Origin: Rhodothermales bacterium
GTDB lineage: Bacteria > Bacteroidota > Rhodothermia > Rhodothermales > Bin80
NCBI GenBank assembly: GCA_965219915.1
Contig: OZ244794.1
Span: forward strand, 2,833,118-2,897,117
DNA length: 64,000 nucleotides
Direction of reading: 5' to 3'
Position numbers and translations under genes: made by a program. This document shows, one piece after another, positions 1 to 64,000 of the stretch. The notes under the pieces were generated by a model that saw only the letters and a list, made by a program, of their open reading frames with translations, did no database searches and was not told where the DNA came from. Position 1 is the stretch's first letter, and each line of letters starts with the position of its first letter.

Positions 1-314
1 TCCTTACGTTCATTATCGTAGATGGCCTCATCACCAAGTTGGCCTATTTCAAGCCTTAGCCTCCGTGACAGCTCTTCGCGCTTTGTCTGAGTTAAGTTTT
101 CAACCAGCAAACTAAGTAGCCCCGGATGAGAAAAAATCATTTGAGGCTCAGAGCGGATTGACGCAGCAGAGACATATCTTATTGCTTTCGCTTCTCCGCC
201 GTCATAAGATAGTCTAGCCAGAAGAGCTAGGGTTTCTTGTGGAAGCAGTTCAGAGACATGATCAACATTGCAATTATGTAGAACTGCTTCTAGCGTTTCA
301 CCTGGATTAGCCAT
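1..314 (-). CDS. hypothetical protein, N-terminal part (ORF runs off the left edge)
   Basis: Reverse-complement translation from the ATG at 312-314 is open to position 1 (MANPGETLEAVLHNCNVDHVSELLPQETLALLARLSYDGGEAKAIRY...). I recognise no motif. Confidence 0.3.
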   Translation of the reverse strand, partial: MANPGETLEAVLHNCNVDHVSELLPQETLALLARLSYDGGEAKAIRYVSAASIRSEPQMIFSHPGLLSLLVENLTQTKREELSRRLRLEIGQLGDEAIYDNERK

Positions 315-603
315 GTATTGGCTCAATATTGATCCCTGAAAATGTTGGAGGTCATCTCATACGACTGTTATTGCTTATATAAGTACGGACCGTGAATTGA
401 ATCTGATATTTCAAGTATCCAATGCACATTCTGATTGTTTTCATCAGACGACAGATCAAAGAAGCCCCATACCCTGCCACGAAGCATCTTGAATCCACAG
501 CTTGTCCAGCCCTGATTTAACTGGAGCAGTACTATCTGATTTGATATTTCCATTATTGTAGGGCGAAAGAGGCATCCGTAATATATTTTGTGCAGAAAAA
601 TGT

Positions 604-3600
604 TCAGGAAGACAGCATTCCCATCTGAGTTTGCCGCCTTATCGAGTGACTTTTCCACAAGTAGTAGATTACCGGGATAACGATGAGTGTCAATATTGTC
701 GAAGAAATCATTCCTCCCACCATAGGGGCCACGATTCGCTTCATCACCTCCGAACCTGTACCAGTGCCCCAGAGAATGGGTAACAGCCCGGCCATGATTG
801 TGAGGACAGTCATCATCTTGGGCCGCACACGATCAGCAGCACCTGCAATGATTGCATCGTATAGGTCCTTCAACGAATTCATCTGTCCCTGTGAAAGCTT
901 CTCCCCGTACGCCTGGTTCAAGTAGATCAGCATAATCACTCCCGTTTCAGCGGCGACACCCGCGAGGGCAATAAATCCTACACCAACAGCCACACTGAGA
1001 TGATAGCCAAGTACATAAAGCAACCAGATTCCGCCAACTACCGAAAACGGTAAGGACAACATCACGATCAGACTTTCAGTGACACTTCTAAAATTCAAGT
1101 AAAGCAGCATGAAGATGACAAGCAGGGTGATGGGCACGACCAATTGAAGGCGCTGTCGGGCACGTTCGATATACTCATATTGACCACTCCAGACAATGCT
1201 GTATCCCTCGGGAAGGATCACCTGCTCATTGATGGCCGCACGGGCACGGGTCACATACGTGCCCACGTCTGTATCACGAATATCAACGTAAACCCAGGAT
1301 GTCTTGCGCGCATTCTCGCTCTTGATCACTGGCGGCCCCTTCACAATATTGAAATCAGCCACATAACTAAGGGGAATCTGGGCTCCTGTAGGCGTTGGAA
1401 TCAGAACTCGGTTCAGCGCTGGCAAATTGTCACGCAGTTCCCGACTGTAGCGAACGTTGACCGGGTATCGCTCCAAGCCCTCAACGGTCTGCGTAATGTT
1501 CATCCCCCCGATGGCCGACATAATCACATCCTGTACATCACCCACGGTGAGCCCGTATCGAGCAGCCTCTTCTCGGTTGATCTTATAATCAATAAAGTTG
1601 CCCCCAACAGCTTTATCCGGGAACGCGCTCAGCGTACCAGGAATTGTCTGCACCACGGCTGCGACCTGTTGGCTGAGATTTGAAAGTACCATCAAGTCCG
1701 GCCCCATGAGCTTGATGCCCACGGGGGTTTTGATTCCGGTTGAGAGCATGTCAATGCGAGTCTTGATGGGCATCGTCCATGCGTTTGTCAAACCGGGAAA
1801 GTTGATTGCACCGTCAAGTTCACGAATGAGCTGGTCCATCGTCATGCCGTCGCGCCATTCATGCTCCGGTTTTAGTGTAATGGTGGTCTCAAGCATCGAT
1901 AGCGGGGCCGGATCGGTCGCAGTTTCGGCCCGCCCGGCCTTGCCCATGACGTGTTCAACCTCGGGAAAACTCTTGATGATCTTGTCGGTCTGCTGCAGAA
2001 TTTCTTTGGCCTTGGTAATGCTGATACCGGGATCTGTTGTAGGCATGTAGAGAAGATCCCCTTCATTCAAGGGCGGCATGAATTCACTGCCGAGTTTTCC
2101 AAGCGGGTAGATCGTGGCTCCGAGTATCACTAGCGCGGCCGCAATCGTCAGCCACTTGAAACGAAGGACACCCTGAATCACAGGGCGGTAAGCCCCGATC
2201 AACAAGCGGCTAAGTGGATTCTTCTTTTCGGGCAGGATTTTGCCACGAACAAAATATCCCATCAAGACAGGGACAATCGTGATGGACAATAGGGCCGAAG
2301 CAGCCATCACATATGTCTTCGTAAAAGCTAGGGGTTTAAAAAGCCGGCCCTCCTGCGCCTGCAGCGTGAAAACAGGCAGAAAAGAAAGCGTGATTATTAA
2401 AAGCGAATAGAAAAGTGCCGGCCCAACCTCCTTAGTCGCTTCCACAACAATGCGCCAGTGATCTTTCTTGCCTTTGTGACGCTCAAGATGCTTGTGGGCA
2501 TTTTCTACCATCACGATAGCAGCATCCACCATGGCCCCGATAGCTATCGCAATCCCACTGAGTGACATAATATTGGCATTCAGGCCCTGAATTTGCATGA
2601 CGAAAAATGCAATAAGAATGCCCAGAGGCAGGGTGATGATAACTACAAAGGCGCTTCGGACATGCAGCAGGAACAGCATGATCACTAACGCGACAATAAT
2701 GCTTTCTTCCAACAGCTTTTCTTTGAGGTTGGTGATCGCTCGTTTGATCAGGCTACTGCGGTCGTAGGCGGTCTGGATTGTGATCCCTTCCGGTAATCCC
2801 CGTTTTAATTCTTCCAATTTTTCCTTTACGGCGTCAATTGTCTTCAGCGCGTTTTCTCCATACTGCATCACGACAATACCGCCTACGGTTTCCCCCTCAC
2901 CGTTCCAGTCAATTAATCCGCGCCGCAGTTCGGGACCCAGGTGTACATGAGCGATGTTACGGATGAGTATCGGAGTGCCATTCTCGTCCACCCCGACGGG
3001 TGTATTCTCCACATCCTCAATAGATTGGATGTACCCCAGGCCACGTACCATAAATTCGGTTTCGCCCATCTCAATCAGGCGACCACCCACATCGCTGTTA
3101 CTTCGCTGCAGAGCCATGCGAACTCTGGACAACGGCACGTTGTAAGCAATGAGCTTGTTGGGATCAACCTCTACCTGGTACTGCTTCACGTAGCCGCCAA
3201 TGGACGCTACCTCGGCCACGCCCGCTACACTCATCAGTTCGTAGCGAAGAAACCAGTCCTGAATGGAGCGCAGCTGCTGTAGATCGTGACGGTTGTCGCT
3301 GGTAAGTACGTATTCAAATACCCACCCCACACCAGTAGCGTCCGGCCCCAATGCAGGCGTTACGCCATTTGGCAGTCGGCCTGCCACATAGTTCAGCTGC
3401 TCCAATACGCGGCTTCGGGCCCAGTACGGGTCGGTTCCGTCTTCAAAAATTATGTAGACGAATGACGAGCCAAACTGAGAATAGCCACGTACGACCTTTG
3501 CGAACGGGACAGCTAGCATGGCTGTCGTCAGGGGATAAGTAACCTGATCTTCAACGACTTGCGGAGCTTGTCCCGGATAGTCGGCATGCACAATGACCTG

Positions 3601-3735
3601 AATGTCACTCAGATCAGGGATAGCATCTACTGGTGTCCGAAACAATGCGTACACACCGGCAGATCCGATCAAAAGGGTTAGCAGGACGACCAGAAAGCGG
3701 TTTTTTACCGATCCCTCAATGATTCTTTCTAACAT
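604..3735 (-). CDS. cusA: heavy-metal efflux RND transporter, CusA/CzcA family
   Basis: The 1043-aa ORF has an N-terminus typical of the HME-RND family (MLERIIEGSVKNRFLVVLLTLLI...DAIPDLSDIQVIV). Its 12-TM architecture is evident from the hydrophobic blocks. It lies downstream of an adaptor and a TolC-like gene. Confidence 0.93.
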   Translation of the reverse strand: MLERIIEGSVKNRFLVVLLTLLIGSAGVYALFRTPVDAIPDLSDIQVIVHADYPGQAPQVVEDQVTYPLTTAMLAVPFAKVVRGYSQFGSSFVYIIFEDGTDPYWARSRVLEQLNYVAGRLPNGVTPALGPDATGVGWVFEYVLTSDNRHDLQQLRSIQDWFLRYELMSVAGVAEVASIGGYVKQYQVEVDPNKLIAYNVPLSRVRMALQRSNSDVGGRLIEMGETEFMVRGLGYIQSIEDVENTPVGVDENGTPILIRNIAHVHLGPELRRGLIDWNGEGETVGGIVVMQYGENALKTIDAVKEKLEELKRGLPEGITIQTAYDRSSLIKRAITNLKEKLLEESIIVALVIMLFLLHVRSAFVVIITLPLGILIAFFVMQIQGLNANIMSLSGIAIAIGAMVDAAIVMVENAHKHLERHKGKKDHWRIVVEATKEVGPALFYSLLIITLSFLPVFTLQAQEGRLFKPLAFTKTYVMAASALLSITIVPVLMGYFVRGKILPEKKNPLSRLLIGAYRPVIQGVLRFKWLTIAAALVILGATIYPLGKLGSEFMPPLNEGDLLYMPTTDPGISITKAKEILQQTDKIIKSFPEVEHVMGKAGRAETATDPAPLSMLETTITLKPEHEWRDGMTMDQLIRELDGAINFPGLTNAWTMPIKTRIDMLSTGIKTPVGIKLMGPDLMVLSNLSQQVAAVVQTIPGTLSAFPDKAVGGNFIDYKINREEAARYGLTVGDVQDVIMSAIGGMNITQTVEGLERYPVNVRYSRELRDNLPALNRVLIPTPTGAQIPLSYVADFNIVKGPPVIKSENARKTSWVYVDIRDTDVGTYVTRARAAINEQVILPEGYSIVWSGQYEYIERARQRLQLVVPITLLVIFMLLYLNFRSVTESLIVMLSLPFSVVGGIWLLYVLGYHLSVAVGVGFIALAGVAAETGVIMLIYLNQAYGEKLSQGQMNSLKDLYDAIIAGAADRVRPKMMTVLTIMAGLLPILWGTGTGSEVMKRIVAPMVGGMISSTILTLIVIPVIYYLWKSHSIRRQTQMGMLSS

Positions 3736-3801
3736 GATGATCTTGGTTGAGCGTCCAGGATTGCCTGTTCAGGTTTGACGAATTATCCACTATGCCCCAT
3801 C

Positions 3802-5154
3802 TCAGTGATGCAAATGCTCTCCTGGTTCGGTCATCCTGGAAGGTTCCCTCGCTTCCTCATCTACTGGAGCTGACTGTCCTTGAAGCATCTTTCGAATTGC
3901 TTCCTGCAAGCGGCTCTCGCTGTCTAACATGAACTGGGCGGAGGTTACAATCTCCTCACTTCCCTGCAGCCCTCGCAGGACTCGGATATAGTTGTTGTCG
4001 GGCCCACCTTCTTCGCCAAGCGAGACTTCGCGGGGCTCAAATCGACCCTCACCATGGACAATAAATACTATAGCGCGTGCCCCAGATCGAATTACGGCCT
4101 CGGATGGCACGACGACCGCATCAGGAATGACTTTGCCTTGGAGCTGCACATTGGCATACATGCCCGGTTTCAGGTCCAGATCTGGGTTGGAAAAGATCAG
4201 ACGAACGTGGACATCACGGGCCCTTTCTCTCAGATAAGGGTACACATAGGATACCCTGCCGGCATAGGTCTTGCCTGGCAGATAGGACAATTCCATTTCG
4301 ACTGGCTGCCCATCACTGATCCACGGCACTTCATTGTCATAGAAGCTGGCATGCACCCAAACCGTCCGCAAATCTGCGATCCTAAACAGATCTTCTCCGA
4401 CATCAACATATGCACCTTCAATTGCATTTCTTTCTACAACGATTCCTGTTGCCGGAGCTGTGAGTATAATCGTTTTCCTGACTTCGCCAGTTTGTGCCAA
4501 GTGCTCGATCTCTGATGCAGGAATGTCCCAGTATTCAAGACGCGTACGGGCTGACGCCAGTAGTTTCTCAGCATCTTCTACAACTGAGGCCACGGTGCTC
4601 TGGGAGACCAGTTGAAAGTTTTTCAGCGCCAGTACGTATTCTTGCTGCGTCGCGACCAATTCCGGTGAATAGATCTCAAGGATCGGATCTCCCGCTTGGA
4701 CTTGGTCTCCCACGAAATGGACATGAAGGTTTTCGATCCATCCAGAGACCTTTGTATTGACTACATAGAGCCGTTCTTCATCGTACTGAACCTCGCCGAC
4801 GGTACGGATAGTGCGCGTAAAATCCAATCGCTGCACATGTCCCGTTCGGACCCCCATATTCTGCACCACAGCAGGGTCAATGGATACGGTACTGTCAGAC
4901 TCCGTTCGGTCCTCGTCCGCGTAGACGGGAACCAGGTCCATTCCCATCTTCGACTTGCCCGGGCGGTCGTAGATCTCCTCCGGATCCATGGGGGCCTGCC
5001 AATAAAGAACCTGTCTCTGGGCAGGTGGAGGTGATTCTTGAGATTCCGTTACTCCTTCGTCTATCGAAATGCGGCCGAGGAAAAAGCCACCAACGAGAAT
5101 AAGTACGAGAAGCAGAAGAATCCATATCTGCTTGAAATTTTTTTGCAAATTCAT
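3802..5154 (-). CDS. efflux RND periplasmic adaptor subunit (CusB/HlyD-family membrane fusion protein)
   Basis: The 450-aa ORF has an N-terminal TM helix and a lipoyl/beta-barrel-type MFP sequence (VSGWIENLHVHFVGDQVQAGDPILEIYSPELV). It sits directly upstream of the RND pump. The tail is His-rich (EPGEHLHH). Confidence 0.88.
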   Translation of the reverse strand: MNLQKNFKQIWILLLLVLILVGGFFLGRISIDEGVTESQESPPPAQRQVLYWQAPMDPEEIYDRPGKSKMGMDLVPVYADEDRTESDSTVSIDPAVVQNMGVRTGHVQRLDFTRTIRTVGEVQYDEERLYVVNTKVSGWIENLHVHFVGDQVQAGDPILEIYSPELVATQQEYVLALKNFQLVSQSTVASVVEDAEKLLASARTRLEYWDIPASEIEHLAQTGEVRKTIILTAPATGIVVERNAIEGAYVDVGEDLFRIADLRTVWVHASFYDNEVPWISDGQPVEMELSYLPGKTYAGRVSYVYPYLRERARDVHVRLIFSNPDLDLKPGMYANVQLQGKVIPDAVVVPSEAVIRSGARAIVFIVHGEGRFEPREVSLGEEGGPDNNYIRVLRGLQGSEEIVTSAQFMLDSESRLQEAIRKMLQGQSAPVDEEAREPSRMTEPGEHLHH

Positions 5155-5189
5155 GGCTTTTGGGGTAATACGGATGCTGGTATGGACAT

Positions 5190-6500
5190 CTAGTGAGTGA
5201 TCAGATCGGCGATAGAGTCCACACCGAGAGCCCGCTCAAGTGCGGCAGTCGCCCGGAGGTAGCGGGCAAGCGTATTGTCGTAACTCATGCCTAGTGAGAA
5301 TAGCGTGCGTTCCGAATCAAGTAGGTCCAGGAAATCGGTGCGTCCCGTCGTGTAAGAGTTGAGGGTAGCTTGTAGTGCAGTTTCAGCCTGAGGGATCAAG
5401 GCTTCCTCAAAGAGCTCCAGCTGTCGAGCTTCTCCGCGCAATTGATGCATCAGGTCCGCAACTTGAGTCGCTATGGAGGTAGAGATGGATTCCTGGCGGG
5501 CATGGACTTGGCTGCGACGGACGCGGGCTTCTTCCAACTGAGCCCGCAATCGGTTGCGCTGAAGGGGTAAACTTATCGTCGCATTGATTCCGAGGGCATC
5601 GCGGCCCGAAGCCGTGGATGGCACATCAGCTCGGCCGACATCGAAGTAAATTATGCCGAACCGGAAATTCGGCTTGAACTGCTTGCGTGCCAATTCAATT
5701 TCTTTGTCAGCACGTTTTGCTGCCGTACCCAGCGCATTGACCTCGGGACGTTGATTGAGCGCACCTTCAAGTAGAGCGATAGCATCGAATTCAACATAGG
5801 ATGGGGCCTCAACACTTACAGCGACTCTGGATTCGGAGGATACAGGACGATTAAGCAAGCGGGACAACGTCTCAGTCGCCGTACGTCGTTCTATGGAAAG
5901 CTCAAGTTGCAATCGGGACAGGGAATTCTTCTCAAGTTGCGTTTTCAGAATCGCCTGTTGAACACCGGCACCCACTTCATACCGTGTTGCTGCGGCTTCT
6001 TCAAAGTTTTGGAGTCTGTCCTTGAAGGCATGGATACGTAATTCCTGCTGTTGGATGCGATAGAGTTCAATGTAGGAATGCTTAACCTGGAGAAGCAGGT
6101 CTTCTTCAAGGTTTGCGGTTGCAAAGCGTTTAATTTCCGCAGTTAGATCTGCGATGGAACCCTGAAGTCCCAGTTTGCCGGGATAGGGGATTTCTTGCTC
6201 TATGCTCCACTGGCTACGTATGGTACCGCGCGCCGTAAGGATGGGCACAGGCCGATAGGCAATTGTCAAAGATGGATCCGGGAGCGCGGATATCTGCCCT
6301 CTCCGCAAAGCGAGTGCCTGTGCCTCCAGGTGTGACGCTTGCAACATCGGATTATGTATTCGTACTTCTGACAAGAGATCTCCAAGGTGGAGCAATGTGT
6401 CGGGCCGTGCATCAGGTGGATCCTGGCCACGGACTTGGATTGGCGATAAGAGTAGTAGTAGGCAGACGCAGATTGCGCCAGCGAATTGGATTAACTTCAT
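5190..6500 (-). CDS. TolC-family outer membrane efflux protein
   Basis: The 436-aa ORF has a signal peptide (MKLIQFAGAICVCLLLLLSPIQVRGQ) and two coiled-coil OEP repeats. It is first in the tripartite operon order OMF-MFP-RND. Confidence 0.85.
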   Translation of the reverse strand: MKLIQFAGAICVCLLLLLSPIQVRGQDPPDARPDTLLHLGDLLSEVRIHNPMLQASHLEAQALALRRGQISALPDPSLTIAYRPVPILTARGTIRSQWSIEQEIPYPGKLGLQGSIADLTAEIKRFATANLEEDLLLQVKHSYIELYRIQQQELRIHAFKDRLQNFEEAAATRYEVGAGVQQAILKTQLEKNSLSRLQLELSIERRTATETLSRLLNRPVSSESRVAVSVEAPSYVEFDAIALLEGALNQRPEVNALGTAAKRADKEIELARKQFKPNFRFGIIYFDVGRADVPSTASGRDALGINATISLPLQRNRLRAQLEEARVRRSQVHARQESISTSIATQVADLMHQLRGEARQLELFEEALIPQAETALQATLNSYTTGRTDFLDLLDSERTLFSLGMSYDNTLARYLRATAALERALGVDSIADLITH

Positions 6501-6587
6501 GACTTCCTGAGCAATAGATCTAATTGTGCATCAACACGGCGGTGTAGCGAACCTACACCCCGTGACACAGGCGCAACCAGAAGCCTA

Positions 6588-7055
6588 TCAGATCAGAAAC
6601 GTGCTGTGAATAGCCTGCCTATCTGAGGAAGGAAGGCAGGCAGAACATCGTAGTGCAGAGACCTGCCTAAATAAACTTGCCCTGGAGCCCACTTCAGATA
6701 AGGGATCGGGAAGGCTGGATAAGATCTGTTCACCCGATGGGGTTCGAGAAGATTCAAACAGTACCGTTGCCATCTTAGCGACAGTCACGGCTTGAAATGC
6801 ACAGCAAGCTACAGCGTGCTGCGGACAAGGCGCAGGCTCCGCGGGTGTGGAATTGTGGTCGGGTGGACAGGGGAGATCCTGTCCGTGCGTGGAAGTATGG
6901 GAATGCATTCCTGCGGAATGATGATTCGCATGCGGGGGCGAGTTCAGATCACCTTGAGAGCAGTTTGTCCATAGCAAGGGGCCCACAGCACTGAGTAGTA
7001 GGCTCAGGCTTAGTAATACAGGAAATAGTGGATGGGTTCGCATCGCAGCAATCAT
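6588..7055 (-). CDS. small secreted His/Cys-rich protein, possible metal-binding accessory of the efflux operon
   Basis: The ORF lies immediately upstream of, and co-oriented with, the TolC gene. It has a signal-like segment (MRTHPLFPVLLSLSLLLSAVG) followed by PPHANHHSAGMHSHTSTHGQ and several Cys residues. The start is uncertain (TTG 7085, ATG 7055 or ATG 7043). Confidence 0.45.
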   Translation of the reverse strand: MIAAMRTHPLFPVLLSLSLLLSAVGPLLWTNCSQGDLNSPPHANHHSAGMHSHTSTHGQDLPCPPDHNSTPAEPAPCPQHAVACCAFQAVTVAKMATVLFESSRTPSGEQILSSLPDPLSEVGSRASLFRQVSALRCSACLPSSDRQAIHSTFLI

Positions 7056-7204
7056 CACCCAATACGAGGATACTCGCAATGGCAACGGGATGAGACATTA
7101 ATACCACATAATAAGTTCCAAGCGCGTGAGCGAGATGAATTTTAGGTAGGCTCCCTGTTTTTTGCTACGGCGAATCCCGACAGATTTTCGCGGAGCAAAT
7201 CAAA

Positions 7205-7440
7205 GTGTACGTTTCTCATTGGGTGCAAATCAGTGACCCGCCAATTATTTCTGCCGTTCAATTAGGTACACGGCATATCGGAGATCGGCACAATCTGGAC
7301 AAAGCGACTGACGTGGTCGATGAAGCTATGGCATACCTGCGAACCGAGATTGACTCCCTTCCCAAGGAGCTGGGTACAAAGGAGCGTCAGATCAGGCAAT
7401 AGGAATTAAACGTGAAGCACTCTGGTCCGAGGAGGAATTA
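7205..7440 (+). pseudogene. ClpB-like chaperone fragment (about 65-75 codons of a protein that is normally about 860 aa)
   Basis: The translation VQISDPPIISAVQLGTRHIGDRHNLDKATDVVDEAMAYLRTEIDSLPKELGTKERQIRQ* matches the conserved ClpB middle region (compare E. coli [60 protein letters not shown]). A stop replaces the next Leu. There is no AAA module on either side. Confidence 0.75.
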
Positions 7441-7476
7441 GGAAAAACTTGCTGCAACCGAGACGTAAATCGAAAA

Positions 7477-8472
7477 ATGAATAGCAAAAAACTCCAGTGG
7501 GGAATACTGTCGAGTGCGCGCATAGCTCGGCAAAAGGTCATACCCGCCATTCAGAAGAGTCAACGTGGCGCAGTAACGGCCATTGCCTCTAGAGATGTTG
7601 CTGTGGCACGCCAAGTTGCGCAAATGCATCAAATCCCAGTTGTCTGTGCCTCATATGAGGATCTGGTTAATCTGAGAGAAATTGATGCCATCTATATCCC
7701 GTTACCCAATCACCTGCATGTTGAATGGGCCTCCCTTGCCTTGGAAGCAGGGAAACATGTACTCTGCGAAAAACCCCTGGGGATGAATGAGATGGAGGTA
7801 GCAAAACTCCGGCGTATGTCCCGGCAATATCCAAAGCAATTGGTTTCGGAGGCATTCATGTATCGATACCATCCTCAGTGGAAGCGTACACGCCATCTCA
7901 TTCGCTCCAAGAGTATCGGAGATCTTCAAAGCATCCATGTACATTTTTCCTATGACAACAAAGACCCAGGCAATATTCGGAACAAGTTGGCGTTTGGAGG
8001 AGGTGCCTTGATGGATATTGGCTGTTATGGAATCTCCGTTGCTCGCTGGTTATTTGAAGACGAACCACGGCGAGTTTGCGCACGCATGGCACGGCATCCC
8101 GAATTCGGAACAGACACCTCTACCACGATCCTTATGGATTTCCCACAAGGAAGTGCTACTGTCATGTGTGCGACACAAATGCAGCGCTACCAGCGCGTCA
8201 ACCTGGTCGGTAGCCGCGGTCAAATCACCTTATACACACCTTTCAATGCACCACCAGACGAAACCGTGCGTGTGGAGTACCAGAATGGCAATGAGCACAG
8301 CATCCAAGATATCGGCCCGGCAGATCAGTATACAGAGCAGTGTGATCACTTCGCTGCAGCTACGATTGATGGCGAACCCCTGCTTACCCCCATATCTGAC
8401 GCTATGTGTAACATGCATGTAATAGACGCATGCTTCCAGAGTGAGCAAAAGGATGCCTGGGTGGACTGCTGA
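7477..8472 (+). CDS. Gfo/Idh/MocA family oxidoreductase
   Basis: The 331-aa ORF has an N-terminal Rossmann segment (LQWGILSSARIARQKVIPAI) and the EKP motif (VLCEKPLGMN) typical of this family. Confidence 0.85.
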   Translation: MNSKKLQWGILSSARIARQKVIPAIQKSQRGAVTAIASRDVAVARQVAQMHQIPVVCASYEDLVNLREIDAIYIPLPNHLHVEWASLALEAGKHVLCEKPLGMNEMEVAKLRRMSRQYPKQLVSEAFMYRYHPQWKRTRHLIRSKSIGDLQSIHVHFSYDNKDPGNIRNKLAFGGGALMDIGCYGISVARWLFEDEPRRVCARMARHPEFGTDTSTTILMDFPQGSATVMCATQMQRYQRVNLVGSRGQITLYTPFNAPPDETVRVEYQNGNEHSIQDIGPADQYTEQCDHFAAATIDGEPLLTPISDAMCNMHVIDACFQSEQKDAWVDC

Positions 8473-8479
8473 AGACGAT

Positions 8480-9052
8480 AGTTTGGCGCACAGCTAATCG
8501 AATCCATCTGATGCACCCGAGGCACCCAACCAAGCTCATGCACTGCTGTTTGGAATCCTGCCTGCAACTCCACGAAACTCTTCGCTCCTCGGACCATCAC
8601 GGACGGCCAACTGGAATAGAACAGGACAAAAGGGTACAACAAATGCGATTAAAACGCACCCTGGATTGTAGCCCACAGATAATTCATGCACGTCAAGTCC
8701 AATTGGGCCCGTTCCCCTGGACGGTACTCTTATTCAAAAAACTTCCTTTCGACACTGTAGCCTCCGATCCCGTAACCGACGTTGGGAGGTATGCAACTAA
8801 CCCGGCTTGAATTGATCCGACCACTTGTCAATCATGTATTCAAGCGGGGCCGTGCATCTAGCGTCGGATCTGCTTCCATAAAACCGATACACTGTTGCCA
8901 TACCCTCGAAATGAATCCTCGCATCGGCTTGGCATCGGAGAACGTTTGACTTCGCTCGGTAACTTCTTCGAACGAAGATATTTCTGTGCGCTTGACTCAC
9001 ACATTGCCGCATACGCCGCGGCAACTTTTATCACCATTTTTTCGCCTGACAA
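8480..9052 (-). pseudogene. IS21-family istA transposase remnant (frameshifted and 3'-truncated)
   Basis: Three minus-strand ORF pieces lie in different frames. The HTH part is VAAAYAAMCESSAQKYLRSKKLPSEVKR. The core part is LYPFVLFYSSWPSVMVRGAKSFVELQAGFQTAVHELGWVPRVHQMDSIS, which resembles the IstA motif ...SESFEAL..GLQNALWELGGVP..HRTD. The homology stops next to the stop codon of the oxidoreductase, and there is no istB. Confidence 0.7.
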
Positions 9053-9410
9053 GAATAATCAATGCTTGACATTCCCTTTTGAATAGTTGAAGCAAATCCG
9101 GCGTAATACTAAATATTGGGAATTAAATACGGCATTGTTTCATTGTGAGTTGATATTTCTGATTGGAAATAGCCGTTCGGAATTCCAACTTTCGACTCAA
9201 AATGGAACGATGATGGACACAGAATCTTGTGTAAATCTGGTGACCTTCTTGCTCTTTGTACGTTTTCCGAACTCCCGGAGATAACGGACCACACAAATGC
9301 GTCAATCAGTGTCACTAGGCTTGACTGAAAGCCATAGTACCAGCCGCATAAACGATGCCAAAACTTTACTTCTTGGTCTACGAGTTTTGTAATGTAAATT
9401 ACTTTCTGGA

Positions 9411-9442
9411 AAATTAACCCAACAATATTGTTGGGTTAATTT
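9411..9442. promoter_or_regulatory. 32-bp perfect palindrome, candidate operator for the downstream HTH protein
   Basis: aaattaacccaacaat|attgttgggttaattt: the second half is the exact reverse complement of the first. It ends 5 bp before the ATG at 9448. A TATAAT-like hexamer overlaps the start codon. Confidence 0.6.
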
Positions 9443-9447
9443 GTATA

Positions 9448-9885
9448 ATGCTACCAAACTTTGATCCAGAAACAGGCTATTTACCACCAGGAACGCACTT
9501 GATGACTTGGGCGGACATCTCCCGTTATCTCGGCTTTAATGGACACAGATCTCGTCTCCTCGTGGGGTTGCTTGCAGCTCTGCGAAACCTGTCGCGTGCG
9601 GGATGTCGCTCTGTGCTGCTCAACGGAAGCTTCGTGTCGAATAAGGAGCTGCCCGAGGACTATGACGGGGCTCGGTATACAACGGGAGTTGATGTTCGTC
9701 TCGTGGATCCGGTACTGCTTGATTTCAGTCGCTCTCGGTCCGCGATGAAGTCAAAATACTTGGGTGAGCTATTCCCATCGGGAGCATTTGCAGCTCCCGG
9801 AGTCTTATACGAGGATTTTTTCAAGACTGACCGTAACAATATTCCAAAAGGCATCGTCCAAATTGACCTTGCGACACTCCCATGA
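9448..9885 (+). CDS. minimal nucleotidyltransferase-fold protein (Pol-beta superfamily-like)
   Basis: The 145-aa ORF contains LLNGSFVSNKELPEDYDG, which fits the Pol-beta NTase signature hG[GS]x9-13Dh[DE]h. Its stop overlaps the next start (ATGA). Confidence 0.6.
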   Translation: MLPNFDPETGYLPPGTHLMTWADISRYLGFNGHRSRLLVGLLAALRNLSRAGCRSVLLNGSFVSNKELPEDYDGARYTTGVDVRLVDPVLLDFSRSRSAMKSKYLGELFPSGAFAAPGVLYEDFFKTDRNNIPKGIVQIDLATLP

Positions 9886-11333
9886 TCACAAATGAGCGAC
9901 AATACAGGATAACACGCAAGAAGGCCGACCAATTCCGTGAAGCTATTGACCGCCTCGCTTCCAGTCGACCCAACCGTTCGGATATCCATCCTCGTCAGAT
10001 TCAAGCAGAGCGCGAGGCGATAGAAAGTCAGCTATCAGATCTTGTGGCAGAACTGACTGAATATGAGCTTCTCAAGTCAAAAAGTTCATCAGTACTCAGC
10101 GCCAACTCATTTGACGAGTTAGGTGATGGTCTCATCAGGGCTCGAATTGCCAGTGGCTTGAGCCAGAAGGCTCTGGCTCGCCGCATGGGCTTGAAGGAAC
10201 AGCAAATCCAGCGCTATGAAGCCACACGTTATGCGTCTGCCAGTTATGACCGCCTGCGTGAAGTAGCAAATGCTCTTGAACTCCGCATAAGGAATGATAT
10301 TTTTCTCCCTGTGGATTCTGGAAACTTCCAGGATCTACTTAAGAAGCTTCGAGCTGCCGGACTAGAAAAAAAGTTCGTACTTGATCGTTTGCTCACGTCT
10401 GAAGATGCAGCGCGTGCTGCCGGAGAAATTTCGGAGAAGGACGAAAGCATTGCACTTGCCGCTAGAACTGCTGTAATTCTGAATCGTATCTATGGCTGGA
10501 CCAACGACAGCATTTTCGGTTCAGACACACTTGAGGCACCTCGTTTCGCCTCAGCCGAAGCACGATATAAAATGCCCCCGCGACGCAAGAGAGAATCGGC
10601 TGATCTGTACGCAGCTTATGCCAATTTTCTTGCTGTACTCGTCCTGAAAGGAGCAGCGTCTCTCCCCAACTCGGCAGTACCCCCCGATGCAGATACGTTG
10701 CGAAAATGTATACTTAATAAGTACGGCAGCATTAACCTTTTGCACATCTTACACACCGCGTGGGATTTCGGTGTCGCCGTCTTACCGCTACATGACTCTG
10801 GCAGATTTCACGGGGCCTGCTGGCGATATGAACATCGGAACGTCATTGTGTTGAAACAATCTTCACCGTATGAGGCACGGTGGCAGTTCGACTTGTTACA
10901 TGAGTTGTATCACGCGAGCCAAATGCCGGAAAACGATACACTTGAGGTGATTGAGGTGGACAAAACAACAGCGGAACATCGGAATTCTGAGGAAGAATCG
11001 GCTGCCAACGAATTTGCTGCTGCGGTTGCTCTAAATGGAAAGGCTGACGCTCTACTACAAGAATGTTTTGAAGCGGCGAATGGCTCAATTGGAAAACTGA
11101 AACGTGTTGTCCCAAGGGTTGCAACCGAGAATAAAGTAGATGTCGGGTTTCTGGCCAACTGTATGGCGTTCCGTCTCTCGGCCCAAGGTGAAAATTGGTG
11201 GGGCACGGCCGCGAGTCTTCAATCTGATGACGGTGATCCATGGGAGATTTCGCGTGATGTGTTCTTTCAGCGTTTTCCCTATGAAATTGATAACAAGCTT
11301 GACCGACAATTACTTGATCGAGCTTTGCACTAG
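9882..11333 (+). CDS. XRE-family HTH + ImmA/IrrE (COG2856, peptidase M78-like) fusion protein
   Basis: The 483-aa ORF has an antitoxin-like N-terminus (MITNERQYRITRKKADQFREAI). The HTH is GLSQKALARRMGLKEQQIQRYEATRYASASYDRL. The HExxH zinc motif is in FDLLHELYHASQ (DNA 10899-10913). Confidence 0.75.
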   Translation: MITNERQYRITRKKADQFREAIDRLASSRPNRSDIHPRQIQAEREAIESQLSDLVAELTEYELLKSKSSSVLSANSFDELGDGLIRARIASGLSQKALARRMGLKEQQIQRYEATRYASASYDRLREVANALELRIRNDIFLPVDSGNFQDLLKKLRAAGLEKKFVLDRLLTSEDAARAAGEISEKDESIALAARTAVILNRIYGWTNDSIFGSDTLEAPRFASAEARYKMPPRRKRESADLYAAYANFLAVLVLKGAASLPNSAVPPDADTLRKCILNKYGSINLLHILHTAWDFGVAVLPLHDSGRFHGACWRYEHRNVIVLKQSSPYEARWQFDLLHELYHASQMPENDTLEVIEVDKTTAEHRNSEEESAANEFAAAVALNGKADALLQECFEAANGSIGKLKRVVPRVATENKVDVGFLANCMAFRLSAQGENWWGTAASLQSDDGDPWEISRDVFFQRFPYEIDNKLDRQLLDRALH

Positions 11334-11527
11334 AGGCTCTTAAAAACTCCTTCTGCCCCGACTCAAATTGTTGTCGAACACTCCTTGACCCCACTCCTTA
11401 CACAGTAAAATGCATTTATTCAAGTTTTTTCTAGACTTGCCTCTGTGTGCTTTTGTGGCACACTCTGGCAGGTACCATATGAAAACGGCTATTCGTAGAT
11501 TGTAGACCACCAATATCCCAATCCAAA

Positions 11528-12628
11528 ATGTCTATCAGCCGCCGCGAATGGCTCCGCCTCAGTGCTGTTGGTGCAGCACTACCGTTCATACCTAGTTTTG
11601 CAACGCGCAGGAGCGATGACCCGATTCGTCTACACAGCAATGAAAACCCGTATGCACCTGCACAGTCCGCACGTACGGCCGTGGTTGACGCCTTGAACGA
11701 AACCAATCTGTACGCAGGATCCGCTGTCGCTCAGAACCTGGAAGCTATGATTGCAGCTCGCGAGGGGCTGAGGCCTGAACATGTAGTCCTTGGAGCTGGA
11801 TCTACCGAAGTCCTTCGCATGGCGGCGCTGGCATTTGGACTCAGTGGCGGGGAGGTCGTTACGGGCTATCCGACCTACGAGGGTATGGAGACATCGGCGA
11901 AGTCCATTCAAGCACGTGTGCATCGTGTGCCGCTTAAGTCCGACAAAAGCCTTGACCTGTCCGCCATGGACATGCGGACAACCAAGGATGTGAAACTGGT
12001 TTTTGTGTGCAACCCCAATAACCCAACGGGTAGTATCTGCGACAAGGAGGAGCTGAATGACTTTTGTTTAGAAGTCTCCAAACGTAGCACAATTCTGGTT
12101 GATGAAGCCTATTACGAACTGGTTAATCACCCCAGATACAGCACTGCGGTGCCCCTCGTAAAGGCAGGTGCAAATGTCATTGTCTCGAGAACATTCTCGA
12201 AAGTGTACGGCTTGGCCGGACTGCGTGTGGGGTACGCAATTGCACGCCCCGATATCGCGGAGCGACTTCGTACACATCGTACTCCCATGGCTGTTAATAT
12301 TCTGGGACTACGGGCTGCAATTGCCTCTCTTAATGACGAACGCTTTTTGCATTACAGTAAGACACAACTTGAGGCCGGTCGCAACCAGATCACAGCTGCG
12401 CTTCGCGGCTGGGGACATGAAGTTATTGAGTCACATACAAACTTCGTATTCTTCCATCTTGGCCGAGGAATCGAGGAATTCCAAAGATCGATGGCCTCCC
12501 AGGGAATTCTGGTTGGACGTCCATTCCCCCCGTACCTCGACTGGTGTCGCCTCAGTATTGGGAATGAGGAGGAGATGACTAGATTTGTGGAGGTCTTCCC
12601 AAAGGTTATGAGTGCATCAACACGTTAG
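11528..12628 (+). CDS. histidinol-phosphate aminotransferase-like PLP enzyme with a twin-arginine signal peptide
   Basis: The 366-aa ORF has a Tat-type N-terminus (MSISRREWLRLSAVGAALPFIPSFA). The class I/II aminotransferase body includes IRLHSNENPY and the PLP lysine context SRTFSKVYGLAGLRVGY. Confidence 0.8.
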   Translation: MSISRREWLRLSAVGAALPFIPSFATRRSDDPIRLHSNENPYAPAQSARTAVVDALNETNLYAGSAVAQNLEAMIAAREGLRPEHVVLGAGSTEVLRMAALAFGLSGGEVVTGYPTYEGMETSAKSIQARVHRVPLKSDKSLDLSAMDMRTTKDVKLVFVCNPNNPTGSICDKEELNDFCLEVSKRSTILVDEAYYELVNHPRYSTAVPLVKAGANVIVSRTFSKVYGLAGLRVGYAIARPDIAERLRTHRTPMAVNILGLRAAIASLNDERFLHYSKTQLEAGRNQITAALRGWGHEVIESHTNFVFFHLGRGIEEFQRSMASQGILVGRPFPPYLDWCRLSIGNEEEMTRFVEVFPKVMSASTR

Positions 12629-12648
12629 CAGTAAACACCGCGGGGAAT

Positions 12649-13395
12649 ATGTTCAACCGGATCCTGACTGTATCATCAGCCCTGCTGCTGAGCACAACCT
12701 CGCTGATACAGGCAAGTGGACAGGATTCGGGCTTCCAATTTGCAAGAGTCTGGTACGAAAGTCATCCGGGATATAGAAGCAATGCGTGGGCCACAGACTA
12801 TCCAACTGCAGAATACAACCTGCATGAAGCAATCAGTCGGACAACCGGGCTTCGACTGGAGGGGCCGCCGGTCGTCGTCGCACTGACAGACGACCGGATC
12901 TTCGAGTACGCTGTGCTGTACTTGACTGAACCTGGATATTGGCGCACCAACGAAGAAGAAGTGGCCAACCTGCGCCGCTATCTTGATCGAGGTGGATTTC
13001 TCATTATTGATGATTTCCATGACTATGGCCGCGGATATGTTGGACCGCAGTGGAATAACATGTACGACAACATCAAGCGGGTTTACCCAGATCGTGAACC
13101 GGTAGAATTAACCGCCGATCATCCAATCTGGCAGATCTACTACGATGTCGACCCGGATGCCGCAATTTCAACAAAGAATGGCGGCAACTGGCGATGGGGC
13201 GAGACGCGCTTCTCCCCGGAAGATGACATCTACTATGCCGTATTTGATGATGCAGGTCGGCCCGCAATCGTCATTTGCTACAACCAGGACATTGGTGATG
13301 GATGGGAATGGCCCGGCGGCCGCAACTTAGGATCTGCCTCGACAGTGAGCTTCCAGATGGCTATCAACTTCATCTTCTACACACTCACGCATTAG
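12649..13395 (+). CDS. DUF4159-like secreted protein
   Basis: The 248-aa ORF has a signal peptide. Segments FQFARVWYES...ATDYPTAEYNL...LRRYLDRGGFLIIDDFH resemble the DUF4159 pattern as I remember it. Confidence 0.55.
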   Translation: MFNRILTVSSALLLSTTSLIQASGQDSGFQFARVWYESHPGYRSNAWATDYPTAEYNLHEAISRTTGLRLEGPPVVVALTDDRIFEYAVLYLTEPGYWRTNEEEVANLRRYLDRGGFLIIDDFHDYGRGYVGPQWNNMYDNIKRVYPDREPVELTADHPIWQIYYDVDPDAAISTKNGGNWRWGETRFSPEDDIYYAVFDDAGRPAIVICYNQDIGDGWEWPGGRNLGSASTVSFQMAINFIFYTLTH

Positions 13396-13573
13396 AAACT
13401 GGTCTCAGTCAGATTCGCTGCCCAGTGCGGCCCTACCCAATGAGACCTTTAGCGTCGCGGAAATGAAACAACTGCGTCACGCTTTTTTTCAGGGACCCTG
13501 ATTCTCGTTATGGATACTGGGGGAACATTCATCAAATAAAACACATTCCAACTGCACACGGTAGGTAAAACAA

Positions 13574-13843
13574 ATGCAAATTGCGTTACTGGTCCTGATT
13601 TTTATTCTCCTTCTGGGTGCTCTCGCTTGGCATGGTGGCCGTGATTTATGGACGCAAAGGAGTTCCCCAAAATCCAAGCTCTATTACGCCATGGCGGCTG
13701 GATTGGGTTTGGTTATGCTGGTGAGCTCAGAAATGGCTTCTTCTCCTGAATTAACAATCGGACCCTTCCTCATAATAGCAGTAATTGTGATGAGTGGTGT
13801 ATCCCGCCGCTACCGGGAATACCGACGACAAGATCAAGTCTGA
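13574..13843 (+). CDS. small membrane protein (hypothetical)
   Basis: The 89-aa ORF has three hydrophobic helices and a basic tail (RRYREYRRQDQV). I recognise no homology. Confidence 0.35.
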   Translation: MQIALLVLIFILLLGALAWHGGRDLWTQRSSPKSKLYYAMAAGLGLVMLVSSEMASSPELTIGPFLIIAVIVMSGVSRRYREYRRQDQV

Positions 13844-13890
13844 GTCAGCTTTACTTGGATAGTCTGCCATGCCAGTGGGACCAGCAATTG

Positions 13891-15333
13891 TTAACCACTC
13901 CTGTACCCCTTGTAAGCTTCTAGTGCCCGCTGCCTCCCAGTACTCAGGTCAATAATTGGGCGAGGGTATTCTTGATCTGGAGTCAGGGCCCACGATTTGG
14001 GTACAGCTTCAAAATAATCCAATGCATTCGGATGAGGCGGTCTGCGACTCTCGGCAAGAAATCTATCCCTGTACCGCCTGTCAGCATCAAACTTCTCGGC
14101 CTGAAGCCTAGGATTGAAGATTCTGAAGTAAGGAGCAGCATCAGGACCCGAACCGGCAACCCACTGCCATCCCATAGCATTGGATGCAATATCCCAGTCA
14201 ATCAAACACTCGCGGAACCATGCCTCTCCAACCCACCACCCGGTCATCAGATGTTTAGTTAAAAAACTGGCCACTAACATACGGGCCCGATTATGCATGG
14301 TCCCAGTCGTATACATTTCACGCATACCGGCATCTACAATCTCAATGCCCGTCATCCCGCGCCGCCAGGCTTCTGCATCCTCATTATCATTCCGCCACGG
14401 AAATTTGTCCCATTCGGAACGCCAGTTCTTTTCGATGATGTGCGGGGTATGATAGAGAAGGTGATATGCGAATTCTCTCCATGCAATCTCTCGCAGAAAA
14501 TAGGAGACCTCTGCGGTGCGTTCGCCCTCCATGGCATTTTTCGCAGCATTCCAGAGCCTGTGTGGTGATATTTCTCCGTAGGTCAGATTTTCTGACAGTT
14601 CTGAAGTTGAATCCAGTCCCAGATAGTCTCTCTCGGATTTGTAGCATCCAATCGCGTGTACAATGAATCGATCAAGCCGCTCACTGGCCGCATGCTCTCC
14701 CACCTTTGCATAGCGGGAAACAATAGCCGCCCCACGATCCATTTCAGCACCAAGGCGCCAATCAGAAAGCTTTTCGCTCGCGGGCCAATTGTCAGGCGGA
14801 GAAAGATCACTTGGGGAGCCTAATGGCTGTTCGATATCCCTTTGCTCCACTGCTTTCCAAAAAGGAGTGAAGACACTGTAGAACCGCCCCTGCTGCGTCT
14901 GAACCGTCCAGGGCTCAAATAACAGACTGGAGTTGACATCTAGGACCTCAATACCCTGGTCATCCAGTTCCGATTTTATTTCCTTGTCCCTGTCAATTGA
15001 CATAGGATCGTAGAGTCTGGACCACACAACGCGCCGCGCTCCAGTCTCCGCAATCAAGGACTTCAAGATCTTCAACGGATCTCCGCGTCGAAGCAGCAGC
15101 CGGCTATTATGCTTCCTGAGACTACTAGCCAGTGACCGCAAGCTTTCTCCCAATCTCCACTTAGGTGCTGCTCCGTAGGTCTCTTCAATGAGCGAATCAA
15201 GAATAAAAACCGGCCAAACAGGACCACCTTCTTCAAGTGCCGCCCTCCATGCAGGCTGATCCCGCAGTCGGAGATCACGACGCAGCCATAAAACGGTTCC
15301 TCCCGTTAGAATACGGTGCATACTCCGTGCCAT
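13891..15333 (-). CDS. phrB: deoxyribodipyrimidine photolyase (cryptochrome/photolyase family)
   Basis: The 480-aa ORF has LWLRRDLRLRDQPAW at the N-terminus. The FAD-binding region includes TGIEIVDAGMREMYTTGTMHNRARMLVASFLTKHL and GWQWVAGSGPDAAPYFRIFNP. Confidence 0.92.
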   Translation of the reverse strand: MARSMHRILTGGTVLWLRRDLRLRDQPAWRAALEEGGPVWPVFILDSLIEETYGAAPKWRLGESLRSLASSLRKHNSRLLLRRGDPLKILKSLIAETGARRVVWSRLYDPMSIDRDKEIKSELDDQGIEVLDVNSSLLFEPWTVQTQQGRFYSVFTPFWKAVEQRDIEQPLGSPSDLSPPDNWPASEKLSDWRLGAEMDRGAAIVSRYAKVGEHAASERLDRFIVHAIGCYKSERDYLGLDSTSELSENLTYGEISPHRLWNAAKNAMEGERTAEVSYFLREIAWREFAYHLLYHTPHIIEKNWRSEWDKFPWRNDNEDAEAWRRGMTGIEIVDAGMREMYTTGTMHNRARMLVASFLTKHLMTGWWVGEAWFRECLIDWDIASNAMGWQWVAGSGPDAAPYFRIFNPRLQAEKFDADRRYRDRFLAESRRPPHPNALDYFEAVPKSWALTPDQEYPRPIIDLSTGRQRALEAYKGYRSG

Positions 15334-15501
15334 GCCTTTTGAAGTGTCTCAATCGTCCGGTTCAACAAATAGACCCGTCAACACGGTTAACGACCGGATA
15401 TTCGAGGCAAAAATATCAAACCTCGCCCGGACGAGCATTTAGTGCTGAGTACAGAATCCGCAAAAATATGCTCCAGTCTGGCAGAGCAACCGATTGTAAT
15501 G

Positions 15502-15957
15502 CTACTCAACCGTTATTGTAACCGGGTCTGACACTACAGGAGGATCGTGTGGTATGTGTGCATAATCCCCCAAAACCAGTTGAAGTGTGTACGTACCCGG
15601 GCCGAGGTCCAATGTGGTTTCCGTCTGACCAAGGCCAAAGTGGAGATGTACAGAGTCCGTAGGGATGGGCATATCCATGGGCGGTAACTCTTCCGCATTA
15701 ACCAAAAGGTGATGATGCCCCGAGTTGTCAAATTCTATTCCTGCCGGTGCTACCCCCATCCCAGATAGTCCAAACTTGACCGTAACCGCACCGCTCTGTA
15801 CAACAGACCCATCCTCCGGTGCGATGATGTAGACTGCTGCCCCTTCCGCAGATGTAGACGGCATGTAAGCCTCCGCCTGAGTAGACTCCGCAGGGGATTC
15901 AACCTCTGTCTGGCAAGCGGCAAATATCAATAACGCGATAATCCAATTCCACTTCAT
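15502..15957 (-). CDS. DUF4399-like lipoprotein
   Basis: The 151-aa ORF has a lipoprotein-type signal (LLIFAAC) and a DNSGHHHLLVN motif. Confidence 0.5.
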   Translation of the reverse strand: MKWNWIIALLIFAACQTEVESPAESTQAEAYMPSTSAEGAAVYIIAPEDGSVVQSGAVTVKFGLSGMGVAPAGIEFDNSGHHHLLVNAEELPPMDMPIPTDSVHLHFGLGQTETTLDLGPGTYTLQLVLGDYAHIPHDPPVVSDPVTITVE

Positions 15958-16118
15958 CTATATATGCATTCGTAATGGTTACCCGCTAAGATACGCCAGT
16001 TAACGCAATCTCTCTAACCGAACTGGCAACCGCACAAAACTATCAGCGTTGGACAGTTGCTCAGAATTCTGTACGGCTGGTTACTCTTCTAACTTTCGAC
16101 CCCAAAGAAACCCATACT

Positions 16119-16565
16119 TTGGGTGAGTGGATTGGCGCACGATTGCCCGACGATGCTGTCGTTGGTCTGGATGGGACCTTGGGGACAGGCAAGACCTGCT
16201 TCGTGCAGGGGCTAGCCCACGGGCTTGGTGTCCCTGCAGATACCCACATAACCAGCCCTGCTTATAATCTGATTCAAACGTACACAATCGGTCGGCAAAA
16301 ACTCACACACATTGATTTTTATAGACTCTCAAGCCTTACGATGGACGACTTCATGCTGTTTGAGGAGGCGTTCTCGGGACCGCGAAATATCGTAGTTGCC
16401 GAGTGGGCATCAGGGTTTATAGAGAACTTTGCACCGGAGTTCCTGCGCGTTGTGATTTCAAAGGAGCCCGAGGAAAATATGCGACGTATTGAGGTGTCTT
16501 CTCCCTCTTCCATCTACGCACAGTTGCTCAAGAAACTGTCCGAATATGCGAACATTGATAATTGA
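16119..16565 (+). CDS. tsaE: tRNA t6A37 biosynthesis ATPase TsaE
   Basis: The 148-aa ORF has a TTG start and the P-loop LDGTLGTGKTCFVQGLAHGLG. It is followed by tsaB and tsaD. Confidence 0.85.
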   Translation: MGEWIGARLPDDAVVGLDGTLGTGKTCFVQGLAHGLGVPADTHITSPAYNLIQTYTIGRQKLTHIDFYRLSSLTMDDFMLFEEAFSGPRNIVVAEWASGFIENFAPEFLRVVISKEPEENMRRIEVSSPSSIYAQLLKKLSEYANIDN

Positions 16566-17193
16566 TACATCAGGTCCGTTCACGACGGTTCTGGTTGCAA
16601 CAGAGACCGGCCTGACTACCGCCTCCATTCTCCAAGGACGCCCTGCTGAACATTTGCATGAGCAAATACAGTCCTCTCTTTCCTGTTTGCATATTGAACC
16701 CTCAGACCTGGATCGCATCGCCGTCGTCGTAGGGCCCGGTTCGTGGACTGGCCTCAACATTGGGGTTACAGCTGCAAAGACACTCGCACAGGTATTGGAA
16801 ATACCCCTCTCACCGATTCGTGCGCTGGATGCGTTGGTCGCTGGCCATTCAAGGCCTGTCTGGGCCCTCATGACTGCGGGGCGGGGGCAATGCTATTACA
16901 TACACTTTACGTGTTCGGCACAGGACGAACAACCGGCAATGGCTGTGGCTCCACTGGATGCAGTTTCCAGTCAAATTCGGACCGATACCAGCGCGGTCGC
17001 AATCCTAGAGTATGGCAATACGTTCGAGAACCAGTTATGCGGAGACCACAGGTACCATTCCGTGGCACGCCTATTGCCTGAGTCATTGATCTCCACTGTC
17101 AATCAATCCCTCTTCATGGAAGGAGATGCTATCAAGGTACTCAAACCGGCCTACCTGCAGCCTGCCTTTGCAGAGCATGGTGCAAGCAGTTAA
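16546..17193 (+). CDS. tsaB: tRNA t6A37 biosynthesis protein TsaB
   Basis: The internal ATG gives MRTLIIDTSGPFTTVLVA..., which is typical of TsaB, with VVGPGSWTGLNIGVTAAKTLA further in. It overlaps the tsaE end by 20 nt. The longer ORF from 16489 is probably an over-extension. Confidence 0.8.
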   Translation: MRTLIIDTSGPFTTVLVATETGLTTASILQGRPAEHLHEQIQSSLSCLHIEPSDLDRIAVVVGPGSWTGLNIGVTAAKTLAQVLEIPLSPIRALDALVAGHSRPVWALMTAGRGQCYYIHFTCSAQDEQPAMAVAPLDAVSSQIRTDTSAVAILEYGNTFENQLCGDHRYHSVARLLPESLISTVNQSLFMEGDAIKVLKPAYLQPAFAEHGASS

Positions 17194-17202
17194 CGGAATT
17201 CA

Positions 17203-18237
17203 ATGCTGATCCTTGGTATAGATACTTCCTGTGATGATACTGGCGCAGCTGTGGTGCGTGATGGACATGAGGTGTTGTCAAATGTTATTGCGTCACAACA
17301 CGAAGCTCATGACCGATTTGGGGGTGTCGTACCTGTTATTGCAGCACGGGAACACACCGCCAAGATCAATTTTATCCTAGAGTCCGCATTGGAGGAAGCT
17401 GGTGTCTCATTTGAGGACCTTGATGCAGTCGCTGTTTCACACCATCAAGGTCTTCTCCTTGCTCTTGTCGTTGGGGTTTCAGCTGCGAAATCAATTGCAC
17501 TGGCCTGCAACATTCCTTTGATCGGCATCCATCACCTGGAAGGGCATATCTATTCCAACTTGATGGGACGCTCCAACGTGCTCAAGTTTCCGTTTCTCTG
17601 CCTCACGGTCGCGGGAGGTCACACCCTTCTGCTGAAAGTAGTCTCCCATGGTACCTATGAACTGCTCGGTCACACGCGTGATGACGCCGCAGGTGAAGTA
17701 TTCGACAAGGTCGCGAGGCATCTCGGATTAGGTCATCCGGGAGGCGCATCCATTGAAAAACTGGCCGAGAAAGGCGATCCCGAAGCCTACAATTTCCCCC
17801 GGCCACTTATCAACCGAAAAGATGGTGAGTTCAGCTTCAGTGGCCTCAAGACTGCAGTAATTGCAGCAATTGACAAAGATCCCAATCTGAACAAGGCTGA
17901 CCTCTGCGCCAGCTTCCAACAGGCTGTCGTGGACCTTCTTGTCTCAAAAACCATGCGGATGGCCGACGAACATCAGTTGCGGCAGATTACTCTGGCTGGG
18001 GGAGTAGCCCTTAACTCCCCCCTGCGAACGGCGCTTAAACACGCTGCTGACGATCACGGGTATCAAATCTTTACGCCACGTAACGATCTGTGTATGGATA
18101 ACGGCGCCATGGTAGCCGGCGCAGCCTATTTTCTTTTTAAGGAGCGTGGTCCGGATCCAATTAGCATTGATACACGCGCTAACGCTCCGCTCGGATCAAT
18201 GGGCATTCGCTATCGCCACGACAGCAAGTACAAGTAA
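17203..18237 (+). CDS. tsaD: tRNA N6-adenosine threonylcarbamoyltransferase TsaD
   Basis: The 344-aa ORF contains MLILGIDTSCDDTGAAVV, GIHHLEGHI and VAGGHT (Kae1/TsaD His motifs). Confidence 0.93.
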   Translation: MLILGIDTSCDDTGAAVVRDGHEVLSNVIASQHEAHDRFGGVVPVIAAREHTAKINFILESALEEAGVSFEDLDAVAVSHHQGLLLALVVGVSAAKSIALACNIPLIGIHHLEGHIYSNLMGRSNVLKFPFLCLTVAGGHTLLLKVVSHGTYELLGHTRDDAAGEVFDKVARHLGLGHPGGASIEKLAEKGDPEAYNFPRPLINRKDGEFSFSGLKTAVIAAIDKDPNLNKADLCASFQQAVVDLLVSKTMRMADEHQLRQITLAGGVALNSPLRTALKHAADDHGYQIFTPRNDLCMDNGAMVAGAAYFLFKERGPDPISIDTRANAPLGSMGIRYRHDSKYK

Positions 18238-18241
18238 CCGA

Positions 18242-19738
18242 CTAAGAATGGTAAAAGTCCTTCAACCTTGGATACAACCCCCTAAACTGTTCATGCAAAT
18301 CCGTATACCTTGATTCATACGTCCCCGGCTCGGACAGCTCACGCGTACAAACTATTGCATCGCACGCTTCCTGCACAGAAGACCACGTACCACTCCCGGT
18401 TCCTGCAAGCAGTGCGGCGCCCATCGCCGCACCTTCGGTTACCTCAACAACATTCAGAGGAAATCCCATTATATCTGCCAGTATCTGTCTCCACAATGTA
18501 CTCTTGGCACCTCCGCCGGAGATTCTGATCCTCTCGGGTGCAGGCAGCCCCGAGGCACGGAGTAGGAGAAGATTATCTCTCAAACCATAAGCAACGCCTT
18601 CCAGGACAGCCCTTGTGAGATGGCCCCGGCCATGACGAGAGGTGAGTCCGATAAAACTGCCTCGAACGAGTGGATCAGCGTGTGGGGTACGCTCACCACT
18701 GAGGTACGGCGAAAAGAATAATCCCTCGCTGCCAGGTTCGACGTCTGCCGCCTCCGAAAGTAGTTCGTCATAAGAAACGTCGCCCGCAAATATATCTCGA
18801 TACCACTCGAGACTGCCTGCTGCACTCAACATGACCCCCATCATGTGCCAGGTCCCTGGAAGCGCATGCGGGAATGCATGCGCTCGCCCAAGCGAGTCTA
18901 TGCGTGGATGATCGCATGGCGCAAACACAACCCCTGAGGTTCCCAGCGTAACCGCCCAGGTACTGGGATGTATGGCCCCTACCCCAACTGCTTGCGCTGC
19001 CTGATCTCCGCCTCCTGCGTATATAGGCACTCCTTCTGGGAGCCCAGTTTCCAACGCGCAGGCACGACTCACCGTACCCGTGGCTGTAGTGCCCTCGTAT
19101 GTAGGCGGGAGCCATTCTTCTGGAATATTCAGTTCGTTAAGTAAATCCGAGGCCCAGGTACGCGATGCTAAATCCAGCATCAGAGTCCCACCTGCACCTG
19201 CCTTGTCAGCAGCAAAGTTACCGCTCAACTGCCAGCGGATGTAGTCCTTTGGCAATAAGACCTGGGCGATCCTGTCGAAGTTTTCCGGCTCATGATCACG
19301 AACCCACAAGAGCTTGGGGGCTGTGAACCCGGTAAATGCATCGTTGCCTGTGATCGCGACCAGGCGCTCAAGTCCGACCTGTACCCGGATGGCTTCGCAC
19401 TGCGCCCCAGCTCTTCCATCATTCCACAACATAGCCGGTCGGACAACCTTGCCATCTGAATCGAGGATCACCAACCCATGCATCTGTCCAGTTAGCCCAA
19501 TCGCCTGCACAGCTTTTGCATCCACCGATGGCAACTCCAAAACACCTTGAATACTCTTGCACATTGCTTTCCACCATTCCTCAGGGGACTGTTCTCGCCA
19601 CAGTGGACGAGGGCTTGATAGCGTATGAGCCGTCGAATATTGTCCAAGTACGCTACCCTTAGCGTCTATACAAACGGCTTTTGAGGCCGTCGTGGATACA
19701 TCAAGTCCGAGAATACAGGGGGCAGATGTCATAAGCAC
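18242..19738 (-). CDS. xylB: xylulokinase (FGGY carbohydrate kinase)
   Basis: The 498-aa ORF contains ILGLDVSTTASKAV, GLTGQMHGLVILD and PAMLWNDGRA, which are typical of XylB. Confidence 0.8.
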   Translation of the reverse strand: MLMTSAPCILGLDVSTTASKAVCIDAKGSVLGQYSTAHTLSSPRPLWREQSPEEWWKAMCKSIQGVLELPSVDAKAVQAIGLTGQMHGLVILDSDGKVVRPAMLWNDGRAGAQCEAIRVQVGLERLVAITGNDAFTGFTAPKLLWVRDHEPENFDRIAQVLLPKDYIRWQLSGNFAADKAGAGGTLMLDLASRTWASDLLNELNIPEEWLPPTYEGTTATGTVSRACALETGLPEGVPIYAGGGDQAAQAVGVGAIHPSTWAVTLGTSGVVFAPCDHPRIDSLGRAHAFPHALPGTWHMMGVMLSAAGSLEWYRDIFAGDVSYDELLSEAADVEPGSEGLFFSPYLSGERTPHADPLVRGSFIGLTSRHGRGHLTRAVLEGVAYGLRDNLLLLRASGLPAPERIRISGGGAKSTLWRQILADIMGFPLNVVEVTEGAAMGAALLAGTGSGTWSSVQEACDAIVCTRELSEPGTYESRYTDLHEQFRGLYPRLKDFYHS

Positions 19739-19781
19739 CGAGTAACGATAACTGTTTGTAATGCATTAGTTTTGTTCAATC

Positions 19782-21278
19782 ATGAAGATAGCACCACCAT
19801 ACGGATTACGACAACGCGTGGGCCTGTTCCTGGGTCCACTTTGGCTGTTGGCGGTGCTTGCGCTTCCTCCCCCGAACGGACTGGAACTAGAAGCCTGGTA
19901 CACAGCAGGCGCAGCCCTTTTGATGGCCACATGGTGGATTGCTGAATCCATCCCAATTCCGGCTACCTCCCTTCTACCGCTCATTCTGTTTCCAATCATG
20001 GGCGTGAATACCATGCAAGAAACCGCAGCGCCCTATGCACATCCCATCATATTTCTCTTTATGGGAGGCTTCATCATCGCACTGGGAATGATGCGATGGG
20101 ATTTGCACCGTCGGATCGCAATCTGGATTATTTCCCGTGCGGGTACGGGGCCACGGGCCCTGATCGCCGGGTTCATGACAGCAACCGCGGGACTTAGCAT
20201 GTGGGTCAGCAATACCGCAACGACCCTGATGATGCTGCCCGTTGCACTATCTGTAATCACGCTGGCCGATACGGAGGGAACTGTAGAGCGCTTCAAGCAC
20301 CATTTTGCAGTTGCTCTACTCCTAGGCGTTGCTTATGCGGCCAACATAGGAGGAATGGGTACCCTCATCGGCACAATTCCAAACGCGTTTATCAGTGCAT
20401 TCTTCGAAAGTGAGTACGGATACACCATAACATTTATTAAATGGCTCTCGGTTGGTGTACCGGTTGTAATAGTTGGTGTGCCCTTGGTATTCTTTGCGAT
20501 TACCCGACTGCTCTACAAATTTGACAAAGAGGATCTGATTGGAAGTAAATCAATCATCGCAAAGGAAAAACAAAATCTCGGCCCTATGAAGAAGGGCGAG
20601 AAAATCGTAGCTGTGGTGTTCACCATTACCGCACTGCTCTGGATCACACGTCCATTACTTGCTCCTATAATCCCCGGGCTGACCGATGCCAATATCGCGA
20701 TGATCGGAGGACTATCACTATTTGTAATCCCGGTGGATTTCAAGCGCGGCGTCTTCGCACAGGATTGGGATACCGCCAAAAAGCTCCCATGGGGAGCACT
20801 CATCCTGATTGGAGGCGGCCTAAGCCTCGCGGGTGCCGTTTCCAGTAGTGGTCTTGCCGCGTGGCTCGGCGAATCACTCCAACCACTTCAACAGTATCCT
20901 ACGATCCTCATTGTCCTTGTCACAACGGGTGTCATTGTTTTTCTTACAGAGATCACCAGCAATACCGCTACCACAGCTACGTTCCTTCCGGTGCTTGCTG
21001 CTCTTGCCCTAGCAGTTGGGGAGAGTCCCCTGCTTCTGGCGGTGCCTGCCGCCCTTGGAGCCAGTTGTGCATTCATGCTACCGGTTGCTACGCCCCCCAA
21101 TGCTATCGTTTATGGCAGTGGGCGCGTGACTGTCTTCGAAATGGCACGGGCAGGCTTTTTGCTCAACTTTGCTTTTCTTTTACTGATTACCATTTGTGCA
21201 TATTCTATTATACTCTGGGTATTTGGGATTGACGTTGGAACTATTCCGGCCTGGGTGGCACAAAGCCCTTCGCCATGA
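19782..21278 (+). CDS. SLC13/DASS family anion:sodium symporter
   Basis: The 498-aa polytopic membrane protein carries the two signature SNTAT hairpins (WVSNTATTLMMLPV and TEITSNTATTATFLPV). Confidence 0.85.
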   Translation: MKIAPPYGLRQRVGLFLGPLWLLAVLALPPPNGLELEAWYTAGAALLMATWWIAESIPIPATSLLPLILFPIMGVNTMQETAAPYAHPIIFLFMGGFIIALGMMRWDLHRRIAIWIISRAGTGPRALIAGFMTATAGLSMWVSNTATTLMMLPVALSVITLADTEGTVERFKHHFAVALLLGVAYAANIGGMGTLIGTIPNAFISAFFESEYGYTITFIKWLSVGVPVVIVGVPLVFFAITRLLYKFDKEDLIGSKSIIAKEKQNLGPMKKGEKIVAVVFTITALLWITRPLLAPIIPGLTDANIAMIGGLSLFVIPVDFKRGVFAQDWDTAKKLPWGALILIGGGLSLAGAVSSSGLAAWLGESLQPLQQYPTILIVLVTTGVIVFLTEITSNTATTATFLPVLAALALAVGESPLLLAVPAALGASCAFMLPVATPPNAIVYGSGRVTVFEMARAGFLLNFAFLLLITICAYSIILWVFGIDVGTIPAWVAQSPSP

Positions 21279-21325
21279 TGGTAAACGTAGATGTATGTCA
21301 TTATCAAAACAAGATTAGGTCATAA

Positions 21326-22360
21326 ATGAAACACTGCGTCACATTCGGCGAAATCATGCTGCGGCTTTCTCCGCCCGGGTTCCAGCGATTCGTACAGGCC
21401 TCCTCATTTGACGTGCGCTATGGCGGGGCCGAAGCAAATGTAGCGGCTTCACTGGCCGGATTTGGGATCCCCGTTCAGTTCGTCTCACGCGTGCCCTCGA
21501 ACGAGTTGGGCACCAGCGCGGTGCAAGCTGTCCGTGCACTCGGTATCGGAACACAATTTATCCAGCGCGGAGGCGAGCGCTTGGGAATCTACTTCCTGGA
21601 AACCGGCGCATCTGCACGTGCAAGCAAGGTTGTTTATGACCGCGCATACTCGGGCATCGCCTCTATAGAACCGGGAATGATCAACTGGGATGATGTCTTT
21701 GCAGGAGCAGGTTGGTTTCACTGGACTGGAATCACGCCGGCGGTTTCTGAAGGGGCAGCACTGGCCGTAGAGGAAGCCCTTGCAGCAGCAAGCCGTCACA
21801 ACGTGACCGTCTCCGTTGATCTAAATTATCGCGCTAATTTATGGAAGTGGGGAAAGACCGCCACAGAAGTAATGCCCGATCTGGTAGCTTCATGCGATGT
21901 TATCGTAGGTAATGAGGAGGATGCCCACAAGGTCTTTGGTATTCATCCTGAGGGGGTTGAAGTAAAGAGCGGCCACCTGGATGCTTCCGCCTACGAATCG
22001 GTCGGCCGGCAGCTCATGGAACGATTTCCACGTTGCCAACGGGCTATCATTACGCTGCGCAGCTCTATCAGTGCCTCGCACAATGCCTGGTCCGGTGTCC
22101 TGTGGGATGGATCAAGACTATTGTACGGGCCCGAATACGATATCACGCACATGGTTGACCGAGTGGGAGGGGGAGACTCGTTCGTGGGCGGCTTAATCTA
22201 CGGGCTCCTTTCCTTTGATGGGGACAATCAAAAAGCGTTGAATTTTGCCGTGGCCGCTTCATGTCTCAAACACACTATACCCGGGGATTTCAATCTGGTG
22301 AGCGTGGCTGAGGTTGAAAAACTGCTCTCTGGAGATGCCTCCGGCAGGGTTACCCGCTAA
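21326..22360 (+). CDS. kdgK: 2-dehydro-3-deoxygluconokinase (PfkB sugar kinase)
   Basis: The 344-aa ORF contains TFGEIMLRLSPPGFQRF, YGGAEANVAASLA and the C-terminal GGGDSFVGGLIYGL PfkB motif. Confidence 0.75.
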   Translation: MKHCVTFGEIMLRLSPPGFQRFVQASSFDVRYGGAEANVAASLAGFGIPVQFVSRVPSNELGTSAVQAVRALGIGTQFIQRGGERLGIYFLETGASARASKVVYDRAYSGIASIEPGMINWDDVFAGAGWFHWTGITPAVSEGAALAVEEALAAASRHNVTVSVDLNYRANLWKWGKTATEVMPDLVASCDVIVGNEEDAHKVFGIHPEGVEVKSGHLDASAYESVGRQLMERFPRCQRAIITLRSSISASHNAWSGVLWDGSRLLYGPEYDITHMVDRVGGGDSFVGGLIYGLLSFDGDNQKALNFAVAASCLKHTIPGDFNLVSVAEVEKLLSGDASGRVTR

Positions 22361-22403
22361 CAATGCGTGCAATTGCTTGTGGACATTCCGTATCCACCGA
22401 ATG

Positions 22404-22477
<74 letters not shown>

Positions 22478-22525
22478 GCTACAGCAGATCGTGCTACCCT
22501 GTTCACTCAAAGCTGTTCCAGAATT

Positions 22526-23581
22526 GTGGGAAAACCTAGTTTCGATGTAGTTGTTGCCGGTGCTGGACTAGGCGGTGTGTGTGCGGCTTTGTGGTTCTCC
22601 TCTTCCAACCGGGTATTGCTTTTGTCGGGCACTGCGCCAGCTGCGTCCACTGTTGCGGCGGGGCTGATTAACCCGTTTGCCGGACGGCGCGTTACCCCGT
22701 GCTGGCATGCTGACCTTGCGTACAAAGACCTACTGGACACGCTTGCACACGCTGATGCAAGTGATACTTATGACCCATGTGGTATTTTGCGAACGGCCTT
22801 GGACGAGGCACAGTCCTTAAAACTGCGTTCATTGGTTCAGGAGCATGCTGACTCATTCACTTGGCTACCGCCAGATGAGGCACATTCCCGCTTTCCGTAT
22901 GTGTCCGCCCCTTTTGGTGCTGCAATCACCACTGGTGGAGTAGTTGATACGCCTAGAATGCTGGAGTACACCCGCGGGACGATAGCGTCTCGCTGTACTG
23001 TCCTGGCTTCCGATCTTGTTGGTTGGGAAGATACCGGATCTGGCGTTACCGTTGCCCTCAAATCAGGACCTTCCCTTCGTGCCTCGAAACTAGTCCTTGC
23101 ACTCGGGGCAGGTTACAAGTCCTTTCCTGCACTCTCTGCATTGAATCTACATTGCATCAAAGGCCAAATCGTTCGCGTACTCACTCCAGAGTCTTTTTCA
23201 CACTCCATTCCTGTGAGCGGACATGGATATGTGGTTCCTCTGGGTGACACACTAATTCTCGGGACCACTTACGAGCATTCCTTTCAGAATGATCAACCTA
23301 CAGAAGTGGGATCTAAGAACATTCTCGCGCTAACACAGCAAATGGTACCTAGCGTAGAGACAGCGGATATACTTGATACAGCAGCAGGGATTAGAGTCGG
23401 AGTCCCCGGAACCCGGTTACCGATGGTTGGCCCACTGTCTGGAAATGTGTGGGTCCTGACTGGACTTGGATCACAAGGATTGTTGTTTGGCGCACACATC
23501 GGCCGCAACCTAGTAAACTGGATAACCAATCCTGGGGATGTTCCCAATGAACTACGATTACAGAAAAAACGACGGAATTGA
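22526..23581 (+). CDS. FAD-dependent oxidoreductase (DAO/glycine oxidase-like)
   Basis: The 351-aa ORF has a GTG start and the dinucleotide-binding motif FDVVVAGAGLGGVCAAL. Confidence 0.7.
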   Translation: MGKPSFDVVVAGAGLGGVCAALWFSSSNRVLLLSGTAPAASTVAAGLINPFAGRRVTPCWHADLAYKDLLDTLAHADASDTYDPCGILRTALDEAQSLKLRSLVQEHADSFTWLPPDEAHSRFPYVSAPFGAAITTGGVVDTPRMLEYTRGTIASRCTVLASDLVGWEDTGSGVTVALKSGPSLRASKLVLALGAGYKSFPALSALNLHCIKGQIVRVLTPESFSHSIPVSGHGYVVPLGDTLILGTTYEHSFQNDQPTEVGSKNILALTQQMVPSVETADILDTAAGIRVGVPGTRLPMVGPLSGNVWVLTGLGSQGLLFGAHIGRNLVNWITNPGDVPNELRLQKKRRN

Positions 23582-23673
23582 GTAACCTTTCCCTTCGAAT
23601 AGTCGTTGAACGCCCAGATCTCCCCAAATTATTGGGACCTTTAGTTTTCACAACCTAACCTACAAGTACAACA

Positions 23674-24753
23674 ATGGCTGAAGTTCTGAGCACCGATACC
23701 GCTGCTATACTCGAAGATTCTGCAGAAAATCTCTTGACACATAAGTGCGAGACGATCCCACAGGAAAATCTGTATTTGCCGGGCCCAAACTTTGTGGATG
23801 ATGTTTGGGCAGCATCTGATCGAACCCCTCGTGTACTCCGTTCACTCCAGACACTTTTCGGTTCGGGCCGACTCTCTGGAACAGGCTACGTCTCCATTCT
23901 CCCTGTCGACCAGGGAATTGAGCACTCTGCCGGCGCTTCCTTTGCTAAGAACCCCATTTACTTTGACCCCGAGAATATCGTCCGTCTGGCTATTGAGGGG
24001 GGATGTAATGGAGTTGCATCTACCTATGGTGTATTGGGATCCATCGCACGTAAGTACGCGCACAAGATCCCCTTCATCTTGAAGTTCAATCACAACGAAT
24101 TGTTGAGCTATCCCAACTCACACGATCAGGTACCCTTTGCGAGTATTCAGAACGCTTGGGATATGGGTTGCGTTGGTGTAGGAGCAACCATCTATTTTGG
24201 CTCCGAAAACTCCAATCGGCAGCTACAGGAAGTTTCAGAAGCGTTCGCCCTTGCGCATGAGCTTGGCATGCTAACGATCCTGTGGTGCTACGTGCGTAAC
24301 AGTGCATTCAAGGTTAACGGCGTCAACCACGAGGCTTCCGCGGATCTCACCGGACAGGCTAATCATCTGGGTGTAACCATAGAAGCGGATATCATAAAAC
24401 AAAAGCAGCCCACGTCGAATGGAGGTTATCGTGCCTTGAATTATGGTGACTCCAGTTATGGCAAGTTTGATGAGCGTATTTACACGCAACTAGCGAGCGA
24501 CCATCCAATTGACCTGACCAGATATCAGGTTGCCAACTGCTATATGGGACGTTGCGGACTAATCAATTCTGGCGGTGCTTCAGGTTCGAACGACTTGCAG
24601 CAAGCAGTCAAGACTGCTGTTATCAACAAGCGAGCTGGCGGGATGGGCCTGATCTCCGGGCGCAAGGCCTTCCAGCGTCCGATGAAAGATGGTATCAATA
24701 TCCTGAATGCAATTCAGGATGTCTACCTTGACAAGTCTGTAACCATCGCCTAG
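23674..24753 (+). CDS. fbaB: class I fructose-bisphosphate aldolase (FbaB/DhnA type)
   Basis: The 359-aa ORF is closely colinear with E. coli FbaB ([24 protein letters not shown]..., [27 protein letters not shown]). Confidence 0.9.
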
Positions 24754-25670
24754 GAGTGTAAAACGAATTCGTATGAGGATCTACAGAACTCTATTGAAAA
24801 TTGCATCGCATTGTGTGAACAATTAACACAAATGACCGCGCGAGCCGGCGGCCACGACGGCCGATTCCCTATTCGAGACCATGACACGCTTTCTATCGAT
24901 AGATTGCAAAGGCAGTCCTGAAGGCTCCTCCTAGCCTGGAGTATGCTCCACACAAACCGCCATTGGAAAGGATGGATTTTCTCCTATTTCCATTGCCGAT
25001 GCAATACCGCAAGCGTGAAATCTAGCGGATAGTTTACAACTGCGTATCCCGCTGGAGTACTGCCGTAATCTTGCTCTTCGGATTCTATCGGCACAAGTTC
25101 AGCTGTAGAGAGACGACTGTTGAGCAGGGTTTCATTTCTTATCTACAAGTTTATTACAAGTACCAAAAGTTTCCTGGCGCCATCATTCTCTGAGGGTCTG
25201 CCGTCAGGGCATAGGATTACTCAAGTGGGGCAGATAAGGCACTATATCATTTTTCTTGTATATTTTGCACCCGGATCTGATGTCTGACACGACTCATCAA
25301 CGATGTGGGCACGTATTCAAGATATGACTGAACTTTGGGGGTGTCAGTTTTCTCGGGAAGTGCCGGATTTCAAGCAGGATCATGCAGTTCAAATTACTGA
25401 GATCCGTGCTAGCTCTTCAGTGTATCCAGTTTCCTGTTGAACGGAATGTGGTAGCATCTGTCTGGACTACAATCATTATGTGCGGAAGAGGCACAACACG
25501 GAAATCTGCGAGTACCGTACAAAGGTGGTCATTTGGTGTCAAGATAAATGAATAATGTAAAGGAAGCTCTGATCAATAGCCTTTTGGTGGTAGAGGAGAC
25601 ATGATCGGACATGAAATGCGGCCACGGAGGCTGTGGTCAGGCTACAGGCGTTCTATTTGCGCACCGCTAC

Positions 25671-26723
25671 ATACATTTTGAAGGCGCCAGACGCGCCGTT
25701 GGTGCCGTCCGGGCAGAGCTATTCCGCGATCGCGGCAGTCAGCAGTGAATCACGGGCCAAGTAAAAGTTGGCCAGGGCGGCCAGCGTGTAGACCTGTGCC
25801 GCGTTCTTGCCCAAGCCGCGGTAGCGCGTCCTTCGATAGCCCCAAAGATGCTTGATCACCCCAAAAGTGTGCTCAACCCTGGCCCGGGTCCGGTTGCTCT
25901 TCTTGTTGAAGGACTGGTCCGCACAGTTGAGCTTTCGCTTTCTGGTTGCCTTGCGCAATACACGCCATTCCACGCCCTGCGCTTCCGCCTCCGCCTTCCG
26001 CTGCGCGCTCACGTAGGCCTTGTCGCCGTAGATCACCTGCTCCTGGCCGTGCAAACATTCGTCCATCAGGGTCTCGTCGTGTGCGTTCGCAGGCGTTACC
26101 GCCACACTATGCACCAGACCGTGCGTATCGGTCCCGATATGCGTCTTCATACCGAAATACCACTTGTTGCCCTTCTTCGTCGACTTCATCTCGGGATCGC
26201 GCTGCTTCGCTCGGTTCTTCGTTGACGAGGGCGCCGAGATGATGGTCGCATCCACGATCGACCCCGTCTTCACAAGCAGACCACGCTCTTCCAACATATC
26301 CCGACTCAACTCAAACAGCCGCCGCGTCAAGCCGTGCTGCTCCAATAAATGGCGAAACTTGCAAATGGTCGTCTCATCCGGAGCGTGGCCAGCGTCCACA
26401 CGGGCGAAAATGCGCACCGCCATGTTGTCGTACAACGCATCCTCCATGGCCGGATCCGAATACCCATACCACTGCTGCAAAAAATAGATGCGCAGCATCG
26501 TATCCAACTGCATCGGCGGACGCCCCTTGCCTCCCTTGTAGTAAAACGGCCGGATCAAGTCCAGCATCGCTTCCCAAGGAAGAACCGTGTCCATCTGGGC
26601 CAGGAAACGCTGCTTCCTAGTCTTCTTGGTTCGATTCCAGTAACTCGCGTCCTCAAATGAATCCTGTCTCATGGCTCGGTAATCAATCTCTGTGGTCCAG
26701 TAAGATGAGGCTCTAGCAAAACG
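25671..26723 (-). mobile_element. IS5-family insertion sequence (boundaries approximate)
   Basis: It consists of one InsH-like transposase gene with short flanks. An imperfect terminal inverted repeat is present (25674-25688 cattttgaaggcgcc versus the reverse complement of 26709-26723 ggctctagcaaaacg, about 10/15 matches). The direct repeat CGCTAC (inner CTAC) occurs at 25665-25670 and 26722-26727. GC is much higher than the surroundings. Confidence 0.7.
25719..26672 (-). CDS. IS5-family DDE transposase (InsH-like)
   Basis: The 317-aa ORF is colinear with E. coli IS5 InsH (LPWEAMLDLIRPFYYKGGKGRPPMQLDTMLRIYFLQQWYGYSDPAMEDALYD; VDATIISAPSSTKN; RDPEMKSTKKGNKWYFGMKTHIG; RARVEHTFGVIK). Confidence 0.93.
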   Translation of the reverse strand: MRQDSFEDASYWNRTKKTRKQRFLAQMDTVLPWEAMLDLIRPFYYKGGKGRPPMQLDTMLRIYFLQQWYGYSDPAMEDALYDNMAVRIFARVDAGHAPDETTICKFRHLLEQHGLTRRLFELSRDMLEERGLLVKTGSIVDATIISAPSSTKNRAKQRDPEMKSTKKGNKWYFGMKTHIGTDTHGLVHSVAVTPANAHDETLMDECLHGQEQVIYGDKAYVSAQRKAEAEAQGVEWRVLRKATRKRKLNCADQSFNKKSNRTRARVEHTFGVIKHLWGYRRTRYRGLGKNAAQVYTLAALANFYLARDSLLTAAIAE

Positions 26724-26950
26724 CTACCCCAAAAATACAACCTATCACAAATTAACAATAATTTACCCACATTACCGATTGTGTAACAGATAAAGAACCT
26801 AATTGATGAAACAAATACTTGAAGAGTTACTATATTTGCTGTGAGGCTTATGGGGGCTCTGTCTGTGATCTGCCCCTGGTTTTAGATTTTGGAAATTTGC
26901 AAGAGGCTCAGATGAATGCGAAACTGCCCCGATTAATCAGAGTTTCCTAA

Positions 26951-29900
26951 ATGGGTGAAGAGAAACGAGGAATCGATAATTGGCCTCACAATTCTTCACT
27001 ACCAATTGAATGGACCGAGTTTGGGGACAGAGAATTCTACTTCGCAGAGTATTCCACAGTCGGCGCAATTCCCTCTATTTTGATTGATACTCTGTCATCA
27101 GGCACTACTGATAAAGACCTAGAGGATTGTTTCAGAAAAGTTTTCTCTCAGACGGCATTTCTAATAAAACGAAACCGCGATGCTCTCAAATGTAAAGAAG
27201 CAAGATTCGCTGCGGTAATTCTGGAGAAAATCCTCATTCGGGGTAATACATCCTTACCAACGCTTGGGTTTGAACGTCAAGCCCTGAGAGTTCACGAATT
27301 GTCCGGCTTGATGAGAGAACTGGACGACGATGATCCCGAAATTGGCTGGGAATCAGATGAAGTTGTTGACCTCAAGAGTATTGTTCAGCTGGCTATTGAC
27401 CGGGATGACTTCGTACTTGATCCTGCATTTGAATTTCACGCTAATCGCCCTGACTGTGTGCTTGGGAGCGAAGCTGAGGCTAAATTCCTAAACGACTGGG
27501 TTCCGAGAGAACTAGGGGGCTCAGCTGGCCAATGGTTTATACCACAAGTGCGTTTTGGACCACTCCTGGAGTCGAGGGGAAGGATGAGTTCAAGCGGCGA
27601 TTCTCGACGGATTGACTTCTTGTTTTCCCATCCATGTACTCCACCAATTGCAATTGAGATTGACGGCTCTCAACACGACGATGAGCCACATATAGACGAG
27701 AGGCGAGATCAATTACTGCAATCTGTTGGCATTGAGATCATTCGGGTTTCTACCAGAGAACTAGAGGCAGAGTCGGGACCTTCCCTAGATAAGATCCATC
27801 AACGACTACATGGCCTCTTCACGAAAACGAAGTCGTTGGAAGCAAACCAACAAGTTGCATCACTGGCCAAAAGTTGCACCACTGCGGCTAAGGTCCAGTA
27901 TGCAATCGTTGGGGCACTGTGGCGAGGCTGGTTGCGTCCCGGCAAACATTGGGAAATCGTGATCAACAATGCGACCCAACCCTTGGAGGCCGGTATTCTG
28001 GATTTATTGGAGATGCTTGAAGCTATTGAGGTGATCTATGGCATCCAAGTCTCGCCTTCATCCTGTTCCATCAGGCTGCTATTTGACGGCAGAGTGATCA
28101 ATCTGCCTGATATACCTCCGAATCATGATAATGCAGAGACAGTCGGTGAAGAGAACGATTTCTTCAGTGTTTCTATTGAGGTAAATCGTGGCCCTTTTCA
28201 CAAAATATGTAGCAACAGTGATTTCGACTATGTAATCCGTTCTGCCTATCTTCCCGTTGACCTTATTTCTTCCCCGAAACCAACTCTCGATGGATCCTAT
28301 AGCGCTGATGCACTAAACGATCAATCAGGATCCCGAACTCATCTGGCGCTTCGGCTATTTTTACGTCATGTTTTCAGGAAGCGTGAGTTTCGAGAAGGAC
28401 AATTACAGGGGTTAGTGAATGCGCTCAGAAAAATTGATACGATCATCCTTCTTCCCACTGGAGGAGGGAAGAGTATCATTTACCAACTGGCTGGCCTGCT
28501 CATGCCGGGCATTACACTGGTTGTTGACCCGCTAATCGCGTTGATGGAAGATCAAGTTGAAGGACTTCAGTCCTACGGAATTGATCGGGCAATTGCCATT
28601 TTCTCTACCAATAAGGAAGACCAAGACCGTAAATTCCGGCTAATTGAGAAAGGGCACTATCACTATGTCCTAATATCACCGGAGCGCCTCCAAACTAAGC
28701 CATTTCGTTCTAGTCTTCACTCACTGGCTGAGGACAACCCCATCAATCTAGCAGTCATTGATGAAGCCCACTGCGTTTCCGAATGGGGACATGATTTTCG
28801 ACCCGCCTACCTAAGTCTTGCTAACTCGCTCAGGAACCTTTCATCCTTTGATGGAGATTCTGGTCCCCCCCTCTTGGCTCTGACCGGGACCGCCTCGCGC
28901 GCAGTGCTTAGGGATATGATCAATGATCTGGAAATTGATAAGAATCGTTCAAACTCGTTGATCCGCCCTGACTCGTTTGACAGGCCGGAAATCAAGTTCA
29001 AGGTCATCAGAACATCCCCAGGTCTATCTGACGCGCGACTGAAAAGAGAGTTACAAAGACAACCCCTTGATTTCGGAATTCCCTTGGCGGATTTCTACAA
29101 ACCCAGGAGGAGAAACACAAATTCTGGAATCATATTCGTGCCTACTCTTTGGGAAGTTGACAAGATTCTAGAGCTGGTTGTGGGGTTAATTCCTACGGAA
29201 GTGACATATTACTCCGGCGGATCACCACGCTCGTTTTTGGGGTCTAGGTCTGATTGGGATATGTGTAAGCGTGAGAACGCTCGCAGCTTCAAGCAAAACC
29301 AATCCCCCATACTTGTTGCTACCAAGGCATATGGAATGGGAATTGATAAACCAAATATCCGCTACACAATTCATTACGGCATTCCAAGTTCTCTCGAACA
29401 ATACTATCAAGAAGCCGGGCGCGCAGGTAGGGATAGAAAAGAGGCAGTTTCAATACTCATTCTTGGGGAGATCAACCGTGAGCGATCGGACCGATTGTTA
29501 GATCCTGACTTAGATATAGAGAATCTCAGGAAACGGCATAATGAGATTGCCCGTTCGTTTGACGCCAGAGACGACATCACTCGGGCGCTTTATTTTCACT
29601 TAGAGGGCTTTAAGGGTATTACAGCCGAACTCGAGGATATTAAAAAGCTGGTCGCTGCCATTATTCCAAGGGTTCCATTTATCCCAATTTCGATTCCGTT
29701 CTCGGATAAGAATAAGGCTCGTAAGGAAAAGTCAATATACCGCCTATATAAACTGGGATTCATTAAGGATTACACCGTGGATTGGGGAAAGAAAGAGTTT
29801 TTGGTCACTACAAATAGATTTGATTTTCAAAAATTTCAGGGGAAGTTTCTCGACTATGTGCGAAATATTGCGCCTGGGAAACTCAGATCAACTCGTCGGA

Positions 29901-30706
29901 AAGTTGATTTGATAGATCCAGAGATCCACAACCGGGCAATAATTGATTTGGCGAAGATCCTCATTGAGTTTACCTACGATGAAATTGAGCGTGCTAGGCG
30001 GCGGGCTATACAGGAATCGATTCTCCTTGCGAGGCAATCTAAGTCTGATTCTGACGTGCGCAGGCGGCTACTAGACTATCTCCAAGAGGAAATCGGTTAC
30101 GAAAAAATTGATGAGCTTCTACAGCGCGAACAGGTTGACCTCCATGAATGGATCAACCTCATCGACAAAATTCAAAATCCAATTGAAGCTGGAGAACTTC
30201 GAGGCCTGTGCATCCGTGCCCTTGAGTCCTCAGCTGATCATCCCGGGTTGTTATTTGTTCGTGGAGTAGCTGAGACGATGACTGCAGATTACTATTGGAA
30301 TGTGGCCTCCATGGAGATATCTCGGGCAATAAAGGTCGGAATCGAAAAATATGATGTCACAACTGAACACATTGCGAATGTGATTCAAAGATTATTCAAC
30401 CTGATTCGAGATGATTCTTCCGTAACAAAGGACAAACTATACCAGATTGAGACCAGTCTCACGATGGCCCTTCTTGATGTAGCCGAGAATAGAGACGATT
30501 CTACGGTCAACTTTGCAGAAAAAATCGCACACGAACAAGGTGCCCAAAGCGATATTCCAGAGGTAAAAGCGATCCTCCTTTGTTATCGCCTTGGACAAGT
30601 CATTGAGCAGCTTGAAGATATCTGGAATTCAACAAGTCAAGACCTTGAAAATATTTCACTAACATGGGACTCACGACGCAGTAAACCTAATCTAACCCTA
30701 CCATGA
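26951..30706 (+). CDS. large fusion protein: unknown N-terminal domain + DUF559/Vsr-like restriction-endonuclease-fold domain + RecQ-family SF2 helicase core + about 400-aa helical C-terminal region
   Basis: The 1251-aa ORF has a nuclease-like core RRIDFLFSHPCTPPIAIEIDGSQHDDEPHIDERRDQLLQSVGIEIIRV (DNA about 27605-27760). The RecQ motifs are REGQ, LPTGGGKSIIYQ (Walker A), VIDEAHCVSEWGHDFRPAY (DEAH), LALTGTAS and YYQEAGRAGRD (DNA about 28370-29470). I see no RQC zinc or HRDC signature. Confidence 0.8.
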   Translation: MGEEKRGIDNWPHNSSLPIEWTEFGDREFYFAEYSTVGAIPSILIDTLSSGTTDKDLEDCFRKVFSQTAFLIKRNRDALKCKEARFAAVILEKILIRGNTSLPTLGFERQALRVHELSGLMRELDDDDPEIGWESDEVVDLKSIVQLAIDRDDFVLDPAFEFHANRPDCVLGSEAEAKFLNDWVPRELGGSAGQWFIPQVRFGPLLESRGRMSSSGDSRRIDFLFSHPCTPPIAIEIDGSQHDDEPHIDERRDQLLQSVGIEIIRVSTRELEAESGPSLDKIHQRLHGLFTKTKSLEANQQVASLAKSCTTAAKVQYAIVGALWRGWLRPGKHWEIVINNATQPLEAGILDLLEMLEAIEVIYGIQVSPSSCSIRLLFDGRVINLPDIPPNHDNAETVGEENDFFSVSIEVNRGPFHKICSNSDFDYVIRSAYLPVDLISSPKPTLDGSYSADALNDQSGSRTHLALRLFLRHVFRKREFREGQLQGLVNALRKIDTIILLPTGGGKSIIYQLAGLLMPGITLVVDPLIALMEDQVEGLQSYGIDRAIAIFSTNKEDQDRKFRLIEKGHYHYVLISPERLQTKPFRSSLHSLAEDNPINLAVIDEAHCVSEWGHDFRPAYLSLANSLRNLSSFDGDSGPPLLALTGTASRAVLRDMINDLEIDKNRSNSLIRPDSFDRPEIKFKVIRTSPGLSDARLKRELQRQPLDFGIPLADFYKPRRRNTNSGIIFVPTLWEVDKILELVVGLIPTEVTYYSGGSPRSFLGSRSDWDMCKRENARSFKQNQSPILVATKAYGMGIDKPNIRYTIHYGIPSSLEQYYQEAGRAGRDRKEAVSILILGEINRERSDRLLDPDLDIENLRKRHNEIARSFDARDDITRALYFHLEGFKGITAELEDIKKLVAAIIPRVPFIPISIPFSDKNKARKEKSIYRLYKLGFIKDYTVDWGKKEFLVTTNRFDFQKFQGKFLDYVRNIAPGKLRSTRRKVDLIDPEIHNRAIIDLAKILIEFTYDEIERARRRAIQESILLARQSKSDSDVRRRLLDYLQEEIGYEKIDELLQREQVDLHEWINLIDKIQNPIEAGELRGLCIRALESSADHPGLLFVRGVAETMTADYYWNVASMEISRAIKVGIEKYDVTTEHIANVIQRLFNLIRDDSSVTKDKLYQIETSLTMALLDVAENRDDSTVNFAEKIAHEQGAQSDIPEVKAILLCYRLGQVIEQLEDIWNSTSQDLENISLTWDSRRSKPNLTLP

Positions 30707-31398
30707 TAAAGGAAACATCAACCAACAATCAGGCTCTATTGAAAAAGATCGCTCAGCGACTGCAGCAAACTGAAGACCGTGCTGCTAGTCTTGTCAATAG
30801 GCTTGAGAGTCATCAAAAGATTCAGGACTCAATTGACAATGCGAACAAAGAGCTCCACGAGACCTGTTCGGCTGTTACAAATCTTTCTCTGGATGTAAAG
30901 AGTGCCGTTGAAGAGTTTGTAGATGCTGTGTTTGCACTTAAAGAAATAACTGCAATGCTCCAGGAGACTGATTCAGCAGCCATCCATGAAAAGCTTGATC
31001 TGATCCGCCAAGAGAACAAAAGTATTGGCGACGTGCAAGAATTGATTCGAAAAAATATTGATGCCGCCACCAACCGGATTATTGAACAGCAAAAGATTGA
31101 TGCAGCGACCCACAATGAAAGGCTTGACATGATCCCTCAGAGCATCAAACGGATCGGAGACGGGCAAGAGTTGATTCACAAAAATATTGATGCCGCGACT
31201 GATCGTGCTATTGAACAACAAAAGATTGATTCAGCGGTCCGCAATGAAAAACTTGAATTGATGGGCCAGAACATCAAACGGGTCGGTAACGGGCAAGAGT
31301 TGATTCACAAAAACATTGAAACCGCTACTGAAAAGGTTGTTGCGAGCCTCAAACCACGTACCCTGTGGGAAGGAGTTTTTGGGCGACGGAAGGATTGA
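30703..31398 (+). CDS. coiled-coil protein with 43-aa tandem repeats (unknown function)
   Basis: The 231-aa ORF has a start that overlaps the upstream stop (ATGA). The sequence is rich in heptad-like E/K/Q/I. It contains the repeats GDVQELIRKNIDAATNRIIEQQKIDAATHNERLDMIPQSIKRI / GDGQELIHKNIDAATDRAIEQQKIDSAVRNEKLELMGQNIKRV / GNGQELIHKNIETATEKVV. Confidence 0.7.
   Translation: MIKETSTNNQALLKKIAQRLQQTEDRAASLVNRLESHQKIQDSIDNANKELHETCSAVTNLSLDVKSAVEEFVDAVFALKEITAMLQETDSAAIHEKLDLIRQENKSIGDVQELIRKNIDAATNRIIEQQKIDAATHNERLDMIPQSIKRIGDGQELIHKNIDAATDRAIEQQKIDSAVRNEKLELMGQNIKRVGNGQELIHKNIETATEKVVASLKPRTLWEGVFGRRKD
31027..31340 (+). repeat. about 2.4 copies of a 129-bp in-frame tandem repeat
   Basis: Unit starts are at 31027 (ggcgacgtgcaagaattgattcg), 31156 (ggagacgggcaagagttgattca) and 31285 (ggtaacgggcaagagttgattca). 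Copies 2 and 3 are nearly identical over the first 30 nt or so. Confidence 0.85.
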
Positions 31399-31925
31399 TC
31401 GTGGATTCGTCGTCCTTGTGCAGCTAAAAGTCCAATGTAATTTGGGGCATCCGTATATCCTTGGGTTATATCGAAGCAACATTCAAAATGATATAACCAA
31501 AATCGTTTTAATGGATCAGCGTACGCCGAAAAAGCTTACATGTCCGCTAAGTACAGAGGAGCCGCAGCAGTCAAGCCATGCGAAGCATGCATAGGAGGAG
31601 ATACAGAATTATCAAGGTATCCGATTGAGTCCACTAGATGAACACAACTGGTCATGCGCTATGCTTAGATCTGCGCAGGTATGTCCGAGGAAGACTTGGT
31701 TCGTAACTACTTCAACTACCACGTCAGGAACTGCCATTCCGAATTGGATACCCCGTGATGGCTCACTAGGTGCCTGCAGCAACATGTGCGCACGGACCCA
31801 TACGGCCATGCAGCGCTGCTACTTCAACTACAATATCAGACAACTATACCGCAGGCGGGCGTGACTGCGGAACACCCATAGTTTGATCCCACACACCGAT
31901 TTAGCAAGAGCGGCGAGGAAACGAG

Positions 31926-32786
31926 TCAATTCAATTCCTGCCGAACCACTTCCACATGGGTGGAAAGCTTGGAGTTTAAGGCGCCATTGAATACGCCACG
32001 TACTGGAGGGACATCGCCATAATCCCTCCCAATTGCGACCCGGATATGACGCTCATCGCAATCATCATCATTGACGGGATCCACACCAAACCATCCTGCG
32101 TCCGGCAGCCAGCACTCAACCCACGCGTGACTCTCATTGCGTCCGACAGCATTGCTGTCGGATCCAAGGTATCCAGATACGTAGCGTGAGGGAATGCCCC
32201 AACTCCGCAATATTGAAATCATCACATGAGTATAGTCCTGGCACACGCCCCGACCACTTTCAAGTATATGATCTATCGGCGACTGCGCTGAGGTGCTCCC
32301 AGGCGCATAGACGAAGGCTGCACGCAGCGCAGCTTTCAGGCCTCGGATGCTGTTCAAGGGAGTGCTGCCTTTCTCTATCCCGAATTTATTCATAAAACGC
32401 CTCAGCATAGCGGACGAGGGTCGTGCGAAGTGACTGGGCTGGAGCATCATCCACTGTTGTGGGGTACATATGGCAGTTTCAAGCGTAGCCCAGCTTAGGG
32501 CGCCTAGAGATTCGGCCAGCGGAGGTTGGCTAACAACGTCAACCTCGGAGACCGCGCGGATATTGAGTTCTTGATGTGGACTGGGCCGGTCAAAAAAGTG
32601 CCCCCGGTTACCATAAGAGCCGGTAAAAGAGAAGATAGCTCCCCCGGGATCAGTACCGAGCGAAAAGCTGCGAACCAATTGGTTGAGATTACGGGCAGGT
32701 GCAAGAAAAAGCGTGATCACCGACCTGGTCGCTGCACTCTCGTACGTGAATTTCAACTCGTGGCGTATTGTATAACGGGCAGTCAT
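31926..32786 (-). CDS. transglutaminase-family protein (Bact_transglu_N + transglutaminase core)
   Basis: The start is taken at the internal ATG (MTARYTIRHELKFTYE), which overlaps the upstream stop (ATGA). The catalytic Cys context is GRGVCQDYTHVMISILRSWGIPSRYVSGY, and HAWVECW follows. Confidence 0.85.
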   Translation of the reverse strand: MTARYTIRHELKFTYESAATRSVITLFLAPARNLNQLVRSFSLGTDPGGAIFSFTGSYGNRGHFFDRPSPHQELNIRAVSEVDVVSQPPLAESLGALSWATLETAICTPQQWMMLQPSHFARPSSAMLRRFMNKFGIEKGSTPLNSIRGLKAALRAAFVYAPGSTSAQSPIDHILESGRGVCQDYTHVMISILRSWGIPSRYVSGYLGSDSNAVGRNESHAWVECWLPDAGWFGVDPVNDDDCDERHIRVAIGRDYGDVPPVRGVFNGALNSKLSTHVEVVRQELN

Positions 32787-33751
32787 GACGGTAGTCCCCG
32801 CTCCAAGGGATAATCCACGTATTCGGCGATGATGATGTTGTGCAGCACACGGCATTCCTGAGCAAACTCTGACAAGAAATCCCCTGTTTCCGCATCCTTG
32901 GTGGGTGCCAGCAGGTCGGTCTCGATTGCGGCGGCTAAGTGCAATGCGTGGCGGTGCGGCGCTCTTAGCGGATACCGCCCACCTGCCGGATCTATACCCG
33001 ACAGCAATGTCTGAACGCGCCGGATCGCGAAACTGAGGGAATATGGAATCTCAGGATTGGATAGCAGGAATGCCCGTGCATGTATAGGCTGAATCACCAT
33101 TGAGTACATTCGGCAGTATGCCTCGTAAGCAGCACACACGCCTAGTAGCCCTGTCCACATTTGAAAACTTCCATCTGAGAGACGAGACCATGCCTGCAAC
33201 AGGGCTGTCTGACTCTGCAGCCGTTCGACAAAACGGCCCAAAACAAGGAACCGCCACGCATCATCTCTAGACATCCTGGCTTCAATGACGCCGGACAAAA
33301 GCCGAAGTCGGTCTATGACCCCTGCCGGCAAACTGTTGGGCCCCCGAGCCCAATACTCTGCAAAGTCGCAATCCCGAAGCCAGAAAAAGCCGTCATTGAG
33401 ACATGTCCAAACCCGGACCGGCAGCCAAGGACGAAGTTGCTTGGCATTATCGCGTGCATTGATCCAACTCTGGATGATAGCATTCGGGTTTGCAGGGTCC
33501 TCAATCAGGTAAGCAGCAAGCGCAAAGGCATCGGCAACCAAAAAGGCCTCAGCATCGTCGGCAACTGTGATAGATACGGGAGGCGGTTGTCCGAGCGCTG
33601 CGTACAAGGCCTGCCAGCCGTGTGCCAGCACGTCAGCCGGCGTATCAACTAAGCGTGCAAGATGATAGTCTAGCAGGCGCGCCGTGTGCTCAGCACGCTC
33701 GAAATATCGACCCATCCAGTAAAAATCCGCAGCGGCTCTAGCCAGCATCAT
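32783..33751 (-). CDS. alpha-E domain protein (DUF403)
   Basis: The 322-aa ORF begins MMLARAAADFYWMGRYFERAEHTARLLD, which is the canonical alpha-E start. It has 4-bp overlaps with both neighbours. Confidence 0.85.
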   Translation of the reverse strand: MMLARAAADFYWMGRYFERAEHTARLLDYHLARLVDTPADVLAHGWQALYAALGQPPPVSITVADDAEAFLVADAFALAAYLIEDPANPNAIIQSWINARDNAKQLRPWLPVRVWTCLNDGFFWLRDCDFAEYWARGPNSLPAGVIDRLRLLSGVIEARMSRDDAWRFLVLGRFVERLQSQTALLQAWSRLSDGSFQMWTGLLGVCAAYEAYCRMYSMVIQPIHARAFLLSNPEIPYSLSFAIRRVQTLLSGIDPAGGRYPLRAPHRHALHLAAAIETDLLAPTKDAETGDFLSEFAQECRVLHNIIIAEYVDYPLERGLPS

Positions 33752-35322
33752 TCATTCCTTTTCTCCTCGTTAATCACCCACAAGTCCTTGCAGCCTCCGC
33801 CCTGACTCGAGTTAACAACTAGGCTTCCACGGCGAAGAGCAACGCGGCAGAGCCCCCCAGGTGCTATCCAGGTATCTTCTTTTCCTTGTAGCACAAAGGG
33901 ACGGACATCCACATGACGCGGCTCCAGCTTTCCGTCGGTAAAACACGCTGCACGGGAAAGTGCGAGCGTCGGCTGAGAAATGAAATTCGCAGGGTTGGCT
34001 CGCAGAGTTTCGGCAAAATCCCCTATCTCCTTTGCCGATGCATGCGGTCCGACCAACATCCCGTATCCCCCGGATCCCCCGACCTCCTTCACAACTAGTT
34101 TGTCAAGATTTTCTAATGTATAAGTTAACCCCTCAGTGGTCCTGCAGAGGTAGGTCTCTACATTGGCAAGAATTGGCTCTTCGGAAAGAAAATACCTAAT
34201 GAGGTCGGGTACATAGGCATAAAGCGCCTTATCATCAGCTACCCCCGTACCAGGAGCATTGGCAATTACAACGTTGCCCGCCCTGTATGCATGGAATAGG
34301 CCCGGTACTCCTAAAAGAGAATCACTACGAAAAGTTACCGGATCCAGAAAGTCATCGTCCACGCGTCGGTAAATCACATCAATTCTCTTAAGCCCCGTGA
34401 CGGTTCGCATGAATACCAATCCGTCATGTACAACCAAGTCGCGTCCTTCAACGAGCTCGGCGCCCATCTCACCCGCGAGAAAGGCATGTTCGTAGTATGC
34501 TGAGTTGTACCGGCCGGGAGTCAGTACTGCTACCCGCGGTGTCTGTGTCCAAGTCACGAGCGAGGCTAGTTGGGAGTAAAGTTGCTCTGGATATGGAAGG
34601 ACCTCCCGCACATTATGTGCCCGATACAATCGTGGCATTGCCTGCTTTATCGCAGCACGGCAGGCGAGCATGTACGAGACTCCAGAAGGCACACGGAGAT
34701 TGTCCTCGAGGACGGCAAATCCATCGTAGGTACGGACTATATCGGTGCCGCAAACGGACACATAAGCATCATGAGGGACCTTTGTGCCCAGCATCTCCAT
34801 GCGATACTGAGGACATCCTAAGACGAGATCATGAGGTACGATACCGTCGCGCAACGACCACCCTTCATGGTAGATATCTTTCAGGAACAGGTTGAGTGCG
34901 TGCAAGCGCTGTCGAAGCCCCTGATCAATATGGTCCCATTCAGAAGCAGTTATAACCCGCGGCACACAGTCAATAGGGATAATCTGTTCGGCAGCTTCTT
35001 TTTTGCCGATGACGGTGAAGGTGATCCCCTCGTGAAGGAATCGTCGCCGAACACCATCCTGAAGCTGGATCAGCTGCTCGGACGTGGCGTTGTTTAGTGC
35101 CGTGCCTAATTGCTCCGTTGCCGTCCGCAACGTCCCATTACTGCGAAACATTTCGTCACGAAAACGGCTGTCTATCTCGTAGTGGGTAAAGGCTCCTGTG
35201 CCGGCAACAGCGGGACTGGCCACGCTTGGCCTTGCGCGATCAAAAGACAGGTGCGCCGTGGGGCCCAAATTACCCTGGCTCGGCACGGGTGTCGTCACTG
35301 ATGTATCTGCTTTCGACACCAT
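33748..35322 (-). CDS. circularly permuted type-2 ATP-grasp protein
   Basis: The 524-aa ORF is the first gene of the conserved ATP-grasp/alpha-E/transglutaminase triad. Conserved blocks include GITFTV, IPIDCVPRVI and VVKEVGGSGGYGMLVGP. Confidence 0.8.
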   Translation of the reverse strand: MVSKADTSVTTPVPSQGNLGPTAHLSFDRARPSVASPAVAGTGAFTHYEIDSRFRDEMFRSNGTLRTATEQLGTALNNATSEQLIQLQDGVRRRFLHEGITFTVIGKKEAAEQIIPIDCVPRVITASEWDHIDQGLRQRLHALNLFLKDIYHEGWSLRDGIVPHDLVLGCPQYRMEMLGTKVPHDAYVSVCGTDIVRTYDGFAVLEDNLRVPSGVSYMLACRAAIKQAMPRLYRAHNVREVLPYPEQLYSQLASLVTWTQTPRVAVLTPGRYNSAYYEHAFLAGEMGAELVEGRDLVVHDGLVFMRTVTGLKRIDVIYRRVDDDFLDPVTFRSDSLLGVPGLFHAYRAGNVVIANAPGTGVADDKALYAYVPDLIRYFLSEEPILANVETYLCRTTEGLTYTLENLDKLVVKEVGGSGGYGMLVGPHASAKEIGDFAETLRANPANFISQPTLALSRAACFTDGKLEPRHVDVRPFVLQGKEDTWIAPGGLCRVALRRGSLVVNSSQGGGCKDLWVINEEKRNE

Positions 35323-35665
35323 CTCACGCTATGCAAGAGTTACGTTTAATTGTTCCGGAGTGATTGGACTTGGGTTCCCTTAATTTAGCGATTTCGATGC
35401 GACCATTGCTGAATCCTTCTGGTTCAGTTAAGGGTAGCGCAAGATGTTATACGAGGATTGAGATAGCCCTTGATGTTATCTTAGCCCACAGACAGAACGG
35501 ATCCGCGAGAATCTTTGATATTGGACGGTCTATTGGATACACTGAACTCGTTTCAAGTGTTGAACGCTTTTGACAGTGGATCATGTAACAATCGAAAGGC
35601 CGGGCTATTGTGTATCCTAGACCACCGGGAACCGTACCAAGGCCTTAGACGCATAAGAGTGTGAA

Positions 35666-37432
35666 ATGCAGACACGACATAATTCAGACCTCGACCAGCA
35701 CACGTCGCACCTCCCACGGTGGGCCCAGACGCTTGCAAGGAAGTATTTCACCAAAACACTATCCCAGTTTGTTCTTCACGGCAATGTCCGGGACCTCGTT
35801 CGATACGAGAAACCTGGTTCAGATCAGATAACCTATATAGGTCTAACGCACTTCTTGGCGAAGGAATTATTTGCCGCGAGAGATATCGTGGTGTTCTACG
35901 ACCGCGCAGCAGGGATTCATTTCTTGGATCACCAAGAGGCACAAAAGGATTTTAACCGCGCCTTGACCGGATACGACAGTGCATTTGGGACTGAGTACGC
36001 CGGTAAACGCCCGCGAGCTCCTTCTCAGGTACTTCCCCTTTTGGATAATTACTTCCGCCTGCGCTTGCGCTCAGGAAAAAGGATTGCCTGCATCATTGAC
36101 TATGCAGAAACGATCATCCCCATGGCTGAGGCGTCAATGTACTCGGCCGAGGATCGCAGCGCCTTGATCAGTCTACAGCGCTGGGCTCATGATCCACTGT
36201 TCCTGCGGCACGATTTTACTGTTTGCCTGATTGCAGAAAATCTGAATGACCTCAACCAGCAGCATGTGCAAAGCCCCTGGACCGCCGAAATAGATATCCC
36301 ACTGCCATACGAGGAAGATCGCCTCGCCTTTACCCAGTGGTCAATCAAGGGTCGTGAAACGCTCTTTGACCAACATTCTGATCTTAGTTGTGAAGTATTG
36401 GCACAGCAAACTCCCGGTCTTGGATACACGCAGTTACGCACCATGCTGGCGGATACGCTGGAAAACAAAACGCATCTCAGCTTCAATCATATGTCAACGC
36501 TCAAGAAATCCCTGATTGAGGAGGCGGCATTTGGGATGCTGGAATTTGTGGAATCTGACAATGGGCTAGATGACGTCGCCGGACATTCGGAGGCCAAAAC
36601 TCACTTGCGTTCCGCAGCCCATGCATTGCGTCACGGAATACACGATGTGATGCCTATGGGGTATCTGGTCAGCGGACCGGTCGGCACCGGAAAAACATTT
36701 CTGATCACATGTTTTGCCAATGAGATTGGTATCCCTATGGTCAAGCTGAAGAATTTCCGCTCTCAGTGGCAAGGACAGACCGAGGGGAACCTGGAGCGGA
36801 TATTACATCTTCTTGAGGCCATGCCACCCGTGGCGGTAATGATTGATGAAGCTGATGCTGCACTGGGCAATCGTAGCGCGGAGGGCGACTCAGGTGTATC
36901 CAAACGTGTTTTCGGTCAGATTGCATCCTTCATGAGCAAGCCGGAACACCGTGGACGGATTATTTTCTTCCTGATCACTGCACGACCGGACCTAATGCCA
37001 ATAGACCTCAAACGACAAGGTCGTGCAGAGGAGCATATTGCACTCTTTTATCCCTCTACGCCAGAGGATCGGCTCGAGCTTCTTCATGTCATGATGCGCA
37101 GAACAGGCATCAGTATCCCAGAAAAAGATATCCCTCCCGCCCTGCTGAATGGAAATACAATCTACAGTGGTGCGGATATGGAGGCACTGTTAACACGTGC
37201 AAAGTTCCATGCTGCGGCAACCAGCGGGGACCCCAGTGCAGTTACCGCGGAAATCATGGCTTCTGTTGTCGAAGATTTTGTGCCGCCCGCAAACAGTAAA
37301 GAGAAGGAATTACAGACCCTGGTGGCTATCCTGGAGAGTACAAGCAAAAAATCTCTCCCCGAGATGTACAGATCCATGGACCGCACAAAAATTGTCCGAC
37401 GTGCAAACGAGTTGAAAATGCAGGTCGTTTAA
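35666..37432 (+). CDS. AAA+ ATPase with a large N-terminal (degenerate AAA-like) domain
   Basis: The 588-aa ORF has Walker A GPVGTGKTFL (DNA 36675-36698) and Walker B VAVMIDEADAAL. A second region of homology is ITARPDLMPIDLKRQGRAEEH. The N-terminal 300 aa or so lack a P-loop. Confidence 0.8.
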   Translation: MQTRHNSDLDQHTSHLPRWAQTLARKYFTKTLSQFVLHGNVRDLVRYEKPGSDQITYIGLTHFLAKELFAARDIVVFYDRAAGIHFLDHQEAQKDFNRALTGYDSAFGTEYAGKRPRAPSQVLPLLDNYFRLRLRSGKRIACIIDYAETIIPMAEASMYSAEDRSALISLQRWAHDPLFLRHDFTVCLIAENLNDLNQQHVQSPWTAEIDIPLPYEEDRLAFTQWSIKGRETLFDQHSDLSCEVLAQQTPGLGYTQLRTMLADTLENKTHLSFNHMSTLKKSLIEEAAFGMLEFVESDNGLDDVAGHSEAKTHLRSAAHALRHGIHDVMPMGYLVSGPVGTGKTFLITCFANEIGIPMVKLKNFRSQWQGQTEGNLERILHLLEAMPPVAVMIDEADAALGNRSAEGDSGVSKRVFGQIASFMSKPEHRGRIIFFLITARPDLMPIDLKRQGRAEEHIALFYPSTPEDRLELLHVMMRRTGISIPEKDIPPALLNGNTIYSGADMEALLTRAKFHAAATSGDPSAVTAEIMASVVEDFVPPANSKEKELQTLVAILESTSKKSLPEMYRSMDRTKIVRRANELKMQVV

Positions 37433-37465
37433 CGTAGTCTGTATAAATCCCCTATTGATTTGTTG

Positions 37466-37502
37466 TGAGCCCCTTGCAATAATGATTTTTGCAAGGGGCT
37501 CA
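37466..37502 (+). terminator. strong stem-loop, probable intrinsic terminator after the AAA+ gene
   Basis: gagccccttgcaa (37467-37479) pairs perfectly with ttgcaaggggctc (37489-37501), giving a 13-14-bp stem and a 9-nt loop, 35 nt after the stop. There is no clear U-tract. Confidence 0.6.
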
Positions 37503-37908
37503 TATTATGCAAGTAATTCCCACTTTGTAATAGATAAAAAACTCGATTTCTGAAATAATACCGGAAGCGTTATTATCTTAACGAAAGTCCCTGTCCGCTG
37601 TGACGGCTGGCTGAACAAAATTCACAAAGCGAGTGCACTTTGGCCAATATCTCGGATAATAAACCACGTCTATCGGCCTCATGGAAAACCAATCCGTCGT
37701 GTAACGGGCAGATCCACAAATAAATTGAAATCAATCTAATTATGCTACTTCTTACTTGCATAGATGGTAGGGTGTCACCCGGTTTTTGGTCTTGGAATGT
37801 TCAAAAGGCACTACAATTAGTGCCTTGGTAACTCTAGCCGACGAACGTCCTCCCATACTAGGATGGGGAGCTGTTGTGAGACCTGTTTGAATCCACCTTA
37901 AACTGGTT

Positions 37909-39963
37909 GTGATCGTCCAAAATGAGCCAACTTTGGCACATTACCCAACCCTCATGCTGAGATTTGCAGAAGAGGTCCTGATTCTGCTTTTGGACGAAGC
38001 CCGGGGGGAACTGGCCCCCGGCCTACCGGAGCGTTCTTTCGCCTTGGCACTCTCTGGAGCGGTGCTGATGGACCTCGCCTTTGAGGACCGTATCGATACT
38101 GATCCCAAGCAGCTAGTCCTAGTAGACTCAACTCCCCTCGGCGACGACATCTTGGATCCGACGCTGGCCGACATCGCTGGTGCAGATGAAACGTATGACA
38201 CGGGCCACTGGCTCGAACGTACGGCACGGCGGGCACACCTAGTTCGCGAAGCTGCGCTGACTCGCCTGATCAAACAAGGCATCTTCAGGTCCGAAGCACA
38301 TGGGCTACTATCGTTGACTCCCTCGGTATCTTGGTCCCGGCGCTACCCCATCGCGGGTGGCCAGCAGGTCGAGGAAGTAAGGCTGCGGATCATGCGGATC
38401 TTGTTCAGCGACGATCTTCCCCACCCACGCGATGTCGCGATCATTGCGCTCGCGAATGCCTGTGGCGTGTTCCGCACCATGATGACGTCGGAGGAGCGGG
38501 CACAGGTTCAGGACCGCATCGATCTGATGAAGAGACTCGACTTGATCGGCAGAGTGATGTGCCTGGCTATTGAGGATCTGGATGTGCCCGATAAAACTGT
38601 GCCGGAGCTCCGGCGCCCGAAACAGATCCCGGTGGTGCCGGGGCTTCCCCTGTTGGGCAACGGCCTAGCCATGCGGAAGGGATTGGTAAGCTTCCTTGCT
38701 CGCCAGTATCGCAAAGAGGGTCCAGTATTCAAGATACGCGCTCCTGGACGCCGGTTCGTGTGCATGGCAGGGCCGGAAGCTGTCAATTTCCTGGCCTCGC
38801 ACGGAAAAACCGTTTTCCGGTCGCTCGAGCCCATGGCGAACTTCCACAATTCAATGGATGCGTCGCGTTCGATCCTGACTATGGACGGGATTGATCACGT
38901 CACTACGAGAAAGGCGCAGGCCCGGGGATACGCCGGCCGGGTCATCAAGGACCGAACACAAGAGGTCGTGGACATCACCCGCAACGAGATTGGCAAGTGG
39001 CCGGTGGGAGAGCCGTTTGAGGTGTTTCCAGAATTCCAGAATGTGATTGCCGAGCAGATGGGCCTTATGATGGCGGATTATTCGCCGCAGGGCTACACCC
39101 GTGACCTGTCCACCCTTCTTGGCGGGATGCTCCTTAGCGCCGCGACGGTTCCGTACATCATGAGACTCCCGCGATTCCGCCGTGCCCGGAAACGTGGTCG
39201 CGAACTGGCCCAGGAGGTCCTCGCCTACAAGCGCAAAGCGGGTTCGCGCGGAATGACGCCGGACTTCATCGACCTGATGCTTGAGCTGCGCGAAGTCGAC
39301 CCCCAGCTTCTTCCGGAGACTAACCTGCCCCTGACGGTACTCGCACCCTACATGGTCGGACTTGACACCACGGCAAGCACATGTGCATTCATGATTTACA
39401 ACGTGCTTAAGCGGCCTCAACTAATGCAGCGCATGACTGCCGAGTCGGACGCTCTGTTCGATCAGGGTCGTGTGAGTTCCGAGGGTCTGCAGGGGCTCGA
39501 TATTTCGCGCCGCGTCGCGATGGAGACCCTGCGGCTCCACCCTGTCTCGCCCGCCGTGCTGCGGACGGTCGCCAACTCGTTTGCGTTCGCGGGTCACAGG
39601 ATACCTGCAGGTACGCAGGTCATGATCGGTACGGCGGTCGGCCATACGCTCGAAGAGTATTTTCCCGACCCGGAGCGCTTTGACATCGATCGGTATACAC
39701 CGGAGCGTGGTGAACACCGGCAGCGCGACGCCTACGTTCCCTTCGGGGCCGGCAACCACCGGTGTCTTGGCAGTGGTCTCGTCCCGGTCCAGCTCAGCCT
39801 AATGATGGCCACAATACTGAGGGAGTGCGTCCTGGAGCCGCTCGCGCCCGACTATACTCTCCGCCTGAGGTCGATCCCTACTATGCAGCCAGTCCGTTTT
39901 AAAATCCGCGTCCTGCGCCGACGGGTACACGACGTCGCGACGACGGGGGATAGAGGTTCATGA
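37909..39963 (+). CDS. GPP34 (GOLPH3-like) domain fused to cytochrome P450
   Basis: The 684-aa ORF has a more likely start at ATG 37954 (MLRFAEEVLILLLDEARGEL...ALSGAVLMDLAFEDRI, a GPP34-type N-terminus). The C-terminal part has the P450 ExxR motif (AMETLRLHP) and the heme Cys loop FGAGNHRCLGSG (DNA 39741-39776). Confidence 0.8.
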   Translation: MIVQNEPTLAHYPTLMLRFAEEVLILLLDEARGELAPGLPERSFALALSGAVLMDLAFEDRIDTDPKQLVLVDSTPLGDDILDPTLADIAGADETYDTGHWLERTARRAHLVREAALTRLIKQGIFRSEAHGLLSLTPSVSWSRRYPIAGGQQVEEVRLRIMRILFSDDLPHPRDVAIIALANACGVFRTMMTSEERAQVQDRIDLMKRLDLIGRVMCLAIEDLDVPDKTVPELRRPKQIPVVPGLPLLGNGLAMRKGLVSFLARQYRKEGPVFKIRAPGRRFVCMAGPEAVNFLASHGKTVFRSLEPMANFHNSMDASRSILTMDGIDHVTTRKAQARGYAGRVIKDRTQEVVDITRNEIGKWPVGEPFEVFPEFQNVIAEQMGLMMADYSPQGYTRDLSTLLGGMLLSAATVPYIMRLPRFRRARKRGRELAQEVLAYKRKAGSRGMTPDFIDLMLELREVDPQLLPETNLPLTVLAPYMVGLDTTASTCAFMIYNVLKRPQLMQRMTAESDALFDQGRVSSEGLQGLDISRRVAMETLRLHPVSPAVLRTVANSFAFAGHRIPAGTQVMIGTAVGHTLEEYFPDPERFDIDRYTPERGEHRQRDAYVPFGAGNHRCLGSGLVPVQLSLMMATILRECVLEPLAPDYTLRLRSIPTMQPVRFKIRVLRRRVHDVATTGDRGS

Positions 39964-41162
39964 CCAGAGTCCGGCCTCAGATAAGCCTTCCGAGGTACCA
40001 CTCCCTTGACAGGCTGCGTGCGTCCATGATGATGCTCGGAGTAGTGCGGCACGCTGCGATGAGCTACGAGCCGACCGTATTCGAGTGGTGGCCGTACAAG
40101 GATGTTCATGCAGACATCCTCGCTCATTGGGTGATTGTTTTCATCCGGGTGTTCCAGGTGCCGGTATTCTTCGCAATCGCGGGGTTCTTCGCCGCGTACC
40201 TAGTCCAAAGGCGCGGCATCCGGGGGTTCCTGAGCCATCGATGGAGCCGAATCGGAGTGCCGCTGCTAGTGGCCTGGCCTGTGATGGGGGTCACGATGTA
40301 CTTCTGCCTGATATTCGTCTCCGAGTTGAGCCCAATCCCGCTAAGTTATACCCACAACGTAGCCGAGTTGGCTTCGGACCGTGCGCCGCGTTATATACTC
40401 ATGCACCTCTGGTTCCTATACCATCTGATGATCCTTTGCGTGGTCGCGAGCGGTTTGCTGTTGCTCGCTGCCCGCATCCCGGAGAGTATACGGTCGCGGG
40501 TGATTAAACTCTTTGAACACCTAGTGCACCGTGGAGGCATCGTTGTGTTGGCCGTGGTAGGGGGTGCCATATTGTACCAGATGCGGTCTTGGGAAATTGA
40601 CTACTCCGGCAACCTGTTCCCGCCCCTGCGCCTGCTAGCACTATGGGGGCTGTTCTTCGCATTCGGCTGGTTGCTGTTCTGCCGCCGAGAAACTTTGGAA
40701 CGCTTCAAGCGCCCGGCATGGATCTTTCTCGCCTCTGGAATCGCGTGCTTCTTCGTGTACCGGTTCTTCGCTGATGCCGGCTGTCACGCCGGTGCCGACA
40801 GGGTCTGCACGGGGACGTCGGAGATCTACCATCTGGGGACGGTCGCCTTCCTCTCACTTTCCATGTGGTTCATGGCCTACAGCCTGATCGGACTGTTCCA
40901 GCGCTACATGGACAAACCAAGCCCGCGCTGGCGGTACATGGCAGACGCCTCGTACTGGATCTACATCGTCCATGTGCCAATTGTTATGCTGCTGCCCATT
41001 CTTCTGACGAACGTGCCGCTTCCGGGGATTGTCAAGCTCGCGTTGGTCTCGGTTACGGCAATCGGCCTGATCGTAGTAACCTATCGGTACTTCGTGCGGT
41101 CCACCTTCATTGGGAAGCAACTGAACGGAAAGCGCTATCCGAAAGGGCCGATCTGGGGGTAG
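39960..41162 (+). CDS. acyltransferase-3 family integral membrane protein (OpgC-like)
   Basis: The 400-aa ORF has a start that overlaps the P450 stop (ATGA). Its N-terminus YHSLDRLRASMMMLGVVRHAA fits the acyltransferase_3 pattern. It has about 10 hydrophobic helices. Confidence 0.75.
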   Translation: MTRVRPQISLPRYHSLDRLRASMMMLGVVRHAAMSYEPTVFEWWPYKDVHADILAHWVIVFIRVFQVPVFFAIAGFFAAYLVQRRGIRGFLSHRWSRIGVPLLVAWPVMGVTMYFCLIFVSELSPIPLSYTHNVAELASDRAPRYILMHLWFLYHLMILCVVASGLLLLAARIPESIRSRVIKLFEHLVHRGGIVVLAVVGGAILYQMRSWEIDYSGNLFPPLRLLALWGLFFAFGWLLFCRRETLERFKRPAWIFLASGIACFFVYRFFADAGCHAGADRVCTGTSEIYHLGTVAFLSLSMWFMAYSLIGLFQRYMDKPSPRWRYMADASYWIYIVHVPIVMLLPILLTNVPLPGIVKLALVSVTAIGLIVVTYRYFVRSTFIGKQLNGKRYPKGPIWG

Positions 41163-41292
41163 TAGAGAGCATCGGGGACGGTGTACACCTACAGCCTTAT
41201 CCAGTCACGAAATTCCGTATCTTGACGGGCAGCATTGTTTATAAAACCCAAATGTGTATAGCGGAGGCTCCGTACTTGTCAGTTCAAAAATC

Positions 41293-43080
41293 ATGCGTAT
41301 TCATCGTCGAACCATAGTTGTTGTCCTTTCGTGTGCCATACTGCTTGGTACATCCGTAAGGGCTCAGGTAAACAGCGGGGAGTCCATCCCGGACGTAACC
41401 CGCACGATTGCGCTAACCAATGCCCGCGTAGTTCAGGCGCCTGGACAAATCCAGGAACGAACCCACGTGATCATTCGGGATGGCCTGATCACCACCATTG
41501 CCCAAGATGCAGCTATACCTTTTGACGCCCTAGAAATACCCGCTGACTCCTTTACGGTCTATGCTGGTTTTATTGATGGGCTGTCCCACACTGGTATTCC
41601 TGAACCCAAAGAGCAACCTAACCGGGAGCGGCCTGACGACCCCGCGTTTCCGCCGCCTGAACAGGCCGGGATTCAACCACAGCAGGATGTGCGAAATCTG
41701 CTTGATCCAGAAGATAAGCGCATCACGGCCATGCGGGAAGCAGGATTCACGGCTGCGCACGTTGTCCCGAGAGGACGTATGCTCCCTGGAGTTGGGGCAA
41801 TCATTCTGCTAGCGGGCGACAATGCCAATGAGATGGTCTATCGTGGAGAAACTGCCCTGTATGCACAGCTTGCCGGGGCACGCAGGATGTACCCCGGCAC
41901 AGACATGGCAGTCCTCGCTAAACTCCGCCAGTTATACCGGGAGGCAGCACGACGCCAGAGAATCGAACAGCTGTATGCCGACAATCCGGCCGGCCTGGAA
42001 CGACCACAGTACGATCCGGTGCTCTACGCAATGTTTCCGGTTCTGGATGGTGATAGACCCGTCTTCTTTAATACTGAGAGTGTATTGGATGTGCATCGCG
42101 TACTTGCTGTCCAGCAGGAATTGGGCTTTCCAATGGTGCTCACCGGGTTAACGCAAAGCTTTGATGCTGTTGATAAACTGAAATCGGCAAACCTGCCCCT
42201 CCTGCTGACACTGGAACTGCCAAAAGAGCCCGAGGACAGTAAGGAGGAACAGTCACCGGATACTACAGAAGTTGCACTCACTGACGCTGCTGTGGAATTG
42301 CCCCAGATTGAAGCGCCAGATTACGATGCTGACTTTCGCGTAAGCTCTTTGGCTGATGTTGTAGCAGAAAAGGAAAATCTGGAAGCCCGACGAGAAATTG
42401 CCTATAAAGCACATGTCGGCAATGCCCGTTTGCTCGAATCCGAGGGACTGACCTTTGGCTTTTCAAGCGGAAGCGTCAAGCCGGGAGAGCTGTTGGGAAA
42501 TGTGCGAAAAATGATCAAGGAAGGTCTGTCCGAAGATGCTGCCCTTGCAGCCCTCACCACAACGCCCGCTCAAATACTCGGGCTTACCTCAAGTATGGGA
42601 ACCGTTGAAGAAGGGAAACTTGGAAACCTCGTGGTAACAAAGGGCTCAATCTTCGATGAAAAGGGAGAAATTCGATACGTCTTTGTGGATGGCCGAAAGT
42701 ATGAGATCGAACCACCAAGGAAAAGCTCCGGCGGAGATCCCGATGCTGATGTGAACCCCGCAGGAACATGGAGCCTCACTATCTCTACACCCGATGGCGA
42801 TATAGGTGGAACACTCACGATTGAGGGATCTGCAGATAGCTGGTCCGGTAGCCTGACCGTTGAGATTCAACCAGGAGCGGTTCCCGTTGAATACATTGTT
42901 CTGAGTGGCAACGAGCTGACCTTCTCATTTGATGCACCCGGTGTAGGTACTGTTGAATCTTCACTGATCCTGGATAGCGAATCCTTGAGTGGGTCCTTTG
43001 ATGTACCAGGGCTTGGGGTCGCAACTGTATCCGGTACGCGAACATCTGATCCGGAAATGTCTAATCAACATCACAATTAA
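41293..43080 (+). CDS. amidohydrolase family protein (secreted), with a C-terminal beta-rich extension
   Basis: The start is taken at MRIHRRTIVVVLSCAILLGTSVRAQ (signal peptide). The amidohydrolase-type N-terminus is ALTNARVVQAPGQIQERTHVIIRDGLI. The C-terminal extension of about 110 aa is GTWSLTISTPDGDIGGTLTIEG... Confidence 0.7.
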   Translation: MRIHRRTIVVVLSCAILLGTSVRAQVNSGESIPDVTRTIALTNARVVQAPGQIQERTHVIIRDGLITTIAQDAAIPFDALEIPADSFTVYAGFIDGLSHTGIPEPKEQPNRERPDDPAFPPPEQAGIQPQQDVRNLLDPEDKRITAMREAGFTAAHVVPRGRMLPGVGAIILLAGDNANEMVYRGETALYAQLAGARRMYPGTDMAVLAKLRQLYREAARRQRIEQLYADNPAGLERPQYDPVLYAMFPVLDGDRPVFFNTESVLDVHRVLAVQQELGFPMVLTGLTQSFDAVDKLKSANLPLLLTLELPKEPEDSKEEQSPDTTEVALTDAAVELPQIEAPDYDADFRVSSLADVVAEKENLEARREIAYKAHVGNARLLESEGLTFGFSSGSVKPGELLGNVRKMIKEGLSEDAALAALTTTPAQILGLTSSMGTVEEGKLGNLVVTKGSIFDEKGEIRYVFVDGRKYEIEPPRKSSGGDPDADVNPAGTWSLTISTPDGDIGGTLTIEGSADSWSGSLTVEIQPGAVPVEYIVLSGNELTFSFDAPGVGTVESSLILDSESLSGSFDVPGLGVATVSGTRTSDPEMSNQHHN

Positions 43081-43087
43081 TAGTACG

Positions 43088-44458
43088 ATGAGGTTCACAA
43101 CTCTTTTTCTGAGTGCAGTATTTGTCTTTGGTGGCAATTGTCTGGCGCAGGTGCCAACCGGAGATGTACTTGTTCGCGGCGGCACAGTAATCACGGTAAC
43201 CAATGGGACGCTGGAAAACACCGATGTGCTTATCCAGAATGGCATCATCGCAGAGGTGGGCGAAAACCTGGGCACACCAGAGGGTGTCTCCGTGATTGAT
43301 GCAACAGGCATGTACGTAATGCCGGGAATCATTGACGCACACTCGCATATCGGCATTAGCAATGTAAATGAATCTTCGGCACCCGTCACCGCCCAGGTAT
43401 CGGTTGGTGATGTGCTCAATCCCTACAGCATTTCCATTTACCGCGCTCTGGCGGGAGGAGTAACCTCCTCCCATTTGATGCATGGATCCGCCAATGTGAT
43501 TGGTGGACAGAATGAGACCATCAAACACCGATGGGGACTCATAGACCCTGATGAACTACGAATGGCGGGTGCCCCACGTACGATCAAGTTTGCACTTGGC
43601 GAAAATCCCACGCGTGTTCATGGACGAGGCAGTAATAAACGCCCCGCATCACGTATGGGAGTCGAATATGTACTGCGGGAGACCTTTGCAAAAGCGAAGC
43701 GCTACCAGGAAGCCTGGGCACAGTATGAAGAAGAAGCAAGATCGAACCCGCGTGCGGTCTCGCCCGAATACAACAGTCAGCTGGAAGTGATGAGTGATAT
43801 TCTGACTGGCGATATCCTTATTCACTGCCACTCCTATCGCGCAGACGAGATCCTCATGTTGCTTGATGTACTGGAGGACTTCGGGGTAGAACATATCACG
43901 CTTCAGCATGTGAATGAGGGTTTCAAGATCGCGCCGGAGCTTGCAGAGTTCGGTGCTAGTGCGTCTATCTTCGCCGACTGGTGGGCCTACAAATTTGAAG
44001 TCTACTATTCGACCGCCTACAACGCTGCTATTCTCACACGCAATGGTGTTCTTACGTCCATAAACTCAGACTCAGGTGAACTCAACCGACACCTGTATCA
44101 TGAAGCGGCTAAATCACAGAAATACGGTGGTCTCTCAGATACCGAAGCCCTGTCTCTTATCACCATGAATCCTGCGAAACAACTCGGTATCTCTGATCGA
44201 ATCGGCTCTATTGAAGTAGGTAAAGAGGGAGATCTCGCAATCTTTGACCGTCACCCACTTTCGATTTATGCGGTCAACCAAAAAACAATCGTGGACGGAA
44301 TTGTATACTTTGACATTGAAAAGGATGCCGATGATATGCGTTTGAGCGTTGACCCCGAAAGCCCGATAGAGACAGTAGTGTTGCACTCCCATGACGATAA
44401 TCATCGGTGTCTGCACGAAGGGTCACTGGATCTTTACGACTTCCTGGAAAGCAACTAA
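43088..44458 (+). CDS. amidohydrolase family protein (secreted)
   Basis: The start is taken at MRFTTLFLSAVFVFGGNCLAQ. The metal-binding HxH is in MPGIIDAHSHIG. The longer ORF from 42989 overlaps the previous gene and is probably an over-extension. Confidence 0.8.
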   Translation: MRFTTLFLSAVFVFGGNCLAQVPTGDVLVRGGTVITVTNGTLENTDVLIQNGIIAEVGENLGTPEGVSVIDATGMYVMPGIIDAHSHIGISNVNESSAPVTAQVSVGDVLNPYSISIYRALAGGVTSSHLMHGSANVIGGQNETIKHRWGLIDPDELRMAGAPRTIKFALGENPTRVHGRGSNKRPASRMGVEYVLRETFAKAKRYQEAWAQYEEEARSNPRAVSPEYNSQLEVMSDILTGDILIHCHSYRADEILMLLDVLEDFGVEHITLQHVNEGFKIAPELAEFGASASIFADWWAYKFEVYYSTAYNAAILTRNGVLTSINSDSGELNRHLYHEAAKSQKYGGLSDTEALSLITMNPAKQLGISDRIGSIEVGKEGDLAIFDRHPLSIYAVNQKTIVDGIVYFDIEKDADDMRLSVDPESPIETVVLHSHDDNHRCLHEGSLDLYDFLESN

Positions 44459-44460
44459 CG

Positions 44461-45771
44461 ATGAACTACTTGTATTCCCTGCTGATCAGCGCAGTCTTAT
44501 TGATCACGCCGCCTAACAGTGAAGTTGTTGATACGATCACAGCATTGACCAATGTGCGTATCGTTACAGTTACCCAAGGCACCGTTGAAAATGGCACGAT
44601 TGTCGTTGAGAATGGGATCATTGTCCAGCTTGGCACAGACGTTGATGTACCGGAAGATGCACAGGTTATTGATCTGGCAGGCTTGACCGTCTATCCCGGT
44701 ATGATTGACTCAGGCACACAGATGGGGCTTGTGGAAGTGGGATCCTTATCGGAAACCCGCGACGCCTCGGAGCTCGGAGACCTTTCTCCTCAAATGAAAG
44801 CCCTAACTGCTGTGAACCCAAATGGCGTAGCTATCCCGGTTACTAGAGTCAATGGAGTCACCACGGTGCTTACCGTACCATCCGGCGGTATGCTACCTGG
44901 ACAAGCCGCCCTGATAAATCTTCATGGGTACACCCCCCAGCAAATGTATGCCGGGTTTGAGGGAGTAGTTTTACAATTTCCCTCAACTGGGCGTAGAGGA
45001 CAGTTTGATTCTCGTTCGGAGGAGGATGTCCAAAAGGCGGCTACCGAAGCTATCAAGAAGCTCAATGACACCTGGGACAGCGCTGAGTTACATCACCGTA
45101 TTGACTCTACTTACCAGGCACATCCAGAAGACGGGCGCAGACCCGAATACGTTCCGTCTATGGAAGCTCTAAAGGGTGTTGTCCGTGGAGAACAATCCCT
45201 TATTATCCAGGTGAATACTGCAAAAGATATCCTTGCTGCTCTTGACTGGATAAAGGCCCGGAATATGAAGAATGTGATCTTCAGTGGATTGGCCGAAGGC
45301 TGGCGTGTTGCAGACAAAATCGCCGAGGCCGGGGTCCCGTGCCTAGTCGGACCAGTCCTCAGTATTCCAACACGGTCAAGTGATCGCTTTGACAAGGCCT
45401 ATAAGAATGCAGCCCTTATGCATGAAGCAGGGGTCAAGATTGCCATCCGCTCGAACGATACGGCCAACGCGCGTAACCTGCCCTATCATGCCGGCTTTGC
45501 CGCTGCGTACGGCCTGCCTGTAGAAGCGGCACTCCGTGCAGTGACAATCAATCCAGCTGAAATTTTTGGGGTTGATGACAGATTGGGCTCGCTTGAAGTA
45601 GGCAAGGAAGCTACTTTCTTCGTGGCAGATGGAGATCCCTTCGAAACTTCCACAACGATTCTCCATGTGTTTATTGCGGGATTCCAGGTTCCGATGGAAA
45701 GTCGACATACCCGACTTTACGAGGAGTTTCTAAACCGTAACCCCGGCCTGGAAAAGCATAACGGCCAATAA
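44461..45771 (+). CDS. amidohydrolase family protein (secreted), HxH motif not conserved
   Basis: The start is taken at MNYLYSLLISAVLL. It is a paralog of the two upstream genes (ALTNVRIVTVTQGTVENGTIVVENGII; VYPGMIDSGTQMG where the HxH would be). Confidence 0.7.
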   Translation: MNYLYSLLISAVLLITPPNSEVVDTITALTNVRIVTVTQGTVENGTIVVENGIIVQLGTDVDVPEDAQVIDLAGLTVYPGMIDSGTQMGLVEVGSLSETRDASELGDLSPQMKALTAVNPNGVAIPVTRVNGVTTVLTVPSGGMLPGQAALINLHGYTPQQMYAGFEGVVLQFPSTGRRGQFDSRSEEDVQKAATEAIKKLNDTWDSAELHHRIDSTYQAHPEDGRRPEYVPSMEALKGVVRGEQSLIIQVNTAKDILAALDWIKARNMKNVIFSGLAEGWRVADKIAEAGVPCLVGPVLSIPTRSSDRFDKAYKNAALMHEAGVKIAIRSNDTANARNLPYHAGFAAAYGLPVEAALRAVTINPAEIFGVDDRLGSLEVGKEATFFVADGDPFETSTTILHVFIAGFQVPMESRHTRLYEEFLNRNPGLEKHNGQ

Positions 45772-45890
45772 CTCCTCCTCATGCTTGGATCCACAGGTCC
45801 AAGCCGTAGAAATCATCTAGGGAAGCACCCGGTAAGGGTCAAATCAGGGGATTTGACTCGTGGGCGAAGAGCATACCCTGGACCGTTTTC

Positions 45891-46724
45891 CTAGTCTTCG
45901 CGTACGTCTTTTGATTTTTCCCAGTGAACGTCTAGCTCTTCTAGGTCGGCAGACTTCATGTCGGGAACTTGTGCTTCCACGTATCCAAGGCGTTCACGGA
46001 ATCGACGATTTGTACTGCGAAGTGCATCCTCGGGGTTGATGCGATTCTTTCTCGCATAGTTGACCAGCGCAAAAAGCAGATCACCGAACTCATTTTCGCG
46101 CTCAGTTTCCGATATTGCTGCCCTGAATTCCTGAATTTCTTCCTCAACCTTAGCCCAGGTGCTTTCCTGGTCTGGGAAGTCAAACCCGACACTGGCAGCT
46201 TTCTCCTGCATTCGATAGGCACATAGGAGTGCCGGCAAACCGGCCGGTACACCGCTTAACACTGATGCACCCTGCCGTTCACTTGCCTTGAGTGATTCCC
46301 AGTTCTGGAGTACTTCCTCAACTCCCGACACGGCGCGGTCCCCGAAAACATGTGGGTGGCGTCGAACCATCTTGTCAGCAACCGCAGACACTACACCAGC
46401 AAGGTCAAACTGCTGGGTTTCTTCCGCAATCACGCTGTGCAAGACAACCTGCAACAGCAGATCCCCCAACTCCGTACGCAGCTCCTGCATATCCCCCGCA
46501 TCAAGCGCCTCAATGGCTTCGTACGTCTCTTCAATCAGCAAATGGCGCAAGGAGGCATGGGTCTGCTTACGGTCCCAAGGGCACTGCGTCCTGAGCTGGC
46601 GGACAATATTCACAAAAACTGTCCAATGCGGTGCGGAATCATTGGCTTCTGTGTACTCTTCGTCAAATATGTCTGATTGCATTCGAAATGATGATCTTTT
46701 GAACCTATCTAGAAAGCGCTGCAC
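45891..46724 (-). CDS. mazG: nucleoside triphosphate pyrophosphohydrolase MazG
   Basis: The 277-aa ORF has tandem MazG domains (RTQCPWDRKQTHASLRHLLIEETYEAIEAL; EEIQEFRAAI...EFGDLLFALVNYAR). The start may be the internal ATG at 46682. Confidence 0.88.
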   Translation of the reverse strand: MQRFLDRFKRSSFRMQSDIFDEEYTEANDSAPHWTVFVNIVRQLRTQCPWDRKQTHASLRHLLIEETYEAIEALDAGDMQELRTELGDLLLQVVLHSVIAEETQQFDLAGVVSAVADKMVRRHPHVFGDRAVSGVEEVLQNWESLKASERQGASVLSGVPAGLPALLCAYRMQEKAASVGFDFPDQESTWAKVEEEIQEFRAAISETERENEFGDLLFALVNYARKNRINPEDALRSTNRRFRERLGYVEAQVPDMKSADLEELDVHWEKSKDVRED

Positions 46725-46796
46725 CCTATCTTGTTGTGAGACGTTTCTGCCGTTAAAGCGTAGAAGTTACAATCTAAGACCAAAACACAATTGTCC

Positions 46797-47363
46797 ATGA
46801 ACCTGCAGGATATAAGCATTAACAAGGTAGTTCTGATCGGGCGACTGAGTCGGGATCCCGAGCTTCGCCATTTAAACAGCGGTACAGCCATTTGCCAATT
46901 ACGTGTGGTAACTACGGAAAGCTATGTGAACCGGGATGGTGACCCCGGAGAAAGTAGAGCATCACACACAGTGGTGGTTTGGGGGAAGAGGGGTGAAGAT
47001 ATAGCTAATCGAGCGCGTACCAACACGCGTATTTTTGTGGAGGGAAGAATTCAAAATCGCTCCTACGAGAATCAGCAGGGAGAAACAAAGTGGGTAACCG
47101 AAATAAATGCAAGGACTGTTTTTCCAATGGAGGAGGAAGGAAATTATGGACAACCGGCACCATCGGGTGCGTACGGTCAGCAACCAGGTGGAGGTCACGG
47201 CCAGCAAGGTGGGTATACACAACCCCAAGTGGGTGGAGCTCCACAACCACCGCCCGCTCCCGTGCAACAACCTCCTCCCGCACAACCACCAGGTGGATCC
47301 CCCGCATCGCCCGGCGGTTCGCCTTCTACGACCATTGTCCCAGAGGATGATCTACCTTTCTAG
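46797..47363 (+). CDS. ssb: single-stranded DNA-binding protein
   Basis: It has an OB fold (INKVVLIGRLSRDPELRHLNSGTAICQLRVV), a Gly/Gln/Pro-rich linker and an acidic tip (EDDLPF). Confidence 0.92.
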   Translation: MNLQDISINKVVLIGRLSRDPELRHLNSGTAICQLRVVTTESYVNRDGDPGESRASHTVVVWGKRGEDIANRARTNTRIFVEGRIQNRSYENQQGETKWVTEINARTVFPMEEEGNYGQPAPSGAYGQQPGGGHGQQGGYTQPQVGGAPQPPPAPVQQPPPAQPPGGSPASPGGSPSTTIVPEDDLPF

Positions 47364-47600
47364 ATCGAGAATCTGCGACTAATTGATCTACCCTGTGCTC
47401 CCGAAATCCTTTGTCTGTGTCAGCGTGTCGCTGGATCTCTCTATAGATGAATCCCGTAACTCTGGATATCTGACCGTATTGCGGGACGTTCGCATCGATT
47501 AAGTGACACAACAATATTGTCCCTTTGCACTAAATTCCCCTATCCTCTCGCATGTACATCGAGATGATCTGTCACAACTAATCAATTAAACTTTGGACCC

Positions 47601-48992
47601 ATGGGATCAGTTAATGGTCGCGGACAGTGGAGTGGCCGGCTCGGCTTTATTCTGGCTGCCGCAGGAAGTGCTATTGGACTCGGAAATATCTGGCGTTTTC
47701 CGTACTCCGTGGCCGAAGGCGGTGGAGGGCTTTTCGTCCTTATGTATCTGATTTTCGTTCTGGCAATCGGACTACCAGTGCTATTGGCTGAACTCTCTCT
47801 GGGGCGTGCTTCTCAACGTAATCCGGTGGGTGCATTTAAGGCACTGATCCCTGGTAAATTCTGGCCGTACGTGGGTGGACTTGGTGTCGTCACCGGTGCG
47901 GGAATCCTTGCATTTTATTCGGTTATCGCCGGATGGACAGTAGGGTATCTCGGTAAAGCTGTGTCTGGCGAATTATCGCAGGCACACGATGGCGACACGA
48001 GTGGTGCCATCTTCACGGAATTTGTAGCAGATCCTTTCTGGCCCATTCTGCTCTGCGGCCTGTTTCTCCTGCTTACGCTGATTGTCGTACGAAGAGGCGT
48101 ATCCAAGGGCATTGAACGTGCGGCCACTCTATTAATGCCCGCACTCTTTGTTCTGCTGATCCTATTGGCCATTCGGGCAGTGACCCTGCCCGGAGGTATT
48201 GATGGGCTCACCTATCTCTTTACGCCGGACTGGTCTAAACTTAGCTTGAATGTTGTTATGGGAGCGCTTGGACAAGCATTGTTTAGTCTAAGTTTAGGCA
48301 TGGGCGCTATGATCACTTTCGGATCCTATATGTCTAAACGGGAAAACCTTTGGCAGTCGGGTATCTATGTTGCAATCGCGGATACTGGCATAGCCATACT
48401 GGCAGGTCTTATCATTTTTCCCGCTCTTTTCTTCGCGAATGCCGATCCCAGTGCTGGACCAGGCCTCGTGTTCGTGATACTACCTACCATCTTCAATCAG
48501 ATGCCCTTGGGGACTGTGTTTGCCACAGCGTTTTTCTCATTGCTGGCTATCGCCGCGCTCACCTCCACTGTCAGCCTACTAGAAGTGGTTGTTGCGTACT
48601 TCGTGGATGAGAAAGGATGGACCCGTAACCGGGCCGCCACCTTTGTCAGCGGAATCTGCTTTGCATTGGCTGTACCGTCAGCCCTTGCATTCGGCGCAGT
48701 ATCGGCGCTCTCAGGCGGAGAGGACGGGATTCTCCCATTTGGACTTGACTTCCTTACCCTAAACAATAACATCTGGGGAAATTACTCCCTGAGCCTAGGG
48801 GCATTCCTGATTTGCGTCGCGGTTGGATGGGTATGGGGTGTACCTAAACTGCTTGCGGCCCTCGAGGACGGGGGCGATCGCACGTTTCCAATCCCAGGGG
48901 GCCCTGTGGTAGGATTCCTGATCAAAGTTATTTGCCCATTGGCTGTACTTACTGTCCTAATATTCATATTAGTAACCGGACAATATTTCTAA
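47601..48992 (+). CDS. sodium-dependent transporter, SNF (neurotransmitter:sodium symporter) family
   Basis: The 463-aa ORF contains WSGRLGFILAAAGSAIGLGNIWRFPY, the hallmark NSS N-terminus. Confidence 0.9.
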   Translation: MGSVNGRGQWSGRLGFILAAAGSAIGLGNIWRFPYSVAEGGGGLFVLMYLIFVLAIGLPVLLAELSLGRASQRNPVGAFKALIPGKFWPYVGGLGVVTGAGILAFYSVIAGWTVGYLGKAVSGELSQAHDGDTSGAIFTEFVADPFWPILLCGLFLLLTLIVVRRGVSKGIERAATLLMPALFVLLILLAIRAVTLPGGIDGLTYLFTPDWSKLSLNVVMGALGQALFSLSLGMGAMITFGSYMSKRENLWQSGIYVAIADTGIAILAGLIIFPALFFANADPSAGPGLVFVILPTIFNQMPLGTVFATAFFSLLAIAALTSTVSLLEVVVAYFVDEKGWTRNRAATFVSGICFALAVPSALAFGAVSALSGGEDGILPFGLDFLTLNNNIWGNYSLSLGAFLICVAVGWVWGVPKLLAALEDGGDRTFPIPGGPVVGFLIKVICPLAVLTVLIFILVTGQYF

Positions 48993-49051
48993 GCCATACC
49001 AGACCATGGCATGGTCAAGACTGATCCATATGCACCAGAACGATCCACAGT

Positions 49052-50413
49052 TTGGCACCCCCTGAAGGTTCTCCTATAGCTGCACTGGACCTGTTGGTAC
49101 AGTCTCACAGTGCATCGGTATCACCGATCGAGATTATTGTCTTTCTGCTGCTGCTATTGGCCAGCGCAGTTGTATCCGGTGCTGAGGTTGCACTCTTCTC
49201 ACTCCGCGCGACCGACCGTGAGACACTCACTGCGAGTGGAGATCACCGGAGTCGACGCGTACTTTCCCTTCTCGATAATCCGCGCCGCCTCCTAGTCACT
49301 ATTCTGCTGCTCAATACGCTCATCAATGTCTCGGCCGCAATCCTCGCAGCATTGGTGACCGAACGCGTGGCAGAATCTATGGGACTAAGACCGGAATTTG
49401 TTTTTGCACTGGAGGTCGTCGCACTAACCTTTACGTTGCTCATTTTCTCTGAAATTACCCCTAAGCTGATTGCCTCCAGATATGCTCTAACCTACAGCCG
49501 TCGTGTAGCAGGGATCCTCAAAATAGTCTCATGGCCTCTGTATCCGGTCACTACACTCCTTGCACGCATGACCACTCGCATACATGGGATTTATCACAAC
49601 TGGAATGGGGATGAGAAGTCAGATTTACTTTCCACTGACGATCTGCGAGTCATGGCTGAGATCGGCAAAGACCATGGATCATTGGAAGAAGATGAGCATG
49701 GCTGGATTCAGTCACTGCTTGACTTTGGAGATACTACGGTTCGTGCCATTATGGTGAATCGCCTGGATATCTCGGCACTGCCTATTACCGCCTCCCTGGA
49801 AGAGGCCCTGGAATTAATTCGTATCTGTGGACATTCACGACTGCCACTCTATAAGGACCACCTGGACAACATCCAGGGTGTTGTCTATGCCAAGGACTTG
49901 CTTCCATACGTGAATCAGCCTGATGCTACGATTGATTGGACTCATCTTATGAGACCACCTATATTTGTGCCGCTCGGCCGAAAACTGGATGACCTTCTCC
50001 AGGATTTTCAACATCGTAAAACTCATCTGGCCATCGTGGTAGATGAATATGGCGGCACCGCAGGACTCGTAACCCTAGATGATGTCCTGGAGGAAGTCGT
50101 TGGGGAAATGGAGGATGAGCATGACGAAGTCAGAGATACACTCATCATTCCCCTGGGTAATCGCCAGTACAAGGTTGATGCCCGAATAAACCTGGATGAC
50201 CTTAATGTGGCGGCCAACATCTCGCTGCCAACCGATACTTATGAATTTGAAACGTTGGGCGGCCTTATATTTCACTTGGCCGGAGATATTCCCGAGCCAG
50301 GTTATACCACCGTGCATGACCGCATGGAAATCTCCGTAGATGAAGTGGAAAACAACCGGATTCGTATGGTGCACATTCGGATTCGCGCTGCTCCCAAAGA
50401 GTCAAACGGATAA
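49052..50413 (+). CDS. CNNM/CorC-type hemolysin-family protein (DUF21 + CBS pair + CorC_HlyC; GldE-like)
   Basis: The 453-aa ORF has an N-terminal four-helix DUF21 region, CBS-pair segments (VRAIMVNRLDI..., VVDEYGGTAGLVTLDDVLEEVVGE) and a C-terminal transporter-associated domain. Confidence 0.85.
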   Translation: MAPPEGSPIAALDLLVQSHSASVSPIEIIVFLLLLLASAVVSGAEVALFSLRATDRETLTASGDHRSRRVLSLLDNPRRLLVTILLLNTLINVSAAILAALVTERVAESMGLRPEFVFALEVVALTFTLLIFSEITPKLIASRYALTYSRRVAGILKIVSWPLYPVTTLLARMTTRIHGIYHNWNGDEKSDLLSTDDLRVMAEIGKDHGSLEEDEHGWIQSLLDFGDTTVRAIMVNRLDISALPITASLEEALELIRICGHSRLPLYKDHLDNIQGVVYAKDLLPYVNQPDATIDWTHLMRPPIFVPLGRKLDDLLQDFQHRKTHLAIVVDEYGGTAGLVTLDDVLEEVVGEMEDEHDEVRDTLIIPLGNRQYKVDARINLDDLNVAANISLPTDTYEFETLGGLIFHLAGDIPEPGYTTVHDRMEISVDEVENNRIRMVHIRIRAAPKESNG

Positions 50414-50488
50414 TTCGGTAATAACTGAAACCACGACACAGTCGCTGAATTTAACAACCCATCGACTATCCCGTGCAGCCTGAGGCGC

Positions 50489-51985
50489 ATGGACAGTATA
50501 CGTGACCATTGCGGCGTCTTTGGAATTTTTAATTCCCCGGAAGCTGCTCGACTTACCTACTTCGGTCTGCATGCCCTCCAACACAGGGGACAGGAGTCTT
50601 GTGGGATCGTCACATCTTCCTTTGACCACGGCCGACAGCGTCGTGTCATGTCTGCTGTGCGAGATTTCGGGCTCGTCCTGGATGTCTTCGACAATCCTGC
50701 GCTATTTAAAGACCCGCTGAGCGGCTCATCAGCCATTGGCCACACAAGGTACTCTACGAGCGGGTCCGCTATCAAACGCGCCAATATCCAGCCCCTCCAT
50801 GTTCAGTACCGTGGAGGTAATCTTGCGATAGCTCACAATGGAAATCTTTCCAACGTTACCGAGCTTAGGGCTTCGTTCAGCGAGCGAGGCACACTGTTTC
50901 AATCAACGTCTGATACGGAACTCATCCTGCACCTGATTGCACAAAGCCGCCGCACCAGACAGATTGATCAGATTCTTGACGCCCTCACACAGGTGGAAGG
51001 TGGATACGCGCTGGCCCTGCTCACAGACGACAGCCTGATTGCCGTTCGGGATCCGAATGGATTTCGCCCCCTTGCACTGGGCCGACTTCGCAATTCAAGC
51101 GAAGACGGCACGATGACCTATTGCGTCGCCAGTGAAACCTGTGCCTTCGATATGATCGGCGCCGAGTATATACGCGATATTGATCCAGGAGAGGTTATCA
51201 CCATTGACACGGAAGCCTGCAAGACTGGGCGCTTCCATAGTGAGCGCCTGAACAGCCGTCACGGTGTAAGTCAATGCATCTTCGAGTACATCTACTTCTC
51301 CCGACCAGACTCACGTATTTATGGGGAGATGGTGGATAAGGTGCGTCGCAAGTTTGGCAAACAGCTGGCACACGATGCTCCTGTGCCGCGCGTTCAAGCA
51401 GAAGAGAAAGCCCCTCTGGTGATATCGGTTCCTGACTCTTCTAACACCGCCACACTTGGCTACGTAAGCGAATGCCAGAAACTCGGATATCGCTGCAAAT
51501 ATGACATCGGGCTGATCCGTAACCACTACGTTGGCCGAACATTCATCGCACCGGGGCAGGATAGCCGCGAAATGCGTGTTCGATGCAAGTTCAATACAGT
51601 TGACGGCCTGCTGAAAGACCGTATTGTCGTGGTGGTTGACGACTCAATCGTGCGCGGCACAACGGCCAGGCTCCTTGTAAAGATGATCAAGGAAGCCGGC
51701 GCCAAGGAGGTTCACTTCCGTGTGGCCTCACCGACGGTCATGAACCCCTGCTTCTATGGCATGGACTTCCCCAGTAAGCAAGAGTTGCTTTCAAGTAAGT
51801 TTGACGACGTAACGGCTATCGGAGAATGGCTCGGCGTTGACTCCCTTGCCTATCTCACGGTAGCGGGCCTGAAAAAAGCAGTGCGCGCCGCCCACGACAG
51901 TCCACACGGCTATTGTGACGCATGCTTCACGGGCGTCTACCCCGTACCAGTGGATATGTGCGCCAGTAAGGAAGCCTACGACTGA
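50489..51985 (+). CDS. purF: amidophosphoribosyltransferase
   Basis: The 498-aa ORF has the Ntn Cys after a short propeptide (MDSIRDH|CGVFGIF). The PRPP motif is VVVVDDSIVRGTT. A C-terminal Cys cluster (CDACFTGVYP) follows. Confidence 0.93.
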   Translation: MDSIRDHCGVFGIFNSPEAARLTYFGLHALQHRGQESCGIVTSSFDHGRQRRVMSAVRDFGLVLDVFDNPALFKDPLSGSSAIGHTRYSTSGSAIKRANIQPLHVQYRGGNLAIAHNGNLSNVTELRASFSERGTLFQSTSDTELILHLIAQSRRTRQIDQILDALTQVEGGYALALLTDDSLIAVRDPNGFRPLALGRLRNSSEDGTMTYCVASETCAFDMIGAEYIRDIDPGEVITIDTEACKTGRFHSERLNSRHGVSQCIFEYIYFSRPDSRIYGEMVDKVRRKFGKQLAHDAPVPRVQAEEKAPLVISVPDSSNTATLGYVSECQKLGYRCKYDIGLIRNHYVGRTFIAPGQDSREMRVRCKFNTVDGLLKDRIVVVVDDSIVRGTTARLLVKMIKEAGAKEVHFRVASPTVMNPCFYGMDFPSKQELLSSKFDDVTAIGEWLGVDSLAYLTVAGLKKAVRAAHDSPHGYCDACFTGVYPVPVDMCASKEAYD

Positions 51986-51988
51986 CTG

Positions 51989-52465
51989 CTATGATCCGTC
52001 TGTTGGCGGCTCACAGGTTGGTGGACGGTTAGTATCTGCCAAGTAGACGATTTTCCATCCCTCGTCAGTCCGATAGAGCTGCATTGAGTTCACGCCGCAG
52101 TGACTCATGTTTTCGCCAAGAAAGAATGCGAACTCCATCCAGGCGGAAGCCAGTCGGCCATCAATCGAGATATGGACATCCCAAATCCGCTCATCCCATA
52201 CCTGATCATGTGGTGTACCGACCGCACGTACGAACTGATCGGGTGGACCAACCCTGAAGCCTTGGTCGGTTGCACGGCCCATCAGAGCGGATTCGTGCAT
52301 CACACTCCGCACCATCGTACTGTCTCCCGCACGCATTCCGTCAAACAGACGGTCGATTACCGCCCTAACTTCATCCATCTCCTCCGATTGCGCCTGCGCT
52401 GCTGGAGAGTATATACAGGCTAACAGCATCAATCCTAGAGTGAGTACATAAGTGGTTTTTTTCAT
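51989..52465 (-). CDS. NTF2-like/SnoaL-like (DUF4440-type) secreted protein
   Basis: The start is taken at MKKTTYVLTLGLMLLACIYSPAAQA (signal or lipoprotein-like). The body is about 130 aa, with AVIDRLFDGMRAGD...WMEFAFFLGE typical of NTF2-like folds. Confidence 0.5.
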   Translation of the reverse strand: MKKTTYVLTLGLMLLACIYSPAAQAQSEEMDEVRAVIDRLFDGMRAGDSTMVRSVMHESALMGRATDQGFRVGPPDQFVRAVGTPHDQVWDERIWDVHISIDGRLASAWMEFAFFLGENMSHCGVNSMQLYRTDEGWKIVYLADTNRPPTCEPPTDGS

Positions 52466-52839
52466 TGTTGTATTGTTTTTCCGGCTAAGGCAACCCTTAT
52501 CCGTGGGCATTCGTTCCATTTTTCGGCTGAGATGATATTTTCATATTAGAAGACTGTCGTACAAAGCCATCACAATCTGTTAGATCTATGCCGTTTCAAT
52601 TTGTGGTTGGTTGCGTGCCTAGTCATTTCAAACACCGACCGTACAGATGAGCTTCGGTCAACATTTTATTGATGCAGTTGCTGTAGCGGGACCCTTTAAT
52701 GCAGGCCAATCACAGGATCCCGCTATCCTTTGTCGGCTAGTCGGGTCGGATCAGGCCCAAACTCTTCGCAAAAATTAATTATGCCCCCTGGAGCATCCTT
52801 CTCTAAAACTCAAGCGCCTTTTTCCAATATTCTTGAACC

Positions 52840-54948
52840 ATGAATATGAGATTCGGAGTCGCTGTGCTGACGTTTGCGCTGTCAGCATCCGCTGTGGGAC
52901 AGCCGATTTGGACGATTGGAGAGGCAGGACACACTTCGGTGGTTTATTCCGTAGCATTTTCACCGGACGGCACGCAGTTGGCCTCTGGCTCAGAAGACAA
53001 AACAATCCGTCTGTGGGATCTGGCCACTGGCCAGGAAGTACGGCGCTTTGAAGGACATACAGGTACTGTTCGTTCCGTAGTATTTTCACCAGACGGCACG
53101 CAGTTGGCTTCTGGATCACTTGACCATACAATCCGTCTGTGGGATGTGGCTACGGGGCAGGAATTACGACGCTTCGAAGGGCATACTATGGAGGTTCCTT
53201 CCGTGGCATTTTCACCGGATGGCAAGCAATTGGCTTCTGCGGGATGGGACTCTACGATCCGTCTGTGGGATGTCGCCACGGGGCAGGAAGCGCGGCGCTT
53301 TGAAGGGTCTATATATGCGTTTTATTCCGTGGCATTTTCACCGGACGGTAAGCAGCTGGCCTCTGGATCAGCGGACGGTACGATCAGTCTGTGGGATGTG
53401 GCCACGGGGCAGAACGTGCGGAGCTTTGTAAGGATTGCAGGTCAGGTTAATTCTGTAGCATTTTCACCGGACGGCAAGCAGCTGGCGTCTGGGGGAAACC
53501 GACGGAATCTCTATCTGTGGGATGTAGCCACGGGACAGGTAGTGCGGCGCTTTGCTGAGCATCTCGATGCTATTCGTTCTGTAGTATTTTCACCGGACGG
53601 CACGCTACTGGCCTCTATGGGGGGCATTGATTTCCGTCTGTTTGATGTAGCCACGGGACAGGATTGGTATGATACCTTATATCATCCAGGTGCTCGTTCG
53701 GTAGTATTTTCACCGGACGGCACGCAGTTGGCTTCTGGGGGCACTGACAGGAGTGTTCGTTTGTGGGATGTGGCCACGGGACAGGAAATGCGATACTTTG
53801 GAGGGCGAGCAGGTTGGGTTTATTCCGTTGTATTTTCACCGGATGGCAAGCAGCTGGCCTCTGGCTCACCGGACGGTAGGATCCATCTCTGGGATTCAGC
53901 CACGGGGCAAGAAGTGCGGCGATTTGAAAGGCATAAGGCCAGGGTAAGGTCCGTTGTATTTTCACCGGACGGCACGCAGCTGGCCTCTGGCTCAGATGAC
54001 AGAACAATCCGTCTGTGGGATCTAGCCACGGGGCAGGTACTGTGGCACTTTGCAGGGCATAGAGATAGGGTTCGTACCGTAGCATTTTCGCCGGACGGCA
54101 CGCAACTGGCCTCTGGATCATATGACCATACGATCCGTCTGTGGAATGTGGCCACGGGACAGGTAGTGCGACTCATTGGAAGGCATGGAGATTCGGTCTA
54201 TTCCGTAGTATTTTCCCCGAACGGCGCGCAGCTGGCTTCTGGGTCAGATGACAGAACAATTCGTCTTTGGGATATAGCCACCGGGCAGGAGCTACGGCGC
54301 CTTGAAGGGCATACAGATGGAGTTCTTTCCGTAGTATTTTCACCAGACGGCACGCAGCTAGCCTCTACATCATGGAAGGGTCCGATTCATCTATGGGATA
54401 TAGCCACGGGGCAGGAAGTCCGACGCTTTGAAGGGCATACCGGTTCCGTTAGTTCCGTGGTATTTTCACAGGACGGTGCACAACTAATTTCTGGGGCGTA
54501 TGACGGTACGATCCGTATGTGGGATGTGGCCACAGGGCAGGAAATAGATCAGCTGGATCACAAGGGCATTGTTTTCTCCATAGCTATTTCCGGGAATGAA
54601 CGACTCATCGCATCGGCTGGAGAAGGAGGCCTCTGGTTATGGGATGCCACGGCTACAGTATTGGAGACAGTACGTGCCCCAAGTTCAGAGATCCCGGCGA
54701 CCCTTACACACTTTCCGAATCCCGCAGAGGCATTCACCACGATCGAATACGTGCTTTCAAAAGCGAGTCAGGTCCGGTTGTCAGTCCATGACCTTCTTGG
54801 ACGTGAGGTGATCAGTGTACTGGATGCAGCCCAAGCAACCGGTTCCCACAGTCTACAATTGGCCACGGGGAAGCTATCAGGAGGAATATATTTTCTGCGG
54901 CTCGTCACCAATGACTGGCATATGACACAACCGTTAATCGTACACTGA
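52840..54948 (+). CDS. secreted 14-repeat WD40 protein with a T9SS C-terminal sorting domain
   Basis: It has a signal peptide (MNMRFGVAVLTFALSASAVGQ) and 14 units of the form GHTxxVxSVxFSPDGTQLASGSxDxTIRLWDVATGQExRRFE. The C-terminus is FPNPAEAFTTIEY...GGIYFLRL (T9SS type A CTD pattern). Confidence 0.88.
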   Translation: MNMRFGVAVLTFALSASAVGQPIWTIGEAGHTSVVYSVAFSPDGTQLASGSEDKTIRLWDLATGQEVRRFEGHTGTVRSVVFSPDGTQLASGSLDHTIRLWDVATGQELRRFEGHTMEVPSVAFSPDGKQLASAGWDSTIRLWDVATGQEARRFEGSIYAFYSVAFSPDGKQLASGSADGTISLWDVATGQNVRSFVRIAGQVNSVAFSPDGKQLASGGNRRNLYLWDVATGQVVRRFAEHLDAIRSVVFSPDGTLLASMGGIDFRLFDVATGQDWYDTLYHPGARSVVFSPDGTQLASGGTDRSVRLWDVATGQEMRYFGGRAGWVYSVVFSPDGKQLASGSPDGRIHLWDSATGQEVRRFERHKARVRSVVFSPDGTQLASGSDDRTIRLWDLATGQVLWHFAGHRDRVRTVAFSPDGTQLASGSYDHTIRLWNVATGQVVRLIGRHGDSVYSVVFSPNGAQLASGSDDRTIRLWDIATGQELRRLEGHTDGVLSVVFSPDGTQLASTSWKGPIHLWDIATGQEVRRFEGHTGSVSSVVFSQDGAQLISGAYDGTIRMWDVATGQEIDQLDHKGIVFSIAISGNERLIASAGEGGLWLWDATATVLETVRAPSSEIPATLTHFPNPAEAFTTIEYVLSKASQVRLSVHDLLGREVISVLDAAQATGSHSLQLATGKLSGGIYFLRLVTNDWHMTQPLIVH
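52927..54654 (+). repeat. array of 14 in-frame units of about 126 bp (WD40 blades) with long near-identical DNA stretches
   Basis: Recurrent strings such as ttttcaccggacggcacgcagttggcctctgg and atccgtctgtgggatgtggccacggggcaggaa appear every 126 bp or so. Confidence 0.9.
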
Positions 54949-55469
54949 CCTAGAATTGGGGCACTCACGTCCTCGGAATAGAATGAAGCTACAATTATAG
55001 CCGGTTGAACTCGTCCGTTTGATGCAGATGCATAACATTAGAGCCAGTACAGGGAACGGACAATCTTCTTTTCTAATTGAGACAGGACGGCTCGGTATCC
55101 TGCCAGACATTGTTTGCAGTTGGTCTATTGATGGGGAAGGCTGCGTCTGGAATAGGATCACAGCGTTCGTCATTTTCATCAGGCCTTCGTTCGCACGCAC
55201 AAAAGTCTTTACCTAGCCCGAATTTCCGGGGAGTATCACCCATATATGTAATCACAGAAAATCTTATGAATCAAGCCTGAAAACGGCCTTATTGCATATA
55301 TATTCACATTTTTCATGAACTTACGAACAGTCTCACTAAATTGATCTTCGGTACACATAACGCGCAGGAGGTGCATGCATCTCTTTTCTGAGCAAACCGT
55401 CTTGCACTTGCGTTCATGCTCGGAAGGTTTCTATTGTACACTCCTCCGGCTCGGACTATCAATAGATTT

Positions 55470-56594
55470 ATGTCTGCTAAGCTTAACCAGTCTGAACGTC
55501 TGCGATATGCGCGACAAATCGCTTTGGAAAAGATGGGGATTGCCGGGCAGGAAAAACTCAAGACCGCTTCTGTTCTGGTCGTTGGTGTAGGTGGGCTGGG
55601 ATCATCGTTGTCCCTCTATCTTGCTGCTGCGGGGGTCGGACATCTAGGGTTGGTTGATTTCGATGTCGTGAAAAAAAGCAACCTCCATCGGCAAATCCTA
55701 CACACAGACGAATTCCTGGAGGCCTCCAAACTTGATTCGGCCCTTGCTGCCCTGAAAGCCCGTAATCCTCACACCAGAATAACCCGGCACAACGTCCGTC
55801 TGGAAAGAGATAGCGCAATGGATATCCTTCAAGGATACCAGATCGTTGCTGATTGCTCGGATAATTTTGCCACACGCTACCTCGTCAATGACGCCTGCGT
55901 ACTACTGGGGATCCCCAACGTGTACGGTAGTGTCTATCAATTTGAAGGACAGGTGACTGTATTGTGTCACTCCGATGGCCCATGCTACCGTTGCCTCCAT
56001 CCCAATCCACCCCCGGCCGGACTCGTACCTACCTGCGCAGAAAGTGGCGTACTCGGCGTACTTCCGGGAGTAATAGGGGTGCTTCAGGCAAACGAAGTTC
56101 TGAAACTGCTTCTCAACATCGGTCGGCCTCTCATTAGACGTATGACACTGATCAACGCTCTAGATTCAGAATGGAAAACACTGACCCTCCCTAAAGACGA
56201 TGACTGTCACCTCTGTGGAAAATCTCCAACAATCAAGACACTTATCGACTACGAGGACTTTTGCGGAACCGCACCTCATATCAGTGCAGCAGAGTTGAGC
56301 ATACTCAAGGAAAGCTGCACGCCGTTCTTTCTTCTTGACGTCCGGAGAACCGATGAGGCAGCTGTCGTCAGCATGGGAGCCGACCAGCTAATCCCGGTTG
56401 AATCCCTCCCGGACCGACTATCAGAAATCGAAGCAACCCCCAGCGAGCGCATTGTCGTTCATTGCCAAACAGGTCTTCGATCCAGACATGCCGTACAGCT
56501 ACTTCACAACGCCGGATATCATCACGCAGTAAGCCTGGATGGCGGTATCCTAGCTTGGATCGAGCTGCAGACAGCGAAGGTCACACCCGATTAA
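55470..56594 (+). CDS. moeB: molybdopterin-synthase adenylyltransferase MoeB/ThiF-family E1-like enzyme with a C-terminal rhodanese domain
   Basis: The start is taken at MSAKLNQSERLRYARQIAL. The motifs are the nucleotide loop VVGVGGLGSSLSLYLAAAGVG, the zinc CxxC pairs (CYRC, CHLC) and the rhodanese active site VVHCQTGLRS. Confidence 0.85.
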   Translation: MSAKLNQSERLRYARQIALEKMGIAGQEKLKTASVLVVGVGGLGSSLSLYLAAAGVGHLGLVDFDVVKKSNLHRQILHTDEFLEASKLDSALAALKARNPHTRITRHNVRLERDSAMDILQGYQIVADCSDNFATRYLVNDACVLLGIPNVYGSVYQFEGQVTVLCHSDGPCYRCLHPNPPPAGLVPTCAESGVLGVLPGVIGVLQANEVLKLLLNIGRPLIRRMTLINALDSEWKTLTLPKDDDCHLCGKSPTIKTLIDYEDFCGTAPHISAAELSILKESCTPFFLLDVRRTDEAAVVSMGADQLIPVESLPDRLSEIEATPSERIVVHCQTGLRSRHAVQLLHNAGYHHAVSLDGGILAWIELQTAKVTPD

Positions 56595-56809
56595 CCTATC
56601 CCTGTCGTTTGGCTTGGAGATTTATTACTGTCAGCGACGATTCCACCGTTCTTCCCGCCTGGGCGGGTACTTGCGGCGGCGTAGTGGGACAATGAAGCTA
56701 TCTGCTGGCAGACATCGAATTGTCCCAACGACAGAAGATAGCATACCAGTTACTCCGCGAGTATCTTGTACCTGCTTTAAAACCTACCGTGCTTTTGCTC
56801 CACAACATC

Positions 56810-58264
56810 ATGAAGCGTCCACTAACTGTTGCGCTCTCGGTAACCTCGTTCCTGATACTGAGCATACAACTACCCGGTTACCAACCGGTTGATGCTCTCT
56901 ATCAATCAAGTACCGTGATCCGCACATCCCATTCTGAGGAAATCTCAAAACTAACAGCATCTGATCGGCCTCCAAACTTTATTGTGATCTTGGCAGATGA
57001 TCTTGGTTACGGCGATTTGGGAGCCTATGGTCAGAAGAAAATTCGCACGCCTAGTCTTGACCAAATGGCCGCAGAGGGCATGAGATTCACGAGTTTTTAC
57101 GCCGGACATACGGTCTGTGCACCATCCCGCATTGCCCTCCTGACTGGTGTGGACATGGCACATTCACGCACACGCTCCAACGCCGGTCCCGGGCTCCAGG
57201 AATCAGACATAACCGTGGCTGAGATACTCAAGGAAGCGGATTACGCCACAGGCATCTTCGGCAAATGGGGATTTGGAACACCGGAAAACGGTGCACCAAA
57301 CCGGCAGGGGTTTGATGAATTTCTGGGATACCTGGGACATGTCCATGCACACTCATACTATACGGACCACCTGTTCGGAATTCAGGACGGCAAAACAGAA
57401 CGAGTGCCTGTTGATACCACGCAGTATACACCGGATCTGTTTACGGAAGCGGGCCTGGACTTCATTACACGTCACAAGGATCGTCCATTCCTGTTATATC
57501 TCCCCTATCCGCTGGTGCATGCAGAGCTTCTGGTGCCGCAAGAATCCATGAGGCCCTATCAGGATAGCACCGGTCGCAGCCTCCTAATGCCAGAAAAACC
57601 GTTTCCCTGCTGCGGCGTCATTGGTACCTATCGTGGACAAGAGCAACCCCATGCAGCATTTGCGGGGATGGTTTCTAGACTTGACCGAGATGTTGGCCAG
57701 ATACTGGATCATCTCCGCAATCTCGGACTGAGCGATAACACGATCGTGTTATTCACCAGTGACAATGGTCCTCATGTTGAAGGGGGCGCTGATCCAGGTT
57801 TCTTTGAAAGTAACGGTCCTCTGCGGGGACTCAAACGTGATCTTTATGAGGGCGGTATCCGGGTTCCTGCAATTGCCTGGGGACCCGGGATCATACCTGG
57901 AGGCATCGTGAGTGAACATCCCTGGGGAGTCTGGGATTTCCCTGCGACTCTCGCTGACTTTGCGGACGTACCCTCACCCCTCACGAATGGGCTTTCGATG
58001 CGAAACCTACTGCTCAATGACGGACCGGTGACCCAGCATGAGTATTTTTACTGGGAATTCGATAACCGTTGGGGTGGACATTATGTGCAAGCAATCCGCC
58101 AGGATGATTGGAAATTCCTGCGTTTTGTTGAACCCGAACGAACCTGGATTGAACTGTACAACCTGCGTACAGATATTGGGGAATTCAATAACCTTGCCGC
58201 ACACTATCCAGAGATAACGATGAGATTGAGTAGCCTGATAGACAAGGTTCGTATGGATCTATGA
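56810..58264 (+). CDS. arylsulfatase (formylglycine-dependent sulfatase family)
   Basis: The start is taken at MKRPLTVALSVTSFLIL (signal). The motifs are PNFIVILADDLGYGDLG and the CxPxR FGly motif (HTVCAPSRIALLTG). Confidence 0.88.
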   Translation: MKRPLTVALSVTSFLILSIQLPGYQPVDALYQSSTVIRTSHSEEISKLTASDRPPNFIVILADDLGYGDLGAYGQKKIRTPSLDQMAAEGMRFTSFYAGHTVCAPSRIALLTGVDMAHSRTRSNAGPGLQESDITVAEILKEADYATGIFGKWGFGTPENGAPNRQGFDEFLGYLGHVHAHSYYTDHLFGIQDGKTERVPVDTTQYTPDLFTEAGLDFITRHKDRPFLLYLPYPLVHAELLVPQESMRPYQDSTGRSLLMPEKPFPCCGVIGTYRGQEQPHAAFAGMVSRLDRDVGQILDHLRNLGLSDNTIVLFTSDNGPHVEGGADPGFFESNGPLRGLKRDLYEGGIRVPAIAWGPGIIPGGIVSEHPWGVWDFPATLADFADVPSPLTNGLSMRNLLLNDGPVTQHEYFYWEFDNRWGGHYVQAIRQDDWKFLRFVEPERTWIELYNLRTDIGEFNNLAAHYPEITMRLSSLIDKVRMDL

Positions 58265-58651
58265 CACTGCAGCAGCCAATCCTCAGAAAAGATTGAGATT
58301 TTTCCGCAGGGCCCAACTGCCTCCAAAACGTTGAACCAAGTAAGGCACAGCTGCAGGATCCGTATACCCTAGACAGCTACTCCTTTTCTGCAAATGACCG
58401 GTAATGTTCCGTCGATATAGCAAACATCTTCGACCGAGATGATCCCAGCTAAATCTCAGATTTACTATAAAAAAAGTTCGGTCCACCGCAATTAGCGTGG
58501 AATGATTAAACCTAGGTTTCGCCAAAATATAGAGCAATCAACGGAATCTTTACCTAGCATGCATCCCTCGAATCCAATCTTCAACTGTTATACATCATCC
58601 CGAGTCTGTCTGCCATCATTCTATGGTCATGTTGGTCGCGGTATAACGCTA

Positions 58652-61600
58652 TCACTTCACCAATGTCATTTGTTTGCTTGCAGAATAGGCGTTGCCAGCT
58701 TTAAGTTGATAGAAATAAATGCCGCTGGCAAGTCCTTGCGCCTCAAACGGAACCACATGTCTGCCTTGCGGCATGGTTTTTCGGTCCAGCAGCACCATGA
58801 CCTTCCGCCCCAAGGCATCAAAGACGGTGAGGGTAACCGGTTCCTCGGAAGCCAGTGAAAATTCAATCGTTGTGGACGGGTTGAATGGATTGGGATAATT
58901 TTGGCTGAGCGAGAATGTTGCCGGAATTTCTGCTAACTCGCCGGCAATGCCCCTCCATGCGAGGCGTCCAACCATGGCGACAACAGGCCACTGTACCGGT
59001 GAATGCCACCAGCGTGCATCCGCATTGTGCTTGACAGACCATTGAATCTGGTTGTCTCTTGTTCCGGTTTTGTCTGCATCGTTCAGAGCCAGGTTCATTG
59101 GAACCAGTCTGAGGTCCGTGCCTGAGATCGGTGGAAGCACGATGTCCTGCGTCGCTGCATTCTGGATCGCATCCAATGGGATCAACGCAAGCATTTTCCA
59201 TCCAGACTCCCTACCTGAGACATCCTGAATGACTTCATAGGCTGCGCCACCTCGGGAGACGGGGACATACGTTCCCGTTCCGGCATTCAAATAGATGGCT
59301 GCCCCCACATCGTGCCCCGCCGCAATACGGAAATGGTAGTCTGCATAAGGCCCCCGCTTCAAGACCTTGTGCGGCGAACCGGTAAGAAATGATCCCCCGT
59401 TCACTTCACGGACATCGTAGTTGCCCCATCCAAGCTCAATGCTGTCATATTGCCACATATCTTCCGGGAACACGTCCTTTCCAGCTATCCGAACGGTATC
59501 GTCCTTCACTTCGGCATACACGAAGAGCTCGTTGCGAGGACTCTGTCCGATCCAAAAGATTCCAGACAACTCCTCATCATTCGGGGGTAGCGTCCCGCTC
59601 TCTCCCGGACTGCTGTGCAACTCATCTATCCGGAAAGGCGCAAGCCACTCCGGGAATCCCTCCTTCGAAGCAGTGCCCTTTTGCAGGCTAGCTCTAAGCA
59701 AATCTGCTTCCACTTCCGTCAGTTCAACGATCACAGGGCTAACGGGCAGGTTCGGATTGATGATAGATACGGAACTGGCTGAAATAGCTGGATTTTCCAC
59801 ACCATAGGTGCTTAGGGAGGTCACGGCATAATGGACCTCCAGCGGTATGAAAGAAATATGCGGCACTTCCCAGCGGTGCAGCACTTCCGTCCCTTCGACA
59901 ACCTTGGAGGGCAGGTATTGCAGCAAAAAGACCTCGTCCGCAGCAACGTCCGTAATCGGTTCCGTGCTTGTGTAGATCTTATAGCCTCCGAACGACAATG
60001 TAGAATTCCAGGAAATGACATTCCCCATCAAAGATGGACTCCCAGTCACGCCAATCATTGCCATAACTGGAGCATCCGCAATGGAAAGGTTCAGGCCCGG
60101 TTTGCCAATGTAAACATCGTCTACCCACACGCTGCCACCCCCCTCACTTTCCCAGGCGATGCCGATCGCCTGTACATTACCCCACTCAAACTCTTTCCAC
60201 AACTGTGGCGCTTCACTCGTTCCCGGTCCTTCCCCATCGGTCGCTACCCGCAGTCCTGCGGCGGTCATCGCACCTGTATAATACCAATGCGGTGCCAACC
60301 CATTCAATATCCCCCGTAATCGAGCATATTCCAACTCCCGCCATGTTCCTGGAGGGAGTGGGATCGCCAGCTGATGCCACTGACCATCGCGTAGGTCTTC
60401 CGGTATCCGCCATGTGGCCCGAAACGGCAAATCTGCACTCCCGTCTTCGGTTCGACGGTCATCCGTTTTGTCTTCCAGGACCAGGGCGGGGCTTCCCTTA
60501 TCCCGGCTCGGTGCGCTTGGATCCACCAAGAGCCGCAGATGAAGATAATCACCACGATTCTGGTTAGAGGTCAGATCAACACCGAGGGTACGGGAAAACT
60601 GGAAGGATTGATAACGGCCGAATTCGTAATGGAGTACGGTCTCCTGTGCTCCACTCTCCAGGGGATCAGGAACGAGACTTCCATCAAAGGCATCTATCCG
60701 TGTATTCGTACCGCTGGAAAAGAAAATGAAGTCGGTTCCGAGGGCCGGCCCGTACCCGGAATTGGCCTCGGGGCGCGGCAGGTCAAACGTCCAGATGCCT
60801 CTGCCATGCGTGGCAAGAATGATCTGATTGTCCACCAGTCTCATCTGCCAGATTGAAACCGCTGGCAAGCCGTTGTCGGTATATTCCCAGGTCTGACCGG
60901 CATCAATAGATTCGAAGAGTCCGATTTCTGTTCCGGCCCATAGAATATTCGGATCGTGCGGCATGACGAGCAAATCATAAACTGCTACGTCAGGAAAGCC
61001 GTTCGTGCTGCTTCTACGGCCCGAATTGGCAAATCCAGAAAGATCCTGCCAGGTTCGTCCCAAATCAGTCGTATGCAGGATCTTTGCCCGGTTGAAACGA
61101 GAAAACAGGATGTATGCTGTGCTGTCCTGATCAGGATGTGTGGCGATCCCCGAAATATTTGTTAGGGGTGCTATTCCTGGAATTGTCGTGGGGACAAACG
61201 TCTGTCCTCCATCCACAGAAACCACCACTGCGGAGGAATTGTCACTCATTCCTCGGCCTGCCCAGACAATATTCGCATTCGCCAGGGAAACGCGAACTTT
61301 ATGATACCCCCTGCCCCATTGTTCTACTGGAATCGGGACAATGTCCCAGGTCTCCCCGAAATCCTCCGACCTCCATACACCTTGACCACCGACCGCGAAA
61401 ACCCGATCCGGTACATCTTGTGAATTTGCTAGAACGCTAAAGAAAGGACCGTCATCATCCGGAGTCTGAACACGATCAAAACTCCTTCCACCATCCGTTG
61501 ATCGGGCAATCCCATTGTACTGCAAAGTAGCTAAAACCAGCCGCTCATCTTTGGAATGCCACACCGTATCAAAGCCGTCACCCCCTAGAACATGTTCCCA

Positions 61601-63652
61601 CTCATGGTTATGTTGTGGATCCATATCGGAAAGCCATGTCCCGTTGTCCTGCGTACCCCCGATATAAACGTTTTCGCCAGGCTTTTTGGCTAAACCGTAA
61701 AACTGTGTCGTGTTATATCCGGTGGCCCCGGTGAAATTTTCGCCACTATCTTCCGAGAAGAAGACGCCACCATCATTCGCACTCAAAACTTTGAACCTGT
61801 TCCGCGTTTGATTGACTGGAATGACATGAATATTGTGATGGTCCACATGTACGTCCCGATTCACCGACGCAACCCGCATCGTTTCTCGCGTTTGTGCTTC
61901 AAGGGAATCAGCCGTGAGGCGCACGAGAGACTCGGGAAGATTCGCTGGATTCCACGTTTCACCAGGTGGTAATGTGAACCTCAGCAGATACAGCATCTTG
62001 TTCACAACACCACCATCTTTCGCGATGCGTTCATCTGCGCCGGAATCGCTGTAAGGATAGCCGTGGATAAAGATATGTTCCCTGTACCCAGCACTGCTGA
62101 TGTAATCAAGATCAAATACGCCGTTATCTTTATCATCCCGGAAAGAGACCATCAGTTGGGTATTGTGGTCAGTATCCCACACTTCAAATGGAACCTCTGC
62201 ATAATCCTCATAGAAGTAGAGCAAAAAAGATCTGCCGTGTCCAATTTCCGGATCACCTGTCTGGGCCACCGAAAACCGATGTGCGCTCTGGCGCTTTCCT
62301 GGTCCGAAGCGCACTTCAATTGAAACGAAGTCTTCCGGCGTCACGTCCGGTACTTCATGCCAAGCGTCCCCAGACAATAGACGATTACCAAAATAATTGG
62401 CCTGGCTCCAATAGAGTTGCCTGAGGAAGGAGTTCGTATTGATCAGTTCGTAGTTTGATAAGTACTGCACGACAACAGGACCAGTTACCGTCGCTTCCCA
62501 GAATTGTATACCGCCCAGAAACACCTTGTTCAGGTCGTAGGGGTGTATGGCCAAGGTCTGGTCGTACCAACCCTGACCGCCGAGCCAATTGGCCGCACCA
62601 ACTCCCTGTGAATCCACGATGAAGTCCCAGGAGTCACCGTTGTTGAGCGTCCGATACAAGTGAGACTGACTGCGTCTTTCTGCTGATGCATAAACCGTTC
62701 CCGGGAAAGAGGATGACATGGCCAACTCTATTCGCTGGACATCAAAAAAAAAGTCGTCCAGCGATACGTGCCAGGTACTTCCGCCGTTGGTTGACCTCAA
62801 TATGGCGTGACTATTAACCGTTGCAAACTGAACATTGAAATCGGCGGGGCTCGCTTTGAGATCCTGAACTCGGAGTGTGATATTTTCGGGCCGGTACGTG
62901 CGGTCCCAGGTATTTCCACCGTCCGTTGATTTATAGATCCCACTGTTTGTGGCTGCCAGAATAGTATTGGCATCCTCCGGGTTCACGGCGAGCCGATTGA
63001 CCCACCGAAATGCCGGATCGGAAGCGGTCTCCTCCAGTTGTGCCCAAGTCCGACCCCGATTCCGTGACTTAAAGATGCCTGCACCCGAGACCGCATCACC
63101 ATTCCAAAAGCCTTCTCCCGTTCCCATATAGATGATGTCGGGATTCGATGCTGGCATGGCCAGAGCGGTCACCGCCAGGTTTGGCAGATGGTCGGTCAGC
63201 GATTGCCAGGAGGCGCCAGCGTCTGTGGTCTTCCATAATCCTCCGCTCACCGAACCAGCGTACCAGGTTCGGTGAGCCGGATCGTCAGGGTCAACGAGCA
63301 CGGCCCTGGTACGACCTGCTACATTACCCGGACCACGCTCCACCCAGGCCAGCTTCGTACCCGGACGTTTCCGTGCGGCCTGAGCCATCTGGAATGCTTC
63401 CATCCGATAATTCGGAGGATAGCCGGGGCCGCCTTCGACCCGGCGGATCGCCGCATGATATTCAAAAAATTGATCCGGATTTTCGTAACCAGGAACTTCG
63501 TCAGGGGGACCATCCATGGTCCATGAGCCCTCAGACTCCAACCCGGTGGGCGTGCGCGAGCTAGTCCAAAGGAAGACCAACGTAACGATGAGCGCAGCTA
63601 TCCCGGCAAACAGGCAACTTTTGCGGATAACCGTAGAAGTGGATGAGGGCAT
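58652..63652 (-). CDS. very large secreted BNR/Asp-box beta-propeller protein (sortilin/VPS10- or GH74-like) with a T9SS C-terminal sorting domain
   Basis: The 1666-aa ORF has an N-terminal anchor or signal and at least 8 Asp-box motifs (STDGGNTW, STNGGSTW, SEDSGENF, STDGGRSF, SEDFGETW, SVDGGQTF, TTDLGRTW, SIDAGQTW). The C-terminus is YPNPFNPSTTIEF...GIYFYQLK. Confidence 0.75.
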   Translation of the reverse strand: MPSSTSTVIRKSCLFAGIAALIVTLVFLWTSSRTPTGLESEGSWTMDGPPDEVPGYENPDQFFEYHAAIRRVEGGPGYPPNYRMEAFQMAQAARKRPGTKLAWVERGPGNVAGRTRAVLVDPDDPAHRTWYAGSVSGGLWKTTDAGASWQSLTDHLPNLAVTALAMPASNPDIIYMGTGEGFWNGDAVSGAGIFKSRNRGRTWAQLEETASDPAFRWVNRLAVNPEDANTILAATNSGIYKSTDGGNTWDRTYRPENITLRVQDLKASPADFNVQFATVNSHAILRSTNGGSTWHVSLDDFFFDVQRIELAMSSSFPGTVYASAERRSQSHLYRTLNNGDSWDFIVDSQGVGAANWLGGQGWYDQTLAIHPYDLNKVFLGGIQFWEATVTGPVVVQYLSNYELINTNSFLRQLYWSQANYFGNRLLSGDAWHEVPDVTPEDFVSIEVRFGPGKRQSAHRFSVAQTGDPEIGHGRSFLLYFYEDYAEVPFEVWDTDHNTQLMVSFRDDKDNGVFDLDYISSAGYREHIFIHGYPYSDSGADERIAKDGGVVNKMLYLLRFTLPPGETWNPANLPESLVRLTADSLEAQTRETMRVASVNRDVHVDHHNIHVIPVNQTRNRFKVLSANDGGVFFSEDSGENFTGATGYNTTQFYGLAKKPGENVYIGGTQDNGTWLSDMDPQHNHEWEHVLGGDGFDTVWHSKDERLVLATLQYNGIARSTDGGRSFDRVQTPDDDGPFFSVLANSQDVPDRVFAVGGQGVWRSEDFGETWDIVPIPVEQWGRGYHKVRVSLANANIVWAGRGMSDNSSAVVVSVDGGQTFVPTTIPGIAPLTNISGIATHPDQDSTAYILFSRFNRAKILHTTDLGRTWQDLSGFANSGRRSSTNGFPDVAVYDLLVMPHDPNILWAGTEIGLFESIDAGQTWEYTDNGLPAVSIWQMRLVDNQIILATHGRGIWTFDLPRPEANSGYGPALGTDFIFFSSGTNTRIDAFDGSLVPDPLESGAQETVLHYEFGRYQSFQFSRTLGVDLTSNQNRGDYLHLRLLVDPSAPSRDKGSPALVLEDKTDDRRTEDGSADLPFRATWRIPEDLRDGQWHQLAIPLPPGTWRELEYARLRGILNGLAPHWYYTGAMTAAGLRVATDGEGPGTSEAPQLWKEFEWGNVQAIGIAWESEGGGSVWVDDVYIGKPGLNLSIADAPVMAMIGVTGSPSLMGNVISWNSTLSFGGYKIYTSTEPITDVAADEVFLLQYLPSKVVEGTEVLHRWEVPHISFIPLEVHYAVTSLSTYGVENPAISASSVSIINPNLPVSPVIVELTEVEADLLRASLQKGTASKEGFPEWLAPFRIDELHSSPGESGTLPPNDEELSGIFWIGQSPRNELFVYAEVKDDTVRIAGKDVFPEDMWQYDSIELGWGNYDVREVNGGSFLTGSPHKVLKRGPYADYHFRIAAGHDVGAAIYLNAGTGTYVPVSRGGAAYEVIQDVSGRESGWKMLALIPLDAIQNAATQDIVLPPISGTDLRLVPMNLALNDADKTGTRDNQIQWSVKHNADARWWHSPVQWPVVAMVGRLAWRGIAGELAEIPATFSLSQNYPNPFNPSTTIEFSLASEEPVTLTVFDALGRKVMVLLDRKTMPQGRHVVPFEAQGLASGIYFYQLKAGNAYSASKQMTLVK

Positions 63653-63694
63653 TTTACTATTCTGAATAGTTTCACCTCAATCCGTATGGAATAA

Positions 63695-64000
63695 TTAACT
63701 TCCAGCTCCATTGAAAATAGGAATTTCATGGGAGAAGTTCTGGATTCTGTACTGCTTCACAGCTTCCAAAGTGACTCGTTCACCAGTGCGAAGCAGTATT
63801 TCAAGCTCTGGATTGAGAGCGTGAAAGATGCAGCCATTAAGGAGGTCACGGAGATTGCCGAGATATTTGAATGACACTATGGAGGGGTTTGTTGTGCACT
63901 TTGCCATGAACAATCCAACGCAAGAGCTGCGCAAATTAGTGGCAAGATCTAGGAAGTCAAAACCATCGGAAGAGGATATCGAATGTTCGAAAACTTCCGA
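63695..64000 (-). CDS. hypothetical protein, C-terminal part (ORF is open to the right edge)
   Basis: Hand translation shows the minus-strand frame stays open from 64000 down to the stop at 63695 (SEVFEHSISSSDGFDFLDLATNLRSSCVGLFMAKCTT...). I recognise no motif. Confidence 0.3.
   Translation of the reverse strand, partial: SEVFEHSISSSDGFDFLDLATNLRSSCVGLFMAKCTTNPSIVSFKYLGNLRDLLNGCIFHALNPELEILLRTGERVTLEAVKQYRIQNFSHEIPIFNGAGS

Follow-up and report, generated by a model that had tools for sequence, protein, structure and literature searches.

RecQ-family helicases are already known in defence or toxin systems, namely DpdF and PsyrT/RqlH (PMC10925250, PMC4670107). In the case of RqlH, a RecQ-like helicase, the product of the adjacent gene binds the helicase and restrains its genotoxicity (PMC4670107). 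Helicase types differ among related systems: Hhe is SF1-Upf1, Nhi is SF1-UvrD and Hna is SF2-Rad3, the RecQ type being confined to DpdF and PsyrT (PMC10925250). In Hachiman, Gabija and Druantia III, DNA is surveyed by an SF1/SF2 motor that licenses a nuclease of the PD-(D/E)xK or a related type on aberrant or invader DNA, with modulation by a second protein (PMC10925250; 10.64898/2026.05.13.724313).

We analysed a 64,000-nt stretch of a Rhodothermales bacterium genome (contig OZ244794.1), called the window below. It contains a two-gene operon around a RecQ-family SF2 helicase, a layout shared with PsyrTA/RqlHI (Table 1). A sequence-only reading had proposed a two-component immunity or conflict module, and computable checks supported this proposal. 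The pair is a conserved, horizontally mobile module, and we hold with moderate confidence that it would most likely act in anti-phage or anti-plasmid defence.

Table 1. Features of the island in the window (positions in nt)
Feature	Position	Strand	Evidence
Strain-specific insertion, 6768 bp (~5.4 kb without the IS)	24762..31529		Alignment to relatives
ORF-free island leader, ~800 bp	24762..25560	+	No ORF >67 aa
IS5-family insertion sequence, 1388 bp	25561..26948	-	DDE_Tnp_1 + DUF772, inverted repeats
Nuclease-helicase gene, 1251 aa	26951..30706	+	ORF, domain matches, homologs
N-terminal alpha/beta domain, aa ~20-170	27008..27460	+	Folds confidently in AF2 models
DUF559/Vsr-like PD-(D/E)xK endonuclease domain, aa ~174-290	27470..27820	+	Pfam, Foldseek, residue conservation
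Middle alpha/beta domain, aa ~297-465	27839..28345	+	Both AF2 models
RecQ-family SF2 helicase core, aa ~466-855	28346..29515	+	TIGR00614, Foldseek, motifs
Cysteine-free helical hairpin + winged-helix-like module, aa ~856-955	29516..29815	+	Full-length model
Family-specific all-helical C-terminal domain, aa ~956-1251	29816..30703	+	Own profile, pairing
Helical partner gene, 231 aa	30703..31398	+	ORF; homologous partners in family loci
Partner N-terminal region, aa 1-87	30703..30963	+	Best-conserved part, alignment A3
Three tandem 129-nt (43-aa) repeats in partner	30965..31351	+	Repeat search, repeat units
Basic C-terminal tail KPRTLWEGVFGRRKD of partner	31351..31395	+	Alignment A3

The helicase gene and its small partner form a module with obligatory pairing. 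A same-strand ORF of 107-357 aa directly followed the helicase gene in 65/65 non-redundant loci, counting those with enough downstream sequence (n = 65). It started -17 to +141 nt from the helicase stop and overlapped it in 28/65 loci. The partner HMM matched 58 of the downstream ORFs, and the look-up starting from the partner recovered the helicase gene in 4/4 loci. The small gene is thus a conserved neighbour, a point that the sequence-only reading had proposed to check. The profile of the C-terminal helical domain gave ~1,500-1,900 clusters (50% identity) with a single architecture (1882 clusters at E<=1e-3 among 1.84 billion representatives), in which the domain is the C-terminus of proteins of 1100-1370 aa among full-length members. 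The family was found in Bacteroidota, Acidobacteriota, Proteobacteria, Cyanobacteria and Planctomycetes-type contexts, patchily across phyla.

The large protein had been read as a DUF559/Vsr-like nuclease joined to a complete RecQ-type motor, and Pfam, TIGR00614, Foldseek and motifs agreed. It had 58 homologs, many of them full-length at 44-95% identity. AF2 models were obtained for aa 1-1200 (pLDDT 86.4, pTM 0.87) and, with high confidence, for aa 1-470 (pLDDT 87). Pfam DUF559 matched aa 231-286 with 30.4 bits (cut-off 20.6), and DUF2726 was also matched. Foldseek with the aa 1-470 model matched the DUF559 crystal structure 3hrl (prob 1.0, TM 0.67) and the Vsr-like homing endonuclease I-Bth0305I; the entry 3r3p gave prob 0.89 and TM 0.64. 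Residue conservation was scored over 40 homologs of 25-60% identity. G239 and H242 were invariant, and D222, E236 and D238 were present in at least 90%; D222, E236, D238 and H242 are the putative catalytic residues of the nuclease.

The helicase core contained motif 0, the Walker A motif LPTGGGKS, DEAH, an aromatic-rich loop CVSEWGHDFRPAY, TGTAS and QEAGRAGRD. G504/K507/S508, D604/E605/H607 and Q820...R827 were invariant in the same 40 homologs. Pfam DEAD and Helicase_C were matched at 484-651 and 774-828, respectively. The NCBIfam recQ_fam model (TIGR00614) scored 245 bits against a cut-off of 219.8. The best Foldseek matches were the cores of RecQ, RECQL5, WRN and BLM (E 1e-18 to 1e-20), and alignments to RecQ catalytic cores spanned 540-660 columns. 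The RQC and HRDC modules had been described as missing. This held for Pfam domains, as RecQ_Zn_bind, RQC and HRDC were found neither in this protein nor in any family member. It may not hold for the structure, in which the module at aa ~856-955 appears to occupy the RecQ Zn/WH (RQC) position. The model places helices at 856-866, 875-886, 890-904 and 922-935 and strands at 913-916, 938-944 and 949-954, a fold from which the winged helix was tentatively assigned.

Searches with the N-terminal ~170 aa, aa 297-465 and the C-terminal ~300-400 aa matched nothing, in line with the earlier statement that the two terminal regions had no assignable function. In the N-terminal domain, R97 was invariant and G98 was present in at least 90% of the 40 homologs; a PDB fold search gave no convincing match. 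In some homologs it is preceded by a Zn ribbon of the topoisomerase type, a kinase or a HAD domain. In both AF2 models, the middle domain consists of a long helix (297-325) and then a five-stranded alpha/beta unit. Its G326, L328, W334 and R430 were nearly invariant in the 40 homologs, and it had neither a fold nor a Pfam match. The C-terminal helical domain had no PDB-sequence or Pfam relative and is a candidate docking site for the partner.

The partner gene starts within an ATGA overlap with the helicase stop, as the sequence-only reading had noted. The matched stoichiometry that it derived from this was an over-reading of a start/stop overlap. It had also called the partner a repeat-rich coiled-coil protein. 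The three repeats were found; the coiled coil remains plausible, with Pfam giving only sub-threshold coiled-coil and apolipoprotein-like matches and a heptad-periodicity test giving no significance. In alignment A3, the N-terminal pattern LL..VA.RL..TE.RAA.V..LE...S.Q.S...A.K.L.E was common across clades. The repeat copy number differs between relatives: the 65% identical partner P0087 has 190 aa, which fits one repeat fewer, and partners have 153-156 aa in L082 and L087 and 266-272 aa in L084 and L086. A profile search with the partner retrieved only 17 clusters, and no named family matched any of them above threshold.

Most partners in the family are membrane proteins with a tail anchor. A C-terminal TM helix was present in 38-40/65 locus partners (~60%) and in 13/16 database partner clusters, with the window's own cluster left out. 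The other 25-27/65 partners have a short basic C-terminus, for example FGRRKG, RKKLGL or SKYGL. The window partner has no TM helix; in its clade a short basic tail (…WEGVFGRRKD) takes its place. An amphipathic-helix test on this tail gave no signal, and the MinD control failed the same test. Membrane localisation in this clade is a prediction.

The island lies between a DeoC-type aldolase gene and a transglutaminase operon. Four relatives (L089-L092, 88-92% nt identity) align to window positions 13680-24761 and 31530-37455, and have an empty site of 63 bp where the window has 24762-31529. L081 and L177, from the same sample, carry the island without the IS, and the leader (GC 0.459) is kept only in these two. 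The low-GC patch reported earlier was confirmed, with a GC content of 0.458 for the pair and leader vs 0.519 for the rest of the window. An integrase, a flanking direct repeat and an Rfam match were looked for in the island, and none was found. The neighbouring IS5 element was also confirmed, with a transposase gene (25719..26672, - strand; DDE_Tnp_1 + DUF772) and 17-nt terminal inverted repeats (25561-25577 and 26932-26948), but it is not part of the module. Its target duplication, TAAA, takes in the A of the helicase ATG. It is a recent, window-specific insertion at the helicase start codon and incidental to the module. The leader presumably holds the native promoter and 5' region, now parted from the genes by the IS.

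No PADLOC 2.0 system model fitted the pair, as the sequence-only reading had expected, and the partner had no significant PADLOC 2.0 match. The DpdF and PsyrT models matched only the RecQ core (aa ~467-864). DpdF, also a RecQ-family helicase in a defence context (PMC10925250), was the best match (E 4e-85), confined to aa 467-864 and to profile positions 10-364 of 610. The NCBIfam DpdF equivalog scored 163 against a cut-off of 550, and no other dpd gene was found near the pair in the window. DpdF is not known to have a conserved tail-anchored partner. The PsyrT model matched aa 468-840 (E 2e-67). RqlH has a C-terminal phosphoribosyltransferase domain needed for toxicity (PMC4670107), whereas our protein lacks it and has instead a Vsr/DUF559 nuclease at the N-terminus and, at the C-terminus, a helical domain of another kind. 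RqlI, a DprA-like/MoCo-binding protein, has an HTH, whereas the partner is a helical-repeat protein of a mostly tail-anchored family, and PsyrA gave no match to it.

Like our protein, Hhe (Gao et al. 2020) combines a helicase and a Vsr/DUF559-type endonuclease fold in one polypeptide. The nuclease is C-terminal in Hhe, whereas it is N-terminal here. Hhe consists of one gene, whereas the partner is always present in this family, and no Hhe model was among the PADLOC matches listed. The Hhe helicase is SF1 Upf1-like and ours is SF2 RecQ (PMC10925250); the sequence-only reading was right that the helicases of Hhe, Hna and Nhi belong to other families (PMC10925250). Hachiman (HamAB), Gabija (GajAB) and Druantia III (DruE-DruH) likely share a working principle with the pair. 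Their helicases are Ski2, UvrD and YprA rather than RecQ, and here the nuclease and motor are in one chain and the second protein is small, helical, non-enzymatic and mostly membrane-anchored. Zorya (ZorAB + ZorC/D) and Kiwa (KwaAB) also combine a membrane component with a cytoplasmic DNA-acting effector (PMC11946911). By analogy, the pair may act at the site of entry of invading DNA. Zorya and Kiwa have no homology to the pair, and partners of the window's clade lack the TM helix. The family partner is single-pass and tail-anchored with at most a few residues outside the membrane, and therefore cannot sense the envelope in the way proposed for ZorAB or KwaA. No paper on the pair was found in the literature. 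Judged against the PADLOC 2.0 models, which extend to 2023, no named system fits and the pair is previously unnamed; a more recent name is possible.

Defence and mobile-element genes are frequent beside family loci, a context that the sequence-only reading had proposed to examine. Of 14 loci examined gene by gene, 8 adjoin restriction, candidate-defence or integrase genes. These neighbours include type IIG/I restriction-methylase genes (L084, L086 and L095), a type IV/DUF262 restriction enzyme (L005), a capP-like peptidase with an HTH regulator (L004), an AAA_15/21 ATPase with DUF3226 (L094), and PDC-M07A/B with integrase, AlpA and MobC (L082). The two nearest genes per side matched 207 PADLOC families vs 74 for control loci of ordinary RecQ, counted as model families rather than proteins and with no statistic attached. 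The Pfam profile of the neighbours was mixed, and the defence-neighbour signal across loci is modest.

Three other readings were weighed. The pair might be a toxin-antitoxin or abortive-infection system, which overlaps with defence. By analogy with RqlH/RqlI (PsyrTA), the nuclease-helicase would be genotoxic to its own cell and the partner its stoichiometric inhibitor or tether; when the partner is lost or titrated by infection or element loss, the chromosome would be damaged. The target would be self DNA and the outcome cell death or addiction. The PsyrT match to the helicase core, the precedent of a RecQ-like toxin bound and restrained by its neighbour's product (PMC4670107) and the small, obligatory, tightly coupled partner fit this reading, and the IS at the effector start codon would be in keeping with counter-selection of a gene that is costly or toxic. 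However, the PRTase domain needed for RqlH toxicity (PMC4670107) is absent, the partner is unrelated to RqlI and is encoded downstream of the effector, and antitoxins are not typically tail-anchored helical proteins. We consider this reading rather unlikely.

Both RecQ helicases and Vsr endonucleases are classically known from DNA repair. The large protein, with its true RecQ-family core, might be an accessory repair or recombination enzyme, a RecQ paralogue that nicks DNA through its Vsr-like domain. It would process stalled forks, mismatches or DNA damage, perhaps where replication is attached to the membrane, and would have no role in conflicts with mobile elements. Several loci have housekeeping neighbours only (the window, L087, L088 and L093 among them). 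Against this, close relatives that are otherwise syntenic at this site differ in whether they have the pair, which is patchy across phyla and has a foreign base composition; it often adjoins restriction, candidate defence and integrase genes, and the protein failed the RecQ equivalog threshold (275 vs 640 bits). No two loci had the same flanking genes, and replication or repair genes were not consistently linked to the pair. An accessory repair role seems very unlikely. We give as little weight to the pair being cargo that serves a mobile element, for instance in entry exclusion or counter-defence, or by processing the DNA of the element as it is transferred or replicated at the membrane. A membrane anchor would be apt for a role at a DNA-transfer apparatus, L082 sits within an integrase/AlpA/MobC/NikA-type island, an integrase-like gene adjoins L002, and aa 458-962 match phrog_33220, a phage family with no assigned function (E 2e-81). 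However, most loci, including the window island, have no mobility genes, and conjugation or replication genes were not conserved in the neighbour Pfam profile. A scan of viral contigs with a single peptide pattern found no relative, and the matches in a viral structure library were all to generic SF2 helicases, with none extending over the nuclease or C-terminal domains.

In the preferred defence role, the large protein would be the effector. Its RecQ-type motor would load on invader-typical DNA, such as ends, forks and ssDNA-dsDNA junctions, and translocate 3'->5' on ATP, and the fused Vsr/DUF559-like endonuclease would nick or cut DNA as the motor drives along. Such a scheme would be akin to those of Hachiman HamAB, Druantia DruE, Nhi, Hna, Hhe and DdmD. 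The partner, made from the same message, probably binds the C-terminal helical domain and controls the effector by holding it at, or freeing it from, the inner membrane face. The anchor would be the TM helix in most partners and the short basic tail in the window's clade, and the number of helical repeats would set the partner length. As the IS lies exactly at the effector start codon, the system may be silenced or mis-expressed in this genome. Judging from its sequence, the pair would be a credible, untried candidate within the nuclease-helicase defence theme.

The two genes of the pair lie on the forward strand of the window, and the positions of all features are collected in the table below. 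The sequence-only reading had described both ORFs, with ATGA as the four bases common to the helicase stop and the partner start, and both were recovered as described. It had also placed the pair in a low-GC patch next to an IS5 element. The GC content was 0.458 for the pair plus its leader versus 0.519 elsewhere in the window, and an IS5-family transposase gene abuts the region of the pair.

Features of the island, the encoded proteins, and neighbouring genes (nt, window positions; aa, residues of the large protein)
Feature	Position	Strand	Remarks
Strain-specific island	nt 24762–31529		Leader, IS element, and both genes
Leader	nt 24762–25560 (2222–3020 in L081)		ORF-free, ~800 bp, upstream of the operon, GC 0.459
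IS5-family element	nt 25561–26948		17-nt inverted repeats and TAAA target duplication; transposase gene oriented away from the helicase gene
Nuclease-helicase gene	nt 26951–30706	+	1251 aa
Partner gene	nt 30703–31398	+	231 aa
Three tandem 43-aa repeats of the partner	nt 30965–31351
AAA ATPase gene	nt 35666–37432		588 aa
GPP34-like/P450 ORF	nt 37909–39963		684 aa
Alpha/beta domain	aa ~20–170		No recognised relative
Vsr/DUF559 nuclease	aa ~174–290
Second alpha/beta domain	aa ~297–465		No recognised relative
RecQ core	aa ~466–855
Cysteine-free helical hairpin plus winged-helix-like unit	aa ~856–955		At the RQC position of RecQ; predicted from the model
All-helical, family-specific domain	aa ~956–1251		No relative in PDB sequences or Pfam

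Pfam analysis of the large protein returned DUF559 (PF04480; aa 231–286, 30.4 bits, above the gathering cut-off of 20.6), DUF2726, DEAD, and Helicase_C. It belongs to the RecQ family according to NCBIfam TIGR00614 recQ_fam (aa 471–851, 245.4 bits versus a cut-off of 219.8). AlphaFold2 models were confident both for aa 1–1200 (pLDDT 86.4, pTM 0.87) and for aa 1–470 (pLDDT 87.3). The top 50 Foldseek matches of the longer model were all catalytic cores of RecQ, RECQL1/5, WRN, or BLM (E 1e-18 to 1e-20). The shorter model matched the DUF559 structure 3hrl (NGO0050; prob 1.0, TM 0.67) and the Vsr-like homing endonuclease I-Bth0305I (3r3p; prob 0.89, TM 0.64); its N-terminal and middle domains drew only weak, low-TM matches (Cas4, NucS, and SfsA-type nucleases). 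The absence of RQC and HRDC modules, noticed in the sequence-only reading, was borne out. No Zn-binding, RQC, or HRDC domain (PF16124, PF09382, PF00570) was detected in the large protein or any family member, and aa 856–905 contain no cysteine. A winged-helix-like fold is predicted at aa 913–955.

Residue conservation was analyzed with an alignment of 40 homologs (25–60% identity), and it spanned the whole length of the protein. In the nuclease core, G239 and H242 were invariant, and the putative catalytic acidic residues D222, E236, and D238 (D...E-x-D-G..H pattern) were kept in at least 90% of the homologs. Invariant motor residues were F480/Q484 (motif 0), G504/K507/S508 (Walker A, GxGKS), D604-E605-H607 (DEAH), T647/S649 (motif III), and Q820..R827 (motif VI). 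The aromatic-rich loop between motifs II and III (CVSEWGHDFRPAY) was also invariant, with residues C608..W612-G613-H614..F616-R617.

Contexts of homologs of the large protein (the family) were obtained by exact-protein look-up, from genomes, and by scanning metagenomes with the C-terminal domain that is specific to the family. The 98 loci collapsed to 67 groups at 90% identity, and 65 groups had at least 450 nt downstream of the helicase gene. A complete same-strand ORF of 107–357 aa (median 163) followed the helicase gene in all 65, starting −17 to +141 nt from its stop. The ORF overlapped the stop in 28 of the 65, and the 4-nt ATGA-type overlap seen in the window was the most frequent. These ORFs were called by a naive ORF scan, and the partner HMM recognised 58 of them. 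When the look-up started from the partner, the helicase gene was found in four of four loci. The small gene is thus a conserved neighbour, and the complete pairing and the overlaps indicated that both the operon and the tight coupling within it are maintained across the family. The sequence-only reading had proposed co-translation with matched stoichiometry; the coupling stood, and the stoichiometry exceeds what an overlap shows. We consider the observation real and the module genuinely conserved.

The C-terminal-domain profile matched 1882 clusters at E ≤ 1e-3 among 1.84 billion representatives at 50% identity, 1493 clusters at E ≤ 1e-10, and 723 at E ≤ 1e-30. Full-length members have 1100–1370 aa with the family-specific domain at the C-terminus. 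The family is represented in Bacteroidota, Acidobacteriota, Proteobacteria, Cyanobacteria, and Planctomycetes-type contexts. A scan of genome contigs with the full-length alignment responded to generic RecQ motifs. It gave ordinary RecQ genes at 75 of 80 loci, which served as the control set, and the family loci L001–L005. No match was found in the E. coli genomes searched, no relative was found in viral contigs scanned with one peptide pattern, and matches in BFVD were to the generic SF2 helicase alone. The phage family phrog_33220 (profile of 1558 positions) matched aa 458–962 (E 2e-81), that is, the RecQ core and the post-core hairpin/winged-helix region only; therefore, some phages may encode a related motor.

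Some clades carry N-terminal additions, and the protein in the window has none of them. The additions were a topoisomerase-type zinc ribbon (PF01396), a protein kinase (P0011, 1643 aa), and a HAD hydrolase (P0045 and P0049). Varied N-terminal additions were also seen in the database homologs P0020, P0028, P0029, P0033, and P0034 and at loci L001, L002, L088, and L096.

The partner in the window had no significant PADLOC, Pfam, or NCBIfam match; its best PADLOC match was the coiled-coil part of JetC (E 0.0012). Across the family, the N-terminal ~90–100 aa are conserved, and the middle consists of helical repeats of variable number. Partner lengths were 153–156 aa at L082 and L087, 231 aa in the window, and 266–272 aa at L084 and L086. 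The database homolog P0087, 65% identical to the partner in the window, has 190 aa, which fits one repeat fewer. Judging from these lengths, the variation suggests repeat expansion and contraction. The partner had been called a coiled-coil protein. Its periodicity peaked at 7.1 and 3.35–3.6 residues (p ~ 0.28 versus shuffles), so we describe it as a helical repeat protein, probably a coiled-coil.

In 13 of 16 database clusters (the window's own excluded), the partner ended with a hydrophobic helix and almost nothing beyond it, a tail-anchored topology. The same C-terminal TM helix was present in 38–40 of the 65 locus partners. The partner in the window has no TM helix (highest 19-residue Kyte–Doolittle mean, 1.09). 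Its clade and some others have at this position a short basic tail with 2–4 hydrophobic residues, such as PRTLWEGVFGRRKD, FDRIFGRYRSH, RKKLGL, or RSKYGL. In a test for MinD-like targeting, the hydrophobic moment of the basic tail was not above that of shuffles, and the MinD control likewise failed.

The island is inserted relative to four syntenic relatives (88–92% nucleotide identity), in which the aldolase gene runs directly into the transglutaminase operon. Two of the four share their sample with L081 and L177, two contigs that carry the island without the IS; on this basis the island measures ~5.4 kb (a leader of ~800 bp and two genes). An Rfam search of positions 24000–32500 found no RNA family in the leader, and no similarity between the leader and other family loci was found. 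The leader may hold a promoter or a regulatory RNA, or it may be what is left of a lost gene. The promoter and terminator scan gave sites no commoner than in shuffled sequence, the sigma-70 consensus being of doubtful relevance in this phylum. The IS entered precisely at the helicase ATG and thereby displaced the native 5' region by 1.39 kb. Since neither reading frame is disrupted, the insertion is probably recent. From its position, it may impair expression of the operon, perhaps as a natural knock-down of a costly system.

Genes around the island in the window encode a sulfate symporter, PfkB, DAO, DeoC, and a transglutaminase/ATP-grasp operon. In L177 (10977–11838), the transglutaminase gene beside the island was called as pieces of 215 and 80 aa, which could reflect a frameshift or an assembly error. 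The AAA ATPase gene in the window gave a weak PADLOC IetA match confined to the AAA core (E 4e-11). The island-free relatives L089 and L090 keep this gene, so a defence role for it is improbable. In a further ORF, a GPP34-like domain (Golgi phosphoprotein 3 family) and a cytochrome P450 are joined. Such a fusion is unusual in a bacterium, and relatives share it (669 aa in L089).

The neighbourhoods of family loci were examined gene by gene. Known or candidate defence or mobility genes adjoin 8 of 14 loci. They are PDC-M07A/B within an integrase/AlpA/MobC island (L082), type IIG/I restriction-methylases (L084, L086, and L095), a type IV DUF262 enzyme (L005), a capP-like peptidase with an HTH protein (L004), an AAA_15/21 ATPase with DUF3226 (L094), and an integrase-like gene (L002). 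With the two nearest genes on each side and the same sampling, neighbours of the 67 family loci matched 207 PADLOC families at E ≤ 1e-10 versus 74 for ordinary RecQ genes, a crude count of models, not of proteins. The Pfam profile of the neighbours was mixed. We rate the association of the family with defence islands as moderate.

L004 (Microcoleus sp. D2_18a_B4, 6572–7635) holds a distant member, with a 1118-aa helicase and a 262-aa tail-anchored partner. An XRE-type HTH protein and an ImmA/IrrE-type peptidase (PADLOC capP, E 3e-14) are encoded directly upstream of this pair. Proteins of these two types form a regulator pair of CBASS and other defence operons. By this analogy, DNA-damage-responsive control is suggested for that clade.

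We compared the pair with existing defence models, and no system in PADLOC-DB 2.0.0 (2023) was matched full-length for all required genes. Matches of the large protein covered the helicase core only (DpdF, E 4e-85; PsyrT, E 2e-67). Dpd was rejected. The RecQ-type core is common to both, but the DpdF equivalog cut-off of NCBIfam was missed (162.8 versus 550 bits), and the other dpd genes are absent among the window neighbours. Hhe was rejected as well: the Vsr-type nuclease is the sole feature it shares with the large protein, and it is a single-gene system with an SF1_Upf1 helicase, whereas here an SF2 RecQ motor is paired with a partner in 65 of 65 loci. Hhe, Nhi, and Hna helicases are Upf1-like (SF1_Upf1), UvrD-like, and Rad3-like, respectively; in a 2024 survey of DefenseFinder helicases, DpdF and PsyrT were the sole RecQ-type ones (PMC10925250). 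No description of a DUF559–RecQ protein with such a partner was found in the full-text literature searched, and it is improbable that this system already bears a name.

In RqlH, a RecQ-like helicase carries a PRTase domain, and its partner RqlI is DprA-like/HTH (PMC4670107). PsyrTA/RqlHI was rejected as an identity because both the PRTase domain and the DprA-like/HTH partner are missing here. No PRTase family was matched by Pfam in the large protein even at E ≤ 1, and PADLOC, Pfam, and NCBIfam gave no PsyrA/RqlI-type (DprA-like/MoCo-binding plus HTH) match in the partner. The helicase of that system ends in a phosphoribosyltransferase, whereas a profile of the C-terminal 397 aa here gave nothing significant against PDB sequences and Pfam. 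A toxin–antitoxin or abortive logic akin to RqlHI, likewise a RecQ-like helicase with a partner, is rather unlikely for the pair in the window. An accessory repair enzyme would also use a RecQ-type motor, and the housekeeping RecQ equivalogs were missed by wide differences (TIGR01389, 274.6 versus 640.2 bits; PRK11057, 222 versus 1015 bits); we consider this role very unlikely. A function serving a mobile element gets equally little credence. Integrase or integrase-like genes do occur beside two family loci. The IS5 element was ruled out as a part or carrier of the module because L081 and L177 have the island without it. No att-like direct repeats, integrase, or tRNA-type target was found at the island borders.

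We lean, with modest confidence, towards a nuclease-helicase immune effector with a co-expressed helical partner. The RecQ-type motor would translocate 3'→5' on DNA structures typical of invaders, and the Vsr-like domain, coupled to this movement, would nick or cleave. The partner probably binds via the family-specific C-terminal domain; its role would be to control the enzyme or to place it at the membrane. A more specific and quite doubtful version makes the partner a length-tunable membrane leash, with self/non-self discrimination by position. A constitutively competent nuclease-helicase would be tethered at the inner face of the membrane by the TM anchor, or by a reversible basic tail in the clade of the window. 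There it would meet incoming DNA yet stay off the nucleoid, and expansion or contraction of the 43-aa repeat would tune the reach of the tether. If true, defence would work by spatial confinement of a nuclease and not by modification, sequence, or damage sensing.

Returning to the immune-effector reading as a whole, we regard the pair as a credible candidate defence system of the nuclease-helicase kind, one that is widespread and apparently still unnamed. If it protects against phages or plasmids, RecQ-based immune modules would number three with Dpd and PsyrTA, and this one would be the first to combine a fusion of RecQ motor and Vsr-like nuclease with a small, membrane-anchored helical partner. 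With ~1,500–1,900 clusters at 50% identity in many phyla, the family is large but carries no annotation; current defence annotation would therefore overlook it in thousands of genomes. A tail-anchored partner with variable repeats makes it testable how a nuclease-helicase spares its own chromosome, with localisation and sequestration as candidate answers. In this Rhodothermales population, the presence/absence polymorphism of the island and the IS at the start codon offer a ready comparison for studies of fitness cost.
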